Shown one piece after another: positions 1 through 64,000 of a stretch of DNA of 64,000 nt (positions are counted from its first letter, which is position 1; each line of letters starts with the position of its first letter). The stretch comes from Kiritimatiellia bacterium (lineage in GTDB: Bacteria; Verrucomicrobiota; Kiritimatiellia; RZYC01). The notes under the pieces are model-generated. The model searched no databases. It was not told the origin of the DNA and saw only the letters and a program-made list of their open reading frames with translations. The translations under genes and the position numbers were made by a program. Location: assembly GCA_028708815.1 (NCBI GenBank), contig JAQVYB010000003.1, positions 6,267 to 70,266 on the forward strand, in the 5' to 3' direction.

Positions 1-14
1 ATTATCCCAACGAT

Positions 15-959
15 GTGGATTTGCTGAAACGGCTGGGTGCCCTTTATATCAGCATGAATGAGCCGATGAAGGGGCGTGATTGCCTTGAAGTTGTGGCGAG
101 ACTGAATCCAAAGGATCAGCAGGCGCTCAAAGCCCTGAAGGATGCCTCGGCGCTGGCTACCATGAAAAAGGGCAACTGGGAGAAAGAAGGATCCTTCCGC
201 GACAAAATGAAGGATAATAAGGAAGCCGAGCGTTTGGAGCAGCAGGCTAAGGCGGTGAAATCCGTGGTGGATATTCCGTCCATGATTGCCGAGCTGGAGC
301 AGAAAATTGCCCAGGAGCCCGGCAACATTAATTCCTATCGCTCCATGGCCGATCTCTATGCCAAGAGTCAGCATTTCGATAAGGCCATTGAGGTGTTACT
401 CGATGCCCAGCAGAAGGCGGAGGTGCCCGATCCACAGGTGGACCTGGCTATCAGCACGTATCGCGTGAAAGAGTTTGATCAGGAGATTGAAGCCCTGCGT
501 ACCGCCGGGCGGGAGGAAGAGGCCGCTGCGAAAGAGACCGAGCGCCTGGAATTCCGCATTAAAAATGCGCACGAATGCGTGACGCGCTATCCGAATGACC
601 TGCAGTTTGCCTTTACCTATGGTGAGCTGCTCTTTGAACAGGATGATCTCAATGCGGCCATTCAGCAATTTCAGCGGGCGCAGCGCAGTCCTCAGCGCCG
701 CACCAAATCGCTGTATTATCTGGCCCTGTGTTTTGAAAAGAAGGGCCAGTTGGATATTGCGCTGGAGCAGCTCAAGAAGGCCGCTTCGGAAATGCAGATG
801 ATGGACGAAGGGAAAAAGGATATTCTCTATGCCATGGGAACTCTGTATGAACAGATGGGCCAAAAAGAACAGGCCGTGGAGCACTACAAGGAAATTTATG
901 CGGTGGATATCGGATATAAGGACGTGGCCGACCGCATTGAACGTGCCTACAAGAAATAA
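15..959 (+). CDS. TPR-repeat protein, probably 5'-truncated by the window edge (reading frame stays open upstream of the GTG at 15)
   Basis: Long ORF with helical TPR-like repeats (LAxxYxxxGxxxxA pattern), K/E-rich; no stop upstream in frame to position 3. Confidence 0.45.
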   Translation: MDLLKRLGALYISMNEPMKGRDCLEVVARLNPKDQQALKALKDASALATMKKGNWEKEGSFRDKMKDNKEAERLEQQAKAVKSVVDIPSMIAELEQKIAQEPGNINSYRSMADLYAKSQHFDKAIEVLLDAQQKAEVPDPQVDLAISTYRVKEFDQEIEALRTAGREEEAAAKETERLEFRIKNAHECVTRYPNDLQFAFTYGELLFEQDDLNAAIQQFQRAQRSPQRRTKSLYYLALCFEKKGQLDIALEQLKKAASEMQMMDEGKKDILYAMGTLYEQMGQKEQAVEHYKEIYAVDIGYKDVADRIERAYKK

Positions 960-963
960 TCGG

Positions 964-1956
964 GTGTCTGTTGTGATTCCGATTTTTCGGGCATTCCGAT
1001 TTTCGTTTGTGTTGTCGTTTGGCCTGCTTGTGCTCGCCGGCTGTGGACGGGCGCCGGATACGTCTGTGCCGGATTATACTCCGGGAGCGGATGAGTTTTC
1101 GGTCATGTCGTTCAACCTGCACCAATACAGTCTGCAGGATCGCGACGGCGATGGTCAGGTGAATGACCCGAAGCCTGCGGAAGAGCGGCGGGCGGTTGTT
1201 GAAATTATCCGCAGCGAAAATCCGGATATTCTGGTGGTTCAGGAAATGGGCGATCCTTCCGTCTTTCAGGAATTTCTCTTTGCCTTGAAGGAAGCCGGAT
1301 TGGACTATGAACACGTTGAGTATCTGCGTCGCGGGAAGTCCTCAATTACCATGGCCCTGCTCAGTCGCTTTCCGTTTGCCTCCCGCGAATCGCACCTGGA
1401 TGACATCTACAGCATCGGCGAAGCCAAATTGCCGGTTGCCCGCGGCTTTATTGACGTGGTCGTTCAGGTGAACACCTCTTATACCATCCGCATCCTGGGC
1501 GCCCACCTGAAAGCCAAGGTCTTTTCTCCGATGGGCCATACTGAAATGCGTCGCAACGAGGCCCGCCTCCTGAATAAAAACGTGCGGCAGGCGATGAAGA
1601 ACAATCCCGCAGAAAACATCCTCGTGCTGGGTGATCTGAACGATTCCTTCCAGTCCGCCGCCCTGAGGGAAGTCATGGGCAAACGCCGCCGCATACTCTT
1701 TGATCTTCGGCCCCTGGATGAATGGGGCGATGCGTGGACGCATTTCAACCGGGAGGACGACTCGTATGCCCGTATCGACTATTTTCTTGTGAACGGCGAA
1801 CTGCTCTCCGAAATCAACCGCAAGAAGACCCGCACCGTTCGGAACCCGCTGACGTATGAGGCGTCGGATCACCGTCCGATTGTTGCCGTGATACGTGCGG
1901 TGGATGCCGTGACAACCAACCAGGTTTCCGCCAAAGATCTGGATGGGGACGACTAG
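964..1956 (+). CDS. Endonuclease/exonuclease/phosphatase (EEP) family lipoprotein
   Basis: GTG start gives signal peptide with lipobox (LLVLAGC); EEP-like motifs (MSFNLH, ILVVQE, LGDLND, SDHRPI); longer ORF from 829 overlaps upstream gene and is rejected. Confidence 0.65.
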   Translation: MSVVIPIFRAFRFSFVLSFGLLVLAGCGRAPDTSVPDYTPGADEFSVMSFNLHQYSLQDRDGDGQVNDPKPAEERRAVVEIIRSENPDILVVQEMGDPSVFQEFLFALKEAGLDYEHVEYLRRGKSSITMALLSRFPFASRESHLDDIYSIGEAKLPVARGFIDVVVQVNTSYTIRILGAHLKAKVFSPMGHTEMRRNEARLLNKNVRQAMKNNPAENILVLGDLNDSFQSAALREVMGKRRRILFDLRPLDEWGDAWTHFNREDDSYARIDYFLVNGELLSEINRKKTRTVRNPLTYEASDHRPIVAVIRAVDAVTTNQVSAKDLDGDD

Positions 1957-2028
1957 CAAGCCGTCAGGATGTACTTCTCCATCGCGGATGGGTTTATATG
2001 ATCCATACCGATCCGGGCGCCCGCGACC

Positions 2029-3306
2029 TTATGATGCGCCAAGCGGGACGTAGCGGAATTCTTCGGGTACGGGGTCGCCCCCTTCCCAGACAATGCGGCG
2101 AAAGAGTTCGGGATCGGTGTTGCCTTCGGTGTTGATGAGTAGAACCTGGGAGGAGGAGTCGAGCTTCATCTTTTTCTTCAGGTCGGCAAGGGTGTCGGTT
2201 TCGGCGGCGAACATGAGCGCGCCGAGGGTTACGGCGCCGGATTCGCCGGAGATGATGAAGGGGTCATCGTGCAGGGGAACGCCGTAGACGCGCATACCCT
2301 TGGCGGCGACATAATCGGGGCAGGAAAGAAAGAAGTCGGCGCAGTGATCCAGAATGCTCCAGGCGATCGGGCTCGGATCGCCGCAGGCCAATCCGGCCAT
2401 GATCGTGTTGAGATTTCCTCCGACGGAGTGAGGTTTGCCATCGGCGATTCTGGCCGATTCGAAGAGGCAGGCCGCCTTGTCCGGCTCCACCACGATGGTG
2501 ATTGGGCGGTCCTTTCCGAAGAGTTTGGAATAGTAGCCTATGACGGAGGCGGCCAGCGCGCCCACGCCCGCCTGGACGAATACATGGGTCGGGTGGGTGA
2601 TGCCCTGTGCAGAGAGCTGCTCCTGCGCTTCGGCCAGAAGGGTGGTGTAGCCCTGCATGACCCAAAGGGGAATGTCTTCGTAGCCTTCCCACGAGGTGTC
2701 GGAAATAACCTGCCAGCCGTTCGCCTTGGCGTCGATGTTGATCATCCGTACGGCATCGTCGTAGGTGCCGGAGATCACTTTTACCTGTGCGCCGTAGGCT
2801 TCAATGGCCCGAATGCGCGGTTTGGAGGTGCGCTCGTGCACATAGACCACGCACTTGAATCCGAGTTCCATGGCGGCCCACGCCACGCCGCGTCCGTGAT
2901 TGCCGTCGGTGGCGGTGGCGAAGGTAATGTCACCGAGCTGCGCACGCACTTTTTCGGATTTCAATTCTGTCACGGTCAGCTCGCGATCCCGGATGTTGAG
3001 CTGCTTTCGAAGAAACTGGTAAAGAGCAAACGAACCGCCCAGCACCTTGAAGGAGTTGAGGGCCAGTCGCTCAGACTCGTCCTTTACCCAGATGCCGCCG
3101 ACTCCGATCATGGCGGCCAGCGAGGCGAGGTTCTTCAGCGGACTCATGCGGTAGCCGTCGAGTTGGCGATGAAACTGTCGGGCGACACTGGTGATGCCCT
3201 GAGGCAGCAGACGAAGCAAGGCCGCGCATTCGTCGCGGTTTTTCGCGTGTATGTTCTCAATCCATTCCATCGGAAGGTTCATTTGCTCTTTGTTCATGGG
3301 AAACAC
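2029..3306 (-). CDS. Diaminopropionate ammonia-lyase-like PLP-dependent enzyme (fold-type II)
   Basis: Motifs VKDESERLALNSFKVLGGSFA and ATDGNHGRGVAWAA match DpaL/YgeX family as remembered; ~425 aa. Confidence 0.6.
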   Translation of the reverse strand: MFPMNKEQMNLPMEWIENIHAKNRDECAALLRLLPQGITSVARQFHRQLDGYRMSPLKNLASLAAMIGVGGIWVKDESERLALNSFKVLGGSFALYQFLRKQLNIRDRELTVTELKSEKVRAQLGDITFATATDGNHGRGVAWAAMELGFKCVVYVHERTSKPRIRAIEAYGAQVKVISGTYDDAVRMINIDAKANGWQVISDTSWEGYEDIPLWVMQGYTTLLAEAQEQLSAQGITHPTHVFVQAGVGALAASVIGYYSKLFGKDRPITIVVEPDKAACLFESARIADGKPHSVGGNLNTIMAGLACGDPSPIAWSILDHCADFFLSCPDYVAAKGMRVYGVPLHDDPFIISGESGAVTLGALMFAAETDTLADLKKKMKLDSSSQVLLINTEGNTDPELFRRIVWEGGDPVPEEFRYVPLGAS

Positions 3307-3561
3307 CCTTTCATCTTGGAAACGCCTCTATCCTGAATGTTGCCGATAGAAATACAAGGACAAACCGCCGACCATCAACAGGCCGCCGCAAGTTCATGGG
3401 ATTTCCGTCCCGACGGTCTGCCGGAGAACCACCGTGGAGCGCTGCTTTGCCTTGACTGTGGAATAATCTTCGTATGGAAAAGGGCTTTATTTTGGCGCTT
3501 TTCGACAGTACCCTTGTCGCTTGTTCTGTGTTCTGAACCGGTTGGCTGAAAGGAAACGGAT

Positions 3562-4485
3562 ATGGCGGCTGCTGCGCGCGAAATCAAGGTGTCGGATTAT
3601 CTGGCCGAAGGAAACATCCTCTGCCGTATGGGCAATATTCCTGCCCACGAGGCGGTGGATCGTCTGGTCAGCCTGCTTTTCATGCACGTGGGTGGATTCG
3701 ATCGCCAGGGCGCGATTGATTCGGTCATGGAACGGGAGCAGTTGGACTCTACGGTGCTGATTGAGGGGCTCGCTCTTCCGCACGCGCGGATGGATGGCTT
3801 GCAGCAGCCGATGGTCGCGGTCGGTCTTTCGCACGAAGGCGTGTATTTCCCGGAAAACAACGAGCTGGTGCGCATCCTCATTTTGGTGCTGACTCCGAAG
3901 TCGGATCCGAGTGCGTATCTCAAGTTGGTCTCGGCCATTTCCAAGTCGTTATCGGAGGAGTCGCTTCGCCTTCGACTGGGGCTGTGCGATACCCCGTCGG
4001 AGGCCTATGCCCTCCTGACCGCAGGTGTCCGCGGCATTCCCGCGCATTTGGTGGCCCGTGATTTGATGAACGCACAACCGGTCACCGTGCGGGAGGAAGA
4101 TGACCTGGCGACGGCCATTTCGGCGTTTTGCGTGCAGCGCCAGATGGACATTCCGGTGGTGGATGAGACGGGTGATATACGCGGGGTGCTGGCCATTGAG
4201 GACTTGCTGCACCTGAGCCTGCCGGAGCATTTTCTCTGGATGGAGGATTTGACCCCGATCGTCAATTTTCAACCCTTTGCCGAATTGCTGAGGAAGGACC
4301 ACGAGACCAAGGTGGCGGACTTTATGCGGGATCGTTTCACCACGATGGATCCGGAAACGCCGGCCATTCAGTTGGCCAAGGATTTTCTGAAGAGCGGGGT
4401 GCGGCAGATTATGCTGGCGGAAAACGACAAGTTGATCGGTGTGGTCAATGTACAGAATTTTGTGGCTCAACTTTTCTGGGCATAA
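3562..4485 (+). CDS. PTS EIIA(Ntr)/fructose-type EIIA domain fused to a CBS-domain pair
   Basis: N-terminal EIIA-2 signature around LALPHARM with conserved His; C-terminal tandem CBS-like segments (IPVVDETGDIRGVLAIEDLL; LIGVVNVQNFV). Confidence 0.55.
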   Translation: MAAAAREIKVSDYLAEGNILCRMGNIPAHEAVDRLVSLLFMHVGGFDRQGAIDSVMEREQLDSTVLIEGLALPHARMDGLQQPMVAVGLSHEGVYFPENNELVRILILVLTPKSDPSAYLKLVSAISKSLSEESLRLRLGLCDTPSEAYALLTAGVRGIPAHLVARDLMNAQPVTVREEDDLATAISAFCVQRQMDIPVVDETGDIRGVLAIEDLLHLSLPEHFLWMEDLTPIVNFQPFAELLRKDHETKVADFMRDRFTTMDPETPAIQLAKDFLKSGVRQIMLAENDKLIGVVNVQNFVAQLFWA

Positions 4486-4558
4486 GTAAGAGGGGCGGCC
4501 CGATGAGGGCCGCAGGCATACACAGAGCGGGGGCACCCCGCGCAACCGGGATGGAATT

Positions 4559-6106
4559 ATGGCTGAAGCGGAAGAAACCACGGGAATCAGTGCGGGGCAG
4601 TTCATCCGACGCCTGCTGTTGTTGCTTGGTTTGAGTGTGGGGGTCGGATTCGCCTCGAGACTGCTTGGAATGGAAGTGCACCAGCAAGTGGCCACGGCGG
4701 TCTTCTTCTCGATCATTCTGGGATCGCTTTTTTTCTGGGCGTTCCGTCTGGCCATCGCCTTTTTGGGCATCGGGATTCTGATTGTCACCAATTCGTTGAA
4801 CATCCCGCATTTTGTAGAGGCGGCGGCGTTGCCGGTGATTCTCTTTCTGGTGGGTATGATGATCATTGTGGGTGCGTTGCGGGATCTGGGCTTTTTCACC
4901 TGGATTGTGCAGGGCATCATTTCCATTCCGAACATCACCGGGCGCAAGTTTGTAATGGTGACGGCGGTGGCCTCGGCGCTCCTGGCCTGTGCGGTGGATG
5001 AGGTGACTTCGATTATTTTCATCGCCACGCTGATTTTTCAGGTGTGTCAGCGCCTGAAGCTGAGCCCGACACCGTATATTATTATCTGCGTGCTTTGTAC
5101 CAATGTGGGTAGTGCAGGCACCATGATGGGCAATCCCGTGGGCATTTTCATTGGAACGCAGGCGGGGTTTTCGTTTGAGGATTTCATTTACTGGGCCTTT
5201 CCTATTATGCTGGTCAGTCTGGCCGCCACGGTGGCGCTGACCATGTTCTGGTACCGCCGCGAAATGGATGAGTTTCAGGAACGTCTCAAGGAGCGGATGG
5301 ATCGCAACCTGAGTCTGGTTCCGAAGGTGAAGGTGCCCTACAAGCGAAGTCTGTTTGTGCTGGGGTTTACGCTGGTGATGATTGCCTCGCATCATCAGCT
5401 GGAACATGCCTTCGGGTTGGGCCCGAACAGCATGTTGCTGGTGGCGCCGCTCATCTGTGCGGGCGTGATTATGATCGTGCGCCGTCAGCGGGCGCGCTAT
5501 TACGTGGAACATGAGGTGGATTGGTGGACGCTGCTCTTCTTCATGCTGCTCTTTGCGATTGCAGGCACCCTGGAGTATACGGGGGTGACCGGGGTCCTGG
5601 CGGGGCACTTCGTGAAGGTTTTCGGACACGATCAGCGCGTATTGATACCGGTCATCATGGCGACCACGGCCATTGGTTCGGCCTTTGTGGACAACGTGGT
5701 TTTTGTGGCGGCCTTTGCGCCGGTGATCAAGGAGCTGGGGAGGACGGTGGCCGCCACACCGCTCTGGTGGGCGTTGCTTTTTGGGGCGTGCTTCGGAGGC
5801 AATATCACCCTGATCGGCAGTACCGCCAACATCGTGGCGCTGGGTATGCTGGAAAAACAATCGCGCAGCACGGTGCGTTTTCTGGATTGGCTGAAGATCG
5901 GTGCGCTTTCCTCGCTGTTGGCCTGTCTCATTGCCTGGGGCATGCTGGCGGCGCTCCATTCCTATATGCCGGAGAAAAGCACGGCGGTTCGCGAAGCGCC
6001 TGTTCCGGCCGAGGCGGGGCATGCCGCCGCTGCGCCCGGAACGCATGAGTCAGGAGGCGGTTCGTCCATAGGGCTTGATCCCGTGGCGGAACGTGTTAGT
6101 ATCTGA
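4559..6106 (+). CDS. ArsB/NhaD/CitT-superfamily anion permease
   Basis: 515 aa polytopic membrane protein with duplicated hydrophobic halves and GNPxG/GNITLIGSTANIV motifs. Confidence 0.6.
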   Translation: MAEAEETTGISAGQFIRRLLLLLGLSVGVGFASRLLGMEVHQQVATAVFFSIILGSLFFWAFRLAIAFLGIGILIVTNSLNIPHFVEAAALPVILFLVGMMIIVGALRDLGFFTWIVQGIISIPNITGRKFVMVTAVASALLACAVDEVTSIIFIATLIFQVCQRLKLSPTPYIIICVLCTNVGSAGTMMGNPVGIFIGTQAGFSFEDFIYWAFPIMLVSLAATVALTMFWYRREMDEFQERLKERMDRNLSLVPKVKVPYKRSLFVLGFTLVMIASHHQLEHAFGLGPNSMLLVAPLICAGVIMIVRRQRARYYVEHEVDWWTLLFFMLLFAIAGTLEYTGVTGVLAGHFVKVFGHDQRVLIPVIMATTAIGSAFVDNVVFVAAFAPVIKELGRTVAATPLWWALLFGACFGGNITLIGSTANIVALGMLEKQSRSTVRFLDWLKIGALSSLLACLIAWGMLAALHSYMPEKSTAVREAPVPAEAGHAAAAPGTHESGGGSSIGLDPVAERVSI

Positions 6107-6174
6107 GGCTGCGGGTTGGGCACATGGTTGGTGCGATTGGGGCAGAGTCTGTCTGAGACGAACTGAGCAGGAGT

Positions 6175-6654
6175 ATGGCCAGGATAATTGTAGGCATATC
6201 GGAGATGGCAATATCAGAATCGGCAGGCGATGTGCTTGTTACGCATTCGTTGGGTTCCTGTCTCGGGTTTGCCCTTTATGACTCGACCATGAAGATCGGC
6301 GGGTTGCTGCACAGCATGCTTCCGCTTTCCTCCACCGATTATCCACGTGCGCGGAAAAATCCGGCCATGTTTGTGGATACGGGCGTGACAAAGCTGCTGG
6401 AGCAGATGTTCAAGCGCGGTTGCTCCCGGGAAAACCTCGTCGTCAAAGTTGCCGGTGGCGCCCGGGTGTTGGATCGGCAGGATCTCTTTCGTATCGGCGA
6501 ACGCAACTATACCGTTTTCCGAAAGGTACTCTGGAAAAACAACCTGCTGATTGCAGGGGAAGATGTGGGGGGCTCTGTCTCGCGCTCGGTGCGCCTTGAA
6601 CTGGGCTGCGGGCGGTTTTACGTGCGAACCGGATCGGAGGAAAGGGAGCTGTGA
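6175..6654 (+). CDS. cheD: Chemoreceptor glutamine deamidase CheD
   Basis: 159 aa; conserved CheD core (HSLGSCLG...GGLLHSMLP...VKVAGGA). Confidence 0.75.
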   Translation: MARIIVGISEMAISESAGDVLVTHSLGSCLGFALYDSTMKIGGLLHSMLPLSSTDYPRARKNPAMFVDTGVTKLLEQMFKRGCSRENLVVKVAGGARVLDRQDLFRIGERNYTVFRKVLWKNNLLIAGEDVGGSVSRSVRLELGCGRFYVRTGSEEREL

Positions 6655-7550
6655 ATCAGAAGCCGACAACCTCATTGATTATCCCCCCCGAGCTGGCCGA
6701 ATACTACGGAAGGCGCATTCGATTGTCGGTGCAGCAGTTTCCCGGCATGCCGATCTTTGTGTCTCAATTGTTCAACGAGCTGAAGCAGGAGGAAACGGAC
6801 ATGCGGGTGCTGAGCGAACAGCTCCGGGTGGATCCGGGGATTACTGTTAATCTGCTCCGCCTGGCCAATTCGGCCCGTTTCGGCGCCAGCCGGGAAATCA
6901 AGTCCGTTCACGAGGCGGTGGTTCGCCTCGGGGTACGCCGCACGACGGAAATCCTCCTGGCTTTTCATGTGGCGGGTCATTTCTCACATCCCCTGAAGGG
7001 GTATGATTTAAGTGCGAGCGAACTCATGAAGCACTCGCTGTGGGCGGCGTTGGCCGCCGAAAAAGTCTGCACGGAAATTCCCGACGCTCCGTCGCCGGAA
7101 TATGCCTTCACTGCGGCCCTGCTGCATGATATAGGAAAGGTCATTCTGAGTGATTTTGTCATGGAGGAGCAGCCCGCCATCGTGCAGCTGGTGCAGCATG
7201 AAAAGTATTCTTTCGACGAGGCGGAGAAAAGGGTGTTGGGGTGGACGCACGCCGAGACGGGGTCCGCCATCCTGAATCACTGGAATTTTCCGGATCTTCT
7301 GATTCAGGTGGCGCGGTATCATCACGACCCCGGGCAGGCGCCGGAAGAGTACCGGATGCTCGCCGGCATCGTGCACGTCGCCGATTTTCTGGCCTATTGC
7401 CAGGGGCCGGGCGCCGGCGTGGATGGGTTCAGTTATCATTTCCGCGAGGCGGTGTTGGAGCGGCTCCCGCTCAACAAGTCCGTCGTTGAGCGTATTGCGG
7501 GGGAAACGCTGGAGCAGGTAGAGGCGTTCAATGCAGCGCTTGGATTGTAA
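6651..7550 (+). CDS. HDOD-domain signalling protein
   Basis: HDOD signature (LRLANSARFG, VHEAVVRLG, LLHDIGKVIL, HAETG); start overlaps cheD stop. Confidence 0.7.
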   Translation: MNQKPTTSLIIPPELAEYYGRRIRLSVQQFPGMPIFVSQLFNELKQEETDMRVLSEQLRVDPGITVNLLRLANSARFGASREIKSVHEAVVRLGVRRTTEILLAFHVAGHFSHPLKGYDLSASELMKHSLWAALAAEKVCTEIPDAPSPEYAFTAALLHDIGKVILSDFVMEEQPAIVQLVQHEKYSFDEAEKRVLGWTHAETGSAILNHWNFPDLLIQVARYHHDPGQAPEEYRMLAGIVHVADFLAYCQGPGAGVDGFSYHFREAVLERLPLNKSVVERIAGETLEQVEAFNAALGL

Positions 7551-7555
7551 GGAAG

Positions 7556-7945
7556 GTGCGTTTGGATATGGCCTACACGATTTTGGTGGTGGACAATTCC
7601 CTGCTTGCGCGCACCTTTATGGAAAAGGCCCTTCGGCTTTCCGGCCTGCCGATCGGGGAGATCTGTCTGGCCTGCAACGGACGCGAAGCCCTGCAAGTGA
7701 TGGAGGAGCGTTGGATTGATCTGGTGCTTACGGCCATCAATATGCCCGAGATGAACGGGTTGGAGCTGGTGCAGACCATGCGTGCCGGTCCGGCGCTTAA
7801 GAATCTCCCGGTGGTGATTGTATCCTCCGTGCGCAGCGAGGCCCGTATGCGGGAGCTGGAGCAACTCGGCATCAAGGGCTACGTCACGAAACCCTTCACC
7901 CCTGAAAAACTGAAACAGATCGTGGAAGGATTGTTGCCTGCATGA
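7556..7945 (+). CDS. CheY-like single-domain response regulator
   Basis: REC fold: ILVVDNS, phospho-acceptor D in DLVLTAINMPEMNG, conserved K in GYVTKPF. Confidence 0.75.
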   Translation: MRLDMAYTILVVDNSLLARTFMEKALRLSGLPIGEICLACNGREALQVMEERWIDLVLTAINMPEMNGLELVQTMRAGPALKNLPVVIVSSVRSEARMRELEQLGIKGYVTKPFTPEKLKQIVEGLLPA

Positions 7946-7964
7946 GTCCGTTCAAGGAGATGTT

Positions 7965-8468
7965 ATGACCGAGAATCCCGCCATCCCCCGGCTTGCCGGC
8001 GAGGATGTGCATGAAATTCTGTATGATGTGGCCGCCGACGTACTCGAGAAGTTTGCCTTCCTGTTTCTTTCCCCGGCGGGGTCGGTCCCTGTCCCGTTTC
8101 GTGGTCGTATGTTTCTGCATGCCGAAATCGAATTTTCCGGGCCCTTTTCAGGCCGGCTCTCGCTGGTTGCGTCCCCATCGTTTTGTTCGTTGCTGGCGGC
8201 GAATGTGCTGGGCATGGAGCCCGCAGAACTGACGGTGGAACACGCGGAGGACGCCCTCAGGGAACTGGTCAATGTGATCTGTGGAGAATTGCTGGTGGCC
8301 CTGGCCGGGAAGGCTGTGATCTTTGACCTGTCGGCGCCTGTACTCAAGCGGATCAGCGCCGCCGACGCTCAGGCCGTCGCCGTGCTTCCGGAATCTCTGG
8401 CCGTGATTGTGGATGAGGAACCGCTGATCATTGCATCGGCCCTGTGTTTGGACCACGACACACGATGA
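7965..8468 (+). CDS. CheX/CheC-like chemotaxis phosphatase domain protein
   Basis: 167 aa; resembles CheX family (E/N-containing helix ELVNVICGELL); position after CheY. Confidence 0.5.
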   Translation: MTENPAIPRLAGEDVHEILYDVAADVLEKFAFLFLSPAGSVPVPFRGRMFLHAEIEFSGPFSGRLSLVASPSFCSLLAANVLGMEPAELTVEHAEDALRELVNVICGELLVALAGKAVIFDLSAPVLKRISAADAQAVAVLPESLAVIVDEEPLIIASALCLDHDTR

Positions 8469-8568
8469 AGCGGTCTCCGTGGTCTGTGGCCTGCCCGGCC
8501 CGCAGAATTAATGCCGCCTGCGAAATAAAGCCATTGCAGGACTGTGCCCAACGTATTATGTTGCGCGT

Positions 8569-8967
8569 TTGCGATGGATGAAAAAACAGGGAAACGAAAT
8601 CGGAATGACCACACTCCTGATGATTGATGACGAGGAATTGTTTCTGAAATCAATGTCCCGCTATTTTGAGCGCAAGGGGTACCGCGTGGTGGCCGAACGC
8701 CTGGCGGAAAAGGCGCTCGCGTGTTTCCAGGCCGAGCCGGAAGCCTTTGATGCCGTCATCCTGGATCATGATATGCCCGATCTTTCCGGTGCGGAATGCC
8801 TGCGGCGCATCCTGGCGCTGCGCCCCGAAACACCCGTTATCGTGATGAGCGGATACCCGCCTGAAACGCTGCCGCCCGGCGACTACGCGCGCGCACGCGC
8901 CCTCCTGGGAAAACCCATGGACCTGGCCGATGTGGAGCGGGCGGTTCAGGCTTGTCTGAAGAGATAA
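8569..8967 (+). CDS. Single-domain response regulator (REC)
   Basis: LLMIDDEE...ILDHDMPDLSG...VIVMSGY...GKP receiver motifs; true start may be the ATG at ~8605. Confidence 0.65.
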   Translation: MRWMKKQGNEIGMTTLLMIDDEELFLKSMSRYFERKGYRVVAERLAEKALACFQAEPEAFDAVILDHDMPDLSGAECLRRILALRPETPVIVMSGYPPETLPPGDYARARALLGKPMDLADVERAVQACLKR

Positions 8968-8970
8968 CGC

Positions 8971-10560
8971 GTGCCGGGTTCGGCTTGTAATCGGCGCCGC
9001 ACACGCCTACATTTCTTCGTCATGAATGTTTTGCGAATCAGTGGTTCCATGCATCAGGCAGATCGGGCAACCCCGTTGCTGCATGCGGCGGGCGGGGTGC
9101 ACGTCAATATCTGTACCGACCTTGAACAGGCCACTCAATTTCTCCGTGAGCAGAACCCCGATTCGGTGCTGGTGGATTCAGATGCCGCCGAACGAAAATC
9201 GCTGATGGCCTTCATACGTCGTCATGCCGGGCGATGGCCATTGGTGGTGTTGCTGCATCATCCGCATGAGGATGCCGCCGAAGATTTCCTGCTGGCCGGC
9301 GCACAGGATGTCCTGCCCGCCGCCGCCGTGGCTCCCTCCGATTTTTCCAGAGCCCTGCATTTGGCGCCGCTTCGCCTTCTTCGTGAGCGGCATTTGCATG
9401 AAGCCCTGGAACAGTCGCTCAAGATGGAGGCGGTCGGGCGAATGGCCGGCGGGATCGCGCACGATTACAATAATCTCCTGACCGTGATCATGAACAATGC
9501 CATTCTCGCCCGCGACGCGCTTCCGCCGGCATCCGAGGCGATTGTCGATCTGAATGAGCAGATACGCATCATCAAACAAGCTGCCGCTCTCACTCGACGC
9601 CTGCTGATCATGTCGCGCAGCAAGCCGAACATGCTCGAAGAGGTGGATCTTTGCGCCCTGGCCTCCGGCATGAAAAAAATGTTTCGTCATGTTACGGGTG
9701 ACCGGGTGCGTCTGCATCTCCTGCTTGCAGAGAAGCCCGTTTTCATCCGGGCCGATCCCATTCAGGTGGAGCAGGCCCTCCTGAATCTGGTGATCAATGC
9801 GTGCGATGCCATGTGGTATGAGGGAGCCATCACCATCACCGTGGCCGTGTGCGATATGATGCAGGAGGCGGGCCATCTCTATTTCGGTGAGCCGGATGAG
9901 CCGGAGCGTCCGCGTGCCATGATCTCCGTGGCCGATACCGGCGAAGGCATCTCCGAAGAGGTTCTTCCCCACCTCTTTGAACCTTTTTTCACCACGAAAA
10001 ATGCGGACCAGGGAACCGGATTGGGACTTTATCAGGTATACAGCACCGTCCAGCAGCACCAAGGCGCCATCAGCGTTTGCAGTGTTGTCGGAAATGGCGC
10101 CGAGTTTCGCCTCTTCTTTCCGATGCAATCAGGTGTTGCCCGCCCACAGGTTGAATCACCACCTGCTCCTCCGCCTGCTCCCGGGCGCGAAATCATTCTG
10201 TTGGTGGAAGATGATGGCGGGGTACGCCGAACGACGCGCCGCCTGCTCGAATCTCTCGGCTATGAAGTGATGGAAGCGGAAAACGGACGCGAAGCCCTGG
10301 GCCTCGAAGACTCACGCTTGGCAAGGGTACGTCTCCTGCTCAGTGATATCATGATGCCGGATATTGACGGCGTACGCCTGGCCGACGCATTGCGCGGACG
10401 CCACCCGAAACTGCGCATCATTCTCGTTTCGGGTTATCCCGATGAAAAACTCGCCCGACAGGGACTGCTGCCCGAAAAATACGCCTTTGTCCCCAAGCCG
10501 TTTCTTGATGATTGCCTCCCCCGCCTCATCCGCGCTTTGCTTGATGAAGAGAGACTGTAA
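8971..10560 (+). CDS. Hybrid sensor histidine kinase (degenerate N-terminal receiver-like domain, HisKA, HATPase_c, C-terminal REC)
   Basis: H-box GIAHDYNNLLTVI; N/G boxes (LNLVINACDAM; DTGEGI; GTGLGLYQVY); C-terminal REC (ILLVEDD...DIMMPDIDG...VSGY). Start may be 9016. Confidence 0.75.
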   Translation: MPGSACNRRRTRLHFFVMNVLRISGSMHQADRATPLLHAAGGVHVNICTDLEQATQFLREQNPDSVLVDSDAAERKSLMAFIRRHAGRWPLVVLLHHPHEDAAEDFLLAGAQDVLPAAAVAPSDFSRALHLAPLRLLRERHLHEALEQSLKMEAVGRMAGGIAHDYNNLLTVIMNNAILARDALPPASEAIVDLNEQIRIIKQAAALTRRLLIMSRSKPNMLEEVDLCALASGMKKMFRHVTGDRVRLHLLLAEKPVFIRADPIQVEQALLNLVINACDAMWYEGAITITVAVCDMMQEAGHLYFGEPDEPERPRAMISVADTGEGISEEVLPHLFEPFFTTKNADQGTGLGLYQVYSTVQQHQGAISVCSVVGNGAEFRLFFPMQSGVARPQVESPPAPPPAPGREIILLVEDDGGVRRTTRRLLESLGYEVMEAENGREALGLEDSRLARVRLLLSDIMMPDIDGVRLADALRGRHPKLRIILVSGYPDEKLARQGLLPEKYAFVPKPFLDDCLPRLIRALLDEERL

Positions 10561-10634
10561 GCGTGGTTCGGAAAAGCGCCCGCCGCTGAAGGATGAGCAT
10601 CGCGCGGGACGCGCCAACGCGCAGATGCGCCCGA

Positions 10635-11504
10635 TCACAACGGCGGAATTGAAAAGTCATACACCATGCCGCACCACTCGCCATTGCCGTCCCACACCAC
10701 TTCTCGGGCGCCCTGTGCCAGAAAGGCGCTGCTCACCTCGTCGGATTCCGTTTGCAGAATGCCGGTAAGGATCAGCCGTCGCCGCGTGACTCGAGCAAGG
10801 CTTTCCGCGCATTGAATCAGCAGACGGGAAAAAATGTTTGCGCAAACGAGGTCGTAGGGGCCTCCGGGGATGCCGAGAGTAATGTCGTGTTCGAAGAGAT
10901 GGACGTGTTGCGTCTGGTTGCGCCGCAGGTTTTCGCGGGTGTATTGCAGGCAGAGCGGATCAAAGTCAAAGGCGTCGATGTGCGTGCATCCGAGTTTTTC
11001 TGCGGCGATGGCCAGAATGCCGCTGCCGGTGCCCGCATCCAACATGGTTTGGGGCGGCTCCTGTTGGAAGGCCTGATCAATTTGTTCGAGGCAGAAGCGG
11101 GTGGTGAAGTGATCGCCGGTTCCGAAGCTCAGGCCCGGCTCCAGCAGAATGGTGGCGCGCCCCGTGTCGGGCGCGTCCTCCCAGACCGGAACGATCTGCA
11201 AACGCTCTCCAATGAGTTGCGTGTGAAAATGGTTTTTCCAGAACGCCTGCCAGTCGCGTGCGGAACAGTTGCGCACGGTGCAGGCATGCCCGGGAAACTG
11301 ACGAAGCAGGGCGCGTTGTGCCAATTGAGCCCGGACGGGTTCTGTGAAGTAGAGCTCCAGCCATCCATCCGTCGCATTCGGACGGCTGAGTTCCACCGGC
11401 TCCACCTGCAAGGCCTCGCGAACCCACTCCGCCGCCGCTTCGCTTTGGTCCGCGCCGATCCCGAGGGTCACAATAATCCAGTTCTGTTCCGTTTGTTCGT
11501 TCAT
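10635..11504 (-). CDS. prmA: Ribosomal protein L11 methyltransferase
   Basis: PrmA motifs (FGTGDHFTT, LDAGTGSGILAIAA); start taken at internal ATG (MNEQTEQNWIIV) typical of PrmA N-termini. Confidence 0.75.
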   Translation of the reverse strand: MNEQTEQNWIIVTLGIGADQSEAAAEWVREALQVEPVELSRPNATDGWLELYFTEPVRAQLAQRALLRQFPGHACTVRNCSARDWQAFWKNHFHTQLIGERLQIVPVWEDAPDTGRATILLEPGLSFGTGDHFTTRFCLEQIDQAFQQEPPQTMLDAGTGSGILAIAAEKLGCTHIDAFDFDPLCLQYTRENLRRNQTQHVHLFEHDITLGIPGGPYDLVCANIFSRLLIQCAESLARVTRRRLILTGILQTESDEVSSAFLAQGAREVVWDGNGEWCGMVYDFSIPPL

Positions 11505-11628
11505 GCCTGCTTCCAGTGTAAAAAATAACTTTGCCAAGAGCCCATCCGAATCCGTATACCTCTAAAGAATAAGAAATACCTTTGCGATTAAAAAATCAGC
11601 ATACAGGACAGGCGGAAGGAAAAAGAAA

Positions 11629-12624
11629 ATGAAAAAAATGACGGTAATCGGGGATGGCGGATGGGGGACGGCCCTGGCCATGGTCCTTCAAAAAAACGGC
11701 TTCGACGTGTGCGTTTGGGGGCCATTCCCGCAGTATCTGAACGAAATTCGTGCCACGCATGAAAACCGCAAATTTCTGCCGGGGGTGGCCCTTCCGGAGG
11801 CTGTTTCCTGGACGGCGGACCGCGCCGAAGCCGTGCGGGATGCCTCACTGGTGGTGGTGGCCGCGCCATCGCATTATTTCAAACCGGTACTCTCCTCCTT
11901 TGCGGGGCTGATTGCTCCCGAGACGCCTTTGGTCAGCGTGACGAAGGGGTTTGATGAGGAATCCGGTCGGCTGATGACCGATCTTGCCCGGGAGATCCTT
12001 GATCGGCCCTCCGTGGCGGCCCTTTCCGGCCCGAGTCATGCGGAAGAGGTCGCCCGCGAAGTGCCGACGGCCGTGGTACTGGCCAGTACCCTTCCCGAGG
12101 AGCAGGTCCGCCTGCAGGAAATGTTCACCAGCGGCGTTTTCAGGGTCTATACTTCCGATGACGTACTCGGTGTTCAGTTGGGCGGCGCCGTAAAAAACGT
12201 CATAGCGATTGCCGTAGGGGCCTGCGACGGGCTGGGCTTCGGCGACAACACCAAGGCCGCCCTCATGACCCGGGGCCTGGCCGAAATCACCCGGCTGGGA
12301 ATGGCGATGGGTGCCCGGCTCGATACCTTCGCCGGGCTTAGCGGTATGGGCGACCTGATTGTTACCTGCGGCAGCCGGCACAGCCGCAATCGGTCGGTCG
12401 GTGAACGGCTTGGACGCGGCGAAAGCATTGAGCAGATTCGCGCGGGTATGGAACAAGTGGCCGAGGGTGTTTGGAATTGCGTGCCCGCCCGTATGCTGGC
12501 TCGGAAATACGGGGTGGAGATGCCGATTACCGAAGCGGTGTATGCCTTGATTTACGAGGGAAAATCCTGCATGCAGGCGGTTCAGGAGTTGCTGGAGCGC
12601 ACGCCGAAACCAGAAAGCATCTGA
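11629..12624 (+). CDS. gpsA: NAD(P)H-dependent glycerol-3-phosphate dehydrogenase
   Basis: N-terminal Rossmann GDGGWGTALA; GpsA core motifs (NVIAIAVGACDGLGFGDNTKAAL). Confidence 0.85.
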   Translation: MKKMTVIGDGGWGTALAMVLQKNGFDVCVWGPFPQYLNEIRATHENRKFLPGVALPEAVSWTADRAEAVRDASLVVVAAPSHYFKPVLSSFAGLIAPETPLVSVTKGFDEESGRLMTDLAREILDRPSVAALSGPSHAEEVAREVPTAVVLASTLPEEQVRLQEMFTSGVFRVYTSDDVLGVQLGGAVKNVIAIAVGACDGLGFGDNTKAALMTRGLAEITRLGMAMGARLDTFAGLSGMGDLIVTCGSRHSRNRSVGERLGRGESIEQIRAGMEQVAEGVWNCVPARMLARKYGVEMPITEAVYALIYEGKSCMQAVQELLERTPKPESI

Positions 12625-12668
12625 GAGCCCGACACGCATATTGACGGATGATGGATTGGAGCGGAGAA

Positions 12669-13448
12669 ATGAAAAAAATGATTATGGCGGGTTTGGTTCT
12701 TTTCGGCTTGCTTCAGGGCGCACAGTCGGAAGAGCAGGTAGACACACTGGTTCAGGTCTCTTCTTTGGATGCCCTCTTGAGTGGAGCCTACGATGGCGTT
12801 ATGACCTTTGCCGATCTGAAAAAGTTCGGCACCGCCGGCATTGGCACCTTTGATCGGTTGGATGGTGAGATGCTGCTGCTGGATGGCATGGTTTATCAGA
12901 TGAAATCCGATGGTTCCGTGGTGCAGCCGGAGGATTCCATGACCACGCCCTTTGCCGCCGTTTGCTCTTTTCGAGCCGAAGAGCAAATGAGCACGGAGAT
13001 CACAATGGACTACGAGGCCTTCAAGGCGGCCCTGACCACGTGGATTCCGCAATCCGGCGCATTGATTGCATTTAAAGTGGACGGGTCATTTCACACGATG
13101 AAAACGCGGGTGGTGCCGGGGCAGCAAAAGCCTTATCCGCCGCTCTCGGAAGTGGCCAAAACCCAGCCGGAATTTGAATGCACAAACGTGACGGGAACGC
13201 TTGTCGGGGTACGGTTTCCCTCGTACATGAGCGGCGTCAACATGGCCGGATACCATTTTCATTTTCTGAGTGAAGATCGGCAGTTCGGTGGACATGTGCT
13301 TGCCTTTGAAATGAACCCAGGGGCCCGCTGCGAAGCCAATCTCTTCGAGCAGTTTCTGATGAAAAGCCCGCCGTTGGAGGGCGGACTCATTCAGGAGCAG
13401 AGCCTCTCCCGCGACCAGTTCGACGCCCTGCTCCAACAGGTGGAGTAA
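12669..13448 (+). CDS. Alpha-acetolactate decarboxylase family protein with signal peptide
   Basis: AlsD motifs (GIGTFDRLDGEMLLLDGMVYQ; HFHF); ATG at 12669 preceded by GGAG; N-terminal signal peptide. Confidence 0.65.
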   Translation: MKKMIMAGLVLFGLLQGAQSEEQVDTLVQVSSLDALLSGAYDGVMTFADLKKFGTAGIGTFDRLDGEMLLLDGMVYQMKSDGSVVQPEDSMTTPFAAVCSFRAEEQMSTEITMDYEAFKAALTTWIPQSGALIAFKVDGSFHTMKTRVVPGQQKPYPPLSEVAKTQPEFECTNVTGTLVGVRFPSYMSGVNMAGYHFHFLSEDRQFGGHVLAFEMNPGARCEANLFEQFLMKSPPLEGGLIQEQSLSRDQFDALLQQVE

Positions 13449-13759
13449 GAATGCTTCTCCAGACGATTCGCCGTTCAAACCAATCTCTTCGACCCCAATG
13501 TCCGCAGCAAACGGATTGAGGCGGCGATGGGAACAAATAATCATCACAGGGATTTCGAGACCTGTTTGAGTTCGTTCGGACTCAGGCGTTTGATCATATG
13601 GGCGTGTTCACTTATTTTCCGAAACCAGACATAGACACAAACAATGTAACAGTTGTGGCGCTACTGTTGTTAAAAACATGAAATAACCCTTGACCGATGA
13701 GTGGAAATATGGAATATCAATAAGCAGTAAGTCGAATACTGTTATACGAGATATTCATT

Positions 13760-14350
13760 ATGCCGCGAAATGAGACCATCAAAAACCTCGTTGAGATCCA
13801 GATCGGATACCAGCTTCGTCAGAAGCCAAAGGCCGATGATGACGGGAAAATCCTGCTGATTCAGCTCAAGGACATCAACACGAGCCGCACCCAACTGGAG
13901 TTCACGGAAGAAACCCTTCGTTTCGATCCGAAGCGCAGCATTGAAAGGCAACTTCTGGAAGAGGGCGATGTCCTCTTTATGGGTAAAGGTTCCAAACCGT
14001 TCGCCTGCGTCGTTCGCAATCTGCCCGCGCCGGCAGTGGCAACCGGCATGTTTTTTATTCTACGTCCGAAGATGAAGCGCATCCTGCCGGAGTATCTGGC
14101 CTGGGTGCTGAACAGCAAACGGACCTTGGACACACTGATGATCGCTTCGGGAACAGGTGTAGCGATGCCGGTGATTCGGCGGACGGAACTGGAAAAAGTT
14201 TCAATCCCTCTGCCCCCGCTGGAAACTCAGAAAAAGATCGGCGAGTTGCAGGAGCTGAACAGGCAGGAAATGGATTTGATAAACCAGCTGAGCGAACAGC
14301 GACAGATTCTCACCGAAGGAATCTGCCGCTCCCTGATGGAAAACTTTTAA
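13760..14350 (+). CDS. hsdS: Type I restriction-modification specificity subunit, half-size (single target-recognition domain)
   Basis: 196 aa; TRD followed by conserved HsdS coiled-coil (LPPLETQKKIGELQELNRQEMDLINQLSEQRQILTE); directly upstream of hsdM; AT-rich, characteristic of TRDs. Confidence 0.75.
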   Translation: MPRNETIKNLVEIQIGYQLRQKPKADDDGKILLIQLKDINTSRTQLEFTEETLRFDPKRSIERQLLEEGDVLFMGKGSKPFACVVRNLPAPAVATGMFFILRPKMKRILPEYLAWVLNSKRTLDTLMIASGTGVAMPVIRRTELEKVSIPLPPLETQKKIGELQELNRQEMDLINQLSEQRQILTEGICRSLMENF

Positions 14351-14364
14351 ACAGGAGAGCAATC

Positions 14365-15867
14365 ATGAATGACCAGCAGATTAAAAACGATATTTACAAT
14401 GTGGTGTGGAGCGCGTGCGACACGTTTCGTGGCACCATCGAGCCGAGCACCTATAAGGATTACATCCTGACGATGTTGTTTGTGAAATATCTGAGCGACG
14501 TGCGCAAATCGAAGATCGCCGAATATAAGAAACAGTACGACGGCAATGTGGTGCGCATTAATCGGGCGATGAGCAACGAACGCTTCTCGATTCCGGAGGA
14601 CTGCACTTTTGACTATTTATATGGAAAACGCAACGATCCCGAAATCGGGCAGACCATCAACACGGTGCTCGAAAAGATTGAGGATGCCAATAAAGCCAAA
14701 CTGCACAATGTGTTCCGCAATATCGACTTCAACAGCGAACACAACCTTGGGAAACCCCGCCAGCGCAATGAGCGGCTGAAAAATCTGCTGGACGACTTTA
14801 ACAACCCCAAGCTCGACCTGCGTCAGGAGCGGGTTGGCCACCTCGATATTATCGGGGATGTCTATGAATATCTGATCGCCAAATTCGCCTCGCAGGCCGG
14901 GAAAAAAGCGGGCGAATTCTACACGCCGTCGGAAGTGTCCGAAACATTGGCGCGGCTGGTGGCCCCCGAAAAAGGAAGCCGCATCTGCGATCCCACTTGC
15001 GGATCGGGGTCGTTGCTGATCAAAGCGTCCAAGCAGGTCGGAAGCCGCGATTTTTCGCTCTATGGACAGGAGATGAACGGTGCCACCTGGGCGCTGTGCA
15101 AAATGAATATGTTCCTGCACGAGGTGGACAGCGCCCGCATTGAGTGGGAAGACACCCTGCGCGAGCCGCAACTGCTCGAAGGCGACAGCCTGATGAAATT
15201 TGATGTGGTGATCGCCAACCCGCCCTTCTCGCTCGACAAATGGGGGCAGGAGATGGCGGCGATAGATCAATACAACCGGTTTGAGCGCGGCATTCCGCCC
15301 AAAAGCAAAGGCGACTGGGCGTTCATCATGCACATGCTCGCGACGGCGGTGGAAGGCAAAGGGCGCGTCGGTGTGGTGGTTCCGCACGGGGTGCTTTTCC
15401 GGGGTGCGGCGGAAGGCGCCATTCGCCAAAAAGTGATTGAAGAAAATCTGCTGGCCGGAGTGATCGGCCTGCCCGCGAACCTGTTCTACGGAGCGGGGAT
15501 TCCGGCGGCGCTGCTGATCTTCGACAAGGCGCGCAAACCGAACGGCAAAGAGGATGTGTTCTTTATCGATGCCTCCCGCGAATTTGAGCAGGGAACCAAC
15601 CAGAACGTGCTCAAGCCGGAGCACATGGACAAAATCGTCGAGACGTTCCAAAAGCGGGAGAAAATTGAGAAGTACAGCTATTCGGCCACCTTCGAGGAGA
15701 TCAAAGAGAACGACTTCAACCTGAACATTCCGCGCTATGTGGACACCTTCGAGCCGGAACCGGAAGTGGATATTCCCGCCGTGCAAAAGACGATTGTGGA
15801 ACTGGAAACCGAGCTGTCCGGAGTGCGGGCGAAGATGGATGGCTATTTGAAAGAGCTTTGGTTTTAA
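14365..15867 (+). CDS. hsdM: Type I restriction-modification DNA methyltransferase subunit M (N6-adenine)
   Basis: HsdM N-terminal domain (IWSACDTFRG), SAM motif I (ICDPTCGSGSLL), motif IV NPPFS. Confidence 0.9.
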   Translation: MNDQQIKNDIYNVVWSACDTFRGTIEPSTYKDYILTMLFVKYLSDVRKSKIAEYKKQYDGNVVRINRAMSNERFSIPEDCTFDYLYGKRNDPEIGQTINTVLEKIEDANKAKLHNVFRNIDFNSEHNLGKPRQRNERLKNLLDDFNNPKLDLRQERVGHLDIIGDVYEYLIAKFASQAGKKAGEFYTPSEVSETLARLVAPEKGSRICDPTCGSGSLLIKASKQVGSRDFSLYGQEMNGATWALCKMNMFLHEVDSARIEWEDTLREPQLLEGDSLMKFDVVIANPPFSLDKWGQEMAAIDQYNRFERGIPPKSKGDWAFIMHMLATAVEGKGRVGVVVPHGVLFRGAAEGAIRQKVIEENLLAGVIGLPANLFYGAGIPAALLIFDKARKPNGKEDVFFIDASREFEQGTNQNVLKPEHMDKIVETFQKREKIEKYSYSATFEEIKENDFNLNIPRYVDTFEPEPEVDIPAVQKTIVELETELSGVRAKMDGYLKELWF

Positions 15868-15900
15868 AGTGGATATGACGGAGAAGGAACGGATAGAAGG

Positions 15901-17355
15901 ATGAACCTGAAACAAATACAGGCAGATATTGAACAGGGCGAAGGGTTGCACCGCGAATTCAAAGAAGCAGGCAATCAACTGCCACGTAACCTGTTCGAAA
16001 CAATCTGTGCCTTCCTGAACACAGATGGAGGCTCAATATTCCTCGGAGTCGCAAATGACGGCACAATCACCGGCATTGATCCAGATGCCGCCACACAAAT
16101 GAAAACGGATTTAGCCAACCTCTCGAACAACCCTCAAAAACTCGACCTTCCTTACCTGCTGTTCCCTCATGAATTTGAACTGGAGGGGAAAACCATCATC
16201 GTCGTCCAGGTACCGCTCAGCTCCCAGCTGCATAAGACTGGTGGACACATCTTTCTGCGAAGCGAAGACGGGGACTATCGTGTACTGGGCACGCATCAGC
16301 TTGCCGGACTCATCAACCGAAAACTAAGCCTGTTCACCGAACAGCGAACACTGCCTTTTGTCACCATGGAGCACCTGCGACCCGAACTGTTCGAACGGGC
16401 ACGCCGCCTCATGCGCTCGACCAACTCGAAACACCCGTGGGCCGATCTCAGCAATGAAGAGCTGCTCCGGATTGGCGGGTTTTACTCCGAAGATCGCGAG
16501 ACAGGAAAAGAATGCCTTACGCTGGCGGCGGTTCTCATGTTCGGCACCGACCTGGCCATCCAGCGGGCTGCACCGGCATATAAATTCGACTGCCTGCTCC
16601 GCCGCGACAATGTGGATCGCTACGACGACCGCGTGATGATCTACACCAACCTGATTGATGCATACGACCAAATGATGGAGTTTGTCGAAAAACACCTGAA
16701 TGATCCCTTCTATCTTGAAGGCGACATGCGAATCAGTCTGCGTGATAAAATTTTCAGAGAAGCCATCTCCAACATCATCTCGCACCGCGAATATACCGGC
16801 GGTGCGCCGGCACGGTTAATGATCTACCGCGACAAAGTCGTTCTCGACAACCCCTGCACCCTGCACCACTTCGGAGAAATCACCCCGGCCAACCTGCGCC
16901 CGTTTTCAAAGAACCCCACCCTCTGCAAATTCATGATCCAGCTCGGTCGCTTCGACCAGCTCGGTTCCGGCGTCACCAATATCAACAAATACCTGCCGCT
17001 CTATGCCAAAGGAGCCAAGCCGGTTTTCAACGAAACTCACCACGGCTTTGAACTGACCATCCCACTGGCAGAGGCCCAAGTCACCGGGGAAGTCACCGGG
17101 GAAGTCACCGGGGAAGTCACCGGGGAAGTCAAACGCCTGCTCTCCGTTATGAATGGCGAAATGAAACGAACCGAGATTCAAAGCGCACTGGGCCTTAAAC
17201 ACGAGGATTACTTCCGCGAAGCTTATCTGCTTCCGACGATCAAGCTGGGGCTGGTTGAAATGACCATCCCGGATAAGCCGCGCAGCAGTAAACAGAAATA
17301 TTGCCTCACCGAAAAAGGGAAACAACTGCTGGAGAGTGAAAACAGAACGAAATGA
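15901..17355 (+). CDS. AlbA_2/Schlafen-like putative DNA-binding ATPase (COG2865-like) with C-terminal wHTH; contains VTGE x4 repeat
   Basis: N-terminal AlbA_2 signature (EFKE...FLNTDGGSIFLGV), central RecG-C-terminal-like/HATPase_c_4-like region, C-terminal helix-turn-helix; stop overlaps next start (ATGA). Confidence 0.6.
   Translation: MNLKQIQADIEQGEGLHREFKEAGNQLPRNLFETICAFLNTDGGSIFLGVANDGTITGIDPDAATQMKTDLANLSNNPQKLDLPYLLFPHEFELEGKTIIVVQVPLSSQLHKTGGHIFLRSEDGDYRVLGTHQLAGLINRKLSLFTEQRTLPFVTMEHLRPELFERARRLMRSTNSKHPWADLSNEELLRIGGFYSEDRETGKECLTLAAVLMFGTDLAIQRAAPAYKFDCLLRRDNVDRYDDRVMIYTNLIDAYDQMMEFVEKHLNDPFYLEGDMRISLRDKIFREAISNIISHREYTGGAPARLMIYRDKVVLDNPCTLHHFGEITPANLRPFSKNPTLCKFMIQLGRFDQLGSGVTNINKYLPLYAKGAKPVFNETHHGFELTIPLAEAQVTGEVTGEVTGEVTGEVKRLLSVMNGEMKRTEIQSALGLKHEDYFREAYLLPTIKLGLVEMTIPDKPRSSKQKYCLTEKGKQLLESENRTK
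17080..17127 (+). repeat. Perfect 4 x 12-nt in-frame tandem repeat (gtcaccggggaa; VTGE x4) inside the AlbA_2-like gene
   Basis: Read directly from sequence. Confidence 0.9.
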
Positions 17356-18371
17356 GCAAAAACCAATACAATCCCGAAATTCATCACCGCCGGTCGATCC
17401 GGCTGAAGGGGCACGACTATGCCGGGGGCGGGTTGTATTTTGTGACGATGTGCGCGCATCGGGAGTTTATCGAAGCAACACGGGGCTCTCCGTTCCTGCC
17501 GCTTCACAAACTCATCCAGGAGCGCATGCAGATCACTGCTGAAAAATGTCCCCACATGGAATGGGGCGAATCGGTGATTATGCCGGATCATTTTCATGCG
17601 CTCATCCGCATTCGAAAAGGCGGCCACCAATCGCTGGGCGATATCATCGGCGGCTTCAAAGCGGCGGTAACGCGCGAATTTCGCAAAAGCATTCGGGGCG
17701 AAAGGGGCGAGAGGGGCGAGAGGGGCGAGAGGGGCGAGAGGGGCGAGGCAGGCCTCGCCCGTACGGGCGGCATCAATGCCGCCCCTATCAATGCCGCCCC
17801 CATTTCTGCCGCCGTTTCCGATAGAATGCGCGTCTGGCACCGCAATTATTATGAAATGATTGTGCGCACGCCGGAGGCGGAAAAGAAGATCGCCCAATAT
17901 ATCCAGATGAATCCGTGGCGGTGCGTGCAGCAACTGAAAAAGGGCCTGCGCGGCATGGGCAACCCTGCACTATGGACCGCCCAAAAGCTAGGTTTACTGT
18001 GCAGTCGCAATGCGCCGCGCCCCAGGAGCCTGCCAAACGCCCCAGTCTATTTGAGCGGCTTCCACTCCCCTATGGAAAAGGAGATTTTCAAAAAGCTGCT
18101 GGAGCTGAAAAAACCAATCATCTGGTGCCCTGCATGGGGTCTGAAACGGGCCGCATTCGCACCCGGCGTGCGCGAAGCGCTTGAGGAAAATCGCATGCTG
18201 ATTTTAGAAATGCACGACACCGCAGGCGATCTGGCCGCGGCTGAACAGCGCAATCGGTTCGTGCTGGAACACGCCGACAAACTCTGGCTCCCGCACGTCA
18301 CCCCCGGCGGCATGCTCGATCGGCTGGTAAGTGAATTGAAAATGAAAAATTTTGAATTAGGAGTTTTATGA
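17352..18371 (+). CDS. Fusion protein: REP-associated tyrosine transposase (RAYT/TnpA_REP, HuH-Y1) domain with internal RGE x5-6 repeat, fused to a C-terminal DprA/Smf-like (SLOG) Rossmann domain
   Basis: N-terminal ~200 aa align motif-by-motif to E. coli RayT from memory (RRSIRLKGHDY..GGLYFVT; PDHFHALI; WHRNYYEMIV...YIQMNPW). C-terminal ~150 aa follow DprA Rossmann pattern (CSRNAPRPRS; YLSGFHSP; LILEMHDTAGD; RNRFV; VTPGGMLDRL). ATGA overlaps at both ends (17352 and 18368). Confidence 0.5.
   Translation: MSKNQYNPEIHHRRSIRLKGHDYAGGGLYFVTMCAHREFIEATRGSPFLPLHKLIQERMQITAEKCPHMEWGESVIMPDHFHALIRIRKGGHQSLGDIIGGFKAAVTREFRKSIRGERGERGERGERGERGEAGLARTGGINAAPINAAPISAAVSDRMRVWHRNYYEMIVRTPEAEKKIAQYIQMNPWRCVQQLKKGLRGMGNPALWTAQKLGLLCSRNAPRPRSLPNAPVYLSGFHSPMEKEIFKKLLELKKPIIWCPAWGLKRAAFAPGVREALEENRMLILEMHDTAGDLAAAEQRNRFVLEHADKLWLPHVTPGGMLDRLVSELKMKNFELGVL
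17694..17747 (+). repeat. 9-nt in-frame tandem repeat (gagaggggc; RGE x ~6) inside the RAYT-DprA gene
   Basis: Read directly from sequence; 4 perfect units plus degenerate flanking units. Confidence 0.85.
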
Positions 18372-19678
18372 ACGACCGAAATAAAAATAGACCGGGCTAC
18401 AAGGAAACCAAAGTCGGGTGGATTCCTGAGGAGTGGGGAACGAAATCAGGTGAAGAAATAACGGCTCTAATAAGCAAGGGCGCATCCCCAAGATGGCAAG
18501 GGTTTAACTACACAACTGAAGGCATGTTATTTATCACCAGTGAAAATGTGCGCGATGGAAAACTTGATATCAGTAGACCAAAGTTTCTTCCCGTCGAGTT
18601 CAACGACAAGATAAAAAGAACCCAACTCAAGAAATATGACATTCTAATAAACTTGGTAGGAGCCTCAATTGGTCGATCATGTCTAATCCCGATCGACCTA
18701 AGCCTCGCAAACGTAAACCAAGCAGTGGCTGTATTTCGCCTCAAAGACAAACGCATAGCATCATATATGGCCGTTTTCTTTCAGATGTCAGACACAGTTA
18801 AGCGCATCTTAGACATGCAAGTAGACGCAGCGCGTCCAAATCTCTCTCTATCTAATTTACGTGACTTTAAATGCCCTCTTCCCCCAATCCTTGAACAGGA
18901 GGCAATTGTGGAAGTGTTGGGGTGCTGGGATGAGGGGCTGGAGACGATTGAGAACCTGATTGAGGCGAAGAAGCTGCGCAAAAAGGGGCTGATGCAACAA
19001 CTGCTGACGGGAACCCGGCGGCTGCCGGGGTTTTCCAAGGATTGGAAAACTGTGAAGCTGGGAGATATTTGCACCGTGGTAAAAAAAGCGGTCGGCGAAA
19101 AGAAAATCATTCCCATGAGTCTTTCGGCAGGCAAAGGGTTTGTCGCGCAAGCCGATAAATTTGGCCGCGATATTTCCGGCAAGCAATATTCGAAATACAC
19201 CCACCTGACTAAAGGATGCTTCACTTACAACAAAGGCAATTCAAAAACGTTCCCGCAGGGTTGCGCCTACCTGCTGGAAGATTATGACGAAGTCGCAGTG
19301 CCGAATGTTTTTATCAGCTTCAAATTCGACGATGGAAAAGCGGATAACAAATTCTTTCAACAGGTCTTCGCTGCAAACATGCACGGAAAGGATTTGATAA
19401 AATTCATCAATAGCGGCGTTCGTAATGACGGCCTGCTCAACCTAAACACAACATGGTTTATGCGGATTACATTCAACCTCCCCACCCTCAAAGAGCAGAA
19501 GGCGATTGCAGCAGTGTTGGAAACGGCGGATGAGGAGATTCGTTTGCTGGAGGCGGAGCGCGATGCGCTGGCCGAACAGAAAAAGGGGCTGATGCAGAAG
19601 CTGCTGACGGGGGAAGTCCGTCTGCCGGCATTTCGGAAAAAACAGCCTGACAAGAAGCGGCAGGACTATTCGGAGTAA
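18368..19678 (+). CDS. hsdS: Type I restriction-modification specificity subunit, full-length (two TRDs)
   Basis: 436 aa; two TRDs each followed by conserved spacer (LIEAKKLRKKGLMQQLLTG and LEAERDALAEQKKGLMQKLLTGE); low-GC TRD regions. Confidence 0.85.
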   Translation: MNDRNKNRPGYKETKVGWIPEEWGTKSGEEITALISKGASPRWQGFNYTTEGMLFITSENVRDGKLDISRPKFLPVEFNDKIKRTQLKKYDILINLVGASIGRSCLIPIDLSLANVNQAVAVFRLKDKRIASYMAVFFQMSDTVKRILDMQVDAARPNLSLSNLRDFKCPLPPILEQEAIVEVLGCWDEGLETIENLIEAKKLRKKGLMQQLLTGTRRLPGFSKDWKTVKLGDICTVVKKAVGEKKIIPMSLSAGKGFVAQADKFGRDISGKQYSKYTHLTKGCFTYNKGNSKTFPQGCAYLLEDYDEVAVPNVFISFKFDDGKADNKFFQQVFAANMHGKDLIKFINSGVRNDGLLNLNTTWFMRITFNLPTLKEQKAIAAVLETADEEIRLLEAERDALAEQKKGLMQKLLTGEVRLPAFRKKQPDKKRQDYSE

Positions 19679-19682
19679 GATT

Positions 19683-22600
19683 ATGAGCGAAGACAGAATA
19701 CCCTACACAGCCACCCCGAGTTACCTGGAGGCGGTGCAGTCGCAGCTTCCCGCGTTGCAACTGCTGATCAATATGGGCTGGGACTACCTAAGCCCCGAGG
19801 AGTGCGTTGCGCTGCGCGGCGGACGGTTGAGCACCGCTCTGCTGGAGCCGGTGTTGCTCGACCATATCCGCGAGAACTGCCGGTTCGATTTCAAGGGGCA
19901 GACGCATGCCTTTACGGAGAATGCCATTCAATCCGCTGTGCAGGCGCTGAAGAATGTCCGCGCCACCGGGGCAACATTCCAGAACGAAGAGGTGTATGAT
20001 CTGCTCTGTCTGGGCACCAGTCAGCCGCAGACGGTGGAGGGCGACACGAAGAGCTTTGATCTGAAATTTATCGATTGGGAGAACTGGGAGAATAATACCT
20101 ATCACTGCACGGCTGAGTTTAAGACGGAGCGAATGGGACAGTCGAAGCACTACATCCCGGACATTGTGCTGTTTGTGAACGGCATTCCGGTGGTGGTCAT
20201 CGAATGCAAGCGGGCGGCCTATACCGACCCGAACAAGAAGCCGATTGATCTGGCAATCGCCCAACTTGGCGATTACCAGCAAGGCGACGGCATCCCGCAG
20301 GTATTCCTGACAACGCAATTGCTGCTGGCGCTGGCCCGCGACAAGGCGGAATTCGGAACAACCGGCACACCACGCAAGTTCTGGAGCCGGTGGAGGGAAG
20401 AATATATCGATGAGCAAATCCGCGACCTGATCGGCATCACGGTGCCCAATGATCAACTCGCCAAGTTGCTGGACGGCCCATTTGCCACCAGCAAGCAGCC
20501 GTTTAAGAAGCTCCTGAACGAGGGACGTTCGATTTATGAGCAGGATCGGACACTGTATGGAACGTGCAGGCCGGAACGGCTGCTGGAGCTGATGTTTCAG
20601 TTTATTCAGTATGATAATGGCCAGAAAAAGATTGCCCGCTATCAGCAGTATTTTGCGGTGAAAGACATTCTGAAACGAGTCACCGCCGCACCGGAAGGCG
20701 AACAGAGAGCCGGTGGCGTGGTCTGGCACACACAGGGCAGCGGAAAGTCGCTGACGATGGTGATGCTGGCTAAGGCTCTGGCGATTTCGAAACGGATCGA
20801 GAACCCGCGCATCATTCTGGTGACCGACCGCATCGATCTGGATGACCAGATTTACGGGACGTTTAAGGCGTGCGGGATGAAGGTGGAACAGGCGAGTACC
20901 GGTGCGCATCTGATCGAGATGCTGCAGGATGGCAAGCGGCATATTATCACGACCCTCATCCATAAATTTGCCGCTGCAACCGCCCGTTCGGCTATCGAGG
21001 TAGATCATAATACCTTCGTCCTGGTGGATGAGAGCCATCGCAGCAACTACAGCGAGCACCATGCCCGGATGAAGCTCGCACTCAAGGGAGCCTGTTTTAT
21101 CGGGTTTACGGGCACGCCACTGGCCAAAGATCCCAAAAAGAACACCTTCTTTAAATTCGGCGAACTGTTTAAACCGGCCTATACGATTGCGCGGGCTGTG
21201 GAGGATAAAGCGGTTCTGCCACTGATTTACGAGGCACGGCATGTCCCGCAGCCGGTTCAGAAAGAGGCGATCGACCGTTGGTTTGAGCGGCTGACCAGCT
21301 CCCTCACCGAAGCGGAACGAGCGGATTTGAAGCGGAAATATTCTTCTGAAACGCAGCTCAACAAAGCGGCCCAGAAAATCCGGATGGTGGCGTGGGATGT
21401 GAGCCTTCACTACTCGATGGCTTATCAGGGCACGGGAATGAAGGGGCAGTTGGTTGCTCCGGACAAAGAAGCCGCACGACTATACAAAAAAACACTGGAT
21501 GAGTTCAGCATGGTCACCAGTGAGGTGCTCGTGTCCGGACCCGGGACCCATGAAGGGGAAAGCAGGAACCCTGAAGCAACAGCCGAAGAAAAAGTGTTCT
21601 GGCAGGGGATGATGGATCGCTACGGCTCTGAGGAGAAATACAACAAGCAGCTTATTAACGCGTTCAAAAAGGCAGAGGAGCCGGAAATCATTATTGTGGT
21701 TGATAAGCTTTTGACCGGGTTCGACGCGCCCTGTAACACGGTTCTTTACCTCGCCCGTACACTGAAAGATCACAGCCTGCTCCAGGCGATTGCCCGCGTG
21801 AACCGGCTTTATGAGGGTAAGGAATTCGGTCTGATTATGGATTACAGCGGTGTCATTGAGAATCTGGACGAAGCGATCGATTTCTACACCAATCTGGCCG
21901 ACTACAATCATGAAGATCTGGTCGAAACCGTGACCTATATCACCGATGAAGCCGCAAAGCTTCCCCAGCTCCACTCAGACCTGTGGGAGCTGTTCGCCGC
22001 AGTAAAAGGCAGCTCGGATACCGAAGTCTATCAGGAACACCTGCGGGACGAAGAACGCAGAGCGAAGTTCTACGAGCGGTTCAGTGCTTTCGCTCGGGCG
22101 ATGGCCCTGGCTCTTGCCTCAACGACATTCCTTGAGCAGACCCCGGAAAAACAAATCAATATCTACAAGAACGACCTGAAGTTTTTCCGTAACCTGCGGA
22201 CTGAAACAGCGATCCGCTTTCAGGAGCGCATTGATTTCTCTGAATACGAACCGAAAATCCGCAAACTTCTCGACACGCACGTTGGCGCGAGCGAAGTCGA
22301 ACAGCTTATTGAACCCATCGACCTGCTGAATACCGAGCAGCGCGAAGAGGTCCTCGGCAGAGAAGACCTGAGCGAAGAATCAAAAGCCGACATGATCGCA
22401 TCCGCCGCGCGACACAGTATCGAACAGGAGTTTGAGAAAGACCCTGCCTTTTTCACAAAATTCTCGAAACTGCTGGAGGATACCATCGAGGCATTGCATC
22501 AGAAGCGGATTCAGGCCGCTGAAGCGCTGGCAAAAATTAAAGATATTGCGATTAAGGTGGCCACGCATACCGATGAGGATGTGCCGAAAACGCTCGTTGG

Positions 22601-22889
22601 CCACGATATGGCGCGGCGGTATTACGGCACGGTTCAGGAAGAGTTGGCAGAATACACAACCGCGAAACCGGATGTGGGCGCAACCATTGCACTGGAAGTG
22701 GTCAAGCGTCTCAACCCACACAAAGTTCGTGACTGGACCAACAACACGGATGCGCTCAATGCCATGCGCCGTGAAATAGACGATATCTTCTTCGAAGCAG
22801 CAGATGAGTTCGGGTTGGAGTTTCCGTTGGAGCTGCAGGATAAACTAATCGATAAATGCCTGGAAATTGCGATTGCCAATGAAAAATAG
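19683..22889 (+). CDS. hsdR: Type I restriction enzyme endonuclease/helicase subunit R
   Basis: 1068 aa; HsdR N-terminal nuclease region, DEAD-box helicase motifs (GSGKSLTMV Walker A; DESHRS), C-terminal domain. Confidence 0.9.
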   Translation: MSEDRIPYTATPSYLEAVQSQLPALQLLINMGWDYLSPEECVALRGGRLSTALLEPVLLDHIRENCRFDFKGQTHAFTENAIQSAVQALKNVRATGATFQNEEVYDLLCLGTSQPQTVEGDTKSFDLKFIDWENWENNTYHCTAEFKTERMGQSKHYIPDIVLFVNGIPVVVIECKRAAYTDPNKKPIDLAIAQLGDYQQGDGIPQVFLTTQLLLALARDKAEFGTTGTPRKFWSRWREEYIDEQIRDLIGITVPNDQLAKLLDGPFATSKQPFKKLLNEGRSIYEQDRTLYGTCRPERLLELMFQFIQYDNGQKKIARYQQYFAVKDILKRVTAAPEGEQRAGGVVWHTQGSGKSLTMVMLAKALAISKRIENPRIILVTDRIDLDDQIYGTFKACGMKVEQASTGAHLIEMLQDGKRHIITTLIHKFAAATARSAIEVDHNTFVLVDESHRSNYSEHHARMKLALKGACFIGFTGTPLAKDPKKNTFFKFGELFKPAYTIARAVEDKAVLPLIYEARHVPQPVQKEAIDRWFERLTSSLTEAERADLKRKYSSETQLNKAAQKIRMVAWDVSLHYSMAYQGTGMKGQLVAPDKEAARLYKKTLDEFSMVTSEVLVSGPGTHEGESRNPEATAEEKVFWQGMMDRYGSEEKYNKQLINAFKKAEEPEIIIVVDKLLTGFDAPCNTVLYLARTLKDHSLLQAIARVNRLYEGKEFGLIMDYSGVIENLDEAIDFYTNLADYNHEDLVETVTYITDEAAKLPQLHSDLWELFAAVKGSSDTEVYQEHLRDEERRAKFYERFSAFARAMALALASTTFLEQTPEKQINIYKNDLKFFRNLRTETAIRFQERIDFSEYEPKIRKLLDTHVGASEVEQLIEPIDLLNTEQREEVLGREDLSEESKADMIASAARHSIEQEFEKDPAFFTKFSKLLEDTIEALHQKRIQAAEALAKIKDIAIKVATHTDEDVPKTLVGHDMARRYYGTVQEELAEYTTAKPDVGATIALEVVKRLNPHKVRDWTNNTDALNAMRREIDDIFFEAADEFGLEFPLELQDKLIDKCLEIAIANEK

Positions 22890-23649
22890 CCTCCAGCCAG
22901 ACCGTGTGATTGAATTCGGCAACCGCCGGATTCCGTATCGGTTGACACGGCAATCCCGAAAGCACATCCGTATTCTGGTTGCCCCTGATCTGACCGTGCG
23001 TGTTTCCGCCCCGCCCCGGGCAGAAGAGGAGCAAATCGAGCATGTTCTAAGGCAGAAAGCCCGCTGGATTGCACGGAAGCTGGACAAAGTCAGAAATTTC
23101 CACCCCCTGCCTGCGCCCAGGGAATATATCAGCGGGGAAACCTTCTGCTATCTGGGGCGCCAGTACCGACTGAAAGTGGACAAGGGAGAAAAAGCCCCCG
23201 CCAAACTAAAAGGGAAATTTCTCTATGTGACCGTGCCGGACAAACAGGATCGGGATGCAGTCAAAAAAGCTGTCGAGAATTGGTATAAGCAACGGGCGGA
23301 AGAAACGGTTTTGCGCTGTCTGGATAAATGCACGGGCGTGGCCGGACGGCACGGCATACCGGCAGCCGCGCTGACTCTGCGCAAAATGCGCACCCGCTGG
23401 GGAAGTTGCAGCAGCAAGGGGCGCATTACCATCAACACCAACCTGATTCAGGCTCCGATTCACTGCATTGAATACGTCATCATGCATGAGCTCTGCCATC
23501 TGAAGCACCACAACCACTCCAAAGCCTTCTATAAGCTTTTAACGCAATGTATGCCCGATTGGCCCAAGAGAAAAGAGGCCCTGCAGCGTGTCGTTATCCC
23601 GCGCGAAAACGGAAACACACCTGTGGGACAGCATGGGGTCACACGATAA
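22879..23649 (+). CDS. DUF45/YgjP-like (M48/WLM-family) zinc metallopeptidase, type I RM-associated
   Basis: HEXXH motif in HELCHLKHHNH; size and position match the metallopeptidase commonly encoded 3' of hsdR; ATG at 22879 overlaps hsdR stop by 11 nt. Confidence 0.7.
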   Translation: MKNSLQPDRVIEFGNRRIPYRLTRQSRKHIRILVAPDLTVRVSAPPRAEEEQIEHVLRQKARWIARKLDKVRNFHPLPAPREYISGETFCYLGRQYRLKVDKGEKAPAKLKGKFLYVTVPDKQDRDAVKKAVENWYKQRAEETVLRCLDKCTGVAGRHGIPAAALTLRKMRTRWGSCSSKGRITINTNLIQAPIHCIEYVIMHELCHLKHHNHSKAFYKLLTQCMPDWPKRKEALQRVVIPRENGNTPVGQHGVTR

Positions 23650-23747
23650 AACTATCCATCGAAAAAAAAGAAGCTCGTTGGTACGTCCTATACACTCCCG
23701 TAAGAGCAACCGTATCCGTGGAACAACGAGCCAAAAGAATACAATGC

Positions 23748-24263
23748 TCAGGCCTGGATATTCACCTGCATGCCGCTGCCATGCATGCTCACCGCATTTT
23801 TTACACTTTGTGGATCAATGAAGAGCGATGGGCGACGGGATGGATTCATCAGGCCTGCTCCGTGCTGCAGCATGTTGGTGTGCGATTTGAGCTGTTTCGT
23901 CAATCCGTCAAAAAGCGGGGTCATATCAATGTAGTTGGATGTCATTATCCGACCGGTGGATTCAGCAATCATAACAACCTCCGTTCAGCCGATTACGTCT
24001 ATGTGTTTGCCCAGCGTGGAACTGCTAACCATCCCTTGTATCGAGCGCGGACTGATGTGCGCGGAAGGGCTGATGGAGTTGTTGATCAGAGCAGACGAGG
24101 TTTGGAGGAGTCGACTGTAGCTGTTGGTGAACTTTTTCAGTCCGTCGAAGACCGGCTGAAAATTGGTGTAGAAGGCAAGATTCGGAACGCCGGACGCTTT
24201 TGTTATCATAAACCACTCCCAATGAAGTGCGGTTTCAGCTATCCGTGCCGCCTCAACCTTCAA
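23748..24263 (-). pseudogene. Low-GC gene with an internal duplication (P[VL]FDGLxK...LQ motif twice) interrupted by one in-frame TGA; possible pseudogene or readthrough
   Basis: Two minus-strand ORFs (23985..24263 and 23748..23972) are in the same frame, separated only by a TGA at 23985-23987 plus four sense codons; the halves share a repeated motif; local GC ~48%. Confidence 0.3.
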
Positions 24264-24453
24264 TCCATTGAAAGCTGTTTTTGAAGCAAGGCTATGTATA
24301 CGCCGTTTGTGGCATGCTGTTAAATATTTTGAATTTTAAACGTTATGTTTTTGCAGAACATGCGGTTGATGGGATACCCTCTTATCTCATAACCGCGTGA
24401 TTCGTGGCACAGGGGCATGGGGATCGTGGTCTTTTTGAGGGACAGGACAGGGA

Positions 24454-25521
24454 ATGGAACAAGCAGAGAGGTGTAACGGGTGGAATCTTGGCGCGTCCCG
24501 CGTGGGTGACGGGGCGCCTTGTTTTATCTTGGCGGAGGCTGGCGTCAATCACAACGGTCGGTTGGAGCGGGCAATCGAATTGGCCGATGCCGCGCAGTCC
24601 GCCGGAGCGGATGCGGTTAAGTTTCAGACGTTCCGTGCGGATCGCCTGGTCAGTTCTGATGCGCCCAAGGCGGTTTATCAATGCGAGCGCACGCATGCAG
24701 AGGAAAGTCAGCGGGACATGCTGCGCCGCCTGGAACTTTCCGAGGAGGATCATCGCGTGCTTGCCGCTCATTGCGCGAAACGGGGACTTCTTTTTCTTTC
24801 GACGCCGTTTGACGAAGAGAGCGTGGATTTTCTGATGAGCCTGGGGGTGCCCGCCCTGAAAATGGGATCTGGTGAGTTGACGAATCTTCCGCTGCTGCGG
24901 CATGCCGCCGGTCAGGGCGTTCCGCTGATTCTGTCCACGGGCATGGCGACGATCGAGGAGGTGGCGCGTGCGGTGGATGCAATTGCTGCGGAGGGTTGTC
25001 CGGCGTGGGCGCTGCTGCATTGCGTCTCGGCCTATCCGGCGAATGCGGGAAGCGTGAATCTTCGCGCGATGGATACGCTGCGTGAACGCTTTGGGGTTCC
25101 GGTGGGTTTTTCGGATCACACGCGTGGCATTGAGGTGGCGATAGCCGCCGCCGCGCGGGGCGCGAATCTGATTGAGAAACATCTTACGTTGAAGCGGTCG
25201 GACGTTGGCCCGGATCACGCGGTATCGCTTGAGCCGATGGAGTTGAAGGCCATGGTTTTTGCGATTCGCAATGTGGAGCGTGCGCTTGGTGATGGATGCA
25301 AGAAGCCGGCAGAGGAGGAAGAAGACGTGGCACGCGTGGCGCGTCGGAGTCTGTTTGCAGCGGTTGATCTGGCTGCCGGAAGTGTATTGCAGGCGGAGAT
25401 GACGGTGGCCCGCCGCCCGGGAACCGGCCTGGCGCCGGACCGGCTTGATGAATTGGTTGGGAGGCAGCTGCAACGGGATGTTTCTGCCGGGGAAATGCTT
25501 CACAGCGATATGTTCTGTTGA
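24454..25521 (+). CDS. neuB: N-acetylneuraminate/nonulosonic-acid synthase (NeuB family) with C-terminal SAF domain
   Basis: NeuB N-terminus (CFILAEAGVNHNG), TIM-barrel motifs (FSDHT), SAF domain at C-terminus. Confidence 0.8.
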   Translation: MEQAERCNGWNLGASRVGDGAPCFILAEAGVNHNGRLERAIELADAAQSAGADAVKFQTFRADRLVSSDAPKAVYQCERTHAEESQRDMLRRLELSEEDHRVLAAHCAKRGLLFLSTPFDEESVDFLMSLGVPALKMGSGELTNLPLLRHAAGQGVPLILSTGMATIEEVARAVDAIAAEGCPAWALLHCVSAYPANAGSVNLRAMDTLRERFGVPVGFSDHTRGIEVAIAAAARGANLIEKHLTLKRSDVGPDHAVSLEPMELKAMVFAIRNVERALGDGCKKPAEEEEDVARVARRSLFAAVDLAAGSVLQAEMTVARRPGTGLAPDRLDELVGRQLQRDVSAGEMLHSDMFC

Positions 25522-25540
25522 TTGAACGGAGAGGAATGCC

Positions 25541-26485
25541 ATGGCCGATAGCGTGCAGCCTGATCATGAGCCGCAGCCGAAGAATCCTTTTGAGGTTCGC
25601 GGGGTGGCGGATTCATACGACCTGGGGCGGGCCCGAAAGGATCAGGCGTTCAAGCTGCTTGAAAAGGATGGGCTGGTCTATCCGGCTACGTTCGGTTCTT
25701 CCGGCGGAGATAAGTTTTTGCGTCTGCTTGAGATGGTGCGTGAGAATCAAGAGGCTCTGGATTCGTTTCTTGAGGTCGGTTGCGGGACCGGCGCTTTTTT
25801 CGAGGTGCTGAGGGCGAATCATTTTATGCAGCCGTACACGGGTGTGGATGGCAGTACCGAGCACATCCGGCGGGCAATCGGGAACTATCCGGAGGCGAAC
25901 TTTCTGGTGGGGGATGTTTGTTCGCTGGCCTTGCCTGACCGCACGTTTTCCTTTGTGTTTGAAAACAATGTCTTTCCCTTTTTGCTGTATCCCGAGCGGG
26001 CGGTCCGGGAGATGGTGCGGGTCTCGAAGAGGCTGGTGTATTTCCGGGCGCACGCGACGCAGCTGGAATGCGGTCTATATGCCTGGCAACCGCTTTACAC
26101 AATGGCCACGGCAGAATCGGCAGCGAACGGCGCCGTTCAGTATGTTCTTCCGGAGACGCTGGATGAGGCGTTGCGTCCGCGCTGTGTGATGCCGAAGGTG
26201 ATGCGGCAGATGCCGGATGGGCGTATCAAGATCGCCGTGGCGAAATCCAAGAAGAAATTCATCGGTCAGGCGGCCCTGGATGCGTTGATTGCCGAACTGG
26301 GGGTGGAGGTGCTTGATCGGCGCGTATCCAAAACGGCCGCCTACGGTGCAATCATGACCGAGAGCCTGGTGGCCAATAATTCATTGGAAGCCATTCGTGC
26401 GGCATCCGATTCCTGCCTGATTACCGAGGAGGATGTCCTGATGGAAATTCAGGCCATGGACATGGAGTTTCTCCTGGCGATCTAG
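25541..26485 (+). CDS. Class I SAM-dependent methyltransferase
   Basis: Motif I LEVGCGTGAF, motif II-like LVGDVCSLALPDRTFSFVF. Confidence 0.6.
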   Translation: MADSVQPDHEPQPKNPFEVRGVADSYDLGRARKDQAFKLLEKDGLVYPATFGSSGGDKFLRLLEMVRENQEALDSFLEVGCGTGAFFEVLRANHFMQPYTGVDGSTEHIRRAIGNYPEANFLVGDVCSLALPDRTFSFVFENNVFPFLLYPERAVREMVRVSKRLVYFRAHATQLECGLYAWQPLYTMATAESAANGAVQYVLPETLDEALRPRCVMPKVMRQMPDGRIKIAVAKSKKKFIGQAALDALIAELGVEVLDRRVSKTAAYGAIMTESLVANNSLEAIRAASDSCLITEEDVLMEIQAMDMEFLLAI

Positions 26486-26746
26486 CGGGCGGTCGGGGTT
26501 TGGCCCGCCATTTGGTTGGTGAACCACGGCGGATACGTTGCTGTGTCTGGGAAGAACAGCGTTTCTTTCAGCAAACAATGCCGTATCCGAGCGCCTTGCA
26601 GGGCGGCGGGGTATTGCAGGGCGGATGGCCTCGTGCCGATCCCGCTTCCGGGAACGTTGATTAAGGCCAGAACTAATTCAAGGGTTGATTTTCACTGCGG
26701 CGGATCGTATTTTCATGAACCAGTTTATTTAAGGAGTCGTATACGC

Positions 26747-27841
26747 ATGAGAAAAGAAAAATGGATGACACGGATCGTTCTCGCTTTGGCGCTTTTTTCG
26801 TTTGGCCTGTTGGGCTGCTCGAAGAAGGCGGAGCAGACTGTTGAGCAGAAGGTGCAGCCCTCGGCGGAGGCCGTGTCGGCGTCGTCGGAAGCGCCGGTTT
26901 TGGCAGAGGGAGCGGTGTTGGCGGTGCCGCCGGATGCAGCGGTGGCACAGCCGGAAACGGGGGATGACCGAAAGGAACACGCGCTACCCGAAGAGTTGCA
27001 GTCGTTTGCGTCCCGGAGTGCGTCTGGGAAGGCGGGGAAATCGGAGATTCCCATTCGGCTTTCCGCGCTGATGGATATGGGGCAGGTGGTGATGGCCGGT
27101 TTAGTGGATACCGCGGGGGGTGGCGAGGCGATGGTCCAGGAGGGCAATGTCTTTCGCGGCTATACCGTGAAGGCGATTGATCTCTCAGGCAAAACGGTTA
27201 CCCTGGAGCGCAAGGGGCAGCTTTATACGCTCGCGCAGATTGCCGATCCAAACGCCCCGCCGCCGGCCCGCCAACCTGTTTCTCCTCTTGCCGGAAACAC
27301 CAATATTCCCTCCGTCTTTATGAATCCGGATTTGCGCAATATCCCGACCGAGCAATTCGAGCCGACGCAGGATGAAATCGCACGCGGCATCAACCCGAAC
27401 GATTCGTCCACCTGGCCCAAGGGCTACAAGGGACCGGCCATTGAGCGTTTTCTGGCCAAGATGACCCCCGAGGAGCGTGCCGCTTCCGAGCGCCCGCTCA
27501 TTACGCCGGACATGCGTACCGGCCCGGCCATGGAGCCCACGGAGGATGAAGTCGTACGCGGTATTGACCCGAACGATCATACCACGTGGCCCCCGGACTA
27601 CAAAGGTCCGGCCATCGAGGACTATTTGGCCGAGCATCCGGAGGAGGCCGCCAAGTTGGAGGCCGCTGCGGCGAATCCGCCCGTCGCCCCGAAGCTGGAG
27701 GGATATGAGCCCACCGCGGAGGAAGCCGCACGCGGTATCAATCCCAATGAGCCTTCTACCTGGCCCTCGGATTATCGCGGTCCGGCAATCGAGGATGCCG
27801 TAAAGGAGATGGAAGCCAAGCAGCAGGTACAGCCGGAATAA
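26747..27841 (+). CDS. Lipoprotein with three tandem ~45-aa repeats (EPTxDExxRGI[ND]PN..[ST]TWPxxY[KR]GPAIExxL)
   Basis: ATG at 26747 with AAGGAG 10 nt upstream; signal peptide plus lipobox LLGCS; three clear repeats read from the translation. The annotated 26516 start is rejected. Confidence 0.55.
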   Translation: MRKEKWMTRIVLALALFSFGLLGCSKKAEQTVEQKVQPSAEAVSASSEAPVLAEGAVLAVPPDAAVAQPETGDDRKEHALPEELQSFASRSASGKAGKSEIPIRLSALMDMGQVVMAGLVDTAGGGEAMVQEGNVFRGYTVKAIDLSGKTVTLERKGQLYTLAQIADPNAPPPARQPVSPLAGNTNIPSVFMNPDLRNIPTEQFEPTQDEIARGINPNDSSTWPKGYKGPAIERFLAKMTPEERAASERPLITPDMRTGPAMEPTEDEVVRGIDPNDHTTWPPDYKGPAIEDYLAEHPEEAAKLEAAAANPPVAPKLEGYEPTAEEAARGINPNEPSTWPSDYRGPAIEDAVKEMEAKQQVQPE

Positions 27842-27865
27842 ACCGGATGACGTCAACGTCGAACG

Positions 27866-29278
27866 ATGGATGCAACAGAACATAACAGGCCGAGTTTTTC
27901 TTACAATCGTCGCTGGTTGATGAATGCTTCGGCCCTGCTTGCGGGTGATACGCTTGTGCTTGCCTTTGCCCTGCTGGCGGCGAGTATGATTCGTTATGTG
28001 ATCAAAGCGGAGCATATTCCGCCCTCACGCGGATTTTTCATCATTCCGCTTTGGTGGGCCGGGGCGGTGTTGTTGCGCTTGGCGCCCTGTTGGGGCATCG
28101 GCGCGGTGGAAAAGCTGCGGCGCTCCCAATTGCTGCTGATTGCTCTTTTCGGCATGGCGGCGGCCTTCATGTATCTGAGTAAATCAGCCGATGTGACCAG
28201 CCGTATCAAGTTTGTGGGGGCCTACCTGATTTGCGTTCCCCTGGTTCCGCTGGTGCGCTCCTGGATTACGGGCATTCTGATCGAATGCAAATGCTGGGGG
28301 GTTCCGACGGTGATCTATGGAACGAGCGAGACGGTCACGCACGCACTCGATATGATGCGCCAGGAGCCGGGCCTTGGTTATCTTCCATGTGGATTTTTTG
28401 AAGATGACATCGCCCCCGAAACCAAGTGGGATATTCCGCTGCTCGGAGGCCTTTCGCAATACACGCGCGAAGCGCCTTTTGCTCTTCTGGGTACGGCCAG
28501 TTTTCCGCAGGGCAAGCTGCAACACCTGATGGATGGTCCGCTCTCCACCTATCGTCGGCTGATCATTCTTCCGGAGCTGCTGGATTTGCCGTCGGTCTGG
28601 GTCATGGCCCGCGATTTCAACGGGGTGCTTGGGTTGGAGTTGGTGCGCAACCTGCTCAATCCGGTGGCGCGGATATTCAAGCGCGCGGTGGAAATCATCA
28701 TGGTGCTCCTGCTGGCACCGCTGTGGGTTCCGCTGACGGGCCTTTTGGCTTTGGTGATTTGGCTGCAGGACCGTGCCTCGCCCTTTTATGGTCAGGAACG
28801 GATCGGGCGTTATGGGAAGCCGTTCAGGATCCTGAAGTTTCGGACCATGGTGCTGCATGCAGAGGCGGTGCTGGAGGAGCACATTCAAAAAAATCCGGAG
28901 GTGCGCGAAGAGTGGCTGCGCGACCGCAAGCTGAAGCAGGATCCGCGCATCACCCCGATCGGGCGTACCTTGCGGCGCATGTCGCTCGATGAACTTCCAC
29001 AGCTTTTCAATGTGCTCAAGGGCGACATGGCGCTGGTTGGGCCCCGACCGCTTCCTGATTATCATCACATTGAGATCCCGGCGTCCGTGCGCTCTCTGCG
29101 TGAGCAGGTGAGCCCGGGCGTGACCGGGCTTTGGCAGGTCTCCGGGCGGAGCGATGCCGGTACGCGCGGCATGGAAAAGCTGGACACCTACTACGTGCGC
29201 AATTGGTCGATCTGGCTGGATGTGATTATTCTGGCGAAAACGATCAGCGCGGTCTGGCGCGGAGAAGGCGCTTATTGA
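27866..29278 (+). CDS. Undecaprenyl-phosphate sugar phosphotransferase (WbaP/bacterial sugar transferase family)
   Basis: N-terminal TM helices; C-terminal conserved domain (RPFRILKFRTM; DELPQLFNVLKGDMALVGPRP; GVTGLWQVSGR). Confidence 0.8.
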   Translation: MDATEHNRPSFSYNRRWLMNASALLAGDTLVLAFALLAASMIRYVIKAEHIPPSRGFFIIPLWWAGAVLLRLAPCWGIGAVEKLRRSQLLLIALFGMAAAFMYLSKSADVTSRIKFVGAYLICVPLVPLVRSWITGILIECKCWGVPTVIYGTSETVTHALDMMRQEPGLGYLPCGFFEDDIAPETKWDIPLLGGLSQYTREAPFALLGTASFPQGKLQHLMDGPLSTYRRLIILPELLDLPSVWVMARDFNGVLGLELVRNLLNPVARIFKRAVEIIMVLLLAPLWVPLTGLLALVIWLQDRASPFYGQERIGRYGKPFRILKFRTMVLHAEAVLEEHIQKNPEVREEWLRDRKLKQDPRITPIGRTLRRMSLDELPQLFNVLKGDMALVGPRPLPDYHHIEIPASVRSLREQVSPGVTGLWQVSGRSDAGTRGMEKLDTYYVRNWSIWLDVIILAKTISAVWRGEGAY

Positions 29279-29319
29279 TCGAGGTCGCACGTCCAACGCG
29301 GCGAAAGGAACAAAGGCTG

Positions 29320-29859
29320 ATGAAACGAACGCCCTGCATTTTTTTTGATCGCGACGGCATTATCAATCAATCACCAGGGCCGGGTTATGTGGAGCGCGTG
29401 GAGGATTTTCATTTGCTTCCTGATTTTCCACAGGCCCTGCGTATTGCGCAGAGCAGGGGGTATCGCGCCGTGGTGGTGACCAACCAGCGTGGAGTCGCGC
29501 TGGGTCTTGTGCATCCCCGCACGCTCGAAGCCATTCACCTTCACATGCATTCTCTTTTGGCTCAGGAGGGTCTCAAGCTGGATGGGGTGTATGTCTGCCC
29601 GCACGATCGCGGCGAGTGTACCTGCCGCAAGCCGATGCCCGGCATGTTGCTGCGCGCCGCCGAGGAATTGAACCTGGCATTGGCTCATTCCTGGATGATC
29701 GGTGATCACGAAACGGACATCACGGCGGGTCGCGTGGCGGGATGCCGTACCATTCGCGTGGGTGACTTGAGTGTGCCCAGTGAGGCCGATGAGCGCGTCT
29801 CCGACATGAGTGGTTTGCCGGCGCTGCTGGAGGCGCTCCTGCCCCGGCAATCCGTCTAG
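29320..29859 (+). CDS. gmhB: D-glycero-D-manno-heptose-1,7-bisphosphate phosphatase-like HAD hydrolase (histidinol-phosphatase subfamily)
   Basis: HAD motif I FFDRDGIIN, motif II VVTNQ; Zn-binding CxHxxxxxCxC (CPHDRGECTC); K in CRKPMPGML. Confidence 0.65.
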   Translation: MKRTPCIFFDRDGIINQSPGPGYVERVEDFHLLPDFPQALRIAQSRGYRAVVVTNQRGVALGLVHPRTLEAIHLHMHSLLAQEGLKLDGVYVCPHDRGECTCRKPMPGMLLRAAEELNLALAHSWMIGDHETDITAGRVAGCRTIRVGDLSVPSEADERVSDMSGLPALLEALLPRQSV

Positions 29860-30164
29860 CAGCCTGTCGGTCTTTCGGTGATGCAATAATCTATCTATCA
29901 CTTTGAGTCTTTCAAGGTGCGAACGATCTTCAAGGAGACAGGCTGCTGGTTAATGGATGCTATCTTCCGTTCTGCGGAGATAAATGCAAAACAATCTGGA
30001 CAGACCCCGCCGCATAGAGTAGTTGCGCCCCGATTTTACCGCTTGTTGCACAAAGGGGGTCTTCCTCCACGGAGGGGACCGGTGCCACCGCGCGGTCGGG
30101 TTGAGCTTCATGATGCGGGATGCCGGAGATTCCGGCTGGTTACAGGTTGTTAAAGGGGTGGAGA

Positions 30165-33100
30165 ATGAAAAGAAAATATCCATTTGTTTTTGAAATATGT
30201 GGCTTGTTATTATTTCTGGCCGTGCAGGTTGGCTATTCTGATGTAAATCTTCTATACAACGGGGGTTTTGAGGAGGTCCCGGGGTGGAATACGTACAGTA
30301 ACTGGATGGTTTGGGGGAATGCCCGTTGGGCTACGCAGACGGCCTTTCGTGGAACCGCATCGCTTGCCATTGACGACACTTGGCTGAAGCCGCATTACGG
30401 CGGAAGTTCCCAGCGCGTTTCAGTGGAACCGGCTGCCTACTACCAGGTTTCTTTCTACTACAACCGGGGGAGCGGTTTTAATGCCGGGAATCGTGAGTTC
30501 GAGGTGGAGTGGTTCAACGCCAATCATGAGAGCCTTTCAACCATTACGCATATACTCGGGCTGGAGGGGAACAGCGGTATCTGGCAATATTCGGGAGAAT
30601 ACGAGGTGCAGGCGCCGGCGCTTGCCGCTTTTATGGAAATACGGTTCGATTTTTCCAATACGGAAGGGGATGCCGCGCTTCATATTGACGAGGTGGAGTG
30701 TCGTCGGGTTTTCCCGGAATACGGTTTGCGGAACGGTGGTTTCGAGCAACCTTTCAACGGGAATGATCGGGGCAACTGGGTTGTCGAGGGCTCGGCTTCG
30801 CGGTCGGATTGGAATGCGTCGGCGGGGCGTTGGTCGTTGATGTTTCCCGGAAGTTGGGCGGGGGCATCCGACGGTCTCGCGCGTCAGCGGGTGGTGGTGC
30901 AGTCCGGACAGGAGTACGAGCTTGTTTTCTGCATGATCCACGATAATCAGTTTCAGGCCGTTGATGCGGATTTGATGCTGATCTGGTGCGACGCCGCAGG
31001 CGGTGAACTTTTTACGAACACTCTTCCCATGGATTTGAGTGGGGCGGAAGATGTTTGGCATACGGCAAGCCGGCGCGTTTGCGCGCCGGAGGGTGCGGTG
31101 GAGGTAACGGTCGAGGTGAAGGTGTCCGGCGCGGGAGAGTCCGGTGCGTGTTATCTCGACCATATTCATCTGGCGCCTGTGCGCTCGTATCATACCTGTT
31201 GTGACGGACGGATCCTGGATTCTTCCGGAGAGCCTTGGATACCACATGGAATCGCACTCAGCGGCTGGATGTTTCCGGAGGCTTACATGTGGGATATCGA
31301 TGGCGCGGGGCATTTGAACAGTTACAGTCAGTTGCGCCGGCGCATTGAGCGTCTGGCCGGAAGCCGTGAAAAGACGGATCTTTTCTGGGATACGTATCTC
31401 ACAAACTACCTGACCGCCACCGATATGGCCCTGCTCGCCGAGCGCGGATGCAATTCGGTCCGCATACCGTTTAATTACCGCGAATTATCGCCGGAGAATA
31501 ATCCGGGTGCTTATCTGGAAAAGGGGTTTGAGCAATTGGATCGGGTCATCGGATGGTGTGCGCAATACGGGATGAAGGTGATCCTCGATATGCACAGTTG
31601 TCCCGGTGGGCAATCGACGGTTCTTTCGGGTGATCCGGAGTATATGTACTATACCTGGAACGAGGATTGGAACGGCTGGGAAGAGCGCGGCGTGGCCGGG
31701 CTCTGGGTGTATGATCAAACCTATTTTCAGCGTACCGGACGAACGCCGGAATCCAACATCCAGCGCACCGTGGATATCTGGCGACGTATTGCGGAGCGTT
31801 ACCGCAATGAACCGGCGCTGCTCGGTTACGAGCTGATGAATGAACCGATTCTTCCTGATGTTTCGTGGAGCAACCTGCTGCGGGAAACCTGTATTCAAAT
31901 TACCGATGCCATCCGCTCCGTGGACCCTCATCACCTCATTTTTGTGCAGGGTGATTCTTTTGCCACCCGAACCGACGGGCTTTTCCCGCCTTGGGATGAC
32001 CAGATGGCGGTGGCTTTTCATTACTACTGGGAGCCTGTTTCTTCGAACCGGCCCATCGTTCAGGAATATCTGGCTTTGCGGTCGGAATGGGGTGTTCCCT
32101 TCTGGCTTGGGGAAACAGGCGAAAATTCCAATCCGTGGTTTGGGGAGATGGCGTTGCTCATGAAACAGCTGGAAATCGGATGGAACTGGTGGGGGTGGAA
32201 AAAAGTGGAATCCGATGCGGCGGTTTCTGCAGGCTACGCCATTCAAAAGACTGACGCCATGCGTTATGCTCTGGATCATTTCTGGGATGAGGCTCCTGAT
32301 CCTGAGCTCTTCTATGAGGGGATGATGGATCTGGCCGAACAGGTGAGCACGGAGCGCTGCCGCAGTCAGCCCGATTACTTCAATGCCATCTTTCAGGAAC
32401 ATTTTTTGAGTGAGGCGAAACCTTTTGTTCGGCATGAGTTGCCGGGCCGCATTGCGGCGGTGGATTATGATTCCGGTGGCGCAGGCGTTGCCTGGTATGA
32501 TGTTCATGATCAGATCCTGTATTACGGTGATGAGCCGGGAAACTTCGGGCGGGCTTATCGGAATGACGGTGTGGATATTGTGCCCTGTGACGAAGAGCCC
32601 GGCTATAAGGTGATCGGTGTTGTCGCGGGTGAATGGATGCAGTATACCGCTGAAGCACTGCACGCCGGCGTGTATGATGTGGCCCTGTGCGTGCGTGCGG
32701 TCAGCCGTCCGTCCGTTCTTTTCTGCAGCGTGAACGGGGAGGATGTGACCGGTCCGCAAAGCATCTATGCAGGGGAAGAGTGGCAGATCATTCGGGTTCC
32801 CGAAAGGCTGCTTTTAGAGGAGCAGGGCGGGAGCTGTACGGTGCGGGTGGAGGTGGTGGAGGGCGATCCGGAAATCCGCTGGATCGAAACATCTCTCAGC
32901 CCATCCGGGTTTGCGGATTACGATGGCGACGGTATGGATGATCACTGGGAGGTCGCCCACGGAGGCAATCTGAAGCCGGAGGAGGATACGGATGCCGACT
33001 CCTATGTCAACCGCGAGGAATACGCCGCCGACACCGATCCGCTCAGCGCGTCCCACTCCCCCGAACCTGTTATCCGCTTGTGCGAAGGGCGTCCCTCTCT

Positions 33101-33290
33101 ACTTGTTCCCTGTTCGTCCACCAACATCCAATATGGCGTGGAATATGCGGATGATCTGACCTCCGGTGTTTGGGAACCGCTGACCAATCAGGTGAATGGA
33201 ACCGGCGCGGAGCTCATCCTCTATTCCGGGCAGGAAGAGCCGGTCCGTTTCTTCCGGCTTCTCTCCGAAAGGCATCCGGACGGCATTTGA
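30165..33290 (+). CDS. Secreted multidomain glycoside hydrolase family 5 enzyme with N- and C-terminal CBM-like beta-sandwich domains and a calcium-binding Asp-rich segment
   Basis: Signal peptide after ATG 30165 (AGGGGTGGAG upstream); CBM4/9/22-like start (YNGGFE); GH5 catalytic motifs (acid/base in YELMNEP, nucleophile in WLGETGE); DYDGDGMDDHWE thrombospondin-type3/dockerin-like motif. Confidence 0.6.
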   Translation: MKRKYPFVFEICGLLLFLAVQVGYSDVNLLYNGGFEEVPGWNTYSNWMVWGNARWATQTAFRGTASLAIDDTWLKPHYGGSSQRVSVEPAAYYQVSFYYNRGSGFNAGNREFEVEWFNANHESLSTITHILGLEGNSGIWQYSGEYEVQAPALAAFMEIRFDFSNTEGDAALHIDEVECRRVFPEYGLRNGGFEQPFNGNDRGNWVVEGSASRSDWNASAGRWSLMFPGSWAGASDGLARQRVVVQSGQEYELVFCMIHDNQFQAVDADLMLIWCDAAGGELFTNTLPMDLSGAEDVWHTASRRVCAPEGAVEVTVEVKVSGAGESGACYLDHIHLAPVRSYHTCCDGRILDSSGEPWIPHGIALSGWMFPEAYMWDIDGAGHLNSYSQLRRRIERLAGSREKTDLFWDTYLTNYLTATDMALLAERGCNSVRIPFNYRELSPENNPGAYLEKGFEQLDRVIGWCAQYGMKVILDMHSCPGGQSTVLSGDPEYMYYTWNEDWNGWEERGVAGLWVYDQTYFQRTGRTPESNIQRTVDIWRRIAERYRNEPALLGYELMNEPILPDVSWSNLLRETCIQITDAIRSVDPHHLIFVQGDSFATRTDGLFPPWDDQMAVAFHYYWEPVSSNRPIVQEYLALRSEWGVPFWLGETGENSNPWFGEMALLMKQLEIGWNWWGWKKVESDAAVSAGYAIQKTDAMRYALDHFWDEAPDPELFYEGMMDLAEQVSTERCRSQPDYFNAIFQEHFLSEAKPFVRHELPGRIAAVDYDSGGAGVAWYDVHDQILYYGDEPGNFGRAYRNDGVDIVPCDEEPGYKVIGVVAGEWMQYTAEALHAGVYDVALCVRAVSRPSVLFCSVNGEDVTGPQSIYAGEEWQIIRVPERLLLEEQGGSCTVRVEVVEGDPEIRWIETSLSPSGFADYDGDGMDDHWEVAHGGNLKPEEDTDADSYVNREEYAADTDPLSASHSPEPVIRLCEGRPSLLVPCSSTNIQYGVEYADDLTSGVWEPLTNQVNGTGAELILYSGQEEPVRFFRLLSERHPDGI

Positions 33291-33355
33291 TTTGCCAGCC
33301 GAAGCCTTCCCCGGTATGATGCGTGTCTGTTGTCCTTATATCCATTGAGGTAATC

Positions 33356-34996
33356 ATGACGGAAGAACCACGCGAACCTGAAAGCAACGAAGACCCCGAC
33401 GTACCCGAGGAGCCCGAAGACGAACAACCCGGCAAAGAACCCCTGCGTGACGCCCTGGCTCAATTGCAGGAGATGCTGAAGGGTGCCAACATACAGTTTA
33501 TTCCCTTCGGGGGAGAGACCCGGCGGCCTCAATCCGAAAAAGGCGCCACCCCGGACCCCGAGCCCGCCGCAGAGGATCTGCTCAAGCGCGTGCGTGAATT
33601 CAACCTCAAGCCGCGCGAAGTGAAGGACTATCTGGATCGCTTTGTGATTAAGCAGGATGAAGCCAAAAAGGTGCTGTCCGTGGCCATCTGCGATCATTAC
33701 AATTACGTGCGTGAATGCCTGGAGCATCCCGGGCAGGCCGATCGCAATCACATCAAATCCAACATTCTGCTCATGGGGCCCACCGGCGTGGGCAAGACCT
33801 ATCTGATGCGCTGCATTGCCCGGTTGATCGGCGTGCCGTTTGTGAAGGCCGACATCACCAAATTCTCTGAGACCGGCTATGTCGGTTATGACGTGGAGGA
33901 CATTGTTCGTGACCTCGTGAAGTTGGCCGATGGAAATACCGACGTGGCCCAATACGGCATCATCTACATTGATGAAATTGATAAAATTGCCAATCGGTCG
34001 GGTCCCGGTGGCGGCAAGGATGTGAGTGGGCGGGGCGTCCAGGTCAACCTCCTCAAACTAATGGAGGAATCCGACGTCAATCTTTTCAGTCAGACCGACA
34101 TCATCGGCCAGATGCGCGCCATGATGGAAATGCAGCGCGGCAAGGAACAGAAGCGTACCATCAATACCCGGCACATGCTCTTCATTGTGAGCGGCGCTTT
34201 CGACCAGCTCGCTGAGCAGGTTCGAAAACGCGTGGAAAAAACCATGATCGGATTTGTGCCCGATCCCGGGCGCATCGGGCGCGACGCCACCGAATATCTG
34301 GGGCAGGCCGCCACGCGTGATTTTATTGACTACGGTTTTGAGCCTGAATTCATTGGGCGGCTTCCTGTGCGCGTGGCCTGTGATCAACTCACGCGCGATG
34401 ATCTGGAGCAGGTGCTGCTCAAATCTGAAGACAGCCTGCTCGATCAGTATCGCGCCGATTTCCGGGGCTACGGCATTTCCATGGAGATTGCTGTGGAAGC
34501 GGTGGGGCACATTGCCGAGCGGGCCTCGAAGGAAAAGACCGGCGCACGCGGACTGATGACCGTGCTTGAAACCATTTTCCGCGACTATAAATTCGAGTTG
34601 CCTTCCACCACCGTAAAGACCCTTCATCTGACCGATGTCGCGGTGACCGAGCCCCGCGAGACGTTGGATGGACTTCTTCTGGAATCCCGGCACGAGCAGG
34701 AAGCCCTCTGGCGCGAGGATGCGCGCCGCTTTGCCGAACAACTGGGACGCGAAGACGGTTTTGACATCCGCTTTGACGAGGAGGCTCTCGATCTCGTGCT
34801 GGTCCGCAGTCAGGAGGTCGGAAGAACGATCCGCGGCTACTGCGAAGAACGCTTCAAAGATCTGTTTTACGCCCTGAAGCTGATTGCGCAGCGTACCGGG
34901 AACAAGGCCTTTACCCTCACTCGGAAGCTTGTGGAAAATCCCGAACGCGAAATATCCGCGTGGGTTGTCGAGAGCTTCAAAAACGAAGTGGAATAG
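33356..34996 (+). CDS. ClpX-family AAA+ ATPase lacking the N-terminal zinc-finger domain, with acidic N-terminus
   Basis: ClpX-like motifs (Walker [16 protein letters not shown], Walker [11 protein letters not shown], sensor/arginine finger regions); no C4 zinc-binding motif; long acidic N-terminal segment. Confidence 0.6.
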
Positions 34997-35069
34997 GTGC
35001 TCCGAGGGAGCGTTCCAATGGTTGGAAAACAAAAAGGACGTTGGAGAAAGCGCCCCCTCCGAAGGTTCA

Positions 35070-38000
35070 TCACCGGCGGTGGAAGTCTTCGAAAATCATG
35101 TAGAGGCTGGGAATGAGCAGCAGGGTGATCATGGTGGCGAAGAGGAGTCCGTAGCCGAGGGAGAGGGCCATCGGGATGAGGAATCGGGCCTGCCGGGAGG
35201 TCTCGAAGATCATGGGGGCCAGACCGCCGAAGGTGGTCAGGGTGGTCAGCAGAATGGGGCGGAATCGCTGGACGCCGGCAAGGACGACGGCATCATGCGC
35301 AGAGAGCCCTTCGCGTCGGCGGCAGTTGATGAAATCGATGAGTACGAGTGCGTCATTCACCACCACGCCGGAGAGCGCGACAATACCGATGACGCCCACC
35401 ATGCTAAGGCTGTATCCCATGATCAGGTGGCCGGCCACCGCGCCGACCAGTCCGAACGGAATGCTCATCATGACGATCAGGGGTTGCAGATAGCTCCGGA
35501 AAGGAACCGCCAGCAGCGCGTAGATGGCAATCAGGACCATCGGGATGGTCATCCAAAGACTTTTCATGCTTTTCTGATCTTCCGCCTGATGACCCTGATA
35601 GCTGTAATTCAGTCCGGGATAGCGGCGCTTGAGCGTGGGCAGGACATCGTCATCCAGGGCCTTCATGATGCGCCCGGCGCCCGAACGCGGGCGTACGTCG
35701 GCGGTGACGGTCATCGTGCGTCGGCTGTTGCGATGGGTAATGGACGTGTAGGCGCGCCCGCGCGTCATTTTCACCACATCCTGAATGGGCGCTTCACCGC
35801 CGGAGGGTGTTTTCAGCATCAAGTCCCCCAGCAGTCCTTCGCTGGTGCGCTCGTCTTTTGGAAGGCGCAGTTTGATCTTCAGCTCATCGCGTCCGCGCAG
35901 TTGGCGGACGACTTCCACGCCTTCGTAGGAGCTTCGCACCTGCTGGGCCACACTGCGTGCGGTGAGCCCAAGGCTGCGTCCCGCCGGGAGCATTTCAAAG
36001 CTGAGTTGTTCTTTGCCGCGCTGAAACCCATCGTCGATATCGCTGACCTGCGGGAAGGTGGTGAGGGCTTTGGCCAAGTCAACCGCTGCCTTTTCGAGGG
36101 TGGTGACATCGCTGTGTGTGAGTTCCACCGTTAGTGCCGACCCGCTGCCCGGGCCGCCGCGGTCCGATTGCAGGCGGATGTATTCCACGCCCTTGATCTG
36201 TCCGATCGCCTTCCGCCAGCGATTCACAAATTCCAGGGTGCCCATGATTTTATTACGGATCTTTGGATCGGCCAGGTACACGCGGATATCCGCCGAATGG
36301 CTGCCGGATCTTCCGATATGCGCAAAGGTGCCGGTGACCAACTCGGGGTGGCCGCAGTCTTTGAGCACCTGCTGCGCGGCGGCATAGACCCGGTGCACCA
36401 CGTCTTCGGTGCGCTTCACGGGGGATCCGTAGGGCAGTACGATTTCCGCATAGGCATAATCACTTTCCGCGCGTGGGAAGGTTTCAAACCCGAGGCGTCC
36501 GCTGACCATGAGGCCAATGGTCAGAGTCAGGATAGCGCAGGCAATGGCGACCACCAGGTAGCGGTGAATCAGGCATTTTTCCAGGAAGGGTGCGTAGTCA
36601 TCACGAACCCAATGAATGAACCATGCGCTGAATCGTTTTTGGCGGTTGTGTATTCGTTCGGCCAGGCCGGTACGCGGGCGATCCTTGTGATGTCCGAGGT
36701 GTGAGGGGAGGATGAAGATGCATTCAATCCAGGAGATCAGGAATACGGAGATGACCACGACCGGGATCATGCCCATGACACGGCCCATCATGCCGGGCAG
36801 AATCATTAGCGGAATGAAGGCCACCATATTGGTCAGAATGCTGAAGGCCACAGGCGAGCTGACTTCGATGGTTCCGCGTATGGCGGCCGTCAGAAACGAC
36901 TCGCCTTCCTGGTGCCGGCGATACACATTTTCGCCCACCACGATGGCATCATCCACCACGATACCAAGGGCCAGCAGATAGGCGAACATGGTCATCATAT
37001 TGATGGTTAGTCCGAACAACGGCATCAGAATCAGCGAGCCAAGGAAGGAGATTGGAATACCCATCATTACCCAGAACGCCAGGCGCAACTCCAGAAAGGA
37101 CCCCAGCAGTAAAAAGACCAGCACCAGGCCGAACGCGCCATTTTTCAGCAGCAGGGAGGCGCGCTGCCAGTAGGTATCCGCCATGTTGCGCTGAATGGCC
37201 ATATGAATGCCGTCCGGCAGGGTTTTTTCGATTTGCAGCATACAGGCTTTGGTGGCGTCGGCCACCTGAATGGGGGTCTGCTCGCCGACGCGATATATTT
37301 CCAGCATCACGGAGGGTTTTCCGTTGTAGGTGGCGAATACGTCGGAATCCTCCATGCCGTCATCAATGGTTGCAATGTCTTCGAGCAACACCTGCGTGCC
37401 ATCGGCGCCGGTCAGAATCGGGATGCGCCCGAATTCCTGCCCGTAGTCCTTTCGCTCTGTCACCCGCACCAGAATTTCGCCGGAAGCGGTTTTCAGTCCA
37501 CCGCCGGGCAGATCCACGGAGGCATTTCCAAGAATCGCAGCCATTCCCTGCAACGTGAGGTTGTAGCGGCGCAGGTTTTCCTGCGGCACGGAAATGGAGA
37601 TTTCGAGACTGCGCGTGCCGGTTACATCCACCTGGGTGATATTCGGATCTTCCAGCAATTGATCACGTACCCGTTCGGCCAGCGTCTTCAACACTTTTTC
37701 CGGCGCGTCGCCATAGAGTGCCACATTAAGCACTTCGCGGCGGTGCACCTGCAACGTGACTTCCGGACTTTCGGCATTTTCAGGAAACGTGCGGATGCGG
37801 TCGATCTCGCTTTTGATGTCCTGATACGCCTGAATACTGTCGGCATTCTCCAGCAGCTTGACTCTGATGGAGGCGGAACCTTCGTTGGCGCTGGAGTTGA
37901 TTTCCTCCACGTTGGCGATGCCGGTAAGCGCTTCTTCCACGGCCAGCACGATGCCCTTTTCCACCTCTTCGGGGCTGGCGCCCGGATAGGAAACGCTGAT

Positions 38001-38165
38001 CGAAACAATGTTCTCGTCCAGGTCCGGAAAGACTTCCTGTGTGATGGAGGTGAATGCAAAGATCCCGCCCACCAGAAAAAACAGCATGAGCAGATTGGCG
38101 GCCACGTTGTTTTTGGTCATCCAGGCGATCGGGCCGCGCAGTTCCTCAGAAGCATCGGCGCTCAT
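35070..38165 (-). CDS. RND efflux transporter permease (AcrB/HAE1 family)
   Basis: 1031 aa, 12-TM RND topology, conserved AcrB-like N-terminus and periplasmic loops. Confidence 0.85.
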   Translation of the reverse strand: MSADASEELRGPIAWMTKNNVAANLLMLFFLVGGIFAFTSITQEVFPDLDENIVSISVSYPGASPEEVEKGIVLAVEEALTGIANVEEINSSANEGSASIRVKLLENADSIQAYQDIKSEIDRIRTFPENAESPEVTLQVHRREVLNVALYGDAPEKVLKTLAERVRDQLLEDPNITQVDVTGTRSLEISISVPQENLRRYNLTLQGMAAILGNASVDLPGGGLKTASGEILVRVTERKDYGQEFGRIPILTGADGTQVLLEDIATIDDGMEDSDVFATYNGKPSVMLEIYRVGEQTPIQVADATKACMLQIEKTLPDGIHMAIQRNMADTYWQRASLLLKNGAFGLVLVFLLLGSFLELRLAFWVMMGIPISFLGSLILMPLFGLTINMMTMFAYLLALGIVVDDAIVVGENVYRRHQEGESFLTAAIRGTIEVSSPVAFSILTNMVAFIPLMILPGMMGRVMGMIPVVVISVFLISWIECIFILPSHLGHHKDRPRTGLAERIHNRQKRFSAWFIHWVRDDYAPFLEKCLIHRYLVVAIACAILTLTIGLMVSGRLGFETFPRAESDYAYAEIVLPYGSPVKRTEDVVHRVYAAAQQVLKDCGHPELVTGTFAHIGRSGSHSADIRVYLADPKIRNKIMGTLEFVNRWRKAIGQIKGVEYIRLQSDRGGPGSGSALTVELTHSDVTTLEKAAVDLAKALTTFPQVSDIDDGFQRGKEQLSFEMLPAGRSLGLTARSVAQQVRSSYEGVEVVRQLRGRDELKIKLRLPKDERTSEGLLGDLMLKTPSGGEAPIQDVVKMTRGRAYTSITHRNSRRTMTVTADVRPRSGAGRIMKALDDDVLPTLKRRYPGLNYSYQGHQAEDQKSMKSLWMTIPMVLIAIYALLAVPFRSYLQPLIVMMSIPFGLVGAVAGHLIMGYSLSMVGVIGIVALSGVVVNDALVLIDFINCRRREGLSAHDAVVLAGVQRFRPILLTTLTTFGGLAPMIFETSRQARFLIPMALSLGYGLLFATMITLLLIPSLYMIFEDFHRR

Positions 38166-39364
38166 GGTTGCGCTCCTTCAGCGGCCAGCGTCATGCCTTC
38201 CACCGGCGCCCCGAGATTCGAGAGGACCATTCGCTGCCCTTGTTCAAAAGCGTTGCGGATGAAGATTTCCTCTTTTGTACTCCAAACAATTTCTGCCGGG
38301 ACGATGCGGAGGTGATTGTCGGCATCCAGCAGCCAGAGAACCGATCCGTCGTGGAGTGCCGTCCGCGGAATGCAATAGACGGCATTGATCCGGACGCCTT
38401 CCACCTCGACGCGCACATACTGATTCAGCAGGAGTGCCGGGGTGTCCGGCGTTTCCGCACGATTCAGCGGATCTTCCACCGTGACGAGCAGTTGTGCCAT
38501 ACGGCTGGTCGGATCCAGTTCCGCCAGAAGCTTGACGACCTGTCCGTGGCGCAGGGCTCCGTTTTCCATGTAAATGGTCACGACGGATCCGGCCTGGTCA
38601 TCCCGTGGAAAACGAATCCACTTCAACTGATCAACACGCACCTTGATTTTAATCCAAAAGACGTCCGTATCCACCAGTCGGGCCAACACGGTGCCCGTGT
38701 TGGCTTGATCGCCGATGGAGGCTTCCGCCTCTGTCACGACCGCATTGAACGGCACGGTTATACGGGTACGTTCCAGGTCCAGTTGGGCTCGATCCATTGC
38801 CGCCTGGGCTGAGAGAATGTCCGCTTCTTTGGCGAGCCGTTGCGGTTCGCGAAGGGCCAGCTCCATATCCAGTTCCACCGGGGCTTCTGCGCCGGCAATC
38901 AGGGCCCATTCTTTCTGTGCGATATCCTGCTGGCCCATCTCCATCCGCAAATTGCTTTTCGCGGTATCCAGTGCGGCCTTTTTTTGTTGCAATGCATAGC
39001 GGTAGTTACGGTCATCCAGTTGGATCAGGACCTCCTCCTGCCGGACGAATCCGCCTTCCGCCAGTTCGGGATGTTTCCCGGTGATCACGCCGCTGACTTC
39101 CGCCTGAACGGCGACTTCCTCTTTCGCCATGACCACGCCCATGGCCTCCACCATCACAATGGCGCTTGTGGGCATTAGCGAACAAACCTCCACCAGAGGA
39201 ATCACCGGAGGCGCTTCCATGGGCTTGGCTTTTGGTTTTGTTTTGACCATCCAGACTGCACCGGCGAAGGCGGCAATCAAAACAAACAGGCCGACCAGAA
39301 GCGGCCGGCCGGTTACGGGGCGCTTGCGCTCGGAGGATGTGTTAAAATCCGTTTTTGTGGTCAT
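38162..39364 (-). CDS. RND efflux periplasmic adaptor (membrane fusion protein)
   Basis: HlyD/AcrA-like lipoyl and beta-barrel segments; coupled to the RND permease downstream; start taken at MTTKTD. Confidence 0.7.
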   Translation of the reverse strand: MTTKTDFNTSSERKRPVTGRPLLVGLFVLIAAFAGAVWMVKTKPKAKPMEAPPVIPLVEVCSLMPTSAIVMVEAMGVVMAKEEVAVQAEVSGVITGKHPELAEGGFVRQEEVLIQLDDRNYRYALQQKKAALDTAKSNLRMEMGQQDIAQKEWALIAGAEAPVELDMELALREPQRLAKEADILSAQAAMDRAQLDLERTRITVPFNAVVTEAEASIGDQANTGTVLARLVDTDVFWIKIKVRVDQLKWIRFPRDDQAGSVVTIYMENGALRHGQVVKLLAELDPTSRMAQLLVTVEDPLNRAETPDTPALLLNQYVRVEVEGVRINAVYCIPRTALHDGSVLWLLDADNHLRIVPAEIVWSTKEEIFIRNAFEQGQRMVLSNLGAPVEGMTLAAEGAQP

Positions 39365-39414
39365 ACTCTTTCCTTCTCTATGAGCGTTGCCGAATGACAT
39401 CGCGCGGCGGCCGC

Positions 39415-40833
39415 CTATGGCAGGGAATCACCCCAGGTTCCGCTTAATGATCGATACAGTTGAATCCGGTAGGCCAGCAATTGGTAATGGGCATTCAGGT
39501 TTTCTCGTTGCAACTGGTCTTCGCTGATAATCGCCGTGATGACGCGTAAATAATTTTCCACCCCCTGTCCGTAGCGCAGCAGTGCCTGTTTGCGGGATTG
39601 TTGGGCCGCCAGGAGGCCCTCGTTCAGGGCGTTCAGATTTTTTCGTTGAGCGTCTTCCATACGCAGGGCCTGCTGAACCTCGCCCACCGCCTGCAGGGCC
39701 GTTTCACGATACGCGGCCGACTGGCCTTCCAATACGGCCCGGGTCCGTTCCACTTCCGCAGCGCGCCGCCCGCCATCGATCAACGGAGCGGTCAGATTCC
39801 CCGCGAGATTCAACAGCCAGTTATCGAACAAGGCGGAAACGGTCTCACTCTCCGTTGAGCCGGCGGCGGTGATGCTCAGCGTTGGAAGACGGTTCGCGCG
39901 GGCCGCTTCCACTCCCCAGGCCGCCGATGAAAACCGCAACCAGGCGGCCTGAACATCCGGGCGGCGCAACAGCAGGTCGGCGGGCAATCCGGCGGCAGGC
40001 AGAGGGGGAAGGTCGGGCAGCTTGTTGATTTTTGGCGAGAAGTGGTCGACCGGCATTCGTCCGAGCAGAATGGATAATTCATCGGCCACGCCTTCGCGTT
40101 CCCCGCGTTGCAGGGGAATCAGCGCGGCGGTATCGGCCACCACCTGGCGCTGTTGGAAGACATCCAACGCCGTGGCCTGTGCCCGACGAAAACGCAGGTC
40201 GATCAGTTCCAGTGTTTGGCGATTGGATTCAAGCTGATGTTCGAGCAGTCGGATTGCTTCATCGCGAACAATCAGTTCGTAATACCGCAGGGCGATTTCA
40301 GCGGAAAGCGTGATCATCACCGTATCGCGATCCGCGGCTGTGGCGAGGGCATCCAGCGCGGACGATTGGCGTGCGGCCCGCAGGCGGCCCCACAGATCCA
40401 GTTCGTAACTGCATGCCAGATTGAGTCCATACGTTTCGATGGTGGTCGTGGTGGAGTCTCCGTCATCGTTTTGTGTGTGCTGTTTTTTTTCAGCGGCGGA
40501 AGCGCCCAGGTTGAATGCGGGATACAGCGAGGAACGTTCTTTTCGGGCAGTGGCCATGGCTTGACGAAGCCGGGCGTCGGCCTGTGCGACGGAGGTGTTA
40601 TTGGTTAATCCTTCTTCGATCAGGCGATTGAGTTCAGGGTCTGAAAACACCTCCCACCATTTGTTGGAAACGGGCAGGGCGCCACCCGGGCCGGTGCGGA
40701 ATGCTTCCGGGGCACCCGGTTCATCGGCGGGCTCCTGGATGGAGGGGGTAAAGAAGGCGCACCCGGCCAGCAGGAGTGCAAAAACCCCCGGGATTATTCG
40801 CAGGGATACGGATTTAAAAAACAATGAAGTCAT
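39415..40833 (-). CDS. TolC/NodT-family outer-membrane efflux lipoprotein
   Basis: Lipobox LLAGC; duplicated outer-membrane-factor helical repeats; first gene of the efflux operon. Confidence 0.75.
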   Translation of the reverse strand: MTSLFFKSVSLRIIPGVFALLLAGCAFFTPSIQEPADEPGAPEAFRTGPGGALPVSNKWWEVFSDPELNRLIEEGLTNNTSVAQADARLRQAMATARKERSSLYPAFNLGASAAEKKQHTQNDDGDSTTTTIETYGLNLACSYELDLWGRLRAARQSSALDALATAADRDTVMITLSAEIALRYYELIVRDEAIRLLEHQLESNRQTLELIDLRFRRAQATALDVFQQRQVVADTAALIPLQRGEREGVADELSILLGRMPVDHFSPKINKLPDLPPLPAAGLPADLLLRRPDVQAAWLRFSSAAWGVEAARANRLPTLSITAAGSTESETVSALFDNWLLNLAGNLTAPLIDGGRRAAEVERTRAVLEGQSAAYRETALQAVGEVQQALRMEDAQRKNLNALNEGLLAAQQSRKQALLRYGQGVENYLRVITAIISEDQLQRENLNAHYQLLAYRIQLYRSLSGTWGDSLP

Positions 40834-40989
40834 AGAGTCTCGTTAGTCGTACTATAGAGGGGTCGTTTTGTTGCGACACAGTACACCATAACGATCCAAA
40901 ATCAAAAATAGTGTTCAGAAAATTCTGAATTATTCCGTTTTCCGCGGTTCGATTCCGAAGGCCCCTGTTTCACGGGTGGAAATTTGGAG

Positions 40990-41478
40990 TCAGCCGTTCA
41001 GGGCGTGGGGGAGGAGATATTCATAGGCCTGATTGATTACGGTCATGGCGCGTTGATCGCCGCCGCAGTCGGGATGGAATTTTTTGGCCATGAGTTTGCG
41101 CCGTCGGATAAGATCTTTTTTATCGAAGTAGTCGTCGAGATCGAAGAGTTCGCGGTAGGCGCGTTGTTTTCGGTATCCGTTCATTTTTTCGAATTGCCCG
41201 AAATCTACGGAGTTTAGATATTGCAGGCGTGTTTCAAATTTGCGCGTTTCAATTTCGCGGCGGAGGGATTCGCTGGTGGCATAGCGTACGATGAATTGCA
41301 GGACTTTGACTTTGTCGAAATAGGAGAAGCGCCCAAGTGCTTTGAAGCGGCTGCTGATGCGCCCGTCTTTGAACCAGAGGATGCAGGCGCCCTCATGTGC
41401 GGGGCTGAGGGTGACCTTGAAACAGTCGTTGTCAATGTTGACTTCCGAGAGAACTTCGCAGGTTTCCAGATAGATCAT
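40990..41478 (-). CDS. Protein with C-terminal J domain (HPD motif) and uncharacterised N-terminal domain
   Basis: C-terminus KKDLIRRRKLMAKKFHPDCGGDQRAMTVINQAYEYL is a J domain with HPD; N-terminal 100 aa unassigned. Confidence 0.5.
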   Translation of the reverse strand: MIYLETCEVLSEVNIDNDCFKVTLSPAHEGACILWFKDGRISSRFKALGRFSYFDKVKVLQFIVRYATSESLRREIETRKFETRLQYLNSVDFGQFEKMNGYRKQRAYRELFDLDDYFDKKDLIRRRKLMAKKFHPDCGGDQRAMTVINQAYEYLLPHALNG

Positions 41479-42354
41479 AGTGCTGCCGTATAGGTCATGA
41501 GTTTATACTGTTGCATCACGCGGTGCGTTCGTACGATTCAATAGCTGATTTAATAGCACGTGATTCCTCCATGCGACAAGAAAAAACACTACATGTTGTT
41601 GAAATAAGTTGCGTTGCCTCAATATGCAGCGGTAGTTAAGGGCGGCTGGCCGGTTGCCGGTGGTTGTGGCTTCTTTAGTCCTTTCAGGCGAGGTCCTGCG
41701 CGTCCCGCCGGGACGCTCGCCCGGCAGCATTTGCGAAACTCATTTAAGACGAGTTCGCGCGCCGCCCCGTCCTGGATGTGTTGTTGTGGCAGGCAAATCC
41801 TTCTCTTTGGCGCCTGATTCGGTTTTCTCGCCTGAACCTGGTGGAAACGCCCTCTCCGCGGAGGGGATCTTTGGGTGTGATGTGTTGTAGAATTATGATT
41901 GAGAAAATAGATAATGCCATGCGGCATAATATGATGCGTATGTTTACTCGCCTGCTGATGCGGGAGAATTTTTGATTGCAGGGGATGTGGAAACTCTGGC
42001 AGGCATCTGGTCAGGGCGGATTTGAAGGCGATGGGTTCCGGTGTTTATTGTCGATGAATCTTAAGTTTTTCGGCATTGGGTCCGATAAATGATTCATGAA
42101 GACTTCTGTTCAGGGTGGCCCGTTTGGGCTGAAAATGGAATTGGATTCGTTCTTGGAACTGCTTCAGGAGCAGTATGCCGAGGCGTTGACGTCAAATGAT
42201 CGCGAGGGATTGATTCAGACCTCTGGAGTTCTTGCGATTACCTATGCCGGCTTGGATCGTCCGGAGTTGGCACGTCGCTGGGCAGAACAGTATCTTTCCA
42301 TGCTGGACGTCACCACGAACGAAAGAGGTTGAGGGCCATGTTCCTCCCGAGTTC

Positions 42355-43047
42355 CTAGGGCTCGCGATTGAGTTCGTTGAGCATGAGTTCACGGGCGCTG
42401 ATGTAGGGGCCGGGGAAAAACTCAAAGAGGTCGGGCGTTTGTTCGTCGTCGTCGAACATTTCATCGAGCGAATCATAGGCGGCCCGGTCATAGTGCAGGA
42501 GTCCTTCAATTTTTCGGGTCTCGATGTCCTGAATAATGAAAGCCAGTTGATCTTCGGTGGAGTCGTGCGAGTTAAAGAGAACGTATTTTTTGGCGGGGTG
42601 GACTTTTTCGATGTTCCGAGCGTAGATCATGTATTTCATGTATTCGATGATACGTTCATCGAGTTCGGCCTCGAGAATGAAGAGGCGTTCGGCGAGTTCG
42701 GACCGGGTGAATACGAGGTGCACCTGAGGCGCCGGAATATCATCGGGCAGGGCATGCGCCAGCGTGGTGATGAACTCACGGAATTGCTGCTCGCCCTCTT
42801 CGATGGTCTGGTCGTGCAAAGGCATCCAGTAGATCATGATGTCGAGTTCGGGGTCGTGATAAAGCAGGGGCTTGTCTACGGAGAAGACAAACGAGCACTC
42901 TTCGCAGGTGACCACGTTTAATTTGTTGCCTATCAGCTCATTGCGCAGGTCCGGGTCTTCGACGGTGTTGATGGCGTCATAGAGATCCACCTCTTGGGGG
43001 TGGTTGCACTTGGGACAGGCGATGGGATATGTTTTCAGTTGTGACAT
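42355..43047 (-). CDS. CpXC-domain protein
   Basis: Two CxxC motifs (CPKCNH; CEECSF) in N-terminal ~50 aa; start placed at MSQLKTYPIACPKC. Confidence 0.5.
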   Translation of the reverse strand: MSQLKTYPIACPKCNHPQEVDLYDAINTVEDPDLRNELIGNKLNVVTCEECSFVFSVDKPLLYHDPELDIMIYWMPLHDQTIEEGEQQFREFITTLAHALPDDIPAPQVHLVFTRSELAERLFILEAELDERIIEYMKYMIYARNIEKVHPAKKYVLFNSHDSTEDQLAFIIQDIETRKIEGLLHYDRAAYDSLDEMFDDDEQTPDLFEFFPGPYISARELMLNELNREP

Positions 43048-43311
43048 GTGCGGGATAGTAGAGGGCAAAAAAGGCCGGATCAATAGCAGAATGGAAGAAA
43101 TTACGGTATCTCCTTGAAGTTGACCATACGTTGGGGTACGTTGCCGCATTCATTCGGGCAAGTGCCGTTTTTTTTTCGGGAACATTCGTTCAGGCCGGTA
43201 AAGTATCCCGGTGCCGGAAAGATTCCGCATTTGCATGGGTGGGGTGTGCGTCCTTGCCGGGGCGGCATGCCGCCCGGGGTATACATTAACCAGGAGATCA
43301 CAGGAGACTAC

Positions 43312-44001
43312 ATGAGTTTCTTCGGCCTATTCGGATTCGGAAAGAAGAGTGGCGGCGGTTCGTCCAGCCGCGGAAAACGGTGTTATATTGTGGATTGTGC
43401 GATGATGGAGTCCTCCAAGGGGGAGCGAATGCGCATGGCTCCGCGTAATCAATTGGACCTGCTTCGGCGCCTTTCGCGGTTTGTTAAGAAGGAGCAGGTT
43501 GATCTGTGGGCGGTATTTGACGGCAAGGAGCTTCGGGATGTCCCGGATGGCAAGAAGTACATGGATGTGATGGTTTCCTATGTGCCGAAGGCATCGGAGG
43601 TGTCTCAGGCTGTCGCTAAAATGTGCGCCGGCAGAAAAGCGTGCGGGACGCTCGTGATTACATCGGATAAGACCGTGGAACAGGCCGCACTGCGGCAGGG
43701 AGCGGCGTTGATGCATTGCTCCACCTTCAGGAAGGCGTTGGAAGCCGATGGCGGGTCATCGTTCGGGGGCGGAGACCGTTCTTCGGGGCGTGACCGTTCT
43801 TCGGGACGGCGGGGAGGCCGTTCGGGTTCATCCGGCTCACGCCGCCCGCCGAGGTCGGGTGGGCAGGCGGACGGATCCGATCGCCGGCCTAATCGTCAGG
43901 AAGGGGAGGCTTCTGCGCGACCGACGGAAGAAACGGTTCCTGCGCGTCCTCCCAAGAATGATTCCGAGGATGCGGTTAGCGACCTGATTGACCTGGTTTA
44001 A
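43312..44001 (+). CDS. Possible NYN/YacP-like domain protein with Arg/Ser/Gly-rich disordered tail
   Basis: ATG 43312 with CAGGAG upstream; N-terminal ~150 aa weakly resemble NYN-domain RNase-like proteins; C-terminal ~80 aa RS/RG-rich low complexity. Confidence 0.3.
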   Translation: MSFFGLFGFGKKSGGGSSSRGKRCYIVDCAMMESSKGERMRMAPRNQLDLLRRLSRFVKKEQVDLWAVFDGKELRDVPDGKKYMDVMVSYVPKASEVSQAVAKMCAGRKACGTLVITSDKTVEQAALRQGAALMHCSTFRKALEADGGSSFGGGDRSSGRDRSSGRRGGRSGSSGSRRPPRSGGQADGSDRRPNRQEGEASARPTEETVPARPPKNDSEDAVSDLIDLV

Positions 44002-44030
44002 CGGGCGCCGACAGATTTTTACACTATGGA

Positions 44031-44061
44031 AAAGAGCGGGGGTTTCCCCCGCTCTTTTTTT
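44031..44061 (+). terminator. Rho-independent terminator
   Basis: GAGCGGGGG-TTT-CCCCCGCTC stem-loop followed by TTTTTTT. Confidence 0.65.
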
Positions 44062-44152
44062 GCCTAAGCCGCCTATTTCACCCTGGAGCGATTTTTGCTG
44101 CGGAAAGCGGATCAATCGGTATCGTTACTCATGGGAGAATAATCTGAAGAAG

Positions 44153-44229
44153 TTCCAATGATTGGAAAATTCGTACAATAAGTTTCCAATCGTTGGAAAA
44201 AGAATTTAGAAGTTTTCCAACGGTTGGAA
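44153..44229. promoter_or_regulatory. Three phased copies of the palindrome TTCCAA-N3-TTGGAA (candidate operator array)
   Basis: Perfect half-sites at 44153-44167, 44184-44198, 44215-44229; starts exactly 31 bp apart; 18 bp upstream of the ATG at 44247. Confidence 0.55.
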
Positions 44230-44246
44230 AGGGTCTTGATGTGGTT

Positions 44247-45713
44247 ATGAAAGAGGCGTGGTGTCGGACGATCTTCTGGGTGTGTTGCGGGTGGCTGGTA
44301 TGGGTGCCTTGTGCCGCGGCGGCGCCGTCGTTCGACCTGGGCTTTCTGGCATCGCATCAGGAGACGATTACGGGGGCAAAACGGACCACGGCGCTGGGAC
44401 CCTTTTATGAGTCGGTGCAGATGCCGGACGGAACTTCGATGTGGGCGATTCGCCCGTTTTATGTGCAGGCTCTATCGAAGAATGATGAGATGAAGCACGA
44501 GTATTACGTCTGGCCGCTGGCCGCGCAGACGCATTTCAAGCACGAGTTGAAATGGCGGGTGTTGATGGCGTATGGTCGGAAGCGGCATCCGGGTTCGGCG
44601 GATTCGCCGTATATGCGCTTCAACATTTTTCCGTTTTATTTTCAGTTTCGGGATGACGCCGGGAAGCTGAGTGTGGCGGTTTTTCCGATTGGCGGGACGA
44701 TTCGGGATTTCTTTTTTTATGATCGCATTTCGTTTGTGCTGTTTCCGCTGTGGACAGAATGGCAGTCCAATGATGTGTTGAGCGAGAATCTGCTTTGGCC
44801 GCTGATTTCCTGGACGAAGAGTATGGAGAGTGAGGACATTCGACGCTTTCGGATTCTGCCGTTTTACGCGCATTCGGTGAAGAAGGGGCATTACGACAAG
44901 CGGTCGATCCTGTGGCCGATCTGGAATATGTCGCATTATACGGCGGAGGGATCGAAGGGGTATGCGTATGTATTGTTTCCTCTGTTCGGGCGGATCAATC
45001 GGGAGTCGGAAAAGGGGTGGATGTTTCTTCCGCCGTTTATTCGGTTTTCTTATGGGCGGGACGGGAGCTTTGTGAATTGCCCCTGGCCGTTTTTTCAATA
45101 TCGCAATACGAAGTACATGAAGAAATTCACGGTGTGGCCGCTGTACAGCCAACGGCGGGTGGGGCCGCTGATGAACCGCTATTTTTTATGGCCGCTGGGA
45201 TGGCAGCGGTCGGTGGAGTTCAAAAAGAGCCGGGTGTGGGGTTTTCAATTGGTGCCGTTTTTTATTTGGGATCACATGACGCAAAGGCGGGAGGATGGCA
45301 CGTTGGGCGAAGTCACGCATCGCTATGCGAAGCTTTGGCCGTTGTTTACCTATCGGCGCGACAAGGAGGTGCGCCAGACGCGGGTGCTGGAGTTGTGGCC
45401 GTTTCGGGACCATCAGGGAGAGTTGCTCTCGTGGGCGCCGTTCTGGACGCTTTTTTCGCATACGGTGGTTAAGGACAAGGGGTACGATACGGAAATCCTG
45501 TGGGGGTTGTATCGGCAGCAGCGCAAGGGCACGGAACGCCGATACAACGCCCTTTTTCCTCTGTACGATTATGAGCGGGACGAGCAGATCAACGGCGGCA
45601 AAAAAGAATGGTCTTTTTTGAAGGGACTGATAGGTTATAAACGCGAATATGGGATTCGCCGTTATCGATTTTTGTATTTGATCACCTTCGGTGGAAAGCG
45701 AGCGACAGAGTGA
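44247..45713 (+). CDS. Secreted W/P/F/Y-rich repeat protein (recurring WPL/FPL/FPFY motifs), function unknown
   Basis: Start moved to ATG 44247 (signal peptide WLVWVPCAAAAPS), since the longer ORF would run through the operator array; many short aromatic-Pro repeats. Confidence 0.45.
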   Translation: MKEAWCRTIFWVCCGWLVWVPCAAAAPSFDLGFLASHQETITGAKRTTALGPFYESVQMPDGTSMWAIRPFYVQALSKNDEMKHEYYVWPLAAQTHFKHELKWRVLMAYGRKRHPGSADSPYMRFNIFPFYFQFRDDAGKLSVAVFPIGGTIRDFFFYDRISFVLFPLWTEWQSNDVLSENLLWPLISWTKSMESEDIRRFRILPFYAHSVKKGHYDKRSILWPIWNMSHYTAEGSKGYAYVLFPLFGRINRESEKGWMFLPPFIRFSYGRDGSFVNCPWPFFQYRNTKYMKKFTVWPLYSQRRVGPLMNRYFLWPLGWQRSVEFKKSRVWGFQLVPFFIWDHMTQRREDGTLGEVTHRYAKLWPLFTYRRDKEVRQTRVLELWPFRDHQGELLSWAPFWTLFSHTVVKDKGYDTEILWGLYRQQRKGTERRYNALFPLYDYERDEQINGGKKEWSFLKGLIGYKREYGIRRYRFLYLITFGGKRATE

Positions 45714-46525
45714 TTATTACCAGGGAACCTGAGTTTTTGCCGGAAACACCCAATGTCTTTGCGCGGTTGGGGCGGGCGGTGCTGCTTTCCTGCCGGGAGA
45801 GCGGGCGCGCGCTGCTGATGACGGGGGAGGCCTTCCTGCATATGCGGACGATGTTTTCCACGCGCAGCCGATTTGACGTGATGTATCAATTGTATATCAC
45901 CGGCGTGAAGAGCCTGGGTGTGATTACGGTGGTGGCCTTGTTTACGGGGATGATTCTGGCGTTACAGACGGGCCTGGAGCTGCGCCGGTTTTCGCAGCAG
46001 GTGAATATCGGTACGGCGGTATGTGTTTCGCTGACGCGCGAGATGGGGCCGTTTATGACGGCGTTGATTGTGGCGGCCAGTGTGGGCTCGGCGATTGCGG
46101 CGCAATTGGGGACGATGACGGTGTCGGAAGAGGTGTCGGCGCTGGAAATCATGTCGATCAGTCCGATTCGTTTTCTGGTGATGCCGCGTCTGGTGGCTTT
46201 GCTGGTGATGATGCCGCTGTTGACGGTGTATACGGACATCATCGGTATTATCGGGGGGGCCATCGTGGGTAAGACACAACTTGGCGTTTCCTTTCGGGCC
46301 TATTTCGATAATGCGGTGGCGTTTGCGCACAACAAGGATTTGTATGTGGGGCTCTTTAAGGCGATGGTGTTCGGAGTGGTCATTACGGCGGTGTCGTGTC
46401 ATCAGGGATTCTGCACGAAGGATGGTGCGGTGGGGGTGGGGCTCGCGACGCGCAAGACGGTGATTGTTTCGTTTCTGACGATTCTGGTTTTGGGCTACAT
46501 CATTACAAGGGTGTTTTATAAATGA
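45710..46525 (+). CDS. mlaE: MlaE-family ABC transporter permease
   Basis: MlaE/YrbE topology and conserved core; overlaps upstream stop. Confidence 0.8.
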   Translation: MIITREPEFLPETPNVFARLGRAVLLSCRESGRALLMTGEAFLHMRTMFSTRSRFDVMYQLYITGVKSLGVITVVALFTGMILALQTGLELRRFSQQVNIGTAVCVSLTREMGPFMTALIVAASVGSAIAAQLGTMTVSEEVSALEIMSISPIRFLVMPRLVALLVMMPLLTVYTDIIGIIGGAIVGKTQLGVSFRAYFDNAVAFAHNKDLYVGLFKAMVFGVVITAVSCHQGFCTKDGAVGVGLATRKTVIVSFLTILVLGYIITRVFYK

Positions 46526-47283
46526 TACGCTTTGAGCATGTCAGCAAGCAGTTCGGCAGCAAGAAGGTGCTGGACGATCTCTCGTTCGAGATTGAGAAGG
46601 GCGAGACGTTTGTGATCATTGGCCGTTCGGGGATGGGAAAGAGCGTAACGATCAAGCACATGGTGCGCCTGCTGTCGCCGGACAAGGGCCGGATATGGAT
46701 CGGTGATGATCTGGTCAGTGAGGCACGCGGCAAGGAGTTGTCGCGCATACGGCTGCGGTTCGGTCTGCTTTTTCAGGGTTCGGCCTTGCTGCAATGGTTG
46801 ACGGCGGGTGATAACGTCGGGCTTCCGTTGCGCCAGGGCAGCAACATGCCGCAGGAGGACGTGGACCGCCTGGCGGAGGAGAAACTGAAGCTGGTGGATC
46901 TGTCGGATGTGTTTCATAAGCACCCGAGTGATCTTTCGGGCGGCATGCAGAAGCGGGTGGGGTTGGCCCGCGCCATTATTACGGATCCGGAGATCATCCT
47001 TTATGACGAACCGACATCGGGCCTGGACCCGATGACCTCGCGGACGATTGATGCGCTGATTGAAAGTCTTCGTGTCAAGCTGGGCGTGACGAGCGTAGTG
47101 GTGACGCATGATCTGCACAGCGCGTTGTCCATCGGTACGCGGATTGCCCTGTTGGAGAAGGGAAAGATGGTGGAAATTTCGACGCCGCAGGAGTTCATTC
47201 GTTCGAAGCATCCGGCGGTGCGTGATTTTCTGGATGCGAATTTTATCACCAAGAAACCGGATTGGGAAACCCATCCGTCATGA
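46522..47283 (+). CDS. mlaF: MlaF-family ABC transporter ATP-binding protein
   Basis: Walker A GRSGMGKS, signature LSGGMQKRV, Walker B ILYDEP. Confidence 0.85.
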   Translation: MIRFEHVSKQFGSKKVLDDLSFEIEKGETFVIIGRSGMGKSVTIKHMVRLLSPDKGRIWIGDDLVSEARGKELSRIRLRFGLLFQGSALLQWLTAGDNVGLPLRQGSNMPQEDVDRLAEEKLKLVDLSDVFHKHPSDLSGGMQKRVGLARAIITDPEIILYDEPTSGLDPMTSRTIDALIESLRVKLGVTSVVVTHDLHSALSIGTRIALLEKGKMVEISTPQEFIRSKHPAVRDFLDANFITKKPDWETHPS

Positions 47284-47297
47284 TGTGAGGTTGAGTT

Positions 47298-48308
47298 ATG
47301 AAAAGAAGCAGAATGCGCGAGCTGACCGTGGAAGTAACCGTCGGGGTGGTGATGTTCATGATCCTGCTGGCGTTGGGTGTATTTACGATCATTCTCAGTC
47401 GGGAAAACATCTTCCGCACCTACTATCCGCTTCGGGTGACGTTTCGGGATGTCATGGGTCTTTCCGATGGCGACAACATCCTCTACCACGGCGTGAAAAT
47501 CGGCGTGGTGAAGTCGTTAACCATTACCAGCAACGGGGTACTGGTGAGCGCCAGCATAGATTATCCCGTGGAGTTTTATGAGGACTATCAGATTAAGATC
47601 GATGCCTCGTCGGTGCTGGGTGGGCATTACCTGAGTCTGGATGAGGGCAGCGAGAATAAGCCGGTTGTGCCGCGCGACACCATTATGCAGGGGGCCAAGC
47701 CGATCAGCCTGATTGCCGATGCTTCGGAGACGTTCTCCATGGTCAAACGCTCGCTGGGGGAAGGCGGTATTCTTACTAATCTCGAGGCGGCGGTGGCGAA
47801 TATCCGTGAGGTGTCGGATAATCTGAAAATGCTGGGAGACAATCTGGTGGAAGGGCGGGGTACCCTGGGTAAACTGTTCATGCAGGATGATCTCTACAAC
47901 AAGTTGGATTCGGTGGCGTCCAACCTGGATACGGTCAGTGCCGATCTGGCGGAGGGGCGCGGAACACTCGGCAAGCTGCTGGCGGATGATGGGCTCTATG
48001 ATGAGATCAAGGGCATCTCGGCTGACGTGAAAAAAATTACCGGAGATCTGGCGGGAGGCCGTGGGACGATCGGTAAGTTGCTGGTCGAGGACTCGCTGTA
48101 TACGGATGTTTCCTCGATTTCCAGCAATTTGATGGAGGTCAGCGACCGGCTGGCAAAGGGCGAGGGCACCTTGGGCAAGCTGTCGAAGGATGATGCGCTT
48201 TACAATGAGATCAAGGTGCTGGTGGAAGAGGCGATCGCCACGCTGGATGACATACGCGAGTCTACACCCATTACTTCGTTCTCCAGTATTTTCTTTGGAG
48301 CTTTTTAA
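47298..48308 (+). CDS. mlaD: MlaD/MCE-family substrate-binding protein with four C-terminal [EA]GRGT[LI]GKL...D[DG]xLY repeats
   Basis: N-terminal TM plus MCE domain; C-terminal four tandem ~40-aa repeats read from translation. Confidence 0.75.
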   Translation: MKRSRMRELTVEVTVGVVMFMILLALGVFTIILSRENIFRTYYPLRVTFRDVMGLSDGDNILYHGVKIGVVKSLTITSNGVLVSASIDYPVEFYEDYQIKIDASSVLGGHYLSLDEGSENKPVVPRDTIMQGAKPISLIADASETFSMVKRSLGEGGILTNLEAAVANIREVSDNLKMLGDNLVEGRGTLGKLFMQDDLYNKLDSVASNLDTVSADLAEGRGTLGKLLADDGLYDEIKGISADVKKITGDLAGGRGTIGKLLVEDSLYTDVSSISSNLMEVSDRLAKGEGTLGKLSKDDALYNEIKVLVEEAIATLDDIRESTPITSFSSIFFGAF

Positions 48309-48643
48309 TGAATCGGTTTTTTTATTCGGGTACGGCTTGTCTGTTGGCCGTGGTTTTGTTTCTCACGCTTCCTTTTCCTGCGGCGCGGGCCGAGGATGAT
48401 TCGAATGTGAACAAGGGTGCATTGATCGGGCTCTTCGTGGTGGTGGTCGGCGTGGTGCTCTGGTTGGGTTTCAAGTCCGACCTGGATGATTATTCCTATG
48501 CCACCCTGGAAGAACCTCCGCATTTTTTGGGCGATGCGGCGGAGGGCGCGGGGTCTTCTCCGGAGGAAGGGGCAAGCCCGGTACTCGTTCTGGGTTCTTC
48601 GCCGGTGGCGGTGAATGCCGAGGGGATTGGATTTGTTTTTTGA
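48308..48643 (+). CDS. Small exported/membrane protein, unknown function
   Basis: Signal peptide plus second hydrophobic helix; translationally coupled to mlaD (stop/start overlap) and to the PHP gene. Confidence 0.4.
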   Translation: MNRFFYSGTACLLAVVLFLTLPFPAARAEDDSNVNKGALIGLFVVVVGVVLWLGFKSDLDDYSYATLEEPPHFLGDAAEGAGSSPEEGASPVLVLGSSPVAVNAEGIGFVF

Positions 48644-49245
48644 TGAAGGTTGATCTGCACATGCATACCAAAGAGCGGTCGGGATGCGCCGTTCACTCCG
48701 CCGAGGATATGATTCAAGCCGCGCGTGATGCGGGGTTGGATGGCATGGTCATTTCGGATCATGATCGGCTGGTCGCGCGAGGTGAATTGATGCGCCTTCG
48801 GGAGCGGTATGCGCCGTTTCGGCTGTTCACGGGGATTGAAGTGAGCACGGTGGAAGGAGAGCATGTGCTGGTGCTCGGGTTGCCGGATCAGCGCCTGGAA
48901 TCCAAGGCGTGGTCTTATGCACGTCTGCACGCGTTCGTGCGTGCGGCGGGGGCGTTCCTGATTCTGGCTCATCCCTATCGTTTTCAGGATCTTGTCATTG
49001 ATGTGGAAGGGCTGCCGCCCGATGCCGTTGAACTTCGCTCCGGCAATATCCGGGATGAGCTTCGCCCGCGCATTCGCGCATTGATCGAGCGGATCGGTTG
49101 TGCCACGGTCTACTGTTCAGATGCGCATCACGTGGATCGTGTCGGGTATGGTTTTATCGAATTGGATAAGCCGGTGGTTACGGATCAGGAATTACTTGAG
49201 GTCCTGAAGGCGGGAGCTTTTCATCTGCCGCCGGCGTCAGACTGA
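48640..49245 (+). CDS. PHP-domain (polymerase/histidinol-phosphatase-like) metal-dependent phosphoesterase
   Basis: VDLHMHT start motif, HDR, HP motifs characteristic of PHP domains. Confidence 0.65.
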   Translation: MMKVDLHMHTKERSGCAVHSAEDMIQAARDAGLDGMVISDHDRLVARGELMRLRERYAPFRLFTGIEVSTVEGEHVLVLGLPDQRLESKAWSYARLHAFVRAAGAFLILAHPYRFQDLVIDVEGLPPDAVELRSGNIRDELRPRIRALIERIGCATVYCSDAHHVDRVGYGFIELDKPVVTDQELLEVLKAGAFHLPPASD

Positions 49246-50118
49246 TTGATTCGTCCGACAGGGCAAATACAAGCTGAAGGTCAGCCCGGTTTCCGGCAGA
49301 ATCTCCGCCTGTATGGCACCCTTCAGTTCGGCCAGGAGGTCCCTCGTGGCCGCCAGATCAAGCCCCCCGTCCGGCGTTTTCCGGTGTGCCTCCGAAAAGG
49401 GCGTGAAAAGTTCGGGGCACATATTTGGAGAAAGCCCGTCCAGTTTTGCGGAAAGGGTCAATGCGAGGTATTCCTCTTCGGTCAGGTGGTGGCGTTGACG
49501 TGTTTCGTTGCCCACGTTTGGGGTTAAGGCCAACGTGATAGCGCCCCGTTCCTGCCCCTGCATTTGGCTGAGGAGGAAGTTGGCGGCGGCAATCAGCACC
49601 TTCAGGAGTTGGTTGAAGTCGATCAGCAGGTATCCCTCTTCCTGCACCACAGGGGTCTTGATTTCCACAGAGGACGGCATGGCTGAGCGAAGCAGGTTGT
49701 GCAGGTCACGCAGGACCAGGTCAAGCGGAAGAAGTTGGATTTCTACTTTGTCGTGGCGGCTGAAGGTGAGCAGGCGACGGGTGATGTCCCGGGCATTTTG
49801 GCCGGCTTTGCTGATTTCTTTCACCATGGCGATCAGTTCGGGTCGGTCGGCAAGTTGTTCGCGCACCATGTCGCTGTAGCCGAGAATGGCGGTGAGGGAA
49901 TTGTTGAAGTCGTGGGTTACGCCGTTGCAGAGGAGGCCCGTCGTACGCAGAGGCCGGGTGCATTCCATGGCCTCGGCCAGTTGGGCCCGTTGAAAAGCCT
50001 CGTTCTCCGCCACCTTCCGCAGGCGGTCATTTTCCCGGCGCAATCGGCCTATATAGAACGCCGCGCCGAGCAGCAGTGCGGCCAGTGCGGTTACGATAGC
50101 TGTCAGAACAAGACACAC
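49237..50118 (-). CDS. Membrane-anchored sensor histidine kinase
   Basis: N-terminal TM, H-box VTHDFNNSLTAILGY, C-terminal ATPase region (partly degenerate). Confidence 0.6.
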   Translation of the reverse strand: MCLVLTAIVTALAALLLGAAFYIGRLRRENDRLRKVAENEAFQRAQLAEAMECTRPLRTTGLLCNGVTHDFNNSLTAILGYSDMVREQLADRPELIAMVKEISKAGQNARDITRRLLTFSRHDKVEIQLLPLDLVLRDLHNLLRSAMPSSVEIKTPVVQEEGYLLIDFNQLLKVLIAAANFLLSQMQGQERGAITLALTPNVGNETRQRHHLTEEEYLALTLSAKLDGLSPNMCPELFTPFSEAHRKTPDGGLDLAATRDLLAELKGAIQAEILPETGLTFSLYLPCRTNQSV

Positions 50119-50314
50119 GCCATATTCTCCCGGTTAAGATTGCGAAACGCCGGCCTTTGCGTTAAAGAAATTCACGTTTAAGCGTTGGGATGTATAGCAC
50201 ACCGCGCAGGGAGCGTCAACAGGACGAGAGATGGTTGTTCGGAAATGAGTTCCCGCCCGCGTCCAGCGTTCAAGGCCTTGCCGGGTGGGCCCGGCGTGTG
50301 TGGAAAGAAGGAAG

Positions 50315-51466
50315 ATGAACACGAAACAGGAAACATATTCCCCGTTGGCCGAGAGAGTCAAGGAACTGGAGTGCCTTTACGCTATCGCGCGCCTCTCCTC
50401 GGAGCAGGATTTGGAATTCGACGGCTTTCTGCGACAGGTCGCCGGGCTTGTGCCGGCGGCCTGGCGCTGGTCGCGGCAGGCCGGTGCGTGCATTGAGTTT
50501 GACAACCGCCGTTTTTCAGGGGGCGCGGCGACGCTTGACGAGTCGTGTTGCCAGCAGTCGACGCTGATCATCAATAAAGTAAAGCGCGGACGGATCGTGG
50601 CGGGGTACCCTGGCGTGCCGCCGCTGGCGGATGACGCCTCTTTTTTGTTGCAGGAGGAGCAGCGCCTGCTGGATGAGATTGCTCGTCAGGTGAGTTATGT
50701 TCTGGAGCGCATCGAGTCTCAGCGGGCGCGCGAGGGCCTGCAGGCACAATTGCGCCATGCGGACCGACTGGCCACAATCGGACGCCTGGCCTCCGGCCTG
50801 GCCCATGAAATCAATGAGCCGCTGGGCTGCGTTCTGGGCTTTGTCCAGTTGCTGTTGAAAGAGGAGTCGTCTTCTCCCTCCGCTCAAAAAGACCTCGAAA
50901 AAATACAAGCGGCAGCGCTTCAGGCACGCGACATCATCCGCAAGTTAATGGTCTTTGCCCGGCACTCACCGGCGGAGCATGGCTCGTTCGATCTGAATAA
51001 GCTGATTGAATCGAGCGCGGACCTTTGGCTTTGGCGGTGTGAGGATGGCAGCATCCGGGTTGCTTTTGAACTGGATGCCCATCTGCCGGCGGTCCTGGGT
51101 AATGAGGGGCAGATTCGCCAGGTCATCACCAACCTCGTGATCAATGCCGTACAGGCCATGCCGGGTGGTGGCCTTCTGACCCTTGCCACCGCCCGGGTGG
51201 AGGGCGGTGTGACCTTGTCGGTGCGCGATACGGGGATGGGTATGACCCGAGGGATCGCTGCAAAAATTTTCGATCCGTTTTTTACGACGAAGGAGGTGGA
51301 TCAGGGGATGGGACTTGGCTTGTCGGTGGTACATGGTATCGTATCGGGTCATGAAGGGGTGATTTCGGTGGAAAGCGAGATGGGGCAGGGGACCACGATG
51401 CGCGTGTTTATTCCGCATGAACGATTGGCGGCCCAGTCGGATGTCGGCGATTCCGGAGAACGATGA
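50315..51466 (+). CDS. Cytoplasmic sensor histidine kinase (GAF-like N-terminus, HisKA, HATPase_c)
   Basis: H-box LASGLAHEINEPL; N box NLVINAVQAM; G boxes DTGMGM, GMGLGLSVV; start at MNTKQ. Confidence 0.7.
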   Translation: MNTKQETYSPLAERVKELECLYAIARLSSEQDLEFDGFLRQVAGLVPAAWRWSRQAGACIEFDNRRFSGGAATLDESCCQQSTLIINKVKRGRIVAGYPGVPPLADDASFLLQEEQRLLDEIARQVSYVLERIESQRAREGLQAQLRHADRLATIGRLASGLAHEINEPLGCVLGFVQLLLKEESSSPSAQKDLEKIQAAALQARDIIRKLMVFARHSPAEHGSFDLNKLIESSADLWLWRCEDGSIRVAFELDAHLPAVLGNEGQIRQVITNLVINAVQAMPGGGLLTLATARVEGGVTLSVRDTGMGMTRGIAAKIFDPFFTTKEVDQGMGLGLSVVHGIVSGHEGVISVESEMGQGTTMRVFIPHERLAAQSDVGDSGER

Positions 51467-51467
51467 G

Positions 51468-52802
51468 ATGGCGACCATAAAAAATACCGTACGCCTGTTG
51501 GCGGTGGATGATTCGGCTGACACGCTGGAGGTCGTTCAGCGTCAGTTGACTGCCGCCGGCTACGAGGTCATTACGGCACCGGGCGTGGCGGAGGCGGTCC
51601 GCGCGCTGGGCACTGTGAAGGTGGACCTGGTGATTACGGACCTGCGCATGCCCCGCTCGGATGGGATGGAACTGGTGCGCCACGTTCGCGAGAACTTGGG
51701 CGAAACGGCGATTGTCATGCTCACGGGCTATGCGTCTATTCCGAACGCTGTCGAGGCCATGCAGACGGGGGCGGACGAATACCTCGCCAAACCCTTTACC
51801 GAAGAAGAGCTGCTGCACGCCGTGACATCGGCGCTGGGCCGGCTTCGTCTGCGGCGTGCAGGCGCTCCGACGGACGAGCCCGTTTCTTCCGAGTGGGGGC
51901 TTCTCAGCGCCTCGCCGGCGATGCGTCGGGTTTTTCGGGATATGAAGAAGGCCTCGCCCAGTAATGCCACCGTGCTGATCAGCGGAGAAAGCGGAACCGG
52001 CAAAGAGCTGGTGGCCCGGGCGATTCATTATCAGGGGCCGCGCCGTGCCGCGCCGTTTGTTCCAGTGAACTGCGGAGGCATTCCCGACGGACTGCTCGAG
52101 AGCGAGTTGTTCGGCTACCGCAAGGGGGCCTTTACCGGGGCCTCCGAATCGCGCGCCGGATTTTTTCAGACGGCGGAAGGCGGGAGCATCTTCCTGGATG
52201 AAGTGGCGGAGTTGAGCCTTCCGATGCAGGCGGCCCTGCTGCGGGTTCTTCAAGACAAAATGGTGTACATGATCGGCGTACGGCAACCGGCTGCGGTGGA
52301 TGTGCGCGTCCTGGCGGCGACCAATCGGGATTTACAGCGCCTGGTGGAGCAGGGGAAGTTTCGGGAGGACCTGTATTATCGGCTCAACGTGCTGCCCATT
52401 GTTTTGCCGCCCCTGCGGGAACGTGGTGATGATGTGTTGATCTTGGTGCGACATTTTGCTGAAAAATTTGCGGGAGAAATGCGGAAGAAAGCGCCCCCCT
52501 TTACAGAGCGGGCCCTGGCCCTGTTGCAGGCGTATTCCTGGCCTGGTAATGTCCGGGAGCTGGAAAATATAGTTCAGCGGCTCGTGCTGATGGTCGAACG
52601 CGACGTGATCGATGCGGCGGACTTGCCGGCCCTCATGCGCTTTTCGGCGGACGGTGATGTGCAGCAGGATTCCTCCCTGGCGGAGGCTGAGGCAGCCCAT
52701 GTCCGGGCGGTGCTGGCCGGTGTGAACGGCAACAAAACCCGCGCCGCACAGATTCTGGGAATCGACCGAAAAACCCTTCGCGAAAAAATCAAAGAACACT
52801 GA
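51468..52802 (+). CDS. Sigma-54-dependent response regulator (NtrC family: REC - AAA+ - Fis-type HTH)
   Basis: REC (LAVDD...DLRMP), Walker A GESGTGKE, GAFTGA motif, ESELFGY, C-terminal HTH (RAAQILGIDRKTLREKIK). Confidence 0.85.
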   Translation: MATIKNTVRLLAVDDSADTLEVVQRQLTAAGYEVITAPGVAEAVRALGTVKVDLVITDLRMPRSDGMELVRHVRENLGETAIVMLTGYASIPNAVEAMQTGADEYLAKPFTEEELLHAVTSALGRLRLRRAGAPTDEPVSSEWGLLSASPAMRRVFRDMKKASPSNATVLISGESGTGKELVARAIHYQGPRRAAPFVPVNCGGIPDGLLESELFGYRKGAFTGASESRAGFFQTAEGGSIFLDEVAELSLPMQAALLRVLQDKMVYMIGVRQPAAVDVRVLAATNRDLQRLVEQGKFREDLYYRLNVLPIVLPPLRERGDDVLILVRHFAEKFAGEMRKKAPPFTERALALLQAYSWPGNVRELENIVQRLVLMVERDVIDAADLPALMRFSADGDVQQDSSLAEAEAAHVRAVLAGVNGNKTRAAQILGIDRKTLREKIKEH

Positions 52803-53009
52803 TTCCCTCCGGGGAATATCGCCCCGCCCGGGTAAAAATTCCCCGAAAAGCGACTTGAACTGTTGGGAATACGTGGCATCTGCATGCGGCTCTTCGTAAA
52901 TAAACACCCGCTCGACGTAAAGCATAACCTTAATGTAATCAGGTAGATATGTCTTTCGCTGGCTTTTTTGACGCGAGCAGCCTCCTCATTCCGATGTCTT
53001 GCGTAATGT

Positions 53010-53025
53010 TGGCACGGATGCTGCC
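53010..53025 (+). promoter_or_regulatory. Candidate sigma-54 (-24/-12) promoter TGGCACGGATGCTGCC upstream of rnk
   Basis: Matches TGGCAC-N5-xTGCx spacing; ~80 nt upstream of the rnk ATG and downstream of a sigma-54 activator gene. Confidence 0.3.
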
Positions 53026-53102
53026 TTGTCTTTAATGCGGCGTTTGGAGTTTCATTGTGATCCAGACACCGCACCAGATAAACCCACCGTTAGAAGGAGT
53101 TC

Positions 53103-53537
53103 GTGATGACCGCACAGCATATTGTGTTAACCAGTGAAGACAAAGATAAACTGCTGGCCTTGGTTGAATTGGCTGCGCACCCGAAAAACGCGCTCGACAG
53201 GGCCGCCTTCAAGAAACTGGCCGGCGAGATTGAACGCGCCACCGTGGTTGAGCTGGACGCCCTCCCGAAAAAAGTGGTTACCATGAATACCGTGGTCGAT
53301 GTGGAGGATATGGATGGCGGAGAGGTGTTGCGTTTAACCCTCTCCTGGCCTGAAGAGGCAGACCCTGCGAAAGGGCATGTCAACGTACTGGCACCCCTGG
53401 GCGTGGCCCTTCTCGGAACGCATGCAGGCGATGAAATTGAATGGGCGGTGCCTGCGGGTATGCGGCGGTATCGCATTGCGAAAATCATCTATCAACCGGA
53501 GGCCGCCAGCAATAAAAAAGCACGCGCGAAAAAGTAG
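53103..53537 (+). CDS. rnk: Regulator of nucleoside diphosphate kinase (Rnk; GreA/GreB C-terminal domain family)
   Basis: 144 aa; GreA/B-like FKBP-fold C-terminal domain motifs and N-terminal coiled region typical of Rnk. Confidence 0.65.
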   Translation: MMTAQHIVLTSEDKDKLLALVELAAHPKNALDRAAFKKLAGEIERATVVELDALPKKVVTMNTVVDVEDMDGGEVLRLTLSWPEEADPAKGHVNVLAPLGVALLGTHAGDEIEWAVPAGMRRYRIAKIIYQPEAASNKKARAKK

Positions 53538-53550
53538 AAAGGGAACCGCC

Positions 53551-54795
53551 ATGACCATGAACAAGCTTGCCGTCCAAATAGAGTCTGATATGCACCCACA
53601 TCCCCTGCACGAAAAAATTATTTTAGCCGTGCCTGCGAACGAAGGCGATATGACCCGTCTGCGTTGGTATGCGGATGTTATCAATGGTCGCCATCATTCG
53701 CGCATTCAGGTTGTGCGCGGTGCGACGGCAGCCCTTGGGCGGGACCACGCTTTTTCAGAGCACACGCTACCCAAAGAACTCTCTGCGTTGGCGAAGTCGC
53801 GATCCATCGGCCTGCTTTTGGTGGAATGGGATATGAGCCCGGAGTGCCTTCAGGAATTGTCGGAGCTTGCGGCGGACCTGGATGTGCCGGCTCTCTTTGT
53901 GCGGCAGTCGGGCTTCGATCATGTTCGTCGCGTGGTGGTGGCCACGGCGGGCGGCCCGCATACCCTTCAGCAGATGTGGGTCGCCAAAGAAATCAGCGAT
54001 GCGCTCCACGTTCCCATCAAGATTGTTCGTCTGGTTCGATCGGTTAACGCGGAGGCAGGTCACGAGCAGGAATACATGGAACGGGAAGGCGTGGTTGAAG
54101 ACTGGACCTCGCACCTGTTGGGTATACGCGAGATAGAGCAGATTGCGACAAAAGATATTACCGACGGCATTGTTCAATATGTCACGGACGAGGACTTGCT
54201 GGTCATGGGTACGCCGGGTTTGTTTGACACGGCCGGCGGTTTCGCGAGTTCCATTCCCTCCGCCGTGGCGGCGCAGACCGCCGGACCTGTTATTTTGTTG
54301 CACGCCCGCCGCCCGCAGCTCACTACACTGCGCAATCTTTTCTGGGGGCAGTTGATTCAAACCGGCATACAGCCCGCCGACAAACGGGAGATGGTCGAGA
54401 CGCTCGTGAACGCCCTCGTCCGGCATAATCAAGCCCCGCTTTCCGCCCTGCCGGACCTCGTTGAACGGGCCCTTCGCAGAGAACGGATGATGACCACGGC
54501 GGTAGGCTGTCAAGCGGCCTTCCCGCACATCCGCCTGCCGGGATTTCACGGCATGGCCGCCAGTATGGCCATCTGCCCCGAGGGAATGGCCTATGGCGCC
54601 GAGGATGGAAGCTTGACGCACTTCTTCTTCCTGTTTATCACCTCGGATGGTTTCTGCGACGAATACCTGTCCGTCTTGGGCAAGATCGCTCACCGCATGT
54701 TGCGCGCGGGAGTGCGGGAGGATTTGTTGAAGGCACATTCCCCGGCGGAAGTGTTGGACGTGCTCGACCCCAAAGAGCCTCAGGCACCTTTGTGA
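53551..54795 (+). CDS. Tandem universal-stress-protein (UspA)-like domains fused to a C-terminal PTS EIIA(Ntr)/fructose-type domain
   Basis: ATG 53551 just after rnk stop; two Usp-like alpha/beta segments; C-terminal EIIA-2 signature (AFPHIRLPGF, His). Confidence 0.5.
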   Translation: MTMNKLAVQIESDMHPHPLHEKIILAVPANEGDMTRLRWYADVINGRHHSRIQVVRGATAALGRDHAFSEHTLPKELSALAKSRSIGLLLVEWDMSPECLQELSELAADLDVPALFVRQSGFDHVRRVVVATAGGPHTLQQMWVAKEISDALHVPIKIVRLVRSVNAEAGHEQEYMEREGVVEDWTSHLLGIREIEQIATKDITDGIVQYVTDEDLLVMGTPGLFDTAGGFASSIPSAVAAQTAGPVILLHARRPQLTTLRNLFWGQLIQTGIQPADKREMVETLVNALVRHNQAPLSALPDLVERALRRERMMTTAVGCQAAFPHIRLPGFHGMAASMAICPEGMAYGAEDGSLTHFFFLFITSDGFCDEYLSVLGKIAHRMLRAGVREDLLKAHSPAEVLDVLDPKEPQAPL

Positions 54796-54837
54796 AAAGA
54801 AAAAAAACAAAACAAGCGGCTAAAGGATGGAGAAAGA

Positions 54838-55689
54838 ATGAAGCATAAAGTGGCGGATTTTTTAAAACAGTTGATGTTGCTTACCGTCGGAAGTTTTATT
54901 TGTGTCGTGGCTGTGAAGTGTTTCCTGTTCCCGCACGGGTTCGTGGCGCGTGGATTCACGGGGCTTGCACTCCTGATCTACTATAAATTTCCGATTGTGG
55001 ACGTGAGCATTATCTATCTCCTTATCAACATCCCGGTTTTTGTCCTGGGGTGGCGCTATGTGAGTCTCCGTTTCGTACTTTACTCCGCCCTGGGGATGGC
55101 GATCTATTCGTTCATGCTTGCAGTGGTCACGTATGTTCCGAACGTGGACGACATGATGCTGAGCGCCGCCATCGCCGGAGCGATATCGGGGGTGGGTACG
55201 GCGATTCTCCTTCGTTCGTACGGTTCGTGCGGCGGGGTGGAAATCATCTGCGTCATCCTCTACAAATATTTCAACATCACCCTGGGGCATGGCTCGATGA
55301 TTATCAATGTGCTCATACTGGTGCTGTCGCTCCTCATGTTCCCGATCCAATGGGTGCTTTATGCGTTGGTATACATCGCCGTCAGCATGCAGGCCACCAA
55401 TATGGCGTTTCATGGTTTGTCCAAGCGGCAGGCCATTCTGATCATCTCGGAAAAATGGCACGCTATTGCAGAGGCCCTGAAGCACAAGCACCTGTGCGGC
55501 GCGACTCTGATCAATGGATACGGCGCCTACAAAGGGGCCGAAAAAACGATTCTGTACACCGTCATTCCCCGAAGGAAAGTATCCGCCGTAAAGCGTGCCG
55601 TGCTGGATGAGGACGGCAGCGCCTTCATGGCCATCATGGATGCGGAAGACGTGACCGGCGTGGAAATCGGCAATCAGCCTCATTGGTGA
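54838..55689 (+). CDS. YitT-family (DUF161/DUF2179) membrane protein
   Basis: Polytopic N-terminal domain plus C-terminal DUF2179-like soluble domain. Confidence 0.6.
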   Translation: MKHKVADFLKQLMLLTVGSFICVVAVKCFLFPHGFVARGFTGLALLIYYKFPIVDVSIIYLLINIPVFVLGWRYVSLRFVLYSALGMAIYSFMLAVVTYVPNVDDMMLSAAIAGAISGVGTAILLRSYGSCGGVEIICVILYKYFNITLGHGSMIINVLILVLSLLMFPIQWVLYALVYIAVSMQATNMAFHGLSKRQAILIISEKWHAIAEALKHKHLCGATLINGYGAYKGAEKTILYTVIPRRKVSAVKRAVLDEDGSAFMAIMDAEDVTGVEIGNQPHW

Positions 55690-55785
55690 TTCCGGCAGGC
55701 GTCCCTCTGCATTTTGGGCTTTCCCCGCCTCGCGCATGTGCTAGGATGCCGCGCTTTCCAACCAACCTAAACACGGGAGCGAGGC

Positions 55786-56364
55786 ATGAGTCATTTCTTT
55801 TCTTATTTATCGCGGATGAAATATATTCAGCGCTGGGGATTGATGCGCAACACCCTGCCGGAGAATATTCAGGAGCACAGCTTGCAGGTGGCCATGGTGG
55901 CCCATGCACTGGCGGTGCTTCGCAATAAAAAATTCGGGGGGAAGGTGGATGCCAATCGGACGGCCCTGCTGGCGATGTATCATGATTGCAGCGAAGTCAT
56001 CACCGGCGATCTGGCCACGCCCATCAAATGTTTCAATCCGGAGATAAAAAAAGAATACAAGAAGATCGAACACCTGGCCGCCGAGAAAATCTTTCAGATG
56101 ATACCGAAAGAAATCGCCGAAGAATACCGGGATCTTTTTTTTGCGGCGGACGGTGATGTGGAGCTGCATGAACTTGTCAAGGCGGCGGACAAGCTGTGCG
56201 CCTATCTGAAGTGCCTCGAAGAGTTGCAGGCCGGGAACAGCGGTTTCCAGAAGGCGGAGCGTTCGATCATGGCCTCCCTGATGAAAATGAACCTGCCCGA
56301 AGTGACGTATTTCGTGGAAACTTTTACGCCCAGTTTCTCGCTGACGCTGGATGAGCTGAATTAG
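55786..56364 (+). CDS. yfbR: HD-domain 5'-deoxynucleotidase
   Basis: YfbR-like N-terminus (RWGLMRNTLPENIQEHSLQVAMVAHAL) and HD motifs (HD...D). Confidence 0.75.
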   Translation: MSHFFSYLSRMKYIQRWGLMRNTLPENIQEHSLQVAMVAHALAVLRNKKFGGKVDANRTALLAMYHDCSEVITGDLATPIKCFNPEIKKEYKKIEHLAAEKIFQMIPKEIAEEYRDLFFAADGDVELHELVKAADKLCAYLKCLEELQAGNSGFQKAERSIMASLMKMNLPEVTYFVETFTPSFSLTLDELN

Positions 56365-56620
56365 CGCCGGCCATTCACCCCTTTCTGCATGTTTCATACC
56401 TGCCTTTTTTGACAGGAGGAGGAAACAAGAGTGGTGGGCCCAAGTGAATGGAAAAGAGTCTTCTCGGAGAATGCTGAGAAGGAGGGGTAAAGCCCCAAGA
56501 CCCTTTATACGGCTTGCGGAGGCTGAACGTCCCCCGCAAGCCGCCTGACGATCCGGAATCATCCGGGTAATCACGCAATGCAAAATCAATAGGACCCCCG
56601 GATGCAACGTGCGGGGGCTT

Positions 56621-57421
56621 TCAGGGAGCCGTGGCGTGATCCTGCTGCCATGTTGGTTTGGCGGCATCGGCCTCTTTATAGTAGTCGGCGAGGGTGAGTT
56701 TGGCGGCGGCGTCCTGATCGATGATGATTATAGCGTTGGGATGGAGCTGCAGGGCTGAGGCGGGGATCATGGCGGAGAGGGGGCCCTCGATGGTGGCGGC
56801 GATGGCGTCGGCCTTGCCTTTCCCGAAGGCGAGGAGGAGTGCGCAGCGCGCCTCCAGGATGGTGGCGATGCCCATGGTGATGCAGTGTTGGGGCACTTGG
56901 TTTGGATCGTTTTCAAAGAAGCGGGCGTTGTCTTCAATGGTTTGGCGGGTGAGCGTCTTGGTGCGGGTACGGGATCCGAGTGAGGAGGTCGGTTCGTTGA
57001 AGCCGATATGTCCGTCGCTGCCGATACCGAGGAGCTGAAGATCGAGCCCTCCGGCATTACGAATGGCTTCTTCATAGGCGAGGCAGTGGGCCTGAATGTC
57101 AGGGGCGTTTCCATTGGGAATGTGAATGCGGTCGGGTTGAATGTTGATGTGGCGGAAGAGGTTTTCGTGCATGAAGGCGTGATAAGATTGGGGATGGTTT
57201 TCGGGTAGGCCGATATATTCATCGAGGTTGAAGGTGGTGACGCGGCTGAAGTCGAAGCCGCGATCTTTGTGTGCGGTAATGAGTTCGCGGTAGAGGGCGA
57301 GTGGTGTTCCTCCGGTGGCCAGGCCGAGTACGGCGTTTGGTTTGCGCGTCACAAGGGCGAGTAAAATCTGAGCGGCGACTCGGCTTGCGGATGCGGGATC
57401 GGGTTGAATGATGACTTCCAT
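56621..57421 (-). CDS. nagB: Glucosamine-6-phosphate deaminase
   Basis: NagB motifs (LGLATGGTP; FNLDEY; LGIGSDGHIGFNEP); start at MEVIIQ. The annotated 99-aa N-terminal extension is low-complexity and rejected. Confidence 0.8.
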   Translation of the reverse strand: MEVIIQPDPASASRVAAQILLALVTRKPNAVLGLATGGTPLALYRELITAHKDRGFDFSRVTTFNLDEYIGLPENHPQSYHAFMHENLFRHINIQPDRIHIPNGNAPDIQAHCLAYEEAIRNAGGLDLQLLGIGSDGHIGFNEPTSSLGSRTRTKTLTRQTIEDNARFFENDPNQVPQHCITMGIATILEARCALLLAFGKGKADAIAATIEGPLSAMIPASALQLHPNAIIIIDQDAAAKLTLADYYKEADAAKPTWQQDHATAP

Positions 57422-57434
57422 GGCTGTTTTCCTT

Positions 57435-58289
57435 TCATGGGTTGAGCAGGGTTTGAATGTTCTGTTGTGCTGGAATGAAGGGGGTGGCGGGGGTGATTCG
57501 GGATACCATGCGGTCGTGCCATTGTCGAATTCGATAGAGCGTGGCAAAGTGGAAGGCGGGGATTTCGCCGCCCTGGCCGCCGAGGTGTTCGGCGCCTCGG
57601 CGAACATTGTCGTGCATCCAGGAGGGAAGGGCGAGGTGATAGGGGTTGCGTTCGATTTCCCCGAGGTGGAAGGAGATGGCGGTAACGAGCTCGGCGACGT
57701 CCTCCGGGCTGGATTCAATCATGATGTTGGGTTCTTCCATGGGATGCCAGAATTCCGTTTCCACGAGGCGGCAGGAGATGAGGCCGGATTCGCGCAGGGC
57801 GTCCATCACGAGGTGATGGGTGCCGATGTGGGTGGAATTCCAGTCGTTGGCGTGGGGGAGGATGAGGAGGTCGGGGCTGTATTTTCGGAGGAGGGACCGT
57901 ATGCGCAGGACGGCGTCCATCCATTCGCCGGTTCCTTCGTCGCGGGCGGTGGGGTTGATGTGTTCGAGGCCGGATTCGAGAGGATGGACCAGTTCGAAAC
58001 CGAGGTAGCGGCAGGCGTTTTCGAGCTCGGCCTTGCGGGCGGCCCGGCGGGTATGGTGGCTGCCGAGAGTGACGGCGACGTTAATAATGCGGCAACCGGT
58101 CTCTTTGAGCAGGCGAAGCGCGAGAGCGCCGATGATGGATTCATCGTCGGGGTGCGGAGCGAAGAGGAGGGCGCAGGAGGAATGGACTTGGCTTGGACGT
58201 ATGGGCGGTTCAGCGGTTCCCGGCTGGATGCTGCGGGCTTCGTCGAGGAGGGCGGCATAGCGGTTGATATAGTCGTGATAGCTTTTCAT
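57435..58289 (-). CDS. PIG-L/LmbE-family N-acetylglucosaminyl deacetylase
   Basis: PHPDDE zinc-binding motif and downstream H-x-D-H pattern; adjacent to nagB. Confidence 0.65.
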   Translation of the reverse strand: MKSYHDYINRYAALLDEARSIQPGTAEPPIRPSQVHSSCALLFAPHPDDESIIGALALRLLKETGCRIINVAVTLGSHHTRRAARKAELENACRYLGFELVHPLESGLEHINPTARDEGTGEWMDAVLRIRSLLRKYSPDLLILPHANDWNSTHIGTHHLVMDALRESGLISCRLVETEFWHPMEEPNIMIESSPEDVAELVTAISFHLGEIERNPYHLALPSWMHDNVRRGAEHLGGQGGEIPAFHFATLYRIRQWHDRMVSRITPATPFIPAQQNIQTLLNP

Positions 58290-58521
58290 ATCAATTTTTC
58301 TCTCCGATGCGGGGCAGGGTCGCGGCGGCGATGGCTTGTCCGTGACGCTTGTTGTGTTTATCGGACAGGCACAGGGTAATGGATTCGGCGAGTTCTGAAA
58401 ACTTATTTATGATCGAGGGTGCTGAAATTCCTGTTGAAAAAAATGCAGGGATGCGGCACTATCCAAACGTAAGCATCGCGCAGAGGCGTGGACACCAACA
58501 AGAATCAGGAGGAAAGTCGTC

Positions 58522-58629
58522 ATGGGTAAGTCGAAAGATACCAAGAAGGAAACGAAGAAAGCTCCTCAGAAGACCGCCAAGGAAAAGAAACTGGCGAAAC
58601 AGGCGAAGAAAAAAGGCGTCTCCATCTGA
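58522..58629 (+). CDS. Candidate 35-aa lysine-rich small protein (MGKSKDTKKETKKAPQKTAKEKKLAKQAKKKGVSI)
   Basis: ATG preceded by AGGAGG at -12; followed ~35 nt later by a strong intrinsic terminator; not in the ORF track because it is under 60 aa. Confidence 0.4.
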   Translation: MGKSKDTKKETKKAPQKTAKEKKLAKQAKKKGVSI

Positions 58630-58663
58630 GTGCTGCCCGTCTCGGGCGAATGCGTCTGAATTT

Positions 58664-58703
58664 CAGGGGCTTGCGGGGTGCCGTAAGCCCCTGTGTTTTT
58701 TTT
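58664..58703 (+). terminator. Rho-independent terminator
   Basis: CAGGGGCTT...AAGCCCCTG stem followed by TGTTTTTTTT. Confidence 0.6.
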
Positions 58704-58762
58704 CACACGTCTTCCATTCGTTGCTCTCTTCATTCGTTGGAAAAAACACATCGGATTTAATC

Positions 58763-59290
58763 TTGAAAAACGAAAACACGGGGAAAATTCAGGTCTATAC
58801 GGGAAGCGGCAAAGGCAAAACCACGGCCGCATTCGGACTTGCGCTGCGGGCGCTGGGACACCATCGCCGCGTCTGCATCATTCAGTTTCTAAAAGGCGGC
58901 GGTTATACCGGTGAAACCATTGCCCTGCGGGAACGCTTCCCGGAATGTGATCTGTTTCAATATGGCAGTGAGGCCCGTGAAATGACCGAGGCCTCCGCCC
59001 AACGGACCTTTGTGGAGGCTGCGCTGGCTCATGCAGAAAGGGCGCTGCCCTCGGGCAGGTTCGACCTGATCGTCCTCGACGAAATCAATGTCTGCCTTCA
59101 TGAGCGATTGATGGACACCGCCCAGGTGCTGAGTCTGTTGGAACGGAAGGCCCCGCACACCGAAGTCATCCTCACCGGACGCCACGCGCCGCCGGAGCTC
59201 ATCGCCCGTGCCGACCTCGTCACCGAGATGCGCAAAGAAAAACACTACTACGATCAGGGATACCCCGCCCGCGAAGGAATCGAATTCTAA
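58763..59290 (+). CDS. cobO: Cob(I)yrinic acid a,c-diamide adenosyltransferase (CobA/CobO/BtuR family)
   Basis: P-loop YTGSGKGKTTAAFG and CobO core; probable TTG start at 58763. The upstream part of the annotated ORF is K/R-rich junk. Confidence 0.65.
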   Translation: MKNENTGKIQVYTGSGKGKTTAAFGLALRALGHHRRVCIIQFLKGGGYTGETIALRERFPECDLFQYGSEAREMTEASAQRTFVEAALAHAERALPSGRFDLIVLDEINVCLHERLMDTAQVLSLLERKAPHTEVILTGRHAPPELIARADLVTEMRKEKHYYDQGYPAREGIEF

Positions 59291-59331
59291 CCTCGAAAAA
59301 ATCCCCGAACCAACCCGAGCTCGCTTCTTCA

Positions 59332-59408
59332 CTTAATATTTAAGGGCTGACCCCGGGCCGGACTTAATATTTTAGGGCTGACCCCGGGCCGGATGACCCC
59401 GGGCCGGA
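59332..59408. repeat. Direct repeats: 2 x 31 nt (cttaatattt(t)agggctgaccccgggccgga) plus a third partial copy (gaccccgggccgga); each contains a CCCGGG palindrome
   Basis: Read from sequence at 59332-59362, 59363-59393, 59395-59408; followed by an inverted repeat GGTAGGGCGA...TCGCCCTACC. Confidence 0.7.
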
Positions 59409-59460
59409 TTTTGGTAGGGCGAACTGTCCCGGTGAGCCGAAATCAAAGAGCGGCTCGGCA

Positions 59461-59703
59461 GGGACGCCTCGCCCTACCTCCCGCCACCAGCGCAAGGAGA
59501 GCGAACGGTTCAAGGCGTTCACCTACGAAGAGCTGACGAAGCGCGACAAGGTGAACCTCGACATTTTCTGGCTGAAAGGCGATGCGCTGGAAGAATCCGC
59601 CAATCTGCCCGCGCCGGAAATCATCGCCGCCGACATTACCGCCGATCTCGAAGCGGCTCTGGAACAGTTTGCGAGCATCGCCGAAGAGTTGAACGCAAAA
59701 TAA
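59461..59703 (+). pseudogene. hsdM: C-terminal remnant (~75 codons) of a second type I RM methyltransferase (hsdM) gene
   Basis: Translation ...RKESERFKAFTYEELTKRDKVNLDIFWLKGDALEESANLPAPEIIAADITADLEAALEQFASIAEELNAK* matches the conserved HsdM C-terminal tail as I recall it; no N-terminal part is present, only the direct repeats upstream. Confidence 0.5.
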
Positions 59704-59773
59704 CAGGCTCTTCGTCGTTTATGGGTGGCCGTTCAATTTGATTGGTGCCGATGCGTGCTGCGCAGCGCTGTGG

Positions 59774-61972
59774 TCAGTAAGGCAGGGGGTTGGTCCAGGT
59801 GACTCCGTCGTGGGTGACCCAGATGGTGTAGTAGCGTGGTTGGTTTTGGGGAAGGTCGGTGTCGAGGAAGATTTGATTGGTGCCTTCGTAGATGGGGCTT
59901 GAGGAGGGGGAGGCAGGGTAGTCGGCGGTGCTGCAATCGATGCGTACGCGGTCGCTGCTCATGCCGCATTGGATGGGATTGGGCCAGCGCAGGAGGACGT
60001 CGTTGGTGAGGGCGGAGGCGCGGAACCAGAAGGGATCGTCGCCGGGGATGATGTCGGTGCGGCGGATGGGTACCAGGGGTTCGCCCTGCAGGTTCATGCC
60101 GAACTGAACCCATCGGTTGGCTCCGTTGTAGGTGGAACTGGATGCCATGGCGAGTTTGTGTTCGGCGAAGGCGATGCCGATGTGGTTGCGCAGTTTGGTG
60201 AAGACCTGATCATAGAATTTATCCGCATAGGAGATGGAGGTTCCGCCGGAGTAGGAGCCGGGGGAGCCCCATCCGTAGCGGGAGCATCCCATGTAGGCAA
60301 GTGCGCCGCCGTTGGCGTTGCGGAGAAAGCCTTCGCTGAGGCTGGGGTCGGCGGTATCGAATGCGCCGGTGAGGCAGGCCATGGTGTAGACCAGGGCTTG
60401 CAGATTGGTCAGGGCGGCGGCATGAGAGGAGCTGAAGGAGCCGCTTTCGAGTCCCCAGATGGTGGTGTTGCCGTGGGTGGCGAAGAAGACGTGATTCCAG
60501 CCTTCGTTGAAGCGGGCGGTGACGTTGGCGGCGCTTTGAAGATAGTCGCCTGCGGTGGAGGAGTCCCAGGAGGTGAGGGTGTCGAAGAAGGCGCTCATGT
60601 GCTGGTTGGTCCAGAGGGAGAGGCGGGTTCGATAAAGGCGGCGGCACCAGATTTCGTCGTCGGCGACGGGGTCGTGGGCGTTGAATTGGGACAGGCCGTC
60701 GGAGCAGGTATCGGTGGGGCGGACGGTCCCGGTGTAGGTGTTCCAGAGTTTGTCGCCGAGGAGGATGGTTTTGCGCATGAAGGCGACGGGGAGTGCGTTG
60801 GATTCGAAGTCGATGAGCTTGTTGATATAGGCATCGGCCTGGGTGGTGGTGCGTATGGGCAGGCGTCCGACAATGACATCGTAGGCCATATCCACGCTGT
60901 CGTCGGTTTCGCCGTAGGTTCCGTTGGCATTGGCGTCCCAGGTGCCGTCGAGTCCGCTGTAGTAGAGATCGGTGGGCATGGCGGATTCGGAATAGCTTCC
61001 GCAACTGACGGCGGCATCGCGGTCGGGCAGGATGGTGTTGTCGCCGCCGAGCAGGACGTAGGCGGTTCCGAAGCGGGCGACGTAGTCGATGATGGCGTTG
61101 CGTATTTTGGTTTGGGTGTCGGAGCCGCCTGCCGGTTTGGTTCCGCTGTAGGAGGCTTCGATGGTTTCGAGGGTGAGGACGCGTGTGGTGAGGTTGTTTT
61201 GCGAGGTGCGGAAATCGGCGAGGCGTTGGAAGGAGTTGGAGAGGGTGTCGGAGGTGATGATGAGGTAGTCGCAGGTGGCGGTCGGGGTTTCATCGGTTTC
61301 GAAGGCGTCGGTTTTGGGGATGGTGGTTGCGGGGTTGATGACGAGGCCGTTGAGGAGGGAGGCGAAGAGGGAGGCGTTGGGGTCGGGGGTGGCGGCATCG
61401 GCGCGTTGGATGTCGGGGGTTGTTTCGAGTTGGAGTGTGATGAGCAGGTTGGTGGCGAGGAGGAGGCGTTGGGAGGTGGGTTCGTAGGTGAGGGGGTTGA
61501 GGCGGATGGCAAGGTAGGTTTGGCCTCGGAGGGTTTGGTGTTCGAGGAGCACGGCGCATTGGGCGGGGTAGGGCCGGTTGGCGGCGAAGAGATCGTTGGG
61601 GGGCGTTGGGAGGGACGGTTCAGGGCGGCTGAGGGGCTGGGGTTCCTGTTGAGGGGCGATGCGTATGTCGTCGCGGAGGGTGGTGGTGTCGGCGCGGGTT
61701 TGAATGGCGGTGGCGCGGAGTCCTTTCGGCAGGAGGATGTGTACGTAGCGGGCGGGAAGCCAGGGCGCGCCGGGGTCGTCGAGGGGCAGTACGCCTTCGG
61801 GGATGTGTGGAATCCATTGTCCGGGTGCGAATTCCTCGAAGGTGATATCGGCCTCGGTCCAGGTGAAGGAGTAGGTTTGTTCGTCAGCCGAGGCAAAGGC
61901 GGTCAAGAGAATGCTCCACAGGAGGAAGACTCGAATTGAACTGGAGCGCAACGGATTCATGGCTGAAAACAT
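59774..61972 (-). CDS. Secreted peptidase family C25 (gingipain-like) cysteine protease
   Basis: Signal peptide; candidate catalytic His in FFATHGN and Cys in YTMACLTG with spacing similar to gingipain; 732 aa. Confidence 0.45.
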   Translation of the reverse strand: MFSAMNPLRSSSIRVFLLWSILLTAFASADEQTYSFTWTEADITFEEFAPGQWIPHIPEGVLPLDDPGAPWLPARYVHILLPKGLRATAIQTRADTTTLRDDIRIAPQQEPQPLSRPEPSLPTPPNDLFAANRPYPAQCAVLLEHQTLRGQTYLAIRLNPLTYEPTSQRLLLATNLLITLQLETTPDIQRADAATPDPNASLFASLLNGLVINPATTIPKTDAFETDETPTATCDYLIITSDTLSNSFQRLADFRTSQNNLTTRVLTLETIEASYSGTKPAGGSDTQTKIRNAIIDYVARFGTAYVLLGGDNTILPDRDAAVSCGSYSESAMPTDLYYSGLDGTWDANANGTYGETDDSVDMAYDVIVGRLPIRTTTQADAYINKLIDFESNALPVAFMRKTILLGDKLWNTYTGTVRPTDTCSDGLSQFNAHDPVADDEIWCRRLYRTRLSLWTNQHMSAFFDTLTSWDSSTAGDYLQSAANVTARFNEGWNHVFFATHGNTTIWGLESGSFSSSHAAALTNLQALVYTMACLTGAFDTADPSLSEGFLRNANGGALAYMGCSRYGWGSPGSYSGGTSISYADKFYDQVFTKLRNHIGIAFAEHKLAMASSSTYNGANRWVQFGMNLQGEPLVPIRRTDIIPGDDPFWFRASALTNDVLLRWPNPIQCGMSSDRVRIDCSTADYPASPSSSPIYEGTNQIFLDTDLPQNQPRYYTIWVTHDGVTWTNPLPY

Positions 61973-62232
61973 ACGCAGAAGGGATCGGTTAATTTAGCGC
62001 TAAATGCCGGAAAATAGCCCGCTGCTTTCTGCGGGGTGGAAAAAAGGCATTTTTTGACAGGATCAAGCGGATTTGCTGGATACGGAATGGTTCGGGGGAT
62101 TTGGGTTTGCCGTTCATTTGGGTTGTTGTACGGCTTGACCGGTGATGTTTCTTCCAATAGTATCCTTCCCGCTGCGGGGTCATGCTTGACGGCATGGCGG
62201 ATTGTTCGGAGTTGAGCTGAAAGGAGTCGGTT

Positions 62233-63690
62233 ATGGGAGTTTCGCAAGGGACAGAGGGAGGGGACGCCAGAGTTCGGGGCATGGCGGATGATTTGATGGA
62301 ACGTGCGCTGATGGCGGCGGCGGTGTATGAATCGTATGATCAGGAGGCGACGGACCGCATTGTGGAACGGGTTTTCCGCGCGGGGTTCAATCGGCGAGTG
62401 GAGCTGGCCAAGATGGCTGCCGAGGAGACCCGTATGGGGGTTTGGCAGCACAAGGTCATGAAAAACATGCTGGCCACGCAATTGGTGTATGAAAGCATTC
62501 GCGACGAGAAAACGGTCGGGGTGTTGTCGGAAAATCCGGTGATGGGCATCACGGAAATAGCGCAGCCGCTCGGACCGGTGCTTGCAATTATTCCGGTGAC
62601 GAATCCGACGTCGACCACCCTGTTCAAGATTCTGATCTGCCTGAAGGCGCGCAATCCGGTTATTATCAGTCCGACGCGCAAGGCGGTGAAATGCTGCCAG
62701 GCGGCGGCGCGTATCTGCTATGAGGCGGCGATGGAGGCGGGTGCTCCGGAGGATTGCATTCAGTGGATGCCTGAGACGTCGCGCGAGCTTACGCAGGCGG
62801 TGATGGGGCATAAGAAGCTGGCCCTGATTCTGGCCACGGGTGGCACGGGGTTGGTGGGGGCGGCCTACAGTTCGGGCACGCCGGCGATCGGTGTGGGGCC
62901 GGGCAATGTGCCGGTGCTGATCGATGACAGCGCCGACCTGCCGTTTGCGGTGGAGAGCATCATGACCTCCAAGACCTTTGACAACGGGACTATTTGCGCG
63001 AGTGAACAGGCCGTGGTGCTCGAGAAACGGATTGCAGCGGATGTCTGCCGCGAATTCGAGCGGCACAACGGGGTGATGCTGGATGCGGAGAATGTTCGAA
63101 AACTTCAGGCGTGCGCGGTGCTTCCGAACGGCAACATGAATCCGGATGTGGTGGGACAACCCGCCGAGGCGGTGGCCCGGATGGCGGGAATTTCGGTGCC
63201 GGAAGGTACGCGTTTGCTCCTTGCCCGGTTGACGGGAACAGGCTTGGATCATCCGCTTTCGGGGGAGGTGCTCGCGCCGATTCTGGCGTTTTACGAGGAA
63301 GCTGATTTCAATAAGGCGATCAAGCGTTGCATTGATCTGAATTATCTGGGCGGCGTGGGGCATACGGCGGCGATTTATTCGAACAATGAGGAACGCATTG
63401 CGCTGTTTGGCCGGCTGATGAATGCGGGGCGCGTGCTGGTGAATACGCCGTCGTCGCAGGGGGCGGTGGGAGGATCCTACAACTCGCTCCATCCGTCGTT
63501 TACGCTTGGATGCGGATCGGGCGGAAAGAACAGTACGACGGAAAATGTGACGGCGAAGCATTTGATCAATATCAAGCGCTTGTGCCGTCTCCGCATCAAC
63601 GAACGGCTGGCACGGTTCAACAAGGACGAGTTTCTGGATGAAACGAAGGATGTGGATGCCGTGTTGCGGGATTACAACAGGAATTGGTAG
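62233..63690 (+). CDS. Acetylating aldehyde dehydrogenase (AdhE N-terminal domain/EutE/PduP-like)
   Basis: AAGGAG at -9; motifs IPVTNPTSTTLFKILICLKARNPVII and GVGPGNVPVLIDDSAD, catalytic Cys in NGTICASEQ. Confidence 0.75.
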   Translation: MGVSQGTEGGDARVRGMADDLMERALMAAAVYESYDQEATDRIVERVFRAGFNRRVELAKMAAEETRMGVWQHKVMKNMLATQLVYESIRDEKTVGVLSENPVMGITEIAQPLGPVLAIIPVTNPTSTTLFKILICLKARNPVIISPTRKAVKCCQAAARICYEAAMEAGAPEDCIQWMPETSRELTQAVMGHKKLALILATGGTGLVGAAYSSGTPAIGVGPGNVPVLIDDSADLPFAVESIMTSKTFDNGTICASEQAVVLEKRIAADVCREFERHNGVMLDAENVRKLQACAVLPNGNMNPDVVGQPAEAVARMAGISVPEGTRLLLARLTGTGLDHPLSGEVLAPILAFYEEADFNKAIKRCIDLNYLGGVGHTAAIYSNNEERIALFGRLMNAGRVLVNTPSSQGAVGGSYNSLHPSFTLGCGSGGKNSTTENVTAKHLINIKRLCRLRINERLARFNKDEFLDETKDVDAVLRDYNRNW

Positions 63691-63750
63691 AGCAGATTGG
63701 GCGTGGGCGCCCCATGGGCGCTCATGCTTCAGAACGAACGGGAGAGTTTG

Positions 63751-64000
63751 ATGATATCGAGCAAGTATGAGATGGAACGTGATGAGTTGCTGTGTGTGTT
63801 CGCCGGGCGTCTGGATGCCGAAGCGGGACAGGCGGATACGAAGGTGTTCGAGTCGGCCTGGCAGGCGGCGCAGAACGAACGCGGCGACCGGGCGGGCGCC
63901 ATGAAGATTGTTTTTGATCTGGGCGAAGTGAATTATGTTTCTTCCGGGTTTCTTCGGCTCTGCATGCAGGCATCGAAAAAGCCGGGCGGCAATCAGTTGC
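63751..64000 (+). CDS. STAS-domain protein (anti-sigma-factor antagonist-like), 3'-truncated by the window end
   Basis: ATG 63751; translation MISSKYEMERDELLCVFAGRLDAEAG...VFDLGEVNYVSSGFLRL has the SpoIIAA/STAS pattern. Confidence 0.4.
   Translation, partial: MISSKYEMERDELLCVFAGRLDAEAGQADTKVFESAWQAAQNERGDRAGAMKIVFDLGEVNYVSSGFLRLCMQASKKPGGNQL

Follow-up and report, generated by a model that had tools for sequence, protein, structure and literature searches.

The locus and its borders

Between alsD (12648-13448) and neuB (24454-25521), within a window of 64,000 nucleotides that represents the whole stretch of DNA analysed here, lies an intact type I restriction-modification operon (13760-23649, plus strand) of a Kiritimatiellae (Pontiellaceae-like) genome, with a pair of hsdS genes and with accessory cistrons embedded in it. 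The seven cistrons are located on the plus strand, precisely where the original prediction had placed them, as witnessed by motifs and by matches to Pfam, NCBIfam and PADLOC domains. Catalytic motifs, checked on the translations, are intact across the operon, and the gaps between successive genes (14, 33, -4, -4, 4 and -11 nt) have operon-like spacing. In type I systems, an M2S complex methylates adenine within a bipartite motif that the two target recognition domains (TRDs) of the long S subunit specify, and an R2M2S complex translocates and cuts unmethylated DNA.

The first cistron is a short hsdS (13760-14350, plus strand), coding for 196 residues with one TRD and one C-terminal helix (Pfam Methylase_S, E 1.1e-7). 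It matches the half-size PADLOC model PDLC03199 over positions 5-178 of 208 and, in the PDB, the HsdS of T. tengcongensis (TRD1 and conserved region) as well as the half-S homodimer Esub1 (8VSR). It is followed by hsdM (14365-15867, plus strand), the N6-adenine methyltransferase subunit (N6_Mtase, E 6e-106; HsdM_N), with an NPPF motif at residue 285 and a TIGR00497 score of 298 bits for a cut-off of 242.75; among solved structures, 7VRU and 3LKD come closest to it, ahead of EcoR124II M. After two genes discussed in the last section comes the long hsdS (18368-19678, plus strand), with two TRDs in two Methylase_S stretches (matched along its entire length by PADLOC Specificity_I, E 3e-79) and a 32-nt repeat, 91% identical, in its central and C-terminal conserved regions. 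The translocase-nuclease gene hsdR (19683-22889, plus strand; 1068 aa) displays HSDR_N, SWI2_SNF2, T1R_D3-like and T1RH-like_C domains, GSGKS and DESH motifs and a TIGR00348 score of 446 bits for a cut-off of 284.55. The operon ends with a YgjP-like (DUF45)/SprT-like zinc metallopeptidase gene (ATG at 22879, end at 23649, plus strand; PF01863, E 8.5e-66; HELCH motif), which is translationally coupled to hsdR by an overlap of exactly 11 nt, as had been announced. Always coupled to hsdR, this peptidase probably acts on the restriction complex, a putative role.

The AT-rich leader that extends from the alsD stop to the short hsdS start (13449-13759, 42.8% GC) is presumed to be the promoter region of the operon. 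It is identical in three further assemblies of the same population (L095-L097); no match to the sigma-70 consensus was found in it, nor any similarity to the region upstream of the operon of the closest relative, L006. Another AT-rich spacer precedes neuB (24285-24453, 45.6% GC overall). Measured GC content and gene coordinates bear out the AT-rich borders flanked by alsD and neuB (38.9% GC at 13550-13760 and 38.8% at 24280-24400, against 57% in the flanks). That neither integrase nor tRNA stands at the borders was also correct: no tRNA exists in the whole 64-kb window and no integrase domain within the block, while a search for flanking direct repeats or terminal repeats marking its ends found none. 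The extent given to the block has to be amended. A single coupled operon between AT-rich borders stands, but the operon stops at 23649 and the 630 nt that follow, up to 24284, are neither non-coding padding nor part of the DUF45 gene: the segment 23650-24284 holds two ORFs that the original prediction had missed. These are tandem paralogues of 74 codons each (24209-23985 and 23972-23748, minus strand), convergent with the operon, sharing 33% identity (E 2e-13) and preceded by ribosome-binding sites GGAGG and GGGAG located 7-8 nt 5' of their ATG codons. They had no match in Pfam or NCBIfam, and their membership of the island is uncertain.

Two hsdS genes in a five-gene core

Presented at first as peculiar, this architecture is instead that of a recurrent family, also seen on plasmids. 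L006 has hsdM, hsdR and peptidase genes 91%, 94% and 86% identical to those described here, and two more distant loci, L007 and L017, retain 48% identity in hsdM and 35-36% in hsdR. In these three loci and on plasmids of Mesorhizobium (NZ_CP083953), Bartonella (NZ_CP104897) and Vibrio (NZ_AP025151), the short hsdS is kept upstream of hsdM and the peptidase gene comes last. The plasmids share the core gene order, the gene sizes and the overlap of the peptidase gene with hsdR, with 52-59% identity in hsdM and 28-30% in the short S over its full length; they differ in being plasmid-borne, in lacking RAYT-DprA and AlbA_2 genes and in carrying cargo (TIGR04141, DUF4868) between the long S and hsdR. 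A full-length relative of the short S was found in 62 plasmid records. Judging from these comparisons, the core (short S, M, long S, R and peptidase) is a widespread, barely characterised five-gene type I subfamily. EcoR124I, of type IC, provides the only solved match for HsdR (E 4e-27) and another for HsdM (E 1.5e-69), but just the HsdR motor domain aligns, and the tetra-amino-acid repeats are absent from the central conserved region here.

What, then, would a half-size S be for? Proteins of this size dimerise via their C-terminal helix, as seen in the crystal structure of Esub1 (PMC11754733), and truncated HsdS of type IC (EcoDXXI, EcoR124I) dimerise and recognise symmetric, palindromic sites, as cited in the available text of PMC10030836; unlike these truncations, the half S described here is a separate conserved gene. 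We infer that it most likely pairs with itself to form a pseudo-full S working with the same HsdM, which would add a second, symmetric specificity. Two methylation specificities served by one M/R set, as originally proposed, are made plausible by the short S being as variable as the long S across related loci: with M 83% and R 74% identical, identity is 33% in the short S and 36% in the long S, and the short S is at 63% where M stands at 91%. The gene is under purifying selection (dN/dS of 0.19 against L006).

Alternatively, the M/long-S methyltransferase might require the short protein as an accessory or assembly factor, or this protein might control the operon by binding DNA, leaving a single specificity. 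This stems from the only experimentally tested short-S/M/long-S system, hsdRSMS of Staphylococcus xylosus (Front Microbiol 2023, PMC10030836), where, according to the available text, the single non-palindromic motif that was expected became methylated only upon co-expression of hsdS_short. As here, and as far as that text describes it, a single-TRD hsdS_short of about 190 codons lies directly upstream of hsdM, a two-TRD hsdS_long of about 400 codons is co-transcribed downstream of it, and the two S share no common repeats. Furthermore, the short S comes first among the cistrons and is a fixed member of the five-gene core at all loci examined, its conserved helix is unlike the KKGLMQxLLTG conserved regions found in the long S, and binding of HsdM by the half-S homodimer Esub1 was not convincing, its authors suggesting a regulator (PMC11754733). 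Yet in S. xylosus hsdR lies upstream, whereas here it is downstream of the long S, and the available text mentions no peptidase gene. The staphylococcal hsdS_short is there described as highly conserved across strains with different motifs, unlike the variable short S found here, and no sequence relationship between the two was detected among the plasmid matches listed (25 of 74 records at E <= 1e-3; 60 of 315 at E <= 10). We consider a single specificity rather unlikely, and retain the homodimer with its own recognition site as the preferred reading. The presence of more than one hsdS gene per locus also evokes phase-variable 'inverting' type I systems (mSystems 2020, PMC7394358), but the pair is co-oriented here, devoid of mutual inverted or long direct repeats and unaccompanied by a tyrosine or serine recombinase.

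Composition, context and allele exchange

Genes of restriction-modification systems are often compositionally atypical, whatever their age. A check of skew and k-mer content established that the block is atypical in three respects: its GC content is 53.3%, that of the flanks being 57.2-57.4%; the sign of the AT skew changes abruptly at either border, though the flanking genes share the same strand; and tetranucleotide distance reaches 0.20-0.25 in all 5-kb windows from 13 to 26 kb (starts from 13 to 21 kb), against 0.11-0.18 elsewhere except for an isolated window at 57-62 kb, making 14-25 kb the broadest anomaly of the whole stretch. Related operons lie elsewhere, as L006 has a different upstream neighbour and more distant versions adjoin AbiE (L007) or sit on proteobacterial plasmids. 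No relative in the collections searched was close enough to provide an empty alsD-neuB junction: beyond the same population, the closest alsD genes were one of 73% identity, on a contig of 1.2 kb, and one of 63%, without synteny. The horizontal acquisition originally put forward is supported, short of proof, by composition and by an operon about 90% identical in another context, with its TRDs exchanged and other cargo; an empty site, an integrase, a tRNA or a flanking repeat was not found to accompany it.

Could the block be an old resident of the lineage, its composition reflecting the peculiar make-up of restriction-modification and defence genes and their internal recombination? All assemblies of the same population carry it at the same place, the GC shift is a modest four points, mobility gene, tRNA and flanking repeats were not found, and the closest relative lies at a dS of some 0.4 or above, which implies long residence somewhere. 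This value also means that any transfer was not recent. We nonetheless hold such old residence to be unlikely, as the same type of operon occupies unrelated neighbourhoods (L006, L007, L017) and plasmids of another phylum, as skew and tetranucleotide anomalies coincide with the block, and as mosaicism at the level of alleles shows ongoing exchange. Indeed, dS against L006 is 0.34-0.47 for the RAYT-DprA, hsdR and peptidase genes, 0.83 for hsdM and 1.46 for the short S, and in the long hsdS the conserved regions are 90-100% identical while both TRDs were replaced. The operon would evolve by replacement of alleles at gene boundaries (TRDs, short S and cargo cassettes), and the block itself probably arrived, or was exchanged, by horizontal transfer. 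Taken together, we estimate at about four in five the probability that this is a functional type I operon of the five-gene subfamily, with variable cargo, probably acquired or exchanged by horizontal transfer, as read from its sequence. Mostly ordinary, it owes its distinctive character to a RAYT-DprA gene that recurs inside unrelated type I operons.

Cargo genes between hsdM and the long hsdS

The interval that separates hsdM from the long hsdS is a variable slot accepting cargo, here two genes presumably co-transcribed with the system. The first (15901-17355, plus strand) codes for a Schlafen-like protein of 484 residues that associates AlbA_2, HATPase_c_4 and a Fic-like_C C-terminal wHTH (Pfam matches). 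It is absent from the otherwise about 90% identical L006, where the 42-nt spacer between hsdM and the RAYT gene is uninterrupted, which places the insertion point exactly within this spacer; a homologue, 59% identical, is present at the same position in L031. A perfect in-frame 12-nt tandem repeat (17078-17131, plus strand; 4.5 copies, TRF score 108, 100% matches) encodes (EVTG)n in a linker of the protein. It is precisely at this repeat that the metagenome-assembled contig L095 breaks off. L006 has instead a 41-aa ORF and a DUF3800 gene, located after the first 9 nt of hsdS, and the cargo of related loci includes Fic, RhuM, KilA-N, DUF3800, PDDEXK_3, an E2-E1-JAB fusion, YhcG and a KAP NTPase. 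Embedding of genes in type I systems has been documented (bioRxiv 10.1101/2024.01.29.577857, 'guilt-by-embedding'; PrrC of EcoprrI in PMC12707154), and the present cargo matches this pattern of embedded defence genes: same-strand nesting between hsd genes, defence-type domains and contents that differ between related systems. AlbA, Schlafen and DprA are absent from the text of the preprint, however, and 'transposase' appears there once.

The second gene (17352-18371, plus strand; 339 aa), which overlaps each neighbour by 4 nt, fuses a RAYT-like HUH/Y1 nuclease domain to a DprA-like domain. The RAYT assignment is founded on motifs (HFH at 80-82 and NYY at 165-167, invariant or nearly so in 39 homologues) and on fold (model pLDDT of 84-95 for the N-domain; best Foldseek match E. 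coli RAYT 4ER8, E 2e-6), but the NCBIfam score of 52.9 bits misses the equivalog cut-off of 80. As for DprA, support is transitive, via stand-alone proteins that match the C-domain (phmmer, E 1e-10 to 1e-13), six of the ten scanned against Pfam matching DNA_processg_A, three of these above the gathering score; the profile of the domain compared with the PDB retrieves DprA 3UQZ, at E 0.11. This domain would be ssDNA-binding. Inside the reading frame (17695-17784, plus strand), a 9-nt tandem repeat, GGGGCGAGA, present in 5.9 copies ('GERGER'), is followed by a pair of perfect REP-like hairpins, at 17741-17760 and 17765-17784, with GTAC between them. Such in-frame hairpins are enriched family-wide among RAYT-DprA relatives, and their stems covary.

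The HUH motif, the tyrosine at the catalytic position, the fold and the association with GC-rich hairpins preceded by GTAG or GTAC are shared with E. coli RAYT (TnpA_REP) and with TnpA of IS200/IS605. It is possible, at odds just short of even, that we deal with a domesticated or selfish REP-associated transposase lodged in defence islands and functionally unlinked to restriction. REP-like hairpins with GTAG or GTAC go along with these genes as they do with classical RAYTs; mobile elements accumulate in such islands; about two thirds of the loci of the family have no restriction-modification gene in the available surrounding DNA, some being in housekeeping neighbourhoods, beside a murG-ftsZ cluster or among sulfatase genes; and P. 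desulfatans carries at least two copies. The RAYT-DprA gene differs from these transposases in its C-terminal DprA-like domain, in hairpins that lie within its frame, in its embedding in restriction-modification operons and in not being single-copy in P. desulfatans. Here, the gene is bare, its 4-nt overlaps on both sides leaving no room for transposon ends, and it is under purifying selection (dN/dS of 0.17). Comparison of loci reveals what is new, namely RAYT-DprA genes embedded in at least three type I architectures, together with in-frame, covarying REP-like hairpins; among the papers searched, none contains both 'REP-associated tyrosine transposase' and 'DprA'. A link with restriction is suggested by the way the gene recurs beside hsdS, in 12 of 36 loci and in a minimum of three type I architectures unrelated to one another, and by its conservation above that of the surrounding genes, with 72% identity to its L007 counterpart where hsdR has 36%.

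Layout and origin of the operon

What is new in this locus is the RAYT-DprA module, embedded beside hsdS in unrelated type I systems and containing covarying hairpins within its own gene; the rest of the finding is largely made of known things, a recurrent type I subfamily that hosts embedded genes. Bipartite m6A methylation and ATP-dependent restriction are the hallmark of type I restriction-modification (R-M), and, judged from its genes, the plus-strand interval 13760-23649 is an operon predicted to encode such a system, with further genes nested in it, within a compositionally foreign segment. An ORF listing combined with four profile libraries returned the very genes, at the very positions, of the original prediction. 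The series begins with a short, single-TRD hsdS (13760-14350, 196 aa, one Methylase_S domain) and hsdM (14365-15867; PF02384, E 6e-106; TIGR00497, 298 bits for a cut-off of 242.75; NPPF at residue 285). It continues with a 484-aa protein associating AlbA_2, HATPase_c_4 and a winged-helix Fic-like_C domain (15901-17355), and with a 339-aa HUH/Y1 protein, the RAYT-DprA fusion (17352-18371), the C-terminal half of which has no direct family assignment. There follow a long hsdS (18368-19678, 436 aa) with two TRDs and two Methylase_S stretches, hsdR (19683-22889; HSDR_N, SWI2_SNF2 and ResIII; TIGR00348, 446 bits for a cut-off of 284.55; GSGKS and DESH) and a YgjP-like (DUF45) peptidase gene, from an ATG at 22879 to 23649, with HELCH. 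In the long hsdS, the TRDs are separated by conserved helices, the conserved regions being repeated as a 32-nt repeat. All catalytic signatures are complete (NPPF, GSGKS, DESH, HELCH, HFH, NYY), and HsdM, HsdR and the two-TRD HsdS have the features expected of type I subunits. The nearest solved relatives of HsdM are 7VRU and 3LKD, then EcoR124II, while HsdR aligns with EcoR124I over its motor domain alone. A MADS or BREX methyltransferase was also considered and rejected, as the corresponding profile scores fell far under their cut-offs.

The intergenic distances along the operon are, in order, 14, 33, -4, -4, 4 and -11 nt; the last value means that the proposed 11-nt overlap of hsdR with the peptidase gene is exact. 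The block does lie between alsD and neuB, and its two border stretches are as AT-rich as had been proposed (38.9% and 38.8% GC). The gene content ascribed to it stands, while its extent had to be revised: the operon stops at 23649, and in the next 630 nt the minus strand carries a tandem pair of 74-aa ORFs (24209-23985 and 23972-23748), which converge on the operon and each follow a GGAG-type ribosome-binding site. These are 33% identical to one another (E 2e-13), with no match in Pfam or NCBIfam and no relative in any locus fetched for comparison. They read better than a 245-aa plus-strand ORF covering the same region (23547-24284), which was discarded for want of a family match and for its implausible composition.

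The composition of the block is atypical. Its GC content is 53.3%, for 57.4% and 57.1% in the flanks, and its AT skew is +0.10 to +0.20 over 13-24 kb and for the most part negative beyond, even though block and flanking genes share one strand. The strand-symmetric tetranucleotide distance is 0.20-0.25 in all 5-kb windows from 13 to 26 kb, for 0.11-0.18 elsewhere, with the exception of one segment at 57-62 kb. This segment (57001-62000) is a second compositional anomaly, with a tetranucleotide distance of 0.226, a GC content up to 62% and a GC skew of 0.3-0.47. No tRNA gene was found in the whole 64 kb and no integrase in a domain search of the block, in keeping with the original prediction; direct repeats, target-site duplications and terminal repeats sought at the borders gave matches of at most 10 nt, at chance level. 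The block has, in short, none of the integrase or transposase ends, tRNA target or flanking direct repeats that mark integrative islands.

The homologues found for the fusion protein and for alsD indicate an affiliation with Kiritimatiellota/Pontiellaceae. An identical alsD is present in a 'Kiritimatiellae bacterium' MAG (GCA_028681075.1), and three other assemblies of that population have the same order alsD, short S, hsdM, AlbA_2. Outside its own population, the closest alsD in the collections searched is 73% identical, on a 1.2-kb contig, or 63% identical without synteny. Exact look-up of the alsD and RAYT-DprA proteins translated from the window gave no match, and look-up of a 259-aa start variant of alsD matched in its own population only. 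No empty alsD-neuB site was found among the collections searched, where the best alsD relative of the contig scan was the 63% one, in a context that is not conserved. Horizontal acquisition of the block, plausible but unproven, is the reading that we favour because atypical composition, non-syntenic relatives and plasmid homologues concur. With dS at about 0.4, such an acquisition would therefore not be recent.

A five-gene core and its two specificity subunits

Short S, M, long S, R and the peptidase make a recurrent five-gene type I subfamily. A separate hsdS of about 190 aa with a single TRD, directly 5' of hsdM, together with a full hsdS downstream, was present in all seven related loci examined. 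Four of the loci that encode the closest homologues of the fusion protein (L006, L007, L017 and L031) share the operon frame of the window. L006, from a JGI metagenome, has the order short S, hsdM, RAYT, a 41-aa ORF, DUF3800, hsdS, hsdR, YgjP; L007, from a Pontiellaceae MAG, has AbiEi, AbiEii, short S, hsdM, RhuM, Fic, KilA-N, RAYT, hsdS, PDDEXK_3, hsdR, YgjP. L017 houses 7 kb of cargo within the same frame. This cargo (2968-9617) comprises a Fic-wHTH gene, a metallo-beta-lactamase-fold gene, two unknown genes and a 760-aa fusion of E2, ThiF (E1) and JAB domains, and it resembles a ubiquitin-like conjugation module lodged within an R-M system. L031 (2326-11173) is a decayed copy of this type of operon: its hsdM is truncated, its RAYT-DprA and YgjP genes are frameshifted and its hsdR is reduced to an HsdR domain-3 fragment, with cargo that is still open (AlbA_2, RhuM-Fic, YhcG, KAP NTPase).

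The frame extends to plasmids. With the short S as a tblastn query, 62 plasmid records contained a full-length relative, and the three loci opened, from Mesorhizobium, Bartonella and Vibrio, all had the order short S, hsdM, long S, (cargo), hsdR and a SprT-family peptidase gene that overlaps hsdR. Because the same order is found in related and plasmid loci, the association of a half-size S, a full S and DUF45, at first taken for a peculiarity of this island, must be seen as a conserved architecture. A literature search for DUF45 together with type I R-M retrieved nothing relevant. The nesting of genes in type I operons has been described before, as with PrrC (PMC12707154; see also bioRxiv 10.1101/2024.01.29.577857). 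Taken alone, the present operon is one more type I system hosting embedded genes and adds little further; yet the five-gene core, present across phyla, has been studied experimentally only once, and the cargo slot between hsdM and hsdS of this subfamily is a natural place to seek further defence genes in PVC bacteria.

Does the short S bring a specificity of its own? It consists of a single TRD and one C-terminal helix, and matches the TRD1 and conserved region of solved HsdS proteins as well as Esub1, a half-S crystallised as a helix-mediated homodimer. Its dN/dS of 0.19 indicates purifying selection; this, and its conservation in seven loci, led us to reject the idea that it is a truncated remnant. 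Over these seven loci its identity follows that of the long S, not that of M or R: it is 22-33% identical for an M identity of 47-83%, and 63% for one of 91%. L007 and L017, for instance, have M and R that are 83% and 74% identical, for 33% in the short S and 36% in the long S. The short S therefore behaves as a specificity determinant, which speaks for the original prediction of two methylation specificities. The closest described system, hsdRSMS of S. xylosus, similarly places a 191-aa hsdS_short before hsdM and an hsdS_long of about 400 aa after it, and that study reports that hsdS_short was needed while a single, non-palindromic motif was methylated (PMC10030836). This precedent would make of the short S an accessory factor in a system with one specificity, a view that we consider rather unlikely here: the staphylococcal hsdS_short is described as conserved (PMC10030836), whereas the short S of the loci compared here is not invariant and varies with the long S. 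No Staphylococcus record figured among the plasmid tblastn matches listed (25 of 74 records, and 60 of 315 in a wider search). Covariation with the long S argues that the short S is, in this branch, a genuine specificity determinant; that two specificities would result, one from each S, has about even odds.

In inverting multi-hsdS systems, hsdS copies of opposite orientation have inverted repeats in common, and a recombinase usually accompanies them. Unlike these phase-variable systems, the window has both its hsdS genes on the plus strand, with neither shared inverted repeats nor a recombinase, and the longest inverted pair in the block (30 nt, 70% identity) lies inside hsdM. A shufflon, or phase variation by inversion, was therefore rejected, the two hsdS genes having no inverted or long direct repeats in common.

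Allelic turnover took place by another route. Between 13760-23649 of the window and 697-10558 of L006, hsdM is 91% identical, hsdR 94%, the peptidase 86%, the fusion gene 90% and the short S 63%; in the long S, the N-terminal, central and C-terminal conserved regions are 90-100% identical, and both TRDs have been replaced. The dS values rise from 0.34 for RAYT, 0.42 for hsdR and 0.47 for the peptidase to 0.83 for hsdM and 1.46 for the short S. We can understand this mosaic as the consequence of allele replacement by recombination, which implies putative breakpoints at the borders of the TRDs and in hsdM or close to it. Differences in cargo come from cassettes inserted precisely at the edges of genes: the AlbA_2 gene of the window occupies the 42-nt spacer between hsdM and RAYT of L006, and the L006 cassette lies 9 nt into hsdS, where ATGAACGA recurs at each of its two junctions. 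The AlbA_2 gene displays a further oddity in its linker, a perfect 12-nt tandem repeat (AAGTCACCGGGG, 4.5 copies, 17078-17131) that encodes (EVTG)n. The independent MAG contig L095 (JAQUJH010000174.1) terminates exactly there, which suggests an assembly break or heterogeneity of copy number in the population.

The fusion gene and its intragenic hairpins

The name 'RAYT-DprA fusion' is a reasonable one, its two halves being identified by different routes. In the N-terminal half, the HFH motif at 80-82 is invariant (H80, H82) and Y166/Y167 nearly so among 39 homologues. The model of this half (pLDDT 84-95) has as its top Foldseek match 4ER8, the E. coli RAYT bound to a REP hairpin (E 2e-6), followed by TnpA structures of IS200/IS605. 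As in RAYTs, an HUH motif and a tyrosine at the catalytic position are borne by an IS200-like fold; unlike members of the RAYT equivalog family, the protein scores 52.9 bits with NF047646, below the cut-off of 80. With Pfam Y1_Tnp (cut-off 23), the native sequence yields 20.6 bits, and 31.1 bits once its low-complexity insert is removed. Because the C-terminal half has a pLDDT of 27-65 in the full-length AlphaFold model, Foldseek is informative for the HUH domain only. For that half, a weak match to DprA 3UQZ (E 0.11) keeps register throughout the Rossmann domain, RNR motif included, and a match to PF02481, also weak (E 0.078), was seen in one of 19 family members. A phmmer search of 1.84 billion representatives retrieved 591 relatives, and many of these are proteins of 150-250 aa that stand alone and match at E 1e-10 to 1e-13. 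Out of ten such proteins scanned with Pfam, six match DNA_processg_A (PF02481), three of them beyond the gathering score; it is this transitive homology that makes the DprA half of the name reasonable. A phmmer search of the fusion protein against the PDB gave only low-complexity, collagen-like matches, and no paper in the library searched names both REP-associated tyrosine transposase and DprA. The gene is not an intact insertion sequence, because it is a bare gene that overlaps both its neighbours by 4 nt, and no terminal hairpins lie outside its ORF.

REPs associate a GTAG motif with a GC-rich palindrome and are dispersed in the genome. At 17695-17784 of the window, between the HUH strand and the tyrosine helix, three features come in a row: 5.9 copies of the 9-nt repeat GGGGCGAGA ('GERGER'), a hairpin GGGCGAGG-cagg-CCTCGCCC followed by GTAC, and a second hairpin GGGCGGCA-tcaa-TGCCGCCC. 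Amplification of the 5' arm of the first hairpin accounts for the 9-nt repeat; this hairpin, the only one sought further, has no other copy in the 64 kb. The feature belongs to the family: perfect GC-rich hairpins of 8 bp or more, 18 in all, occur in 12 of 17 genes, among them those of L007 (7295-7314), L008 (10353-10397), L013 (2262-2281 and 2707-2726), L012, L014, L018, L022, L023 and L030. Their density is 1.1 per kb in the genes versus 0.10 per kb over the 196 kb of flanking DNA, and codon shuffling predicts 1.3 hairpins, with a maximum of 6 in 300 shuffles, versus the 18 observed. The stems covary between homologues, with both arms changed; in L007, a synonymous change of GGC to GGG is paired with a change of GCC (Ala) to CCC (Pro), so that the stem is kept at the expense of the protein. 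GTAG or GTAC comes before many of the hairpins, as it does in E. coli REPs. In L013 and L018 the same hairpin is also found just upstream of the gene, and in L081 a canonical short RAYT is flanked on both sides by TGTAGGGGCGAGGcatgCCTCGCCCCTACA. We read these hairpins as putative REP-like sites that the reading frame has retained.

RAYTs, domesticated transposases of unknown benefit, have long been a puzzle. We may imagine RAYT-DprA as a working partner of type I restriction, a hairpin-directed, single-strand HUH nuclease or recombinase, with a probability of about 0.15. Its cis sites would be the REP-like hairpins of its own reading frame, next to hsdS. It might cut incoming single-stranded DNA, whether conjugative, transforming or from ssDNA phages, which would go unseen by the dsDNA-dependent type I enzyme; or it might nick the operon itself, so that cargo cassettes and TRDs would be exchanged there. 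The DprA-like domain would bind the single strand or load RecA. That this branch keeps hairpins in its coding sequence, at a cost in amino acids, makes a connection of REP/RAYT biology with defence or recombination concrete and testable.

The fusion family is large in PVC bacteria (682 hits, the best 120 of the 682 all below E 1e-110). In 36 distinct loci (the window, L006-L008, L012-L038 and L098-L102), about one third of them on contigs under 3.7 kb, 12 have type I genes within the DNA that was compared. The R-M systems concerned are unrelated and represent at least three designs of type I operon. The window and L006 represent one; L007, L017 and L031, with hsdR 35-36% identical, another. 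L102 (1730-9566) is type IC-like, with hsdR carrying EcoR124_C, Bro-N, hsdS, RAYT-DprA and hsdM: the fusion gene, which overlaps hsdS by 4 nt, lies there between hsdS and hsdM, in an order unrelated to that of the window. The hsdM of L019 is only 27% identical, and in L018, L033 and L034 the fusion gene has an hsdS upstream. The fusion protein is conserved beyond its hosts, being 72% identical to that of L007, where hsdR is 36% identical. Other copies are located in a Lamassu-like context (HNH_2, RAYT, LmuB_C, giant helicase) or in ordinary neighbourhoods, with sulfatase genes, transport genes or a position next to murG-ftsZ. In L099 (7001-7969, P0018), the fusion gene sits in a housekeeping context that differs strongly from that of the copies embedded in R-M operons, between prs/ribosomal-protein genes and murG-murC-ddl-ftsQAZ.

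Follow-up and report, generated by a model that had tools for sequence, protein, structure and literature searches.

Fusion of a RAYT-type HUH domain to a DprA-family domain in a type I restriction-modification operon, with REP-like hairpins inside the fusion gene

The open reading frame at positions 17352-18371 of the forward strand is predicted to encode a two-domain protein, which combines a class-2 HUH-Y1 endonuclease/ligase (His 80 and His 82, nucleophile Tyr 183) with a DprA-family Rossmann domain that keeps Arg 219 and Arg 300. The gene is embedded in a type I restriction-modification (R-M) operon, and REP-like hairpins are located in its reading frame. As an explanation, we favour a two-domain enzyme for single-stranded DNA (ssDNA) that serves the R-M operon as a coupled ssDNA-processing accessory; to this reading as a whole we assign a probability of about one half.

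The reading frame begins with the ATG at position 17352 and comprises 339 residues; start, stop and length agree with the original prediction. It is not a chance ORF, since there are full-length homologues with E-values down to 1e-198, and the matches listed contain at least 120 clusters with 51-87% identity across 89% or more of the length. The start codon overlaps the stop codon of the upstream AlbA_2 gene in the sequence ATGA (17352-17355), and the stop codon overlaps the start codon of a full-length hsdS gene in a second ATGA (18368-18371). Both overlaps, which had been predicted, are real, and by means of them the fusion gene is translationally coupled to its two neighbours. The operon opens with a half-size hsdS (13760-14350; 196 residues, one target-recognition domain), followed on the same forward strand by hsdM (14365-15867; TIGR00497, E 1e-88), the AlbA_2 cargo gene (15901-17355; SLFN_AlbA_2, HATPase_c_4 and Fic-like_C domains), the fusion gene, the full-length hsdS (18368-19678; 436 residues), hsdR (19683-22889; TIGR00348, E 2.5e-133), and the gene of a YgjP-like metallopeptidase (22867-23649), which is the usual final gene in operons of this type. 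The profile matches agree with the neighbours named previously, i.e. the AlbA_2 gene, hsdM, and the second hsdS. Searches for promoters and terminators within the operon gave no signal above chance, and the same holds for a search for structured RNAs. Judged by its sequence, the fusion gene at this locus is a co-transcribed cargo cistron occupying a variable slot of the type I R-M operon. That it is an integral cistron and not a fresh IS, as originally proposed, is borne out by the overlapping start and stop codons and by its same-strand position in every R-M locus: at 24 genome and 16 metagenome loci, hsdM, hsdS, and hsdR likewise lie on a single strand with the fusion gene among them.

The N-terminal domain (17352-17930, approximately residues 1-193) has the HUH-Y1 fold and belongs to the class-2 TnpA_Y1/RAYT proteins. 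Its HuH box Pro 78-Asp 79-His 80-Phe 81-His 82 (17583-17597) aligns to the HMH of E. coli TnpA_REP (pdb code 4ER8). Tyr 183, which begins the catalytic tyrosine helix YIQMNPW (17898-17918), aligns to Tyr 115 of the same structure, and the helix shows the signature 'Y---NP' of class-2 TnpA_Y1 (PMC6006769). In an alignment of 46 sequences, Asp 79, His 80, and His 82 of the HuH box are invariant, as are Tyr 183, Ile 184, Asn 187, Pro 188, and Trp 189 of the helix. For the proposed RAYT assignment this means that the HuH and Tyr residues are present, but the Pfam PF01797 score of the fusion protein is 20.6 and stays below the cutoff of 23; other family members reach an E-value of 3e-9. The score for NCBIfam NF047646 is 52.9 bits, which is under the cutoff of 80. 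Every motif quoted in the original prediction was found, namely RRSIRLKGHDYAGGGLYFVT, PDHFHALI, WHRNYYEMIV...YIQMNPW, CSRNAPRPRS, YLSGFHSP, LILEMHDTAGD, RNRFV, and VTPGGMLDRL, and comparisons of folds, motifs, and profiles support the architecture of a RAYT plus a DprA/SLOG domain.

The C-terminal domain (17919-18368, residues 190-339) has the DprA-type Rossmann fold and shares the SLOG superfamily fold with YpsA, LOG, and ThsA-SLOG; the quality of the full-length structure model is only moderate (pLDDT 71). Neither the fusion protein nor any of the 46 family members matched PF02481 directly, even at E 10, and no match resulted from the sequence search of the fusion protein against the PDB or from the P0176 sequence search. 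As direct Pfam and PDB sequence searches do not see the link to DprA, it rests on the fold and on transitive profile evidence: the C-terminal domain matches stand-alone proteins at E 1e-12 to 1e-13, 54 of 75 such proteins match PF02481 (best E 1.2e-17), and the joint profile matches DprA of H. pylori (HpDprA) at E 6e-7. The predicted relationship to DprA is thus upheld by the transitive profiles and the fold but not by a direct PF02481 match. Cys 217-Ser 218-Arg 219 (18000-18008) is the equivalent of the GSR/GTRR motif of DprA, and Arg 300-Asn 301-Arg 302 (18249-18257) constitutes its RNR motif. Arg 219 (conserved in at least 90% of the sequences) and the invariant Arg 300 align to the first arginine of the HpDprA motifs GTRR and RNR, respectively; equating them with Arg 52 and Arg 143 of HpDprA rests on an estimated numbering offset of four residues. 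Arg 52, Arg 143, and Arg 170 are the ssDNA-binding arginines of HpDprA (PMC12961424). The closest structural relative of the domain is ShosA (8ZVA), at a sequence identity of 16%; ShosA is the DprA-like antitoxin of the anti-phage system ShosTA and binds ssDNA and RecA (PMC12961424). The stand-alone DprA-like relatives adjoin GmrSD and MmeI-type methylases; several of them are located on short contigs, where the surroundings are uninformative.

Each lineage of the family possesses its own GTAG/GTAC-tagged REP-like hairpins, which occur almost exclusively in the gene or directly beside it. In the fusion gene studied here, hairpin 1, GGGCGAGGC-ag-GCCTCGCCC (17741-17764, forward strand), is followed by the tag GTAC, and hairpin 2, GGGCGGCAT-ca-ATGCCGCCC (17765-17787, forward strand), by CTA. 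Together, the two hairpins fold at -20.5 kcal/mol (z -5.1). The closest relatives display both compensatory change (GGGAT/ATCCC in hairpin 2) and arm amplification: the in-frame tandem repeat of the 9-nt unit GGGGCGAGA (5.9 copies, 17695-17747, forward strand), which encodes (GER)n, is the amplified 5' arm of hairpin 1 and is missing from an 87%-identical homologue. The low-complexity insert of the gene is built from these REP-like hairpins. This make-up, the most unusual trait of the gene, had no place in the original prediction.

The genome loci contain 95 GGGCGA palindromes in 75 kb of gene sequence versus 15 in 1,047 kb of flanking sequence, and 10 of these 15 lie within 100 nt of the gene; the metagenome loci replicated this distribution (79 palindromes in 54 kb versus 10 in 371 kb). 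Hairpins with a GTAG/GTAC tag are approximately 50-250 times denser in and next to fusion genes than in the flanks, where only five hairpin units occur in 1.05 Mb at distances above 100 nt. An NTAC/NAAC tag, i.e. of the GTAG- or -GTAC-type, was found on 124 of 139 hairpin units. The hairpins map in-frame to loop hot spots, and their stem type tracks protein similarity. Gene and tagged hairpins are associated as in REPtrons, with the hairpins placed in the ORF or at most 150 nt away and not in flanking extragenic arrays. Within the window (the whole analysed stretch of 64 kb), such hairpins were found only inside the fusion gene, for which reason we rejected a mobile R-M unit with REPs flanking the whole operon.

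The fusion family has many members and is mostly restricted to PVC bacteria (Kiritimatiellota, Lentisphaerota, Verrucomicrobiota). Its paralogues are low-copy and mutually divergent (about 45-60% identical), no near-identical copies occur within a genome, and they are not active IS. The survey of gene neighbourhoods showed that homologues do occur in R-M contexts: a type I context was observed at 24 of 80 genome loci (10 of the 37 with at least 5 kb on both sides) and again at 16 of 64 non-duplicate metagenome loci (8 of the 21 with a flank of at least 5 kb on one side). Approximately 25-30% of the family members are thus situated inside type I R-M operons; the background for lying near such an operon is about 1%, a value that is an estimate. 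Type I genes were the sole recurrent neighbours among 628 flanking ORFs. At the R-M loci, the fusion gene is always internal and on the strand of the operon, there are at least four gene orders, hsdM identities range from 24 to 92%, and members linked to R-M are spread throughout the family tree. About 70% of the members have unrelated housekeeping genes around them (ClpB, DEAD-box helicase, sulfatases, sigma factor), none of which recurs as a partner; consequently, the fusion protein does not need an R-M system.

Several candidate partners and origins were discarded. The original prediction had paired the AlbA_2 ATPase with the HuH-DprA protein. This pairing did not hold: relative to the closest related operon (L007; hsdM 91%, hsdR 94% identical), the AlbA_2 gene is a clean, exact indel, and it is present at a minority of R-M loci, which speaks against an obligate partner. 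As a conserved small partner gene, an ORF of about 193 residues was considered; it lies directly upstream in only three loci, or in five when the wider cluster is counted, and Pfam gives no match for it. A phage origin was dismissed: a search of 2.9 million viral contigs yielded no relatives, and PHROG matches were confined to the low-complexity insert.

According to the favoured explanation, the DprA-like domain would capture ssDNA and, if it resembles DprA and ShosA in this respect, may form dimers and interact with RecA as well. The captured strand would be handed to the HUH domain, which would cut and rejoin it at tagged hairpins via a 5'-phosphotyrosyl intermediate. This activity is expected to operate mainly in cis, whereby hairpins would be written, amplified, and homogenised in permissive loops of the enzyme's own gene. 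In an R-M operon, the protein could act on single-stranded intermediates beyond the dsDNA-dependent HsdMSR, either by cutting them or by steering restriction versus modification, and could in this way benefit the R-M system. As a context for this proposal, DprA of H. pylori is reported to alleviate the restriction barrier for incoming DNA (PMC3597690). A more far-reaching form, which we consider tentative and rather unlikely, is an R-M-coupled immunity that extends to ssDNA. Here the DprA-like domain would act as the sensor of ssDNA or RecA filaments, whether these stem from ssDNA phages, conjugation, transformation, or phage replication; this DNA would then be cut or covalently capped by the HUH domain, and the hairpins of the own gene would serve as recognition elements or as an autoregulatory decoy. 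If true, R-M-coupled immunity of this kind would be new, and a RAYT would for the first time be assigned a cellular role.

The competing explanation that survives best is a self-propagating, REPtron-like gene that travels as a promoterless passenger in operons, with R-M enrichment resulting from the insertion-tolerant middle of these operons and from horizontal movement, and with no gain to the R-M system. We judge it possible, but the less probable reading: that the gene provides the R-M operon with an ssDNA-processing accessory seems to us more likely than that it merely hitchhikes. In favour of a passenger, the majority of the copies reside in unrelated operons, where a same-strand gene is often located no more than 120 nt upstream, the turnover and amplification of hairpins resemble the behaviour of selfish elements, and some genes, e.g. 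L062 and L058, have hairpins just outside both ends. Moreover, the phylogenies of the protein and of the R-M operon disagree: at locus L015, hsdM is 92% identical and the fusion gene only 63%, a discordance equally compatible with gene flux and with function. Elsewhere, this slot of the operon carries DUF3800, Fic, RhuM, KilA-N, Bro-N, and PDDEXK_3 cargo; given so many unrelated cargo genes, the slot may simply be permissive. When the junctions of cargo indels were aligned, no more than about 10 nt of start-codon sequence proved to be shared, and no informative target site emerged. However, the divergence of the paralogues within genomes speaks against a hitchhiker, and most copies are without IS-like ends. 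The catalytic and the putative ssDNA-binding residues are all strongly conserved, and recurrence among the neighbours is limited to type I R-M genes, with no enrichment of other operons that are permissive or frequently transferred. In addition, the stand-alone DprA-like relatives, which are without a HUH domain, also adjoin restriction genes.

Two further readings are improbable. The first is a suicide or back-up effector of the PrrC/RloC type, i.e. a nuclease held by the type I complex, which would be freed when a phage disables restriction and would then destroy ssDNA or replication intermediates. The gene of PrrC sits between hsd genes, as the fusion gene does, and the closest match by fold, ShosA, is part of a toxin-antitoxin system that acts by abortive infection and is triggered via ssDNA and RecA. 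But 70% of the family members have no R-M partner that could restrain them, RAYT-type enzymes are specific for sequence and hairpin and are no general nucleases, a conserved toxin-like partner is lacking, and PADLOC 2023 gave no defence-system match for the fusion protein. The second, which we rate just as low, is restriction alleviation or protection during uptake: incoming or repaired DNA would be protected by the DprA-like domain, which would tip the balance from cleavage towards methylation, and the HUH domain would process ssDNA hairpins. The above-mentioned property of HpDprA, the apparent conservation of the ssDNA-binding arginines, and the probable co-expression with hsdM and hsdS point in this direction; yet nothing links this divergent DprA subfamily to methyltransferases, and the always-attached, catalytically intact HUH domain is left unexplained.

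Hardly any credence can be given to a recombinase that shuffles specificity by rearranging the two hsdS genes and thereby changes the recognition sequence: a half and a full hsdS do flank the cargo slot, and among the operon genes it is hsdS that differs most between close relatives, but the two hsdS share no repeats longer than 12-14 nt, lie on the same strand, and contain no REP hairpins here, the window holds no silent hsdS cassettes, and many R-M loci with a fusion gene have a single hsdS. Equally far-fetched and largely refuted is an ordinary IS200/IS605-type insertion or decaying transposase gene, which is suggested by the database names 'transposase' and 'REP element-mobilizing transposase RayT' but is contradicted by the single copy in the window, the lack of tnpB among recurrent neighbours and of subterminal IS ends, the class-2 signature Y---NP instead of the IS200 Y---Q, the overlapping start and stop codons, the position kept in operons whose fusion genes are 63-87% identical, and the invariant catalytic residues.

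The link between RAYTs and REPs was proposed around 2010. In the literature we found no description of a RAYT-DprA fusion or of its association with R-M systems, in agreement with the original prediction, which knew of no described HuH-DprA fusion and of none between hsdM and hsdS. That the gene recurs on the operon strand in numerous unrelated type I R-M operons suggests a connection, not recognised so far, of HUH/DprA ssDNA chemistry with R-M. Should this connection have a function, the most widespread class of bacterial immunity would gain an ssDNA arm; otherwise, the family exemplifies a selfish gene that specialises in R-M operons. The family offers a compact test case, as the enzyme, the ssDNA-binding domain, and the probable hairpin substrates are all contained in about 1 kb, and natural variants with compensatory and copy-number changes in the hairpins exist. 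Furthermore, hundreds of PVC proteins now named 'transposase' or 'hypothetical' can be annotated correctly, and a short DprA-like subfamily adjoining restriction genes is defined.

With the RAYT/TnpA_REP proteins (E. coli YafM, 4ER8; class 2 TnpA_Y1, Quentin et al. 2018, PMC6006769), the fusion family shares the HuH motif and the Y---NP helix, the low copy number with divergent paralogues, and the association with GTAG-type tagged hairpins. It differs by the additional DprA-type domain of 150 residues, by a score below the NCBIfam cutoff, by the frequent embedding in type I R-M operons, and by hairpins inside the ORF, whereas RAYT systems have hundreds of extragenic copies. The C-terminal additions given for the TnpA_Y1 family are Bac_DnaA_C, HTH_23/28, and subclass-specific tails, with no mention of 'DprA' (PMC6006769). 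Unlike IS200/IS605 TnpA (ISHp608, 2VHG), the fusion gene is no IS, being without tnpB, defined ends, and identical copies, and its tyrosine motif is different. Compared with DprA/Smf (PF02481; 4LJK, 3UQZ, 3MAJ), only the core domain is present, without the SAM-like N-terminal domain and the C-terminal winged helix; it gives no direct Pfam match and represents a distinct subfamily, whose signature GFHSPME...CPAW/R is common to the short stand-alone proteins. ShosA is a free antitoxin, whereas the related domain is joined here to a nuclease/ligase domain and has no ShosT-like PRTase partner. Like other genes embedded in type I R-M operons (PrrC and RloC; Fic, RhuM, and AbiEii cargo), the fusion gene uses the variable slot between hsd genes and is probably co-transcribed, but the protein is unrelated to these and most of its family resides outside R-M operons. 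Finally, in-frame tolerance in surface loops is common to the hairpins described here and to the short tagged palindromes known from PVC bacteria; here, however, approximately 80% of the family members show a palindrome enrichment of about 50-250 fold within the gene of the enzyme itself and at its edges, with lineage-specific stem types and with surrounding DNA that is almost devoid of them.

The fusion ORF at positions 17352-18371 of the forward strand encodes a protein of 339 residues, and every peptide motif quoted in the original prediction was found in its translation. The claimed ATGA overlaps are present at both ends: at 17352-17355 the ATG of the fusion ORF shares bases with the TGA of the upstream gene, and at 18368-18371 its TGA shares bases with the ATG of the downstream hsdS. 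Profile searches placed the ORF, as proposed, in a type I restriction-modification (R-M) operon whose genes all lie on one strand: a half-size hsdS (13760-14350; 196 aa, one target-recognition domain), hsdM (14365-15867), an AlbA_2/HATPase_c_4/Fic-like_C gene (15901-17355), the fusion gene, a full hsdS (18368-19678), hsdR (19683-22889), and the gene of a YgjP-like metallopeptidase (22867-23649). In the operon interior, promoter-like and terminator-like sites were no more frequent than in shuffled controls, and no Rfam family matched within the operon. The G+C content of the R-M island (13300-24300) is about 0.49-0.55 (~0.52) versus 0.58-0.63 in the flanking DNA, which is consistent with horizontal acquisition. 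The arrangement of a half-size and a full hsdS also occurs in the related operons L007, L008, L013, L045, L052, and L055. At the island end, an ORF of 245 residues (23547-24284), which overlaps the 3' end of the YgjP-like gene, had no Pfam or PADLOC match.

The AlbA_2 ATPase and the HuH-DprA protein had been proposed as a possible pair. They do not form a unit, because L007, the closest related R-M operon, differs from the window by an exact indel of the AlbA_2 gene, which it lacks, while the remainder of its DNA shows 80-90% identity. Instead, L007 has a DUF3800 gene on the opposite flank of the fusion gene, and at the DUF3800 junction the start-codon region TTATGAACGA occurs in duplicate. 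The AlbA_2 gene has a negative GC skew, which its neighbours do not have.

The RAYT identity of the N-terminal domain holds. NCBIfam REP_Tyr_transpos matched the fusion protein with E 3.5e-14, which is under the curated cutoff; Pfam Y1_Tnp gave a weak match for the window protein and was detected in all 46 aligned family members. In this alignment of 46 homologues, the HuH box residues D79, H80, and H82 as well as Y183, I184, N187, P188, and W189 are invariant, and when profiles were aligned with E. coli TnpA_REP, Y183 fell on its Tyr115 and HFH on its HMH. The motif 'Y---NP' marks class 2 (TnpA_REP) in the classification published for the TnpA_Y1 family (PMC6006769).

Direct Pfam and PDB sequence searches with the C-terminal domain gave no match, and a weak profile match to Hjc resolvase (E 0.16) turned out to be misleading. 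An exhaustive phmmer search yielded 589 cluster representatives, among them many stand-alone proteins of 160-250 aa with 34-42% identity to the domain. When the domain and stand-alone relatives were aligned (75 sequences), Pfam DNA_processg_A (PF02481) matched 54 of them (best E 1.2e-17), and the joint profile matched the DprA proteins of H. pylori (HpDprA; E 6e-7) and S. pneumoniae (3e-3). The DprA/SLOG proposal for this half was thus correct. In the same alignment, C-S-R219 of the family falls on the DprA motif G-T-R-R, and R300-N-R on A-R-N-R; given an estimated numbering offset of four residues, R219 and R300 would correspond to HpDprA R52 and R143, which are reported to bind ssDNA and are conserved in ShosA, the DprA-like antitoxin of the ShosTA anti-phage system (PMC12961424). 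The domain is a member of a divergent DprA subfamily, whose signature is GFHSPME...CPAW/R. Among the short stand-alone relatives (P0165-P0269; loci L093, L179-L186), one is encoded 13 nt downstream of a GmrSD gene, in an island that also contains genes for a PLD-SNF2 helicase and an MmeI-type methylase as well as a QueC-like gene; a second lies near an Eco57I/MmeI-type methylase; a third adjoins recR and recJ.

The best 120 homologue clusters are all full-length and 51-87% identical; named ones are from Pontiella, Kiritimatiellae, Lentisphaerae, and Verrucomicrobia and are labelled 'transposase', 'RayT' or 'hypothetical'. Scanning one genome per species gave 110 loci, of which 80, mostly from PVC bacteria, were kept; gene boundaries were taken from tblastn matches, and neighbour genes were called by a simple longest-ORF heuristic. 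No family member was found on viral contigs. The homologues nearest to the window protein, at 87% and 72% identity, are likewise encoded between hsdM and hsdS of type I operons, with differing cargo neighbours, and of two Pontiella desulfatans paralogues one is located among sulfatase genes and the other among sigma-factor/kinase genes. The neighbourhood survey showed that type I genes recur: they flank 24 of the 80 genome loci (10 of the 37 whose flanks reach 5 kb or more on each side) and, in an independent metagenome sample, 16 of 64 non-duplicate loci, all on the same strand (8 of 21 where one flank reaches 5 kb or more). By a general estimate, about 1% of random genes would have a type I operon within 10 kb. 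Clustering of the 628 ORFs flanking the 80 loci identified hsdM (19 loci), hsdS (19), hsdR (11), and YgjP (7) as recurrent; besides these, only few R-M cargo genes recur, and the remaining neighbours, such as ClpB, a DEAD-box helicase, a sulfatase or an ABC ATPase, are essentially one-off. At every R-M locus among the 80, the fusion gene (X) is internal and on the operon strand, in the orders M-X-S-R, S-X-R, S-X-M, and X-S-M, and the hsdM proteins are 24 to 92% identical to that of the window. In a neighbour-joining tree without support values, R-M-linked and unlinked members are interleaved throughout. In three type I operons, an ORF of about 193 residues without Pfam match (L014, 1410-1991; L025, 792-1385; L045, 9413-9994; 49-56% identical) directly precedes the fusion gene.

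Some kind of functional coupling to R-M is the reading we favour, with a probability of about 0.5: the association is specific and recurs across unrelated operon architectures, the gene is tightly coupled to its neighbours in translation, and ShosA has a role in defence. The GmrSD gene and the MmeI-type and Eco57I/MmeI-type methylase genes near stand-alone relatives also fit this reading. By its title, PMC3597690 reports that H. pylori DprA alleviates the restriction barrier, in agreement with such coupling. That the fusion gene is a pure hitchhiker, which gives the R-M system nothing, is a less probable alternative: 70% of the members reside in unrelated operons, and the operon slot is generally permissive. 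Moreover, the phylogenies are discordant; at locus L015, hsdM is 92% identical to that of the window and the fusion gene only 63%, so the histories of gene and operon disagree. The remaining probability is shared by a PrrC-like suicide effector, restriction alleviation, hsdS shuffling, for which recombination substrates are absent (no repeats common to the half-size and full hsdS of the window were found), and an ordinary IS, which is largely refuted.

Between HuH box and Tyr helix, the gene contains a 'collagen-like' insert, composed of a 9-nt tandem repeat (GGGGCGAGA x5.9, 17695-17747) and, up to 17787, the adjacent perfect palindromes GGGCGAGGC-ag-GCCTCGCCC-GTAC and GGGCGGCAT-ca-ATGCCGCCC. 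As ssDNA, this doublet is predicted to fold with -20.5 kcal/mol (z -5.1); two of the five G+C-rich perfect hairpins of such size in the 64-kb window are in the insert. At the 80 genome loci, 95 GGGCGA-initial palindromes were found in the genes (75 kb) versus 15 in 1,047 kb of flanks, 10 of the latter at most 100 nt from the gene; for the metagenome set the counts were 79 in the genes (54 kb), 14 no further than 150 nt away, and 10 in 371 kb of flanks. Tagged palindromes are about 50-250 times denser in RAYT-DprA genes than in flanks (L013-L092, L099-L178). Of 139 units, 124 carry the hallmark of GTAG-type REPs, a tag that either precedes the hairpin (GTAG) or follows it (GTAC, ATAC or GAAC). 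At least one unit occurs in 66 of 81 genes, R-M-linked or not; some doublets have GTACGTAG between the hairpins, and in-frame tandem arrays comprise 5 x 27 nt (L062) or 4 x 30 nt (L017). In the protein, the units are confined to a few loops (following residues 49, 61, 88-90, 110-138, and 219-226), and they account for odd peptides of homologues (RGEACLAP, GATQVSP, GDTGVAR). Stems are lineage-specific; protein similarity was 0.68 for gene pairs with a common stem type versus 0.61, the pairs being non-independent. The four R-M-embedded relatives nearest to the window gene retain the doublet at its position; they differ by a compensatory change in its second hairpin (GGCAT/ATGCC versus GGGAT/ATCCC) and in half-arm copy number. 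One further member of this palindrome family (GGGCGAGAT..ATCTCGCCC; L052, 12828-12847) lies in an hsdR region and is the only such unit seen within another R-M gene.

These facts agree with an enzyme whose DprA-like domain would bind ssDNA and whose Tyr183 would cut and rejoin at tagged hairpins. Preferential action in cis would explain the build-up of cognate hairpins within its own gene and beside it. The E. coli enzyme TnpA_REP is a monomer; dimerisation and the handling of ssDNA could come from a DprA-type domain, perhaps together with a contact to RecA like that of DprA and ShosA.

PVC bacteria are known to have GTAG REPs, and Opitutus terrae has many intragenic REPs (PMC3733652); in the literature searched, we found no account of such concentration and exclusivity in an enzyme's own gene. 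Nor did we find reports of RAYT genes within type I R-M operons or, in line with the original prediction, of a HUH/RAYT-DprA fusion. The fusion is not a categorically new system, since the proteins are already in public databases under generic names. The C-terminal additions listed in the TnpA_Y1 classification are Bac_DnaA_C, HTH domains, and subclass-specific tails; a DprA-type addition is not among them, and the words 'DprA' and 'restriction' are absent from that paper (PMC6006769). We rate the family as a new class-2 RAYT subclass, characterized by a DprA-type domain, in-gene REPs, and type I R-M association. Several genomes contain two or three divergent paralogues; with such few divergent copies the family resembles the class-2 TnpA_Y1 proteins, which are typically low-copy with divergent paralogues (PMC6006769), and differs from active IS.

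Follow-up and report, generated by a model that had tools for sequence, protein, structure and literature searches.

The window discussed here, a 64-kb stretch of DNA from a Kiritimatiellia bacterium, carries a small array of identical palindromes in front of an operon that includes mla genes. Exact matches to TTCCAA-N3-TTGGAA (TTCCAANNNTTGGAA) start at positions 44153, 44184 and 44215, the step being 31 bp in both cases, precisely as the original prediction had it. Copy 1 (TTCCAATGATTGGAA, 44153-44167) has TGA in its centre, copy 2 (TTCCAATCGTTGGAA, 44184-44198) has TCG and copy 3 (TTCCAACGGTTGGAA, 44215-44229) has CGG; the latter two copies extend to 17-bp palindromes (44183-44199 and 44214-44230, respectively). 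Altogether, the three-site array with its 31-bp period occupies positions 44153-44229, and its two spacers (44168-44183 and 44199-44214) have AT-rich edges. Neither the array nor its units were assigned to a strand. Upstream lies a NYN/YacP-like gene (43315-44001), followed on the plus strand by its intrinsic terminator at 44031-44061, a hairpin of -24.7 kcal/mol with a T7 tract, which does not belong to the repeat family. The array begins about 90 bp further on, so its placement downstream of this terminator was described correctly. The hairpin was identified by folding; the consensus terminator scan overlooked it.

The first gene downstream of the array (44247-45713, plus strand) encodes a Kiritimatiellia-specific protein of ~490 aa. 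It starts from ATG 44247 in the Logan call or from GTG 44241 in the NCBI call, leaving 17 nt or 11 nt, respectively, between the end of copy 3 and the start codon. No Pfam or NCBIfam family matched this protein; it has 579 homologues, and all of those with a named source were of the Kiritimatiellia type. The gene is followed by mlaE, mlaF, mlaD, a small ORF and a gene for a PHP-domain protein, and this gene order is kept in relatives. Another candidate start, TTG 44193, sits within palindrome copy 2 and is spurious: the N-terminal extension read from it was found in no orthologue, and the public calls begin at 44241 or 44247, which supports the later start that had been favoured previously. 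An adjacent HTH regulator was also looked for, as had been suggested, and none adjoins the array in the window annotation. Genes for two histidine kinases and for an NtrC-type regulator (51417-52802), whose HTH is of the Fis type, follow 5-8 kb downstream of the array.

Two more exact copies of the motif, absent from the original prediction, are present in the window. A solitary palindrome at 35013-35027 (TTCCAATGGTTGGAA, no strand assigned) occupies the 73-bp gap between two convergent genes, one for a ClpB-like AAA+ protein on its left (33323-34996, plus strand) and one for AcrB on its right (35070-38165, minus strand). The other solitary palindrome, at 19033-19047 (TTCCAAGGATTGGAA, likewise unstranded), lies within the type I R-M specificity gene hsdS (18368-19678), where it translates as F-S-K-D-W-K. 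Hence, two of the three motif loci of the window (19033 and 35013) are away from any promoter. The five exact copies found in the 64-kb window compare with 0.01 +/- 0.10 expected from 100 dinucleotide shuffles, while a scan of the window for copies with one or two mismatches returned none. The triple palindrome is therefore confirmed as real and highly non-random.

The motif is by no means a peculiarity of this window. We scanned one genome per species (185,579 species) in 8-kb blocks, using two copies of the motif separated by a gap of 5-35 bp as a query. At least 117 blocks, distributed over about 47 MAGs, turned out to contain such pairs; by our estimate, chance would give about 0.1 matches. 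Nearly all of these MAGs were labelled Kiritimatiellia, Kiritimatiellales, Tichowtungia or Pontiella, or else carried the older labels Lentisphaerae, Verrucomicrobia or Spartobacteria. The richest single genome among the matches listed contributed up to 18 blocks. Unrelated metagenome contigs totalling 355 kb, which served for control, yielded 1 exact copy. Pairs also occurred in 16 viral contigs, several of which were AT-rich and off-phase (28 or 45 bp), being probably unrelated repeats. In a genome sample that is biased, its loci having been chosen because they contain two copies with 5-35 bp between them, the density was about 0.5-2 clusters per 10 kb, with a more than four-fold range between genomes: the window has ~0.5 clusters per 10 kb, as against ~1.8 additional clusters over the same length in bin-1020, where the motif is found in about half of the sampled gaps. 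A full-text search of the literature found no description of the motif or of Kiritimatiellia repeats.

Over 384 sites, the consensus of the family reads aawTTTTCCAA-N-S-N-TTGGAAAAwtt, with dyad symmetry in both flanks and C or G as the centre base in 98% of the sites. The unit is thus a dyad-symmetric site of 15-19 bp, or of up to ~25 bp if the AT-rich flanks are included, and 2 to 6 units form an array. Among the matches listed, exact copies (385) dominated over one-mismatch copies (83), half of the latter being located in phase beside an exact site. The centre of the site has dialects: T-S-A was present in 76 of the 77 bin-1020 sites, while sites in bin-260, SCQF and CALGXT mostly have G-S-C. 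Spacers of 12-17 bp separate the units; they have AT-rich edges, a GC-rich middle and a fixed length, being otherwise unrelated between arrays. Such spacers indicate that the arrays are not copies of one master element. In one locus (L012), 62-bp double units were tandemly duplicated. A second palindrome, GCAGGCTSAGCCTGC, was seen within the 42-43 bp spacers, in only 3 cases.

The spacing of the units follows a strict rule. Among the matches listed, neighbouring sites in the 20-50 bp range were 21-22 bp (n=15), 30-33 bp (n=167) or 42-44 bp (n=10) apart, so every one of the 192 spacings, in each of the 47 genomes, corresponds to two, three or four helical turns. In-phase values make up 9 of the 31 possible spacings in this range, which gives a binomial P of ~1e-103. 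A preference for either 31 or 32 bp is specific to the genome. An off-phase exception is the contig of L122, with two pairs at a spacing of 19 bp. Both the phasing and the dyad-symmetric flanks fit the cooperative binding of a dimer on one DNA face, as the original prediction supposed.

In order to place the arrays relative to genes, genes were called with a codon-usage caller trained on the loci, and gaps of at least 30 bp were counted. The motif was found in 73 of 264 tandem gaps (28%), 19 of 61 convergent gaps (31%) and 20 of 79 divergent gaps (25%). By these gene calls, the arrays are strongly intergenic, without any preference for gaps that contain promoters. Several convergent arrays span the entire interval from stop to stop, and convergent placement is upheld by independent database gene calls for the 35013 copy of the window, for 3942/3973 in L121 and for 2022/2041 in L122. 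Overall, the motif is far from random in frequency but shows no bias toward promoters, and a lack of such bias is what the original prediction had named as speaking against it. Intrinsic terminators were marginally depleted from 3'-end gaps with the motif (2/92, compared with 19/233 in gaps without it; P = 0.048).

About 20 pairs were found in well-scoring ORFs, and the genes with internal copies include those for AroB, MnmE, a sulfatase and hsdS. Each of the three reading frames is used by intragenic copies (giving F-Q-x-L-E, F-P-x-x-G-K or S-K/N-x-W-K), which marks the motif as an element of the DNA level and rules out a peptide-coding repeat. The segments of AroB and MnmE that contain arrays are collinear with solved PDB homologues, no residues having been added. 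Such collinearity indicates that these copies came about by substitution, within surface segments that are variable, and it rules out insertion of a mobile unit into these genes.

No recurrent neighbour family accompanies the arrays: 780 proteins encoded in the loci, 344 of them flanking arrays, fell into 665 clusters. The largest arrays adjoin unrelated genes, and an autoregulated binder was looked for beside them without one being found.

The same locus was also compared in relatives. The orthologous locus with 80% identity (L120) has three sites at a 31-bp spacing, one of which carries a single mismatch, while its spacers have completely diverged from those of the window and the upstream gene is a different one. 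Retention of sites and phase along with changed spacers indicates purifying selection over moderate evolutionary distances. In the 58% orthologue (L122), two sites are present at a spacing of 19 bp, and no array was found at the orthologous operon position in L121 (57%) or in the more distant L123 and L124. Judging by these loci, the array is a non-obligatory part of the operon.

What kind of element might account for all these observations? The original prediction regarded the array as a local operator, at which a dedicated dimeric transcription factor would repress or activate the secreted-repeat-protein/mlaEFD operon, perhaps together with a small regulon. Its location directly in front of the operon, 11-17 nt from the start codon, the palindromes and phasing that suit cooperative dimers, and the orthologous array kept in L120 and reduced in L122 speak in favour of this. 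Nevertheless, there are many loci per genome, situated beside unrelated genes; convergent gaps are occupied as often as those containing promoters; copies reside inside conserved genes, such as those of AroB and MnmE, as well as in the sulfatase and hsdS genes; the orthologous operons of L121, L123 and L124 do without an array; and no regulator gene is adjacent. On these positional statistics and the diversity of neighbour genes, we reject a local operator, considering it highly improbable, and with it falls the idea of an mla regulon. Another idea, in which the sites would be sigma-54 enhancers (UAS) bound by an activator of the NtrC type, for example the product of the gene at 51417-52802, seems to us close to negligible in its probability. 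NtrC sites are classically ~32 bp apart, as at glnAp2, so the 31-32 bp spacing is alike; the regulator with two histidine kinases is encoded 5-8 kb downstream, and a weak sigma-54-like (-24/-12) sequence (TGGAGCGATTTTTGCT) is present at 44084-44099. Against this, sigma-54-like matches in the window do not exceed chance (24 found, 34 expected), the match at 44084 is not visibly conserved, by reading, in the upstream regions of L120 and L122, and a match within 200 bp accompanies 27 of 144 arrays, where ~26 would be expected. Moreover, arrays in convergent gaps and inside genes are difficult to reconcile with enhancers. One could also imagine that the arrays act after being transcribed, forming hairpins or site-to-site duplexes in UTRs that would affect mRNA stability or termination or serve as targets for RNase III or a protein. 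Arrays do occupy UTR positions, a palindrome is transcribed into the same RNA whichever way it faces, and the array region folds with -32.5 kcal/mol (z = -4.7 relative to shuffles), a favourable value that stems from the mutual complementarity of neighbouring copies. Still, we find an RNA element quite improbable: it is the sequence itself that is conserved, with no covariation seen; a single site makes a weak hairpin (-4 to -5 kcal/mol) with no U-tract after the stem; nothing in 43000-45000 came near the gathering score of any Rfam family; and a spacing quantum of ~10.5 bp is a property of B-DNA, while copies also occur within ORFs. An intrinsic terminator may be dismissed separately, as the AT-rich stem is followed by A residues with no U-tract and the terminator scan was negative at the array. 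The same applies to CRISPR, whose repeats of 21-48 bp and spacers of 26-72 bp form one or a few long arrays, most often accompanied by cas genes, in contrast to the 15-19 bp repeats, 12-17 bp spacers and 2-6 units at many loci described here; no cas genes were found in the window annotation.

The remaining alternatives treat the motif as a sequence that multiplies or accumulates for its own sake. A selfish repeat of the REP/BIME type would be a miniature palindrome multiplied by a RAYT, for which gyrase binding or protection of mRNA 3' ends would be secondary. The family is indeed an interspersed, mostly extragenic, clustered palindrome whose copy number varies between genomes, L012 exhibits a tandem duplication of 62-bp double units, and the window itself encodes a RAYT-like HUH/Tyr protein (17352-18371) within the R-M operon, its score for NCBIfam NF047646 (E = 3.5e-14) being below the cutoff. 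However, the consensus has no GTAG or CGTC end tag, and neither this RAYT-like gene nor any of its 80 relatives (355 kb) is flanked by the motif. The core is class-wide here, while REPs are species-specific; the spacers are unrelated, intragenic arrays add no residues, and helical phasing is not known from REPs. Such an origin is consequently improbable in our opinion. Somewhat better placed, although still rather unlikely, is molecular drive: the motif might be a self-recognition signal that enhances DNA uptake or transformation, as DUS and USS do and as HIP1 has lately been suggested to do, or it might result from biased repair. Its sites would then accumulate wherever they are tolerated, since DNA that bears them would be taken up or restored by preference. 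Sites that arise by substitution in tolerant segments of conserved genes, in three frames, agree with such a scenario, as do the dominance of exact copies, the dialects, the very different densities and the clade-wide motif; HIP1, a clade-wide palindrome now linked to transformation, offers a precedent. On the other side stand the strict spacing of two, three or four turns, without known precedent or rationale among uptake signals, a density one to two orders of magnitude below that of USS, DUS or HIP1, and the strong intergenic bias.

Having weighed these scenarios, we lean with moderate confidence toward one in which the triple palindrome represents a single instance of clade-wide phased arrays that would be bound by a putative DNA-binding protein, one that dimerises and oligomerises and whose role, either architectural or related to boundaries, would extend over the genome. 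Dyad symmetry, sequence conservation without covariation, spacing by helical turns and the preservation of sites but not of spacers all point to a homodimer that binds double-stranded DNA and contacts its neighbours. The genome-wide role is argued from the many loci, from placement that disregards gene orientation and from the intragenic copies. According to this scenario, each palindrome would bind a homodimer of an abundant, sequence-specific protein, whose existence we infer; phasing would set successive dimers on the same face of DNA, and the contacts between them might build an oligomer or lead to wrapping of the DNA. Such binding would serve a genome-wide function, namely nucleoid-associated architecture or a boundary (insulator) at gene ends, rather than control of particular genes. 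Of the possibilities named in the original prediction, a nucleoid- or partition-type protein fits the evidence better, while an operator array or regulon for the mla operon is not supported by it. At the locus described here, the array takes up 77 bp just upstream of the first start codon of the mlaEFD operon; once occupied, it would share sequence with the operon's promoter or 5' UTR, and transcription could be dampened or insulated. Given that overlap with the 5' region, an effect on the operon might arise incidentally, as a local by-product and not a dedicated circuit.

A boundary role receives a weak hint from the depletion of terminators in 3'-end gaps that bear the motif. The window array itself is a counter-example: with a good terminator next to it, it is not required for termination there. 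It should also be mentioned, as counter-evidence to the preferred scenario as a whole, that the paucity of degenerate copies, the dialects and the differences in density are more reminiscent of elements propagated through molecular drive, such as uptake sequences and REPINs, than of classical families of protein sites. One could go further and speculate about a chromosome-wide system, in which a putative abundant protein would sit on phased arrays at gene boundaries, and inside genes where needed, as an insulator, a roadblock terminator or a domain boundary. This would amount to a chromatin-like layer, programmed by sequence, whose dialects differ between genomes and co-evolve with the protein. 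We offer this extension quite tentatively, as a possibility on the doubtful side.

If one protein does bind the arrays, they would represent a rare case of genome-wide architecture or marking of gene boundaries written in an exact, recognisable DNA code. The exactness of this code and the rule of three helical turns should make the binder straightforward to fish out and its function directly testable. Kiritimatiellia are poorly studied polysaccharide degraders that are widespread in the environment. On the practical side, the motif may help annotation, as its internal TTG produces spurious starts and N-terminal extensions in many gene calls, and it may serve as a taxonomic marker for binning. 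As for the operon in the window, an attractive regulatory story has been removed as unsupported.

Finally, we would like to compare the family with known systems. Uptake sequences, namely DUS of Neisseria and USS of Pasteurellaceae, share several features with it: they are clade-specific, have species dialects, originate by substitution, are dominated by exact copies and are enriched at gene ends. Unlike the element described here, they measure 9-12 bp, are not palindromes, have a density of about one per kb and are not known to form phased arrays. Sites for chromosome and plasmid organisation are likewise exact palindromes to which dimers bind. Among them, sopC of the F plasmid is a phased tandem array of 43-bp repeats, each with a 16-bp palindrome, while matS and the sites of Noc and SlmA are distributed chromosome-wide, independent of genes and in some cases perhaps intragenic. 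Centromere arrays, though, are single loci with conserved repeat units, and matS, NBS and SBS are solitary, with tens of them per genome; their sequences are unrelated to the motif. In geometry, the arrays resemble NrdR boxes, arrays of the Lrp/AsnC family and the NtrC UAS, in which palindromic dimer sites ~31-32 bp apart support oligomerisation on one face. Those sites are confined to promoters within defined regulons, degenerate and of other consensus sequences. Sites of the family presented here are, by contrast, nearly always exact, independent of promoters, spread over many loci and also intragenic.

As extragenic clustered palindromes that also occur at convergent gene ends, are occasionally intragenic and vary in copy number, REP/BIME elements are more similar in kind. 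REPs are imperfect palindromes of 20-40 bp with a GTAG/CGTC tag, species-specific and flanking RAYT genes (PMC3733652). Compared with them, our element is a perfect palindrome, untagged and without RAYT association, with a class-wide core and helical phasing. HIP1 (GCGATCGC) of cyanobacteria is likewise a short perfect palindrome, hyper-abundant across a clade both within and between ORFs, kept at orthologous positions and without a tie to any particular gene, peptide or RNA. Whether it serves nucleoid structure or DNA uptake is a matter of debate (PMC5861425; bioRxiv 10.64898/2026.06.24.733823). It differs in being 8 bp long, occurring about once per gene, mostly solitary and recognised by orphan methyltransferases, whereas the element found here is 15-19 bp long, 10-100 times rarer, strongly intergenic and organised in helically phased arrays. 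Overall, HIP1 and REP/BIME would be best described as the nearest kinds of element, and the NrdR, Lrp and NtrC sites as the nearest in geometry. The trait that distinguishes the family, of which no description was found in the literature searched, is the combination of exact 15-19 bp sites, helically phased arrays and free spacers.

The palindrome TTCCAA-N3-TTGGAA leaves its mark on gene annotation itself. ORF finders read the TTG of its half TTGGAA as a start codon, both in the window (44193) and in genome loci L008, L012, L024, L035, L037, L040, L083 and others. Such starts yield spurious N-terminal extensions in which the arrays are translated, for example as FPxxGK, SKxWK or FQxLE peptides, and are a systematic annotation artefact in palindrome-bearing genomes.

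Downstream of the window array, the forward-strand gene at 44247-45713 encodes a W/F/P-rich repeat protein that is ~490 aa long and carries a signal peptide; Pfam and NCBIfam returned no family for it. It has 579 homologues, labelled as Kiritimatiellia-type wherever the source is named. At the loci examined (the window and the orthologous loci L121-L124), this gene heads a conserved cluster that continues with mlaE, mlaF and mlaD and, as a rule, an ORF of 106-111 aa and a PHP gene. One possibility is that the repeat protein is a so far uncharacterised partner of the Mla system for lipid transport. A sigma-54-like -24/-12 match, TGGAGCGATTTTTGCT, lies on the plus strand at 44084-44099, directed toward the operon and separated by 54 nt from the array downstream of it; it is statistically non-significant and shows no visible conservation in L120, the 80%-identity orthologous locus, or in L122. 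The DNA 5-8 kb downstream also encodes two histidine kinases and, at 51417-52802, an NtrC-type regulator.

Array structure varies among loci. In L122, two site pairs (2022-2055 and 9923-9956) are spaced at only 19 bp, off the helical phase; in both, a T-S-A site precedes a GGG-centre site, and the flanks of the pairs are unrelated. This spacing is absent from the 117 genome blocks listed, but gaps shorter than 5 bp fell outside the scan pattern. Spacer types alternate along the long array of L012 (1670-1808), which implies duplication of a 62-bp double unit; the long array of L029 (7580-7730) has mirror-symmetric spacings of 22-31-31-30-22 bp. Among the 117 genome loci listed, intrinsic terminators are scarce overall in palindrome-bearing genomes, and canonical ones are rarer in 3'-end gaps with the palindrome than in those without it (2/92 vs 19/233; Fisher P = 0.048).

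Paired copies also occur on sixteen IMG/VR viral contigs (L125-L140). Some of these (L128, L132, L133, L136 and L140) carry arrays at 31-32 bp, in typical Kiritimatiellia style. Others are AT-rich, with a spacing of 28 or 45 bp, and their copies probably represent unrelated repeats.

The window also encodes a RAYT-like HUH/Tyr protein with the Y1 transposase fold (17352-18371, plus strand), which is interrupted by a low-complexity (GER)n insert and has an additional C-terminal domain of ~170 aa. Its gene overlaps both neighbours by 4 nt and is embedded in a type I R-M operon (13760-23649), ordered as half hsdS, hsdM, a gene for an AlbA_2/Schlafen protein with a Fic-like_C wHTH, the RAYT-like gene, hsdS, hsdR and a YgjP-like gene. 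Metagenomes supplied four full-length relatives of the protein (L141-L144). The palindrome flanks neither the RAYT-like gene of the window nor any of 80 relatives (0/80).

A GC-rich second palindrome, GCAGGCTSAGCCTGC, lies within or adjoining 42-43 bp array spacers in three different genomes (L006 ~1321, L020 ~6984 and L115 ~5622). Its position in or beside these spacers suggests occasional mosaic units resembling BIMEs.
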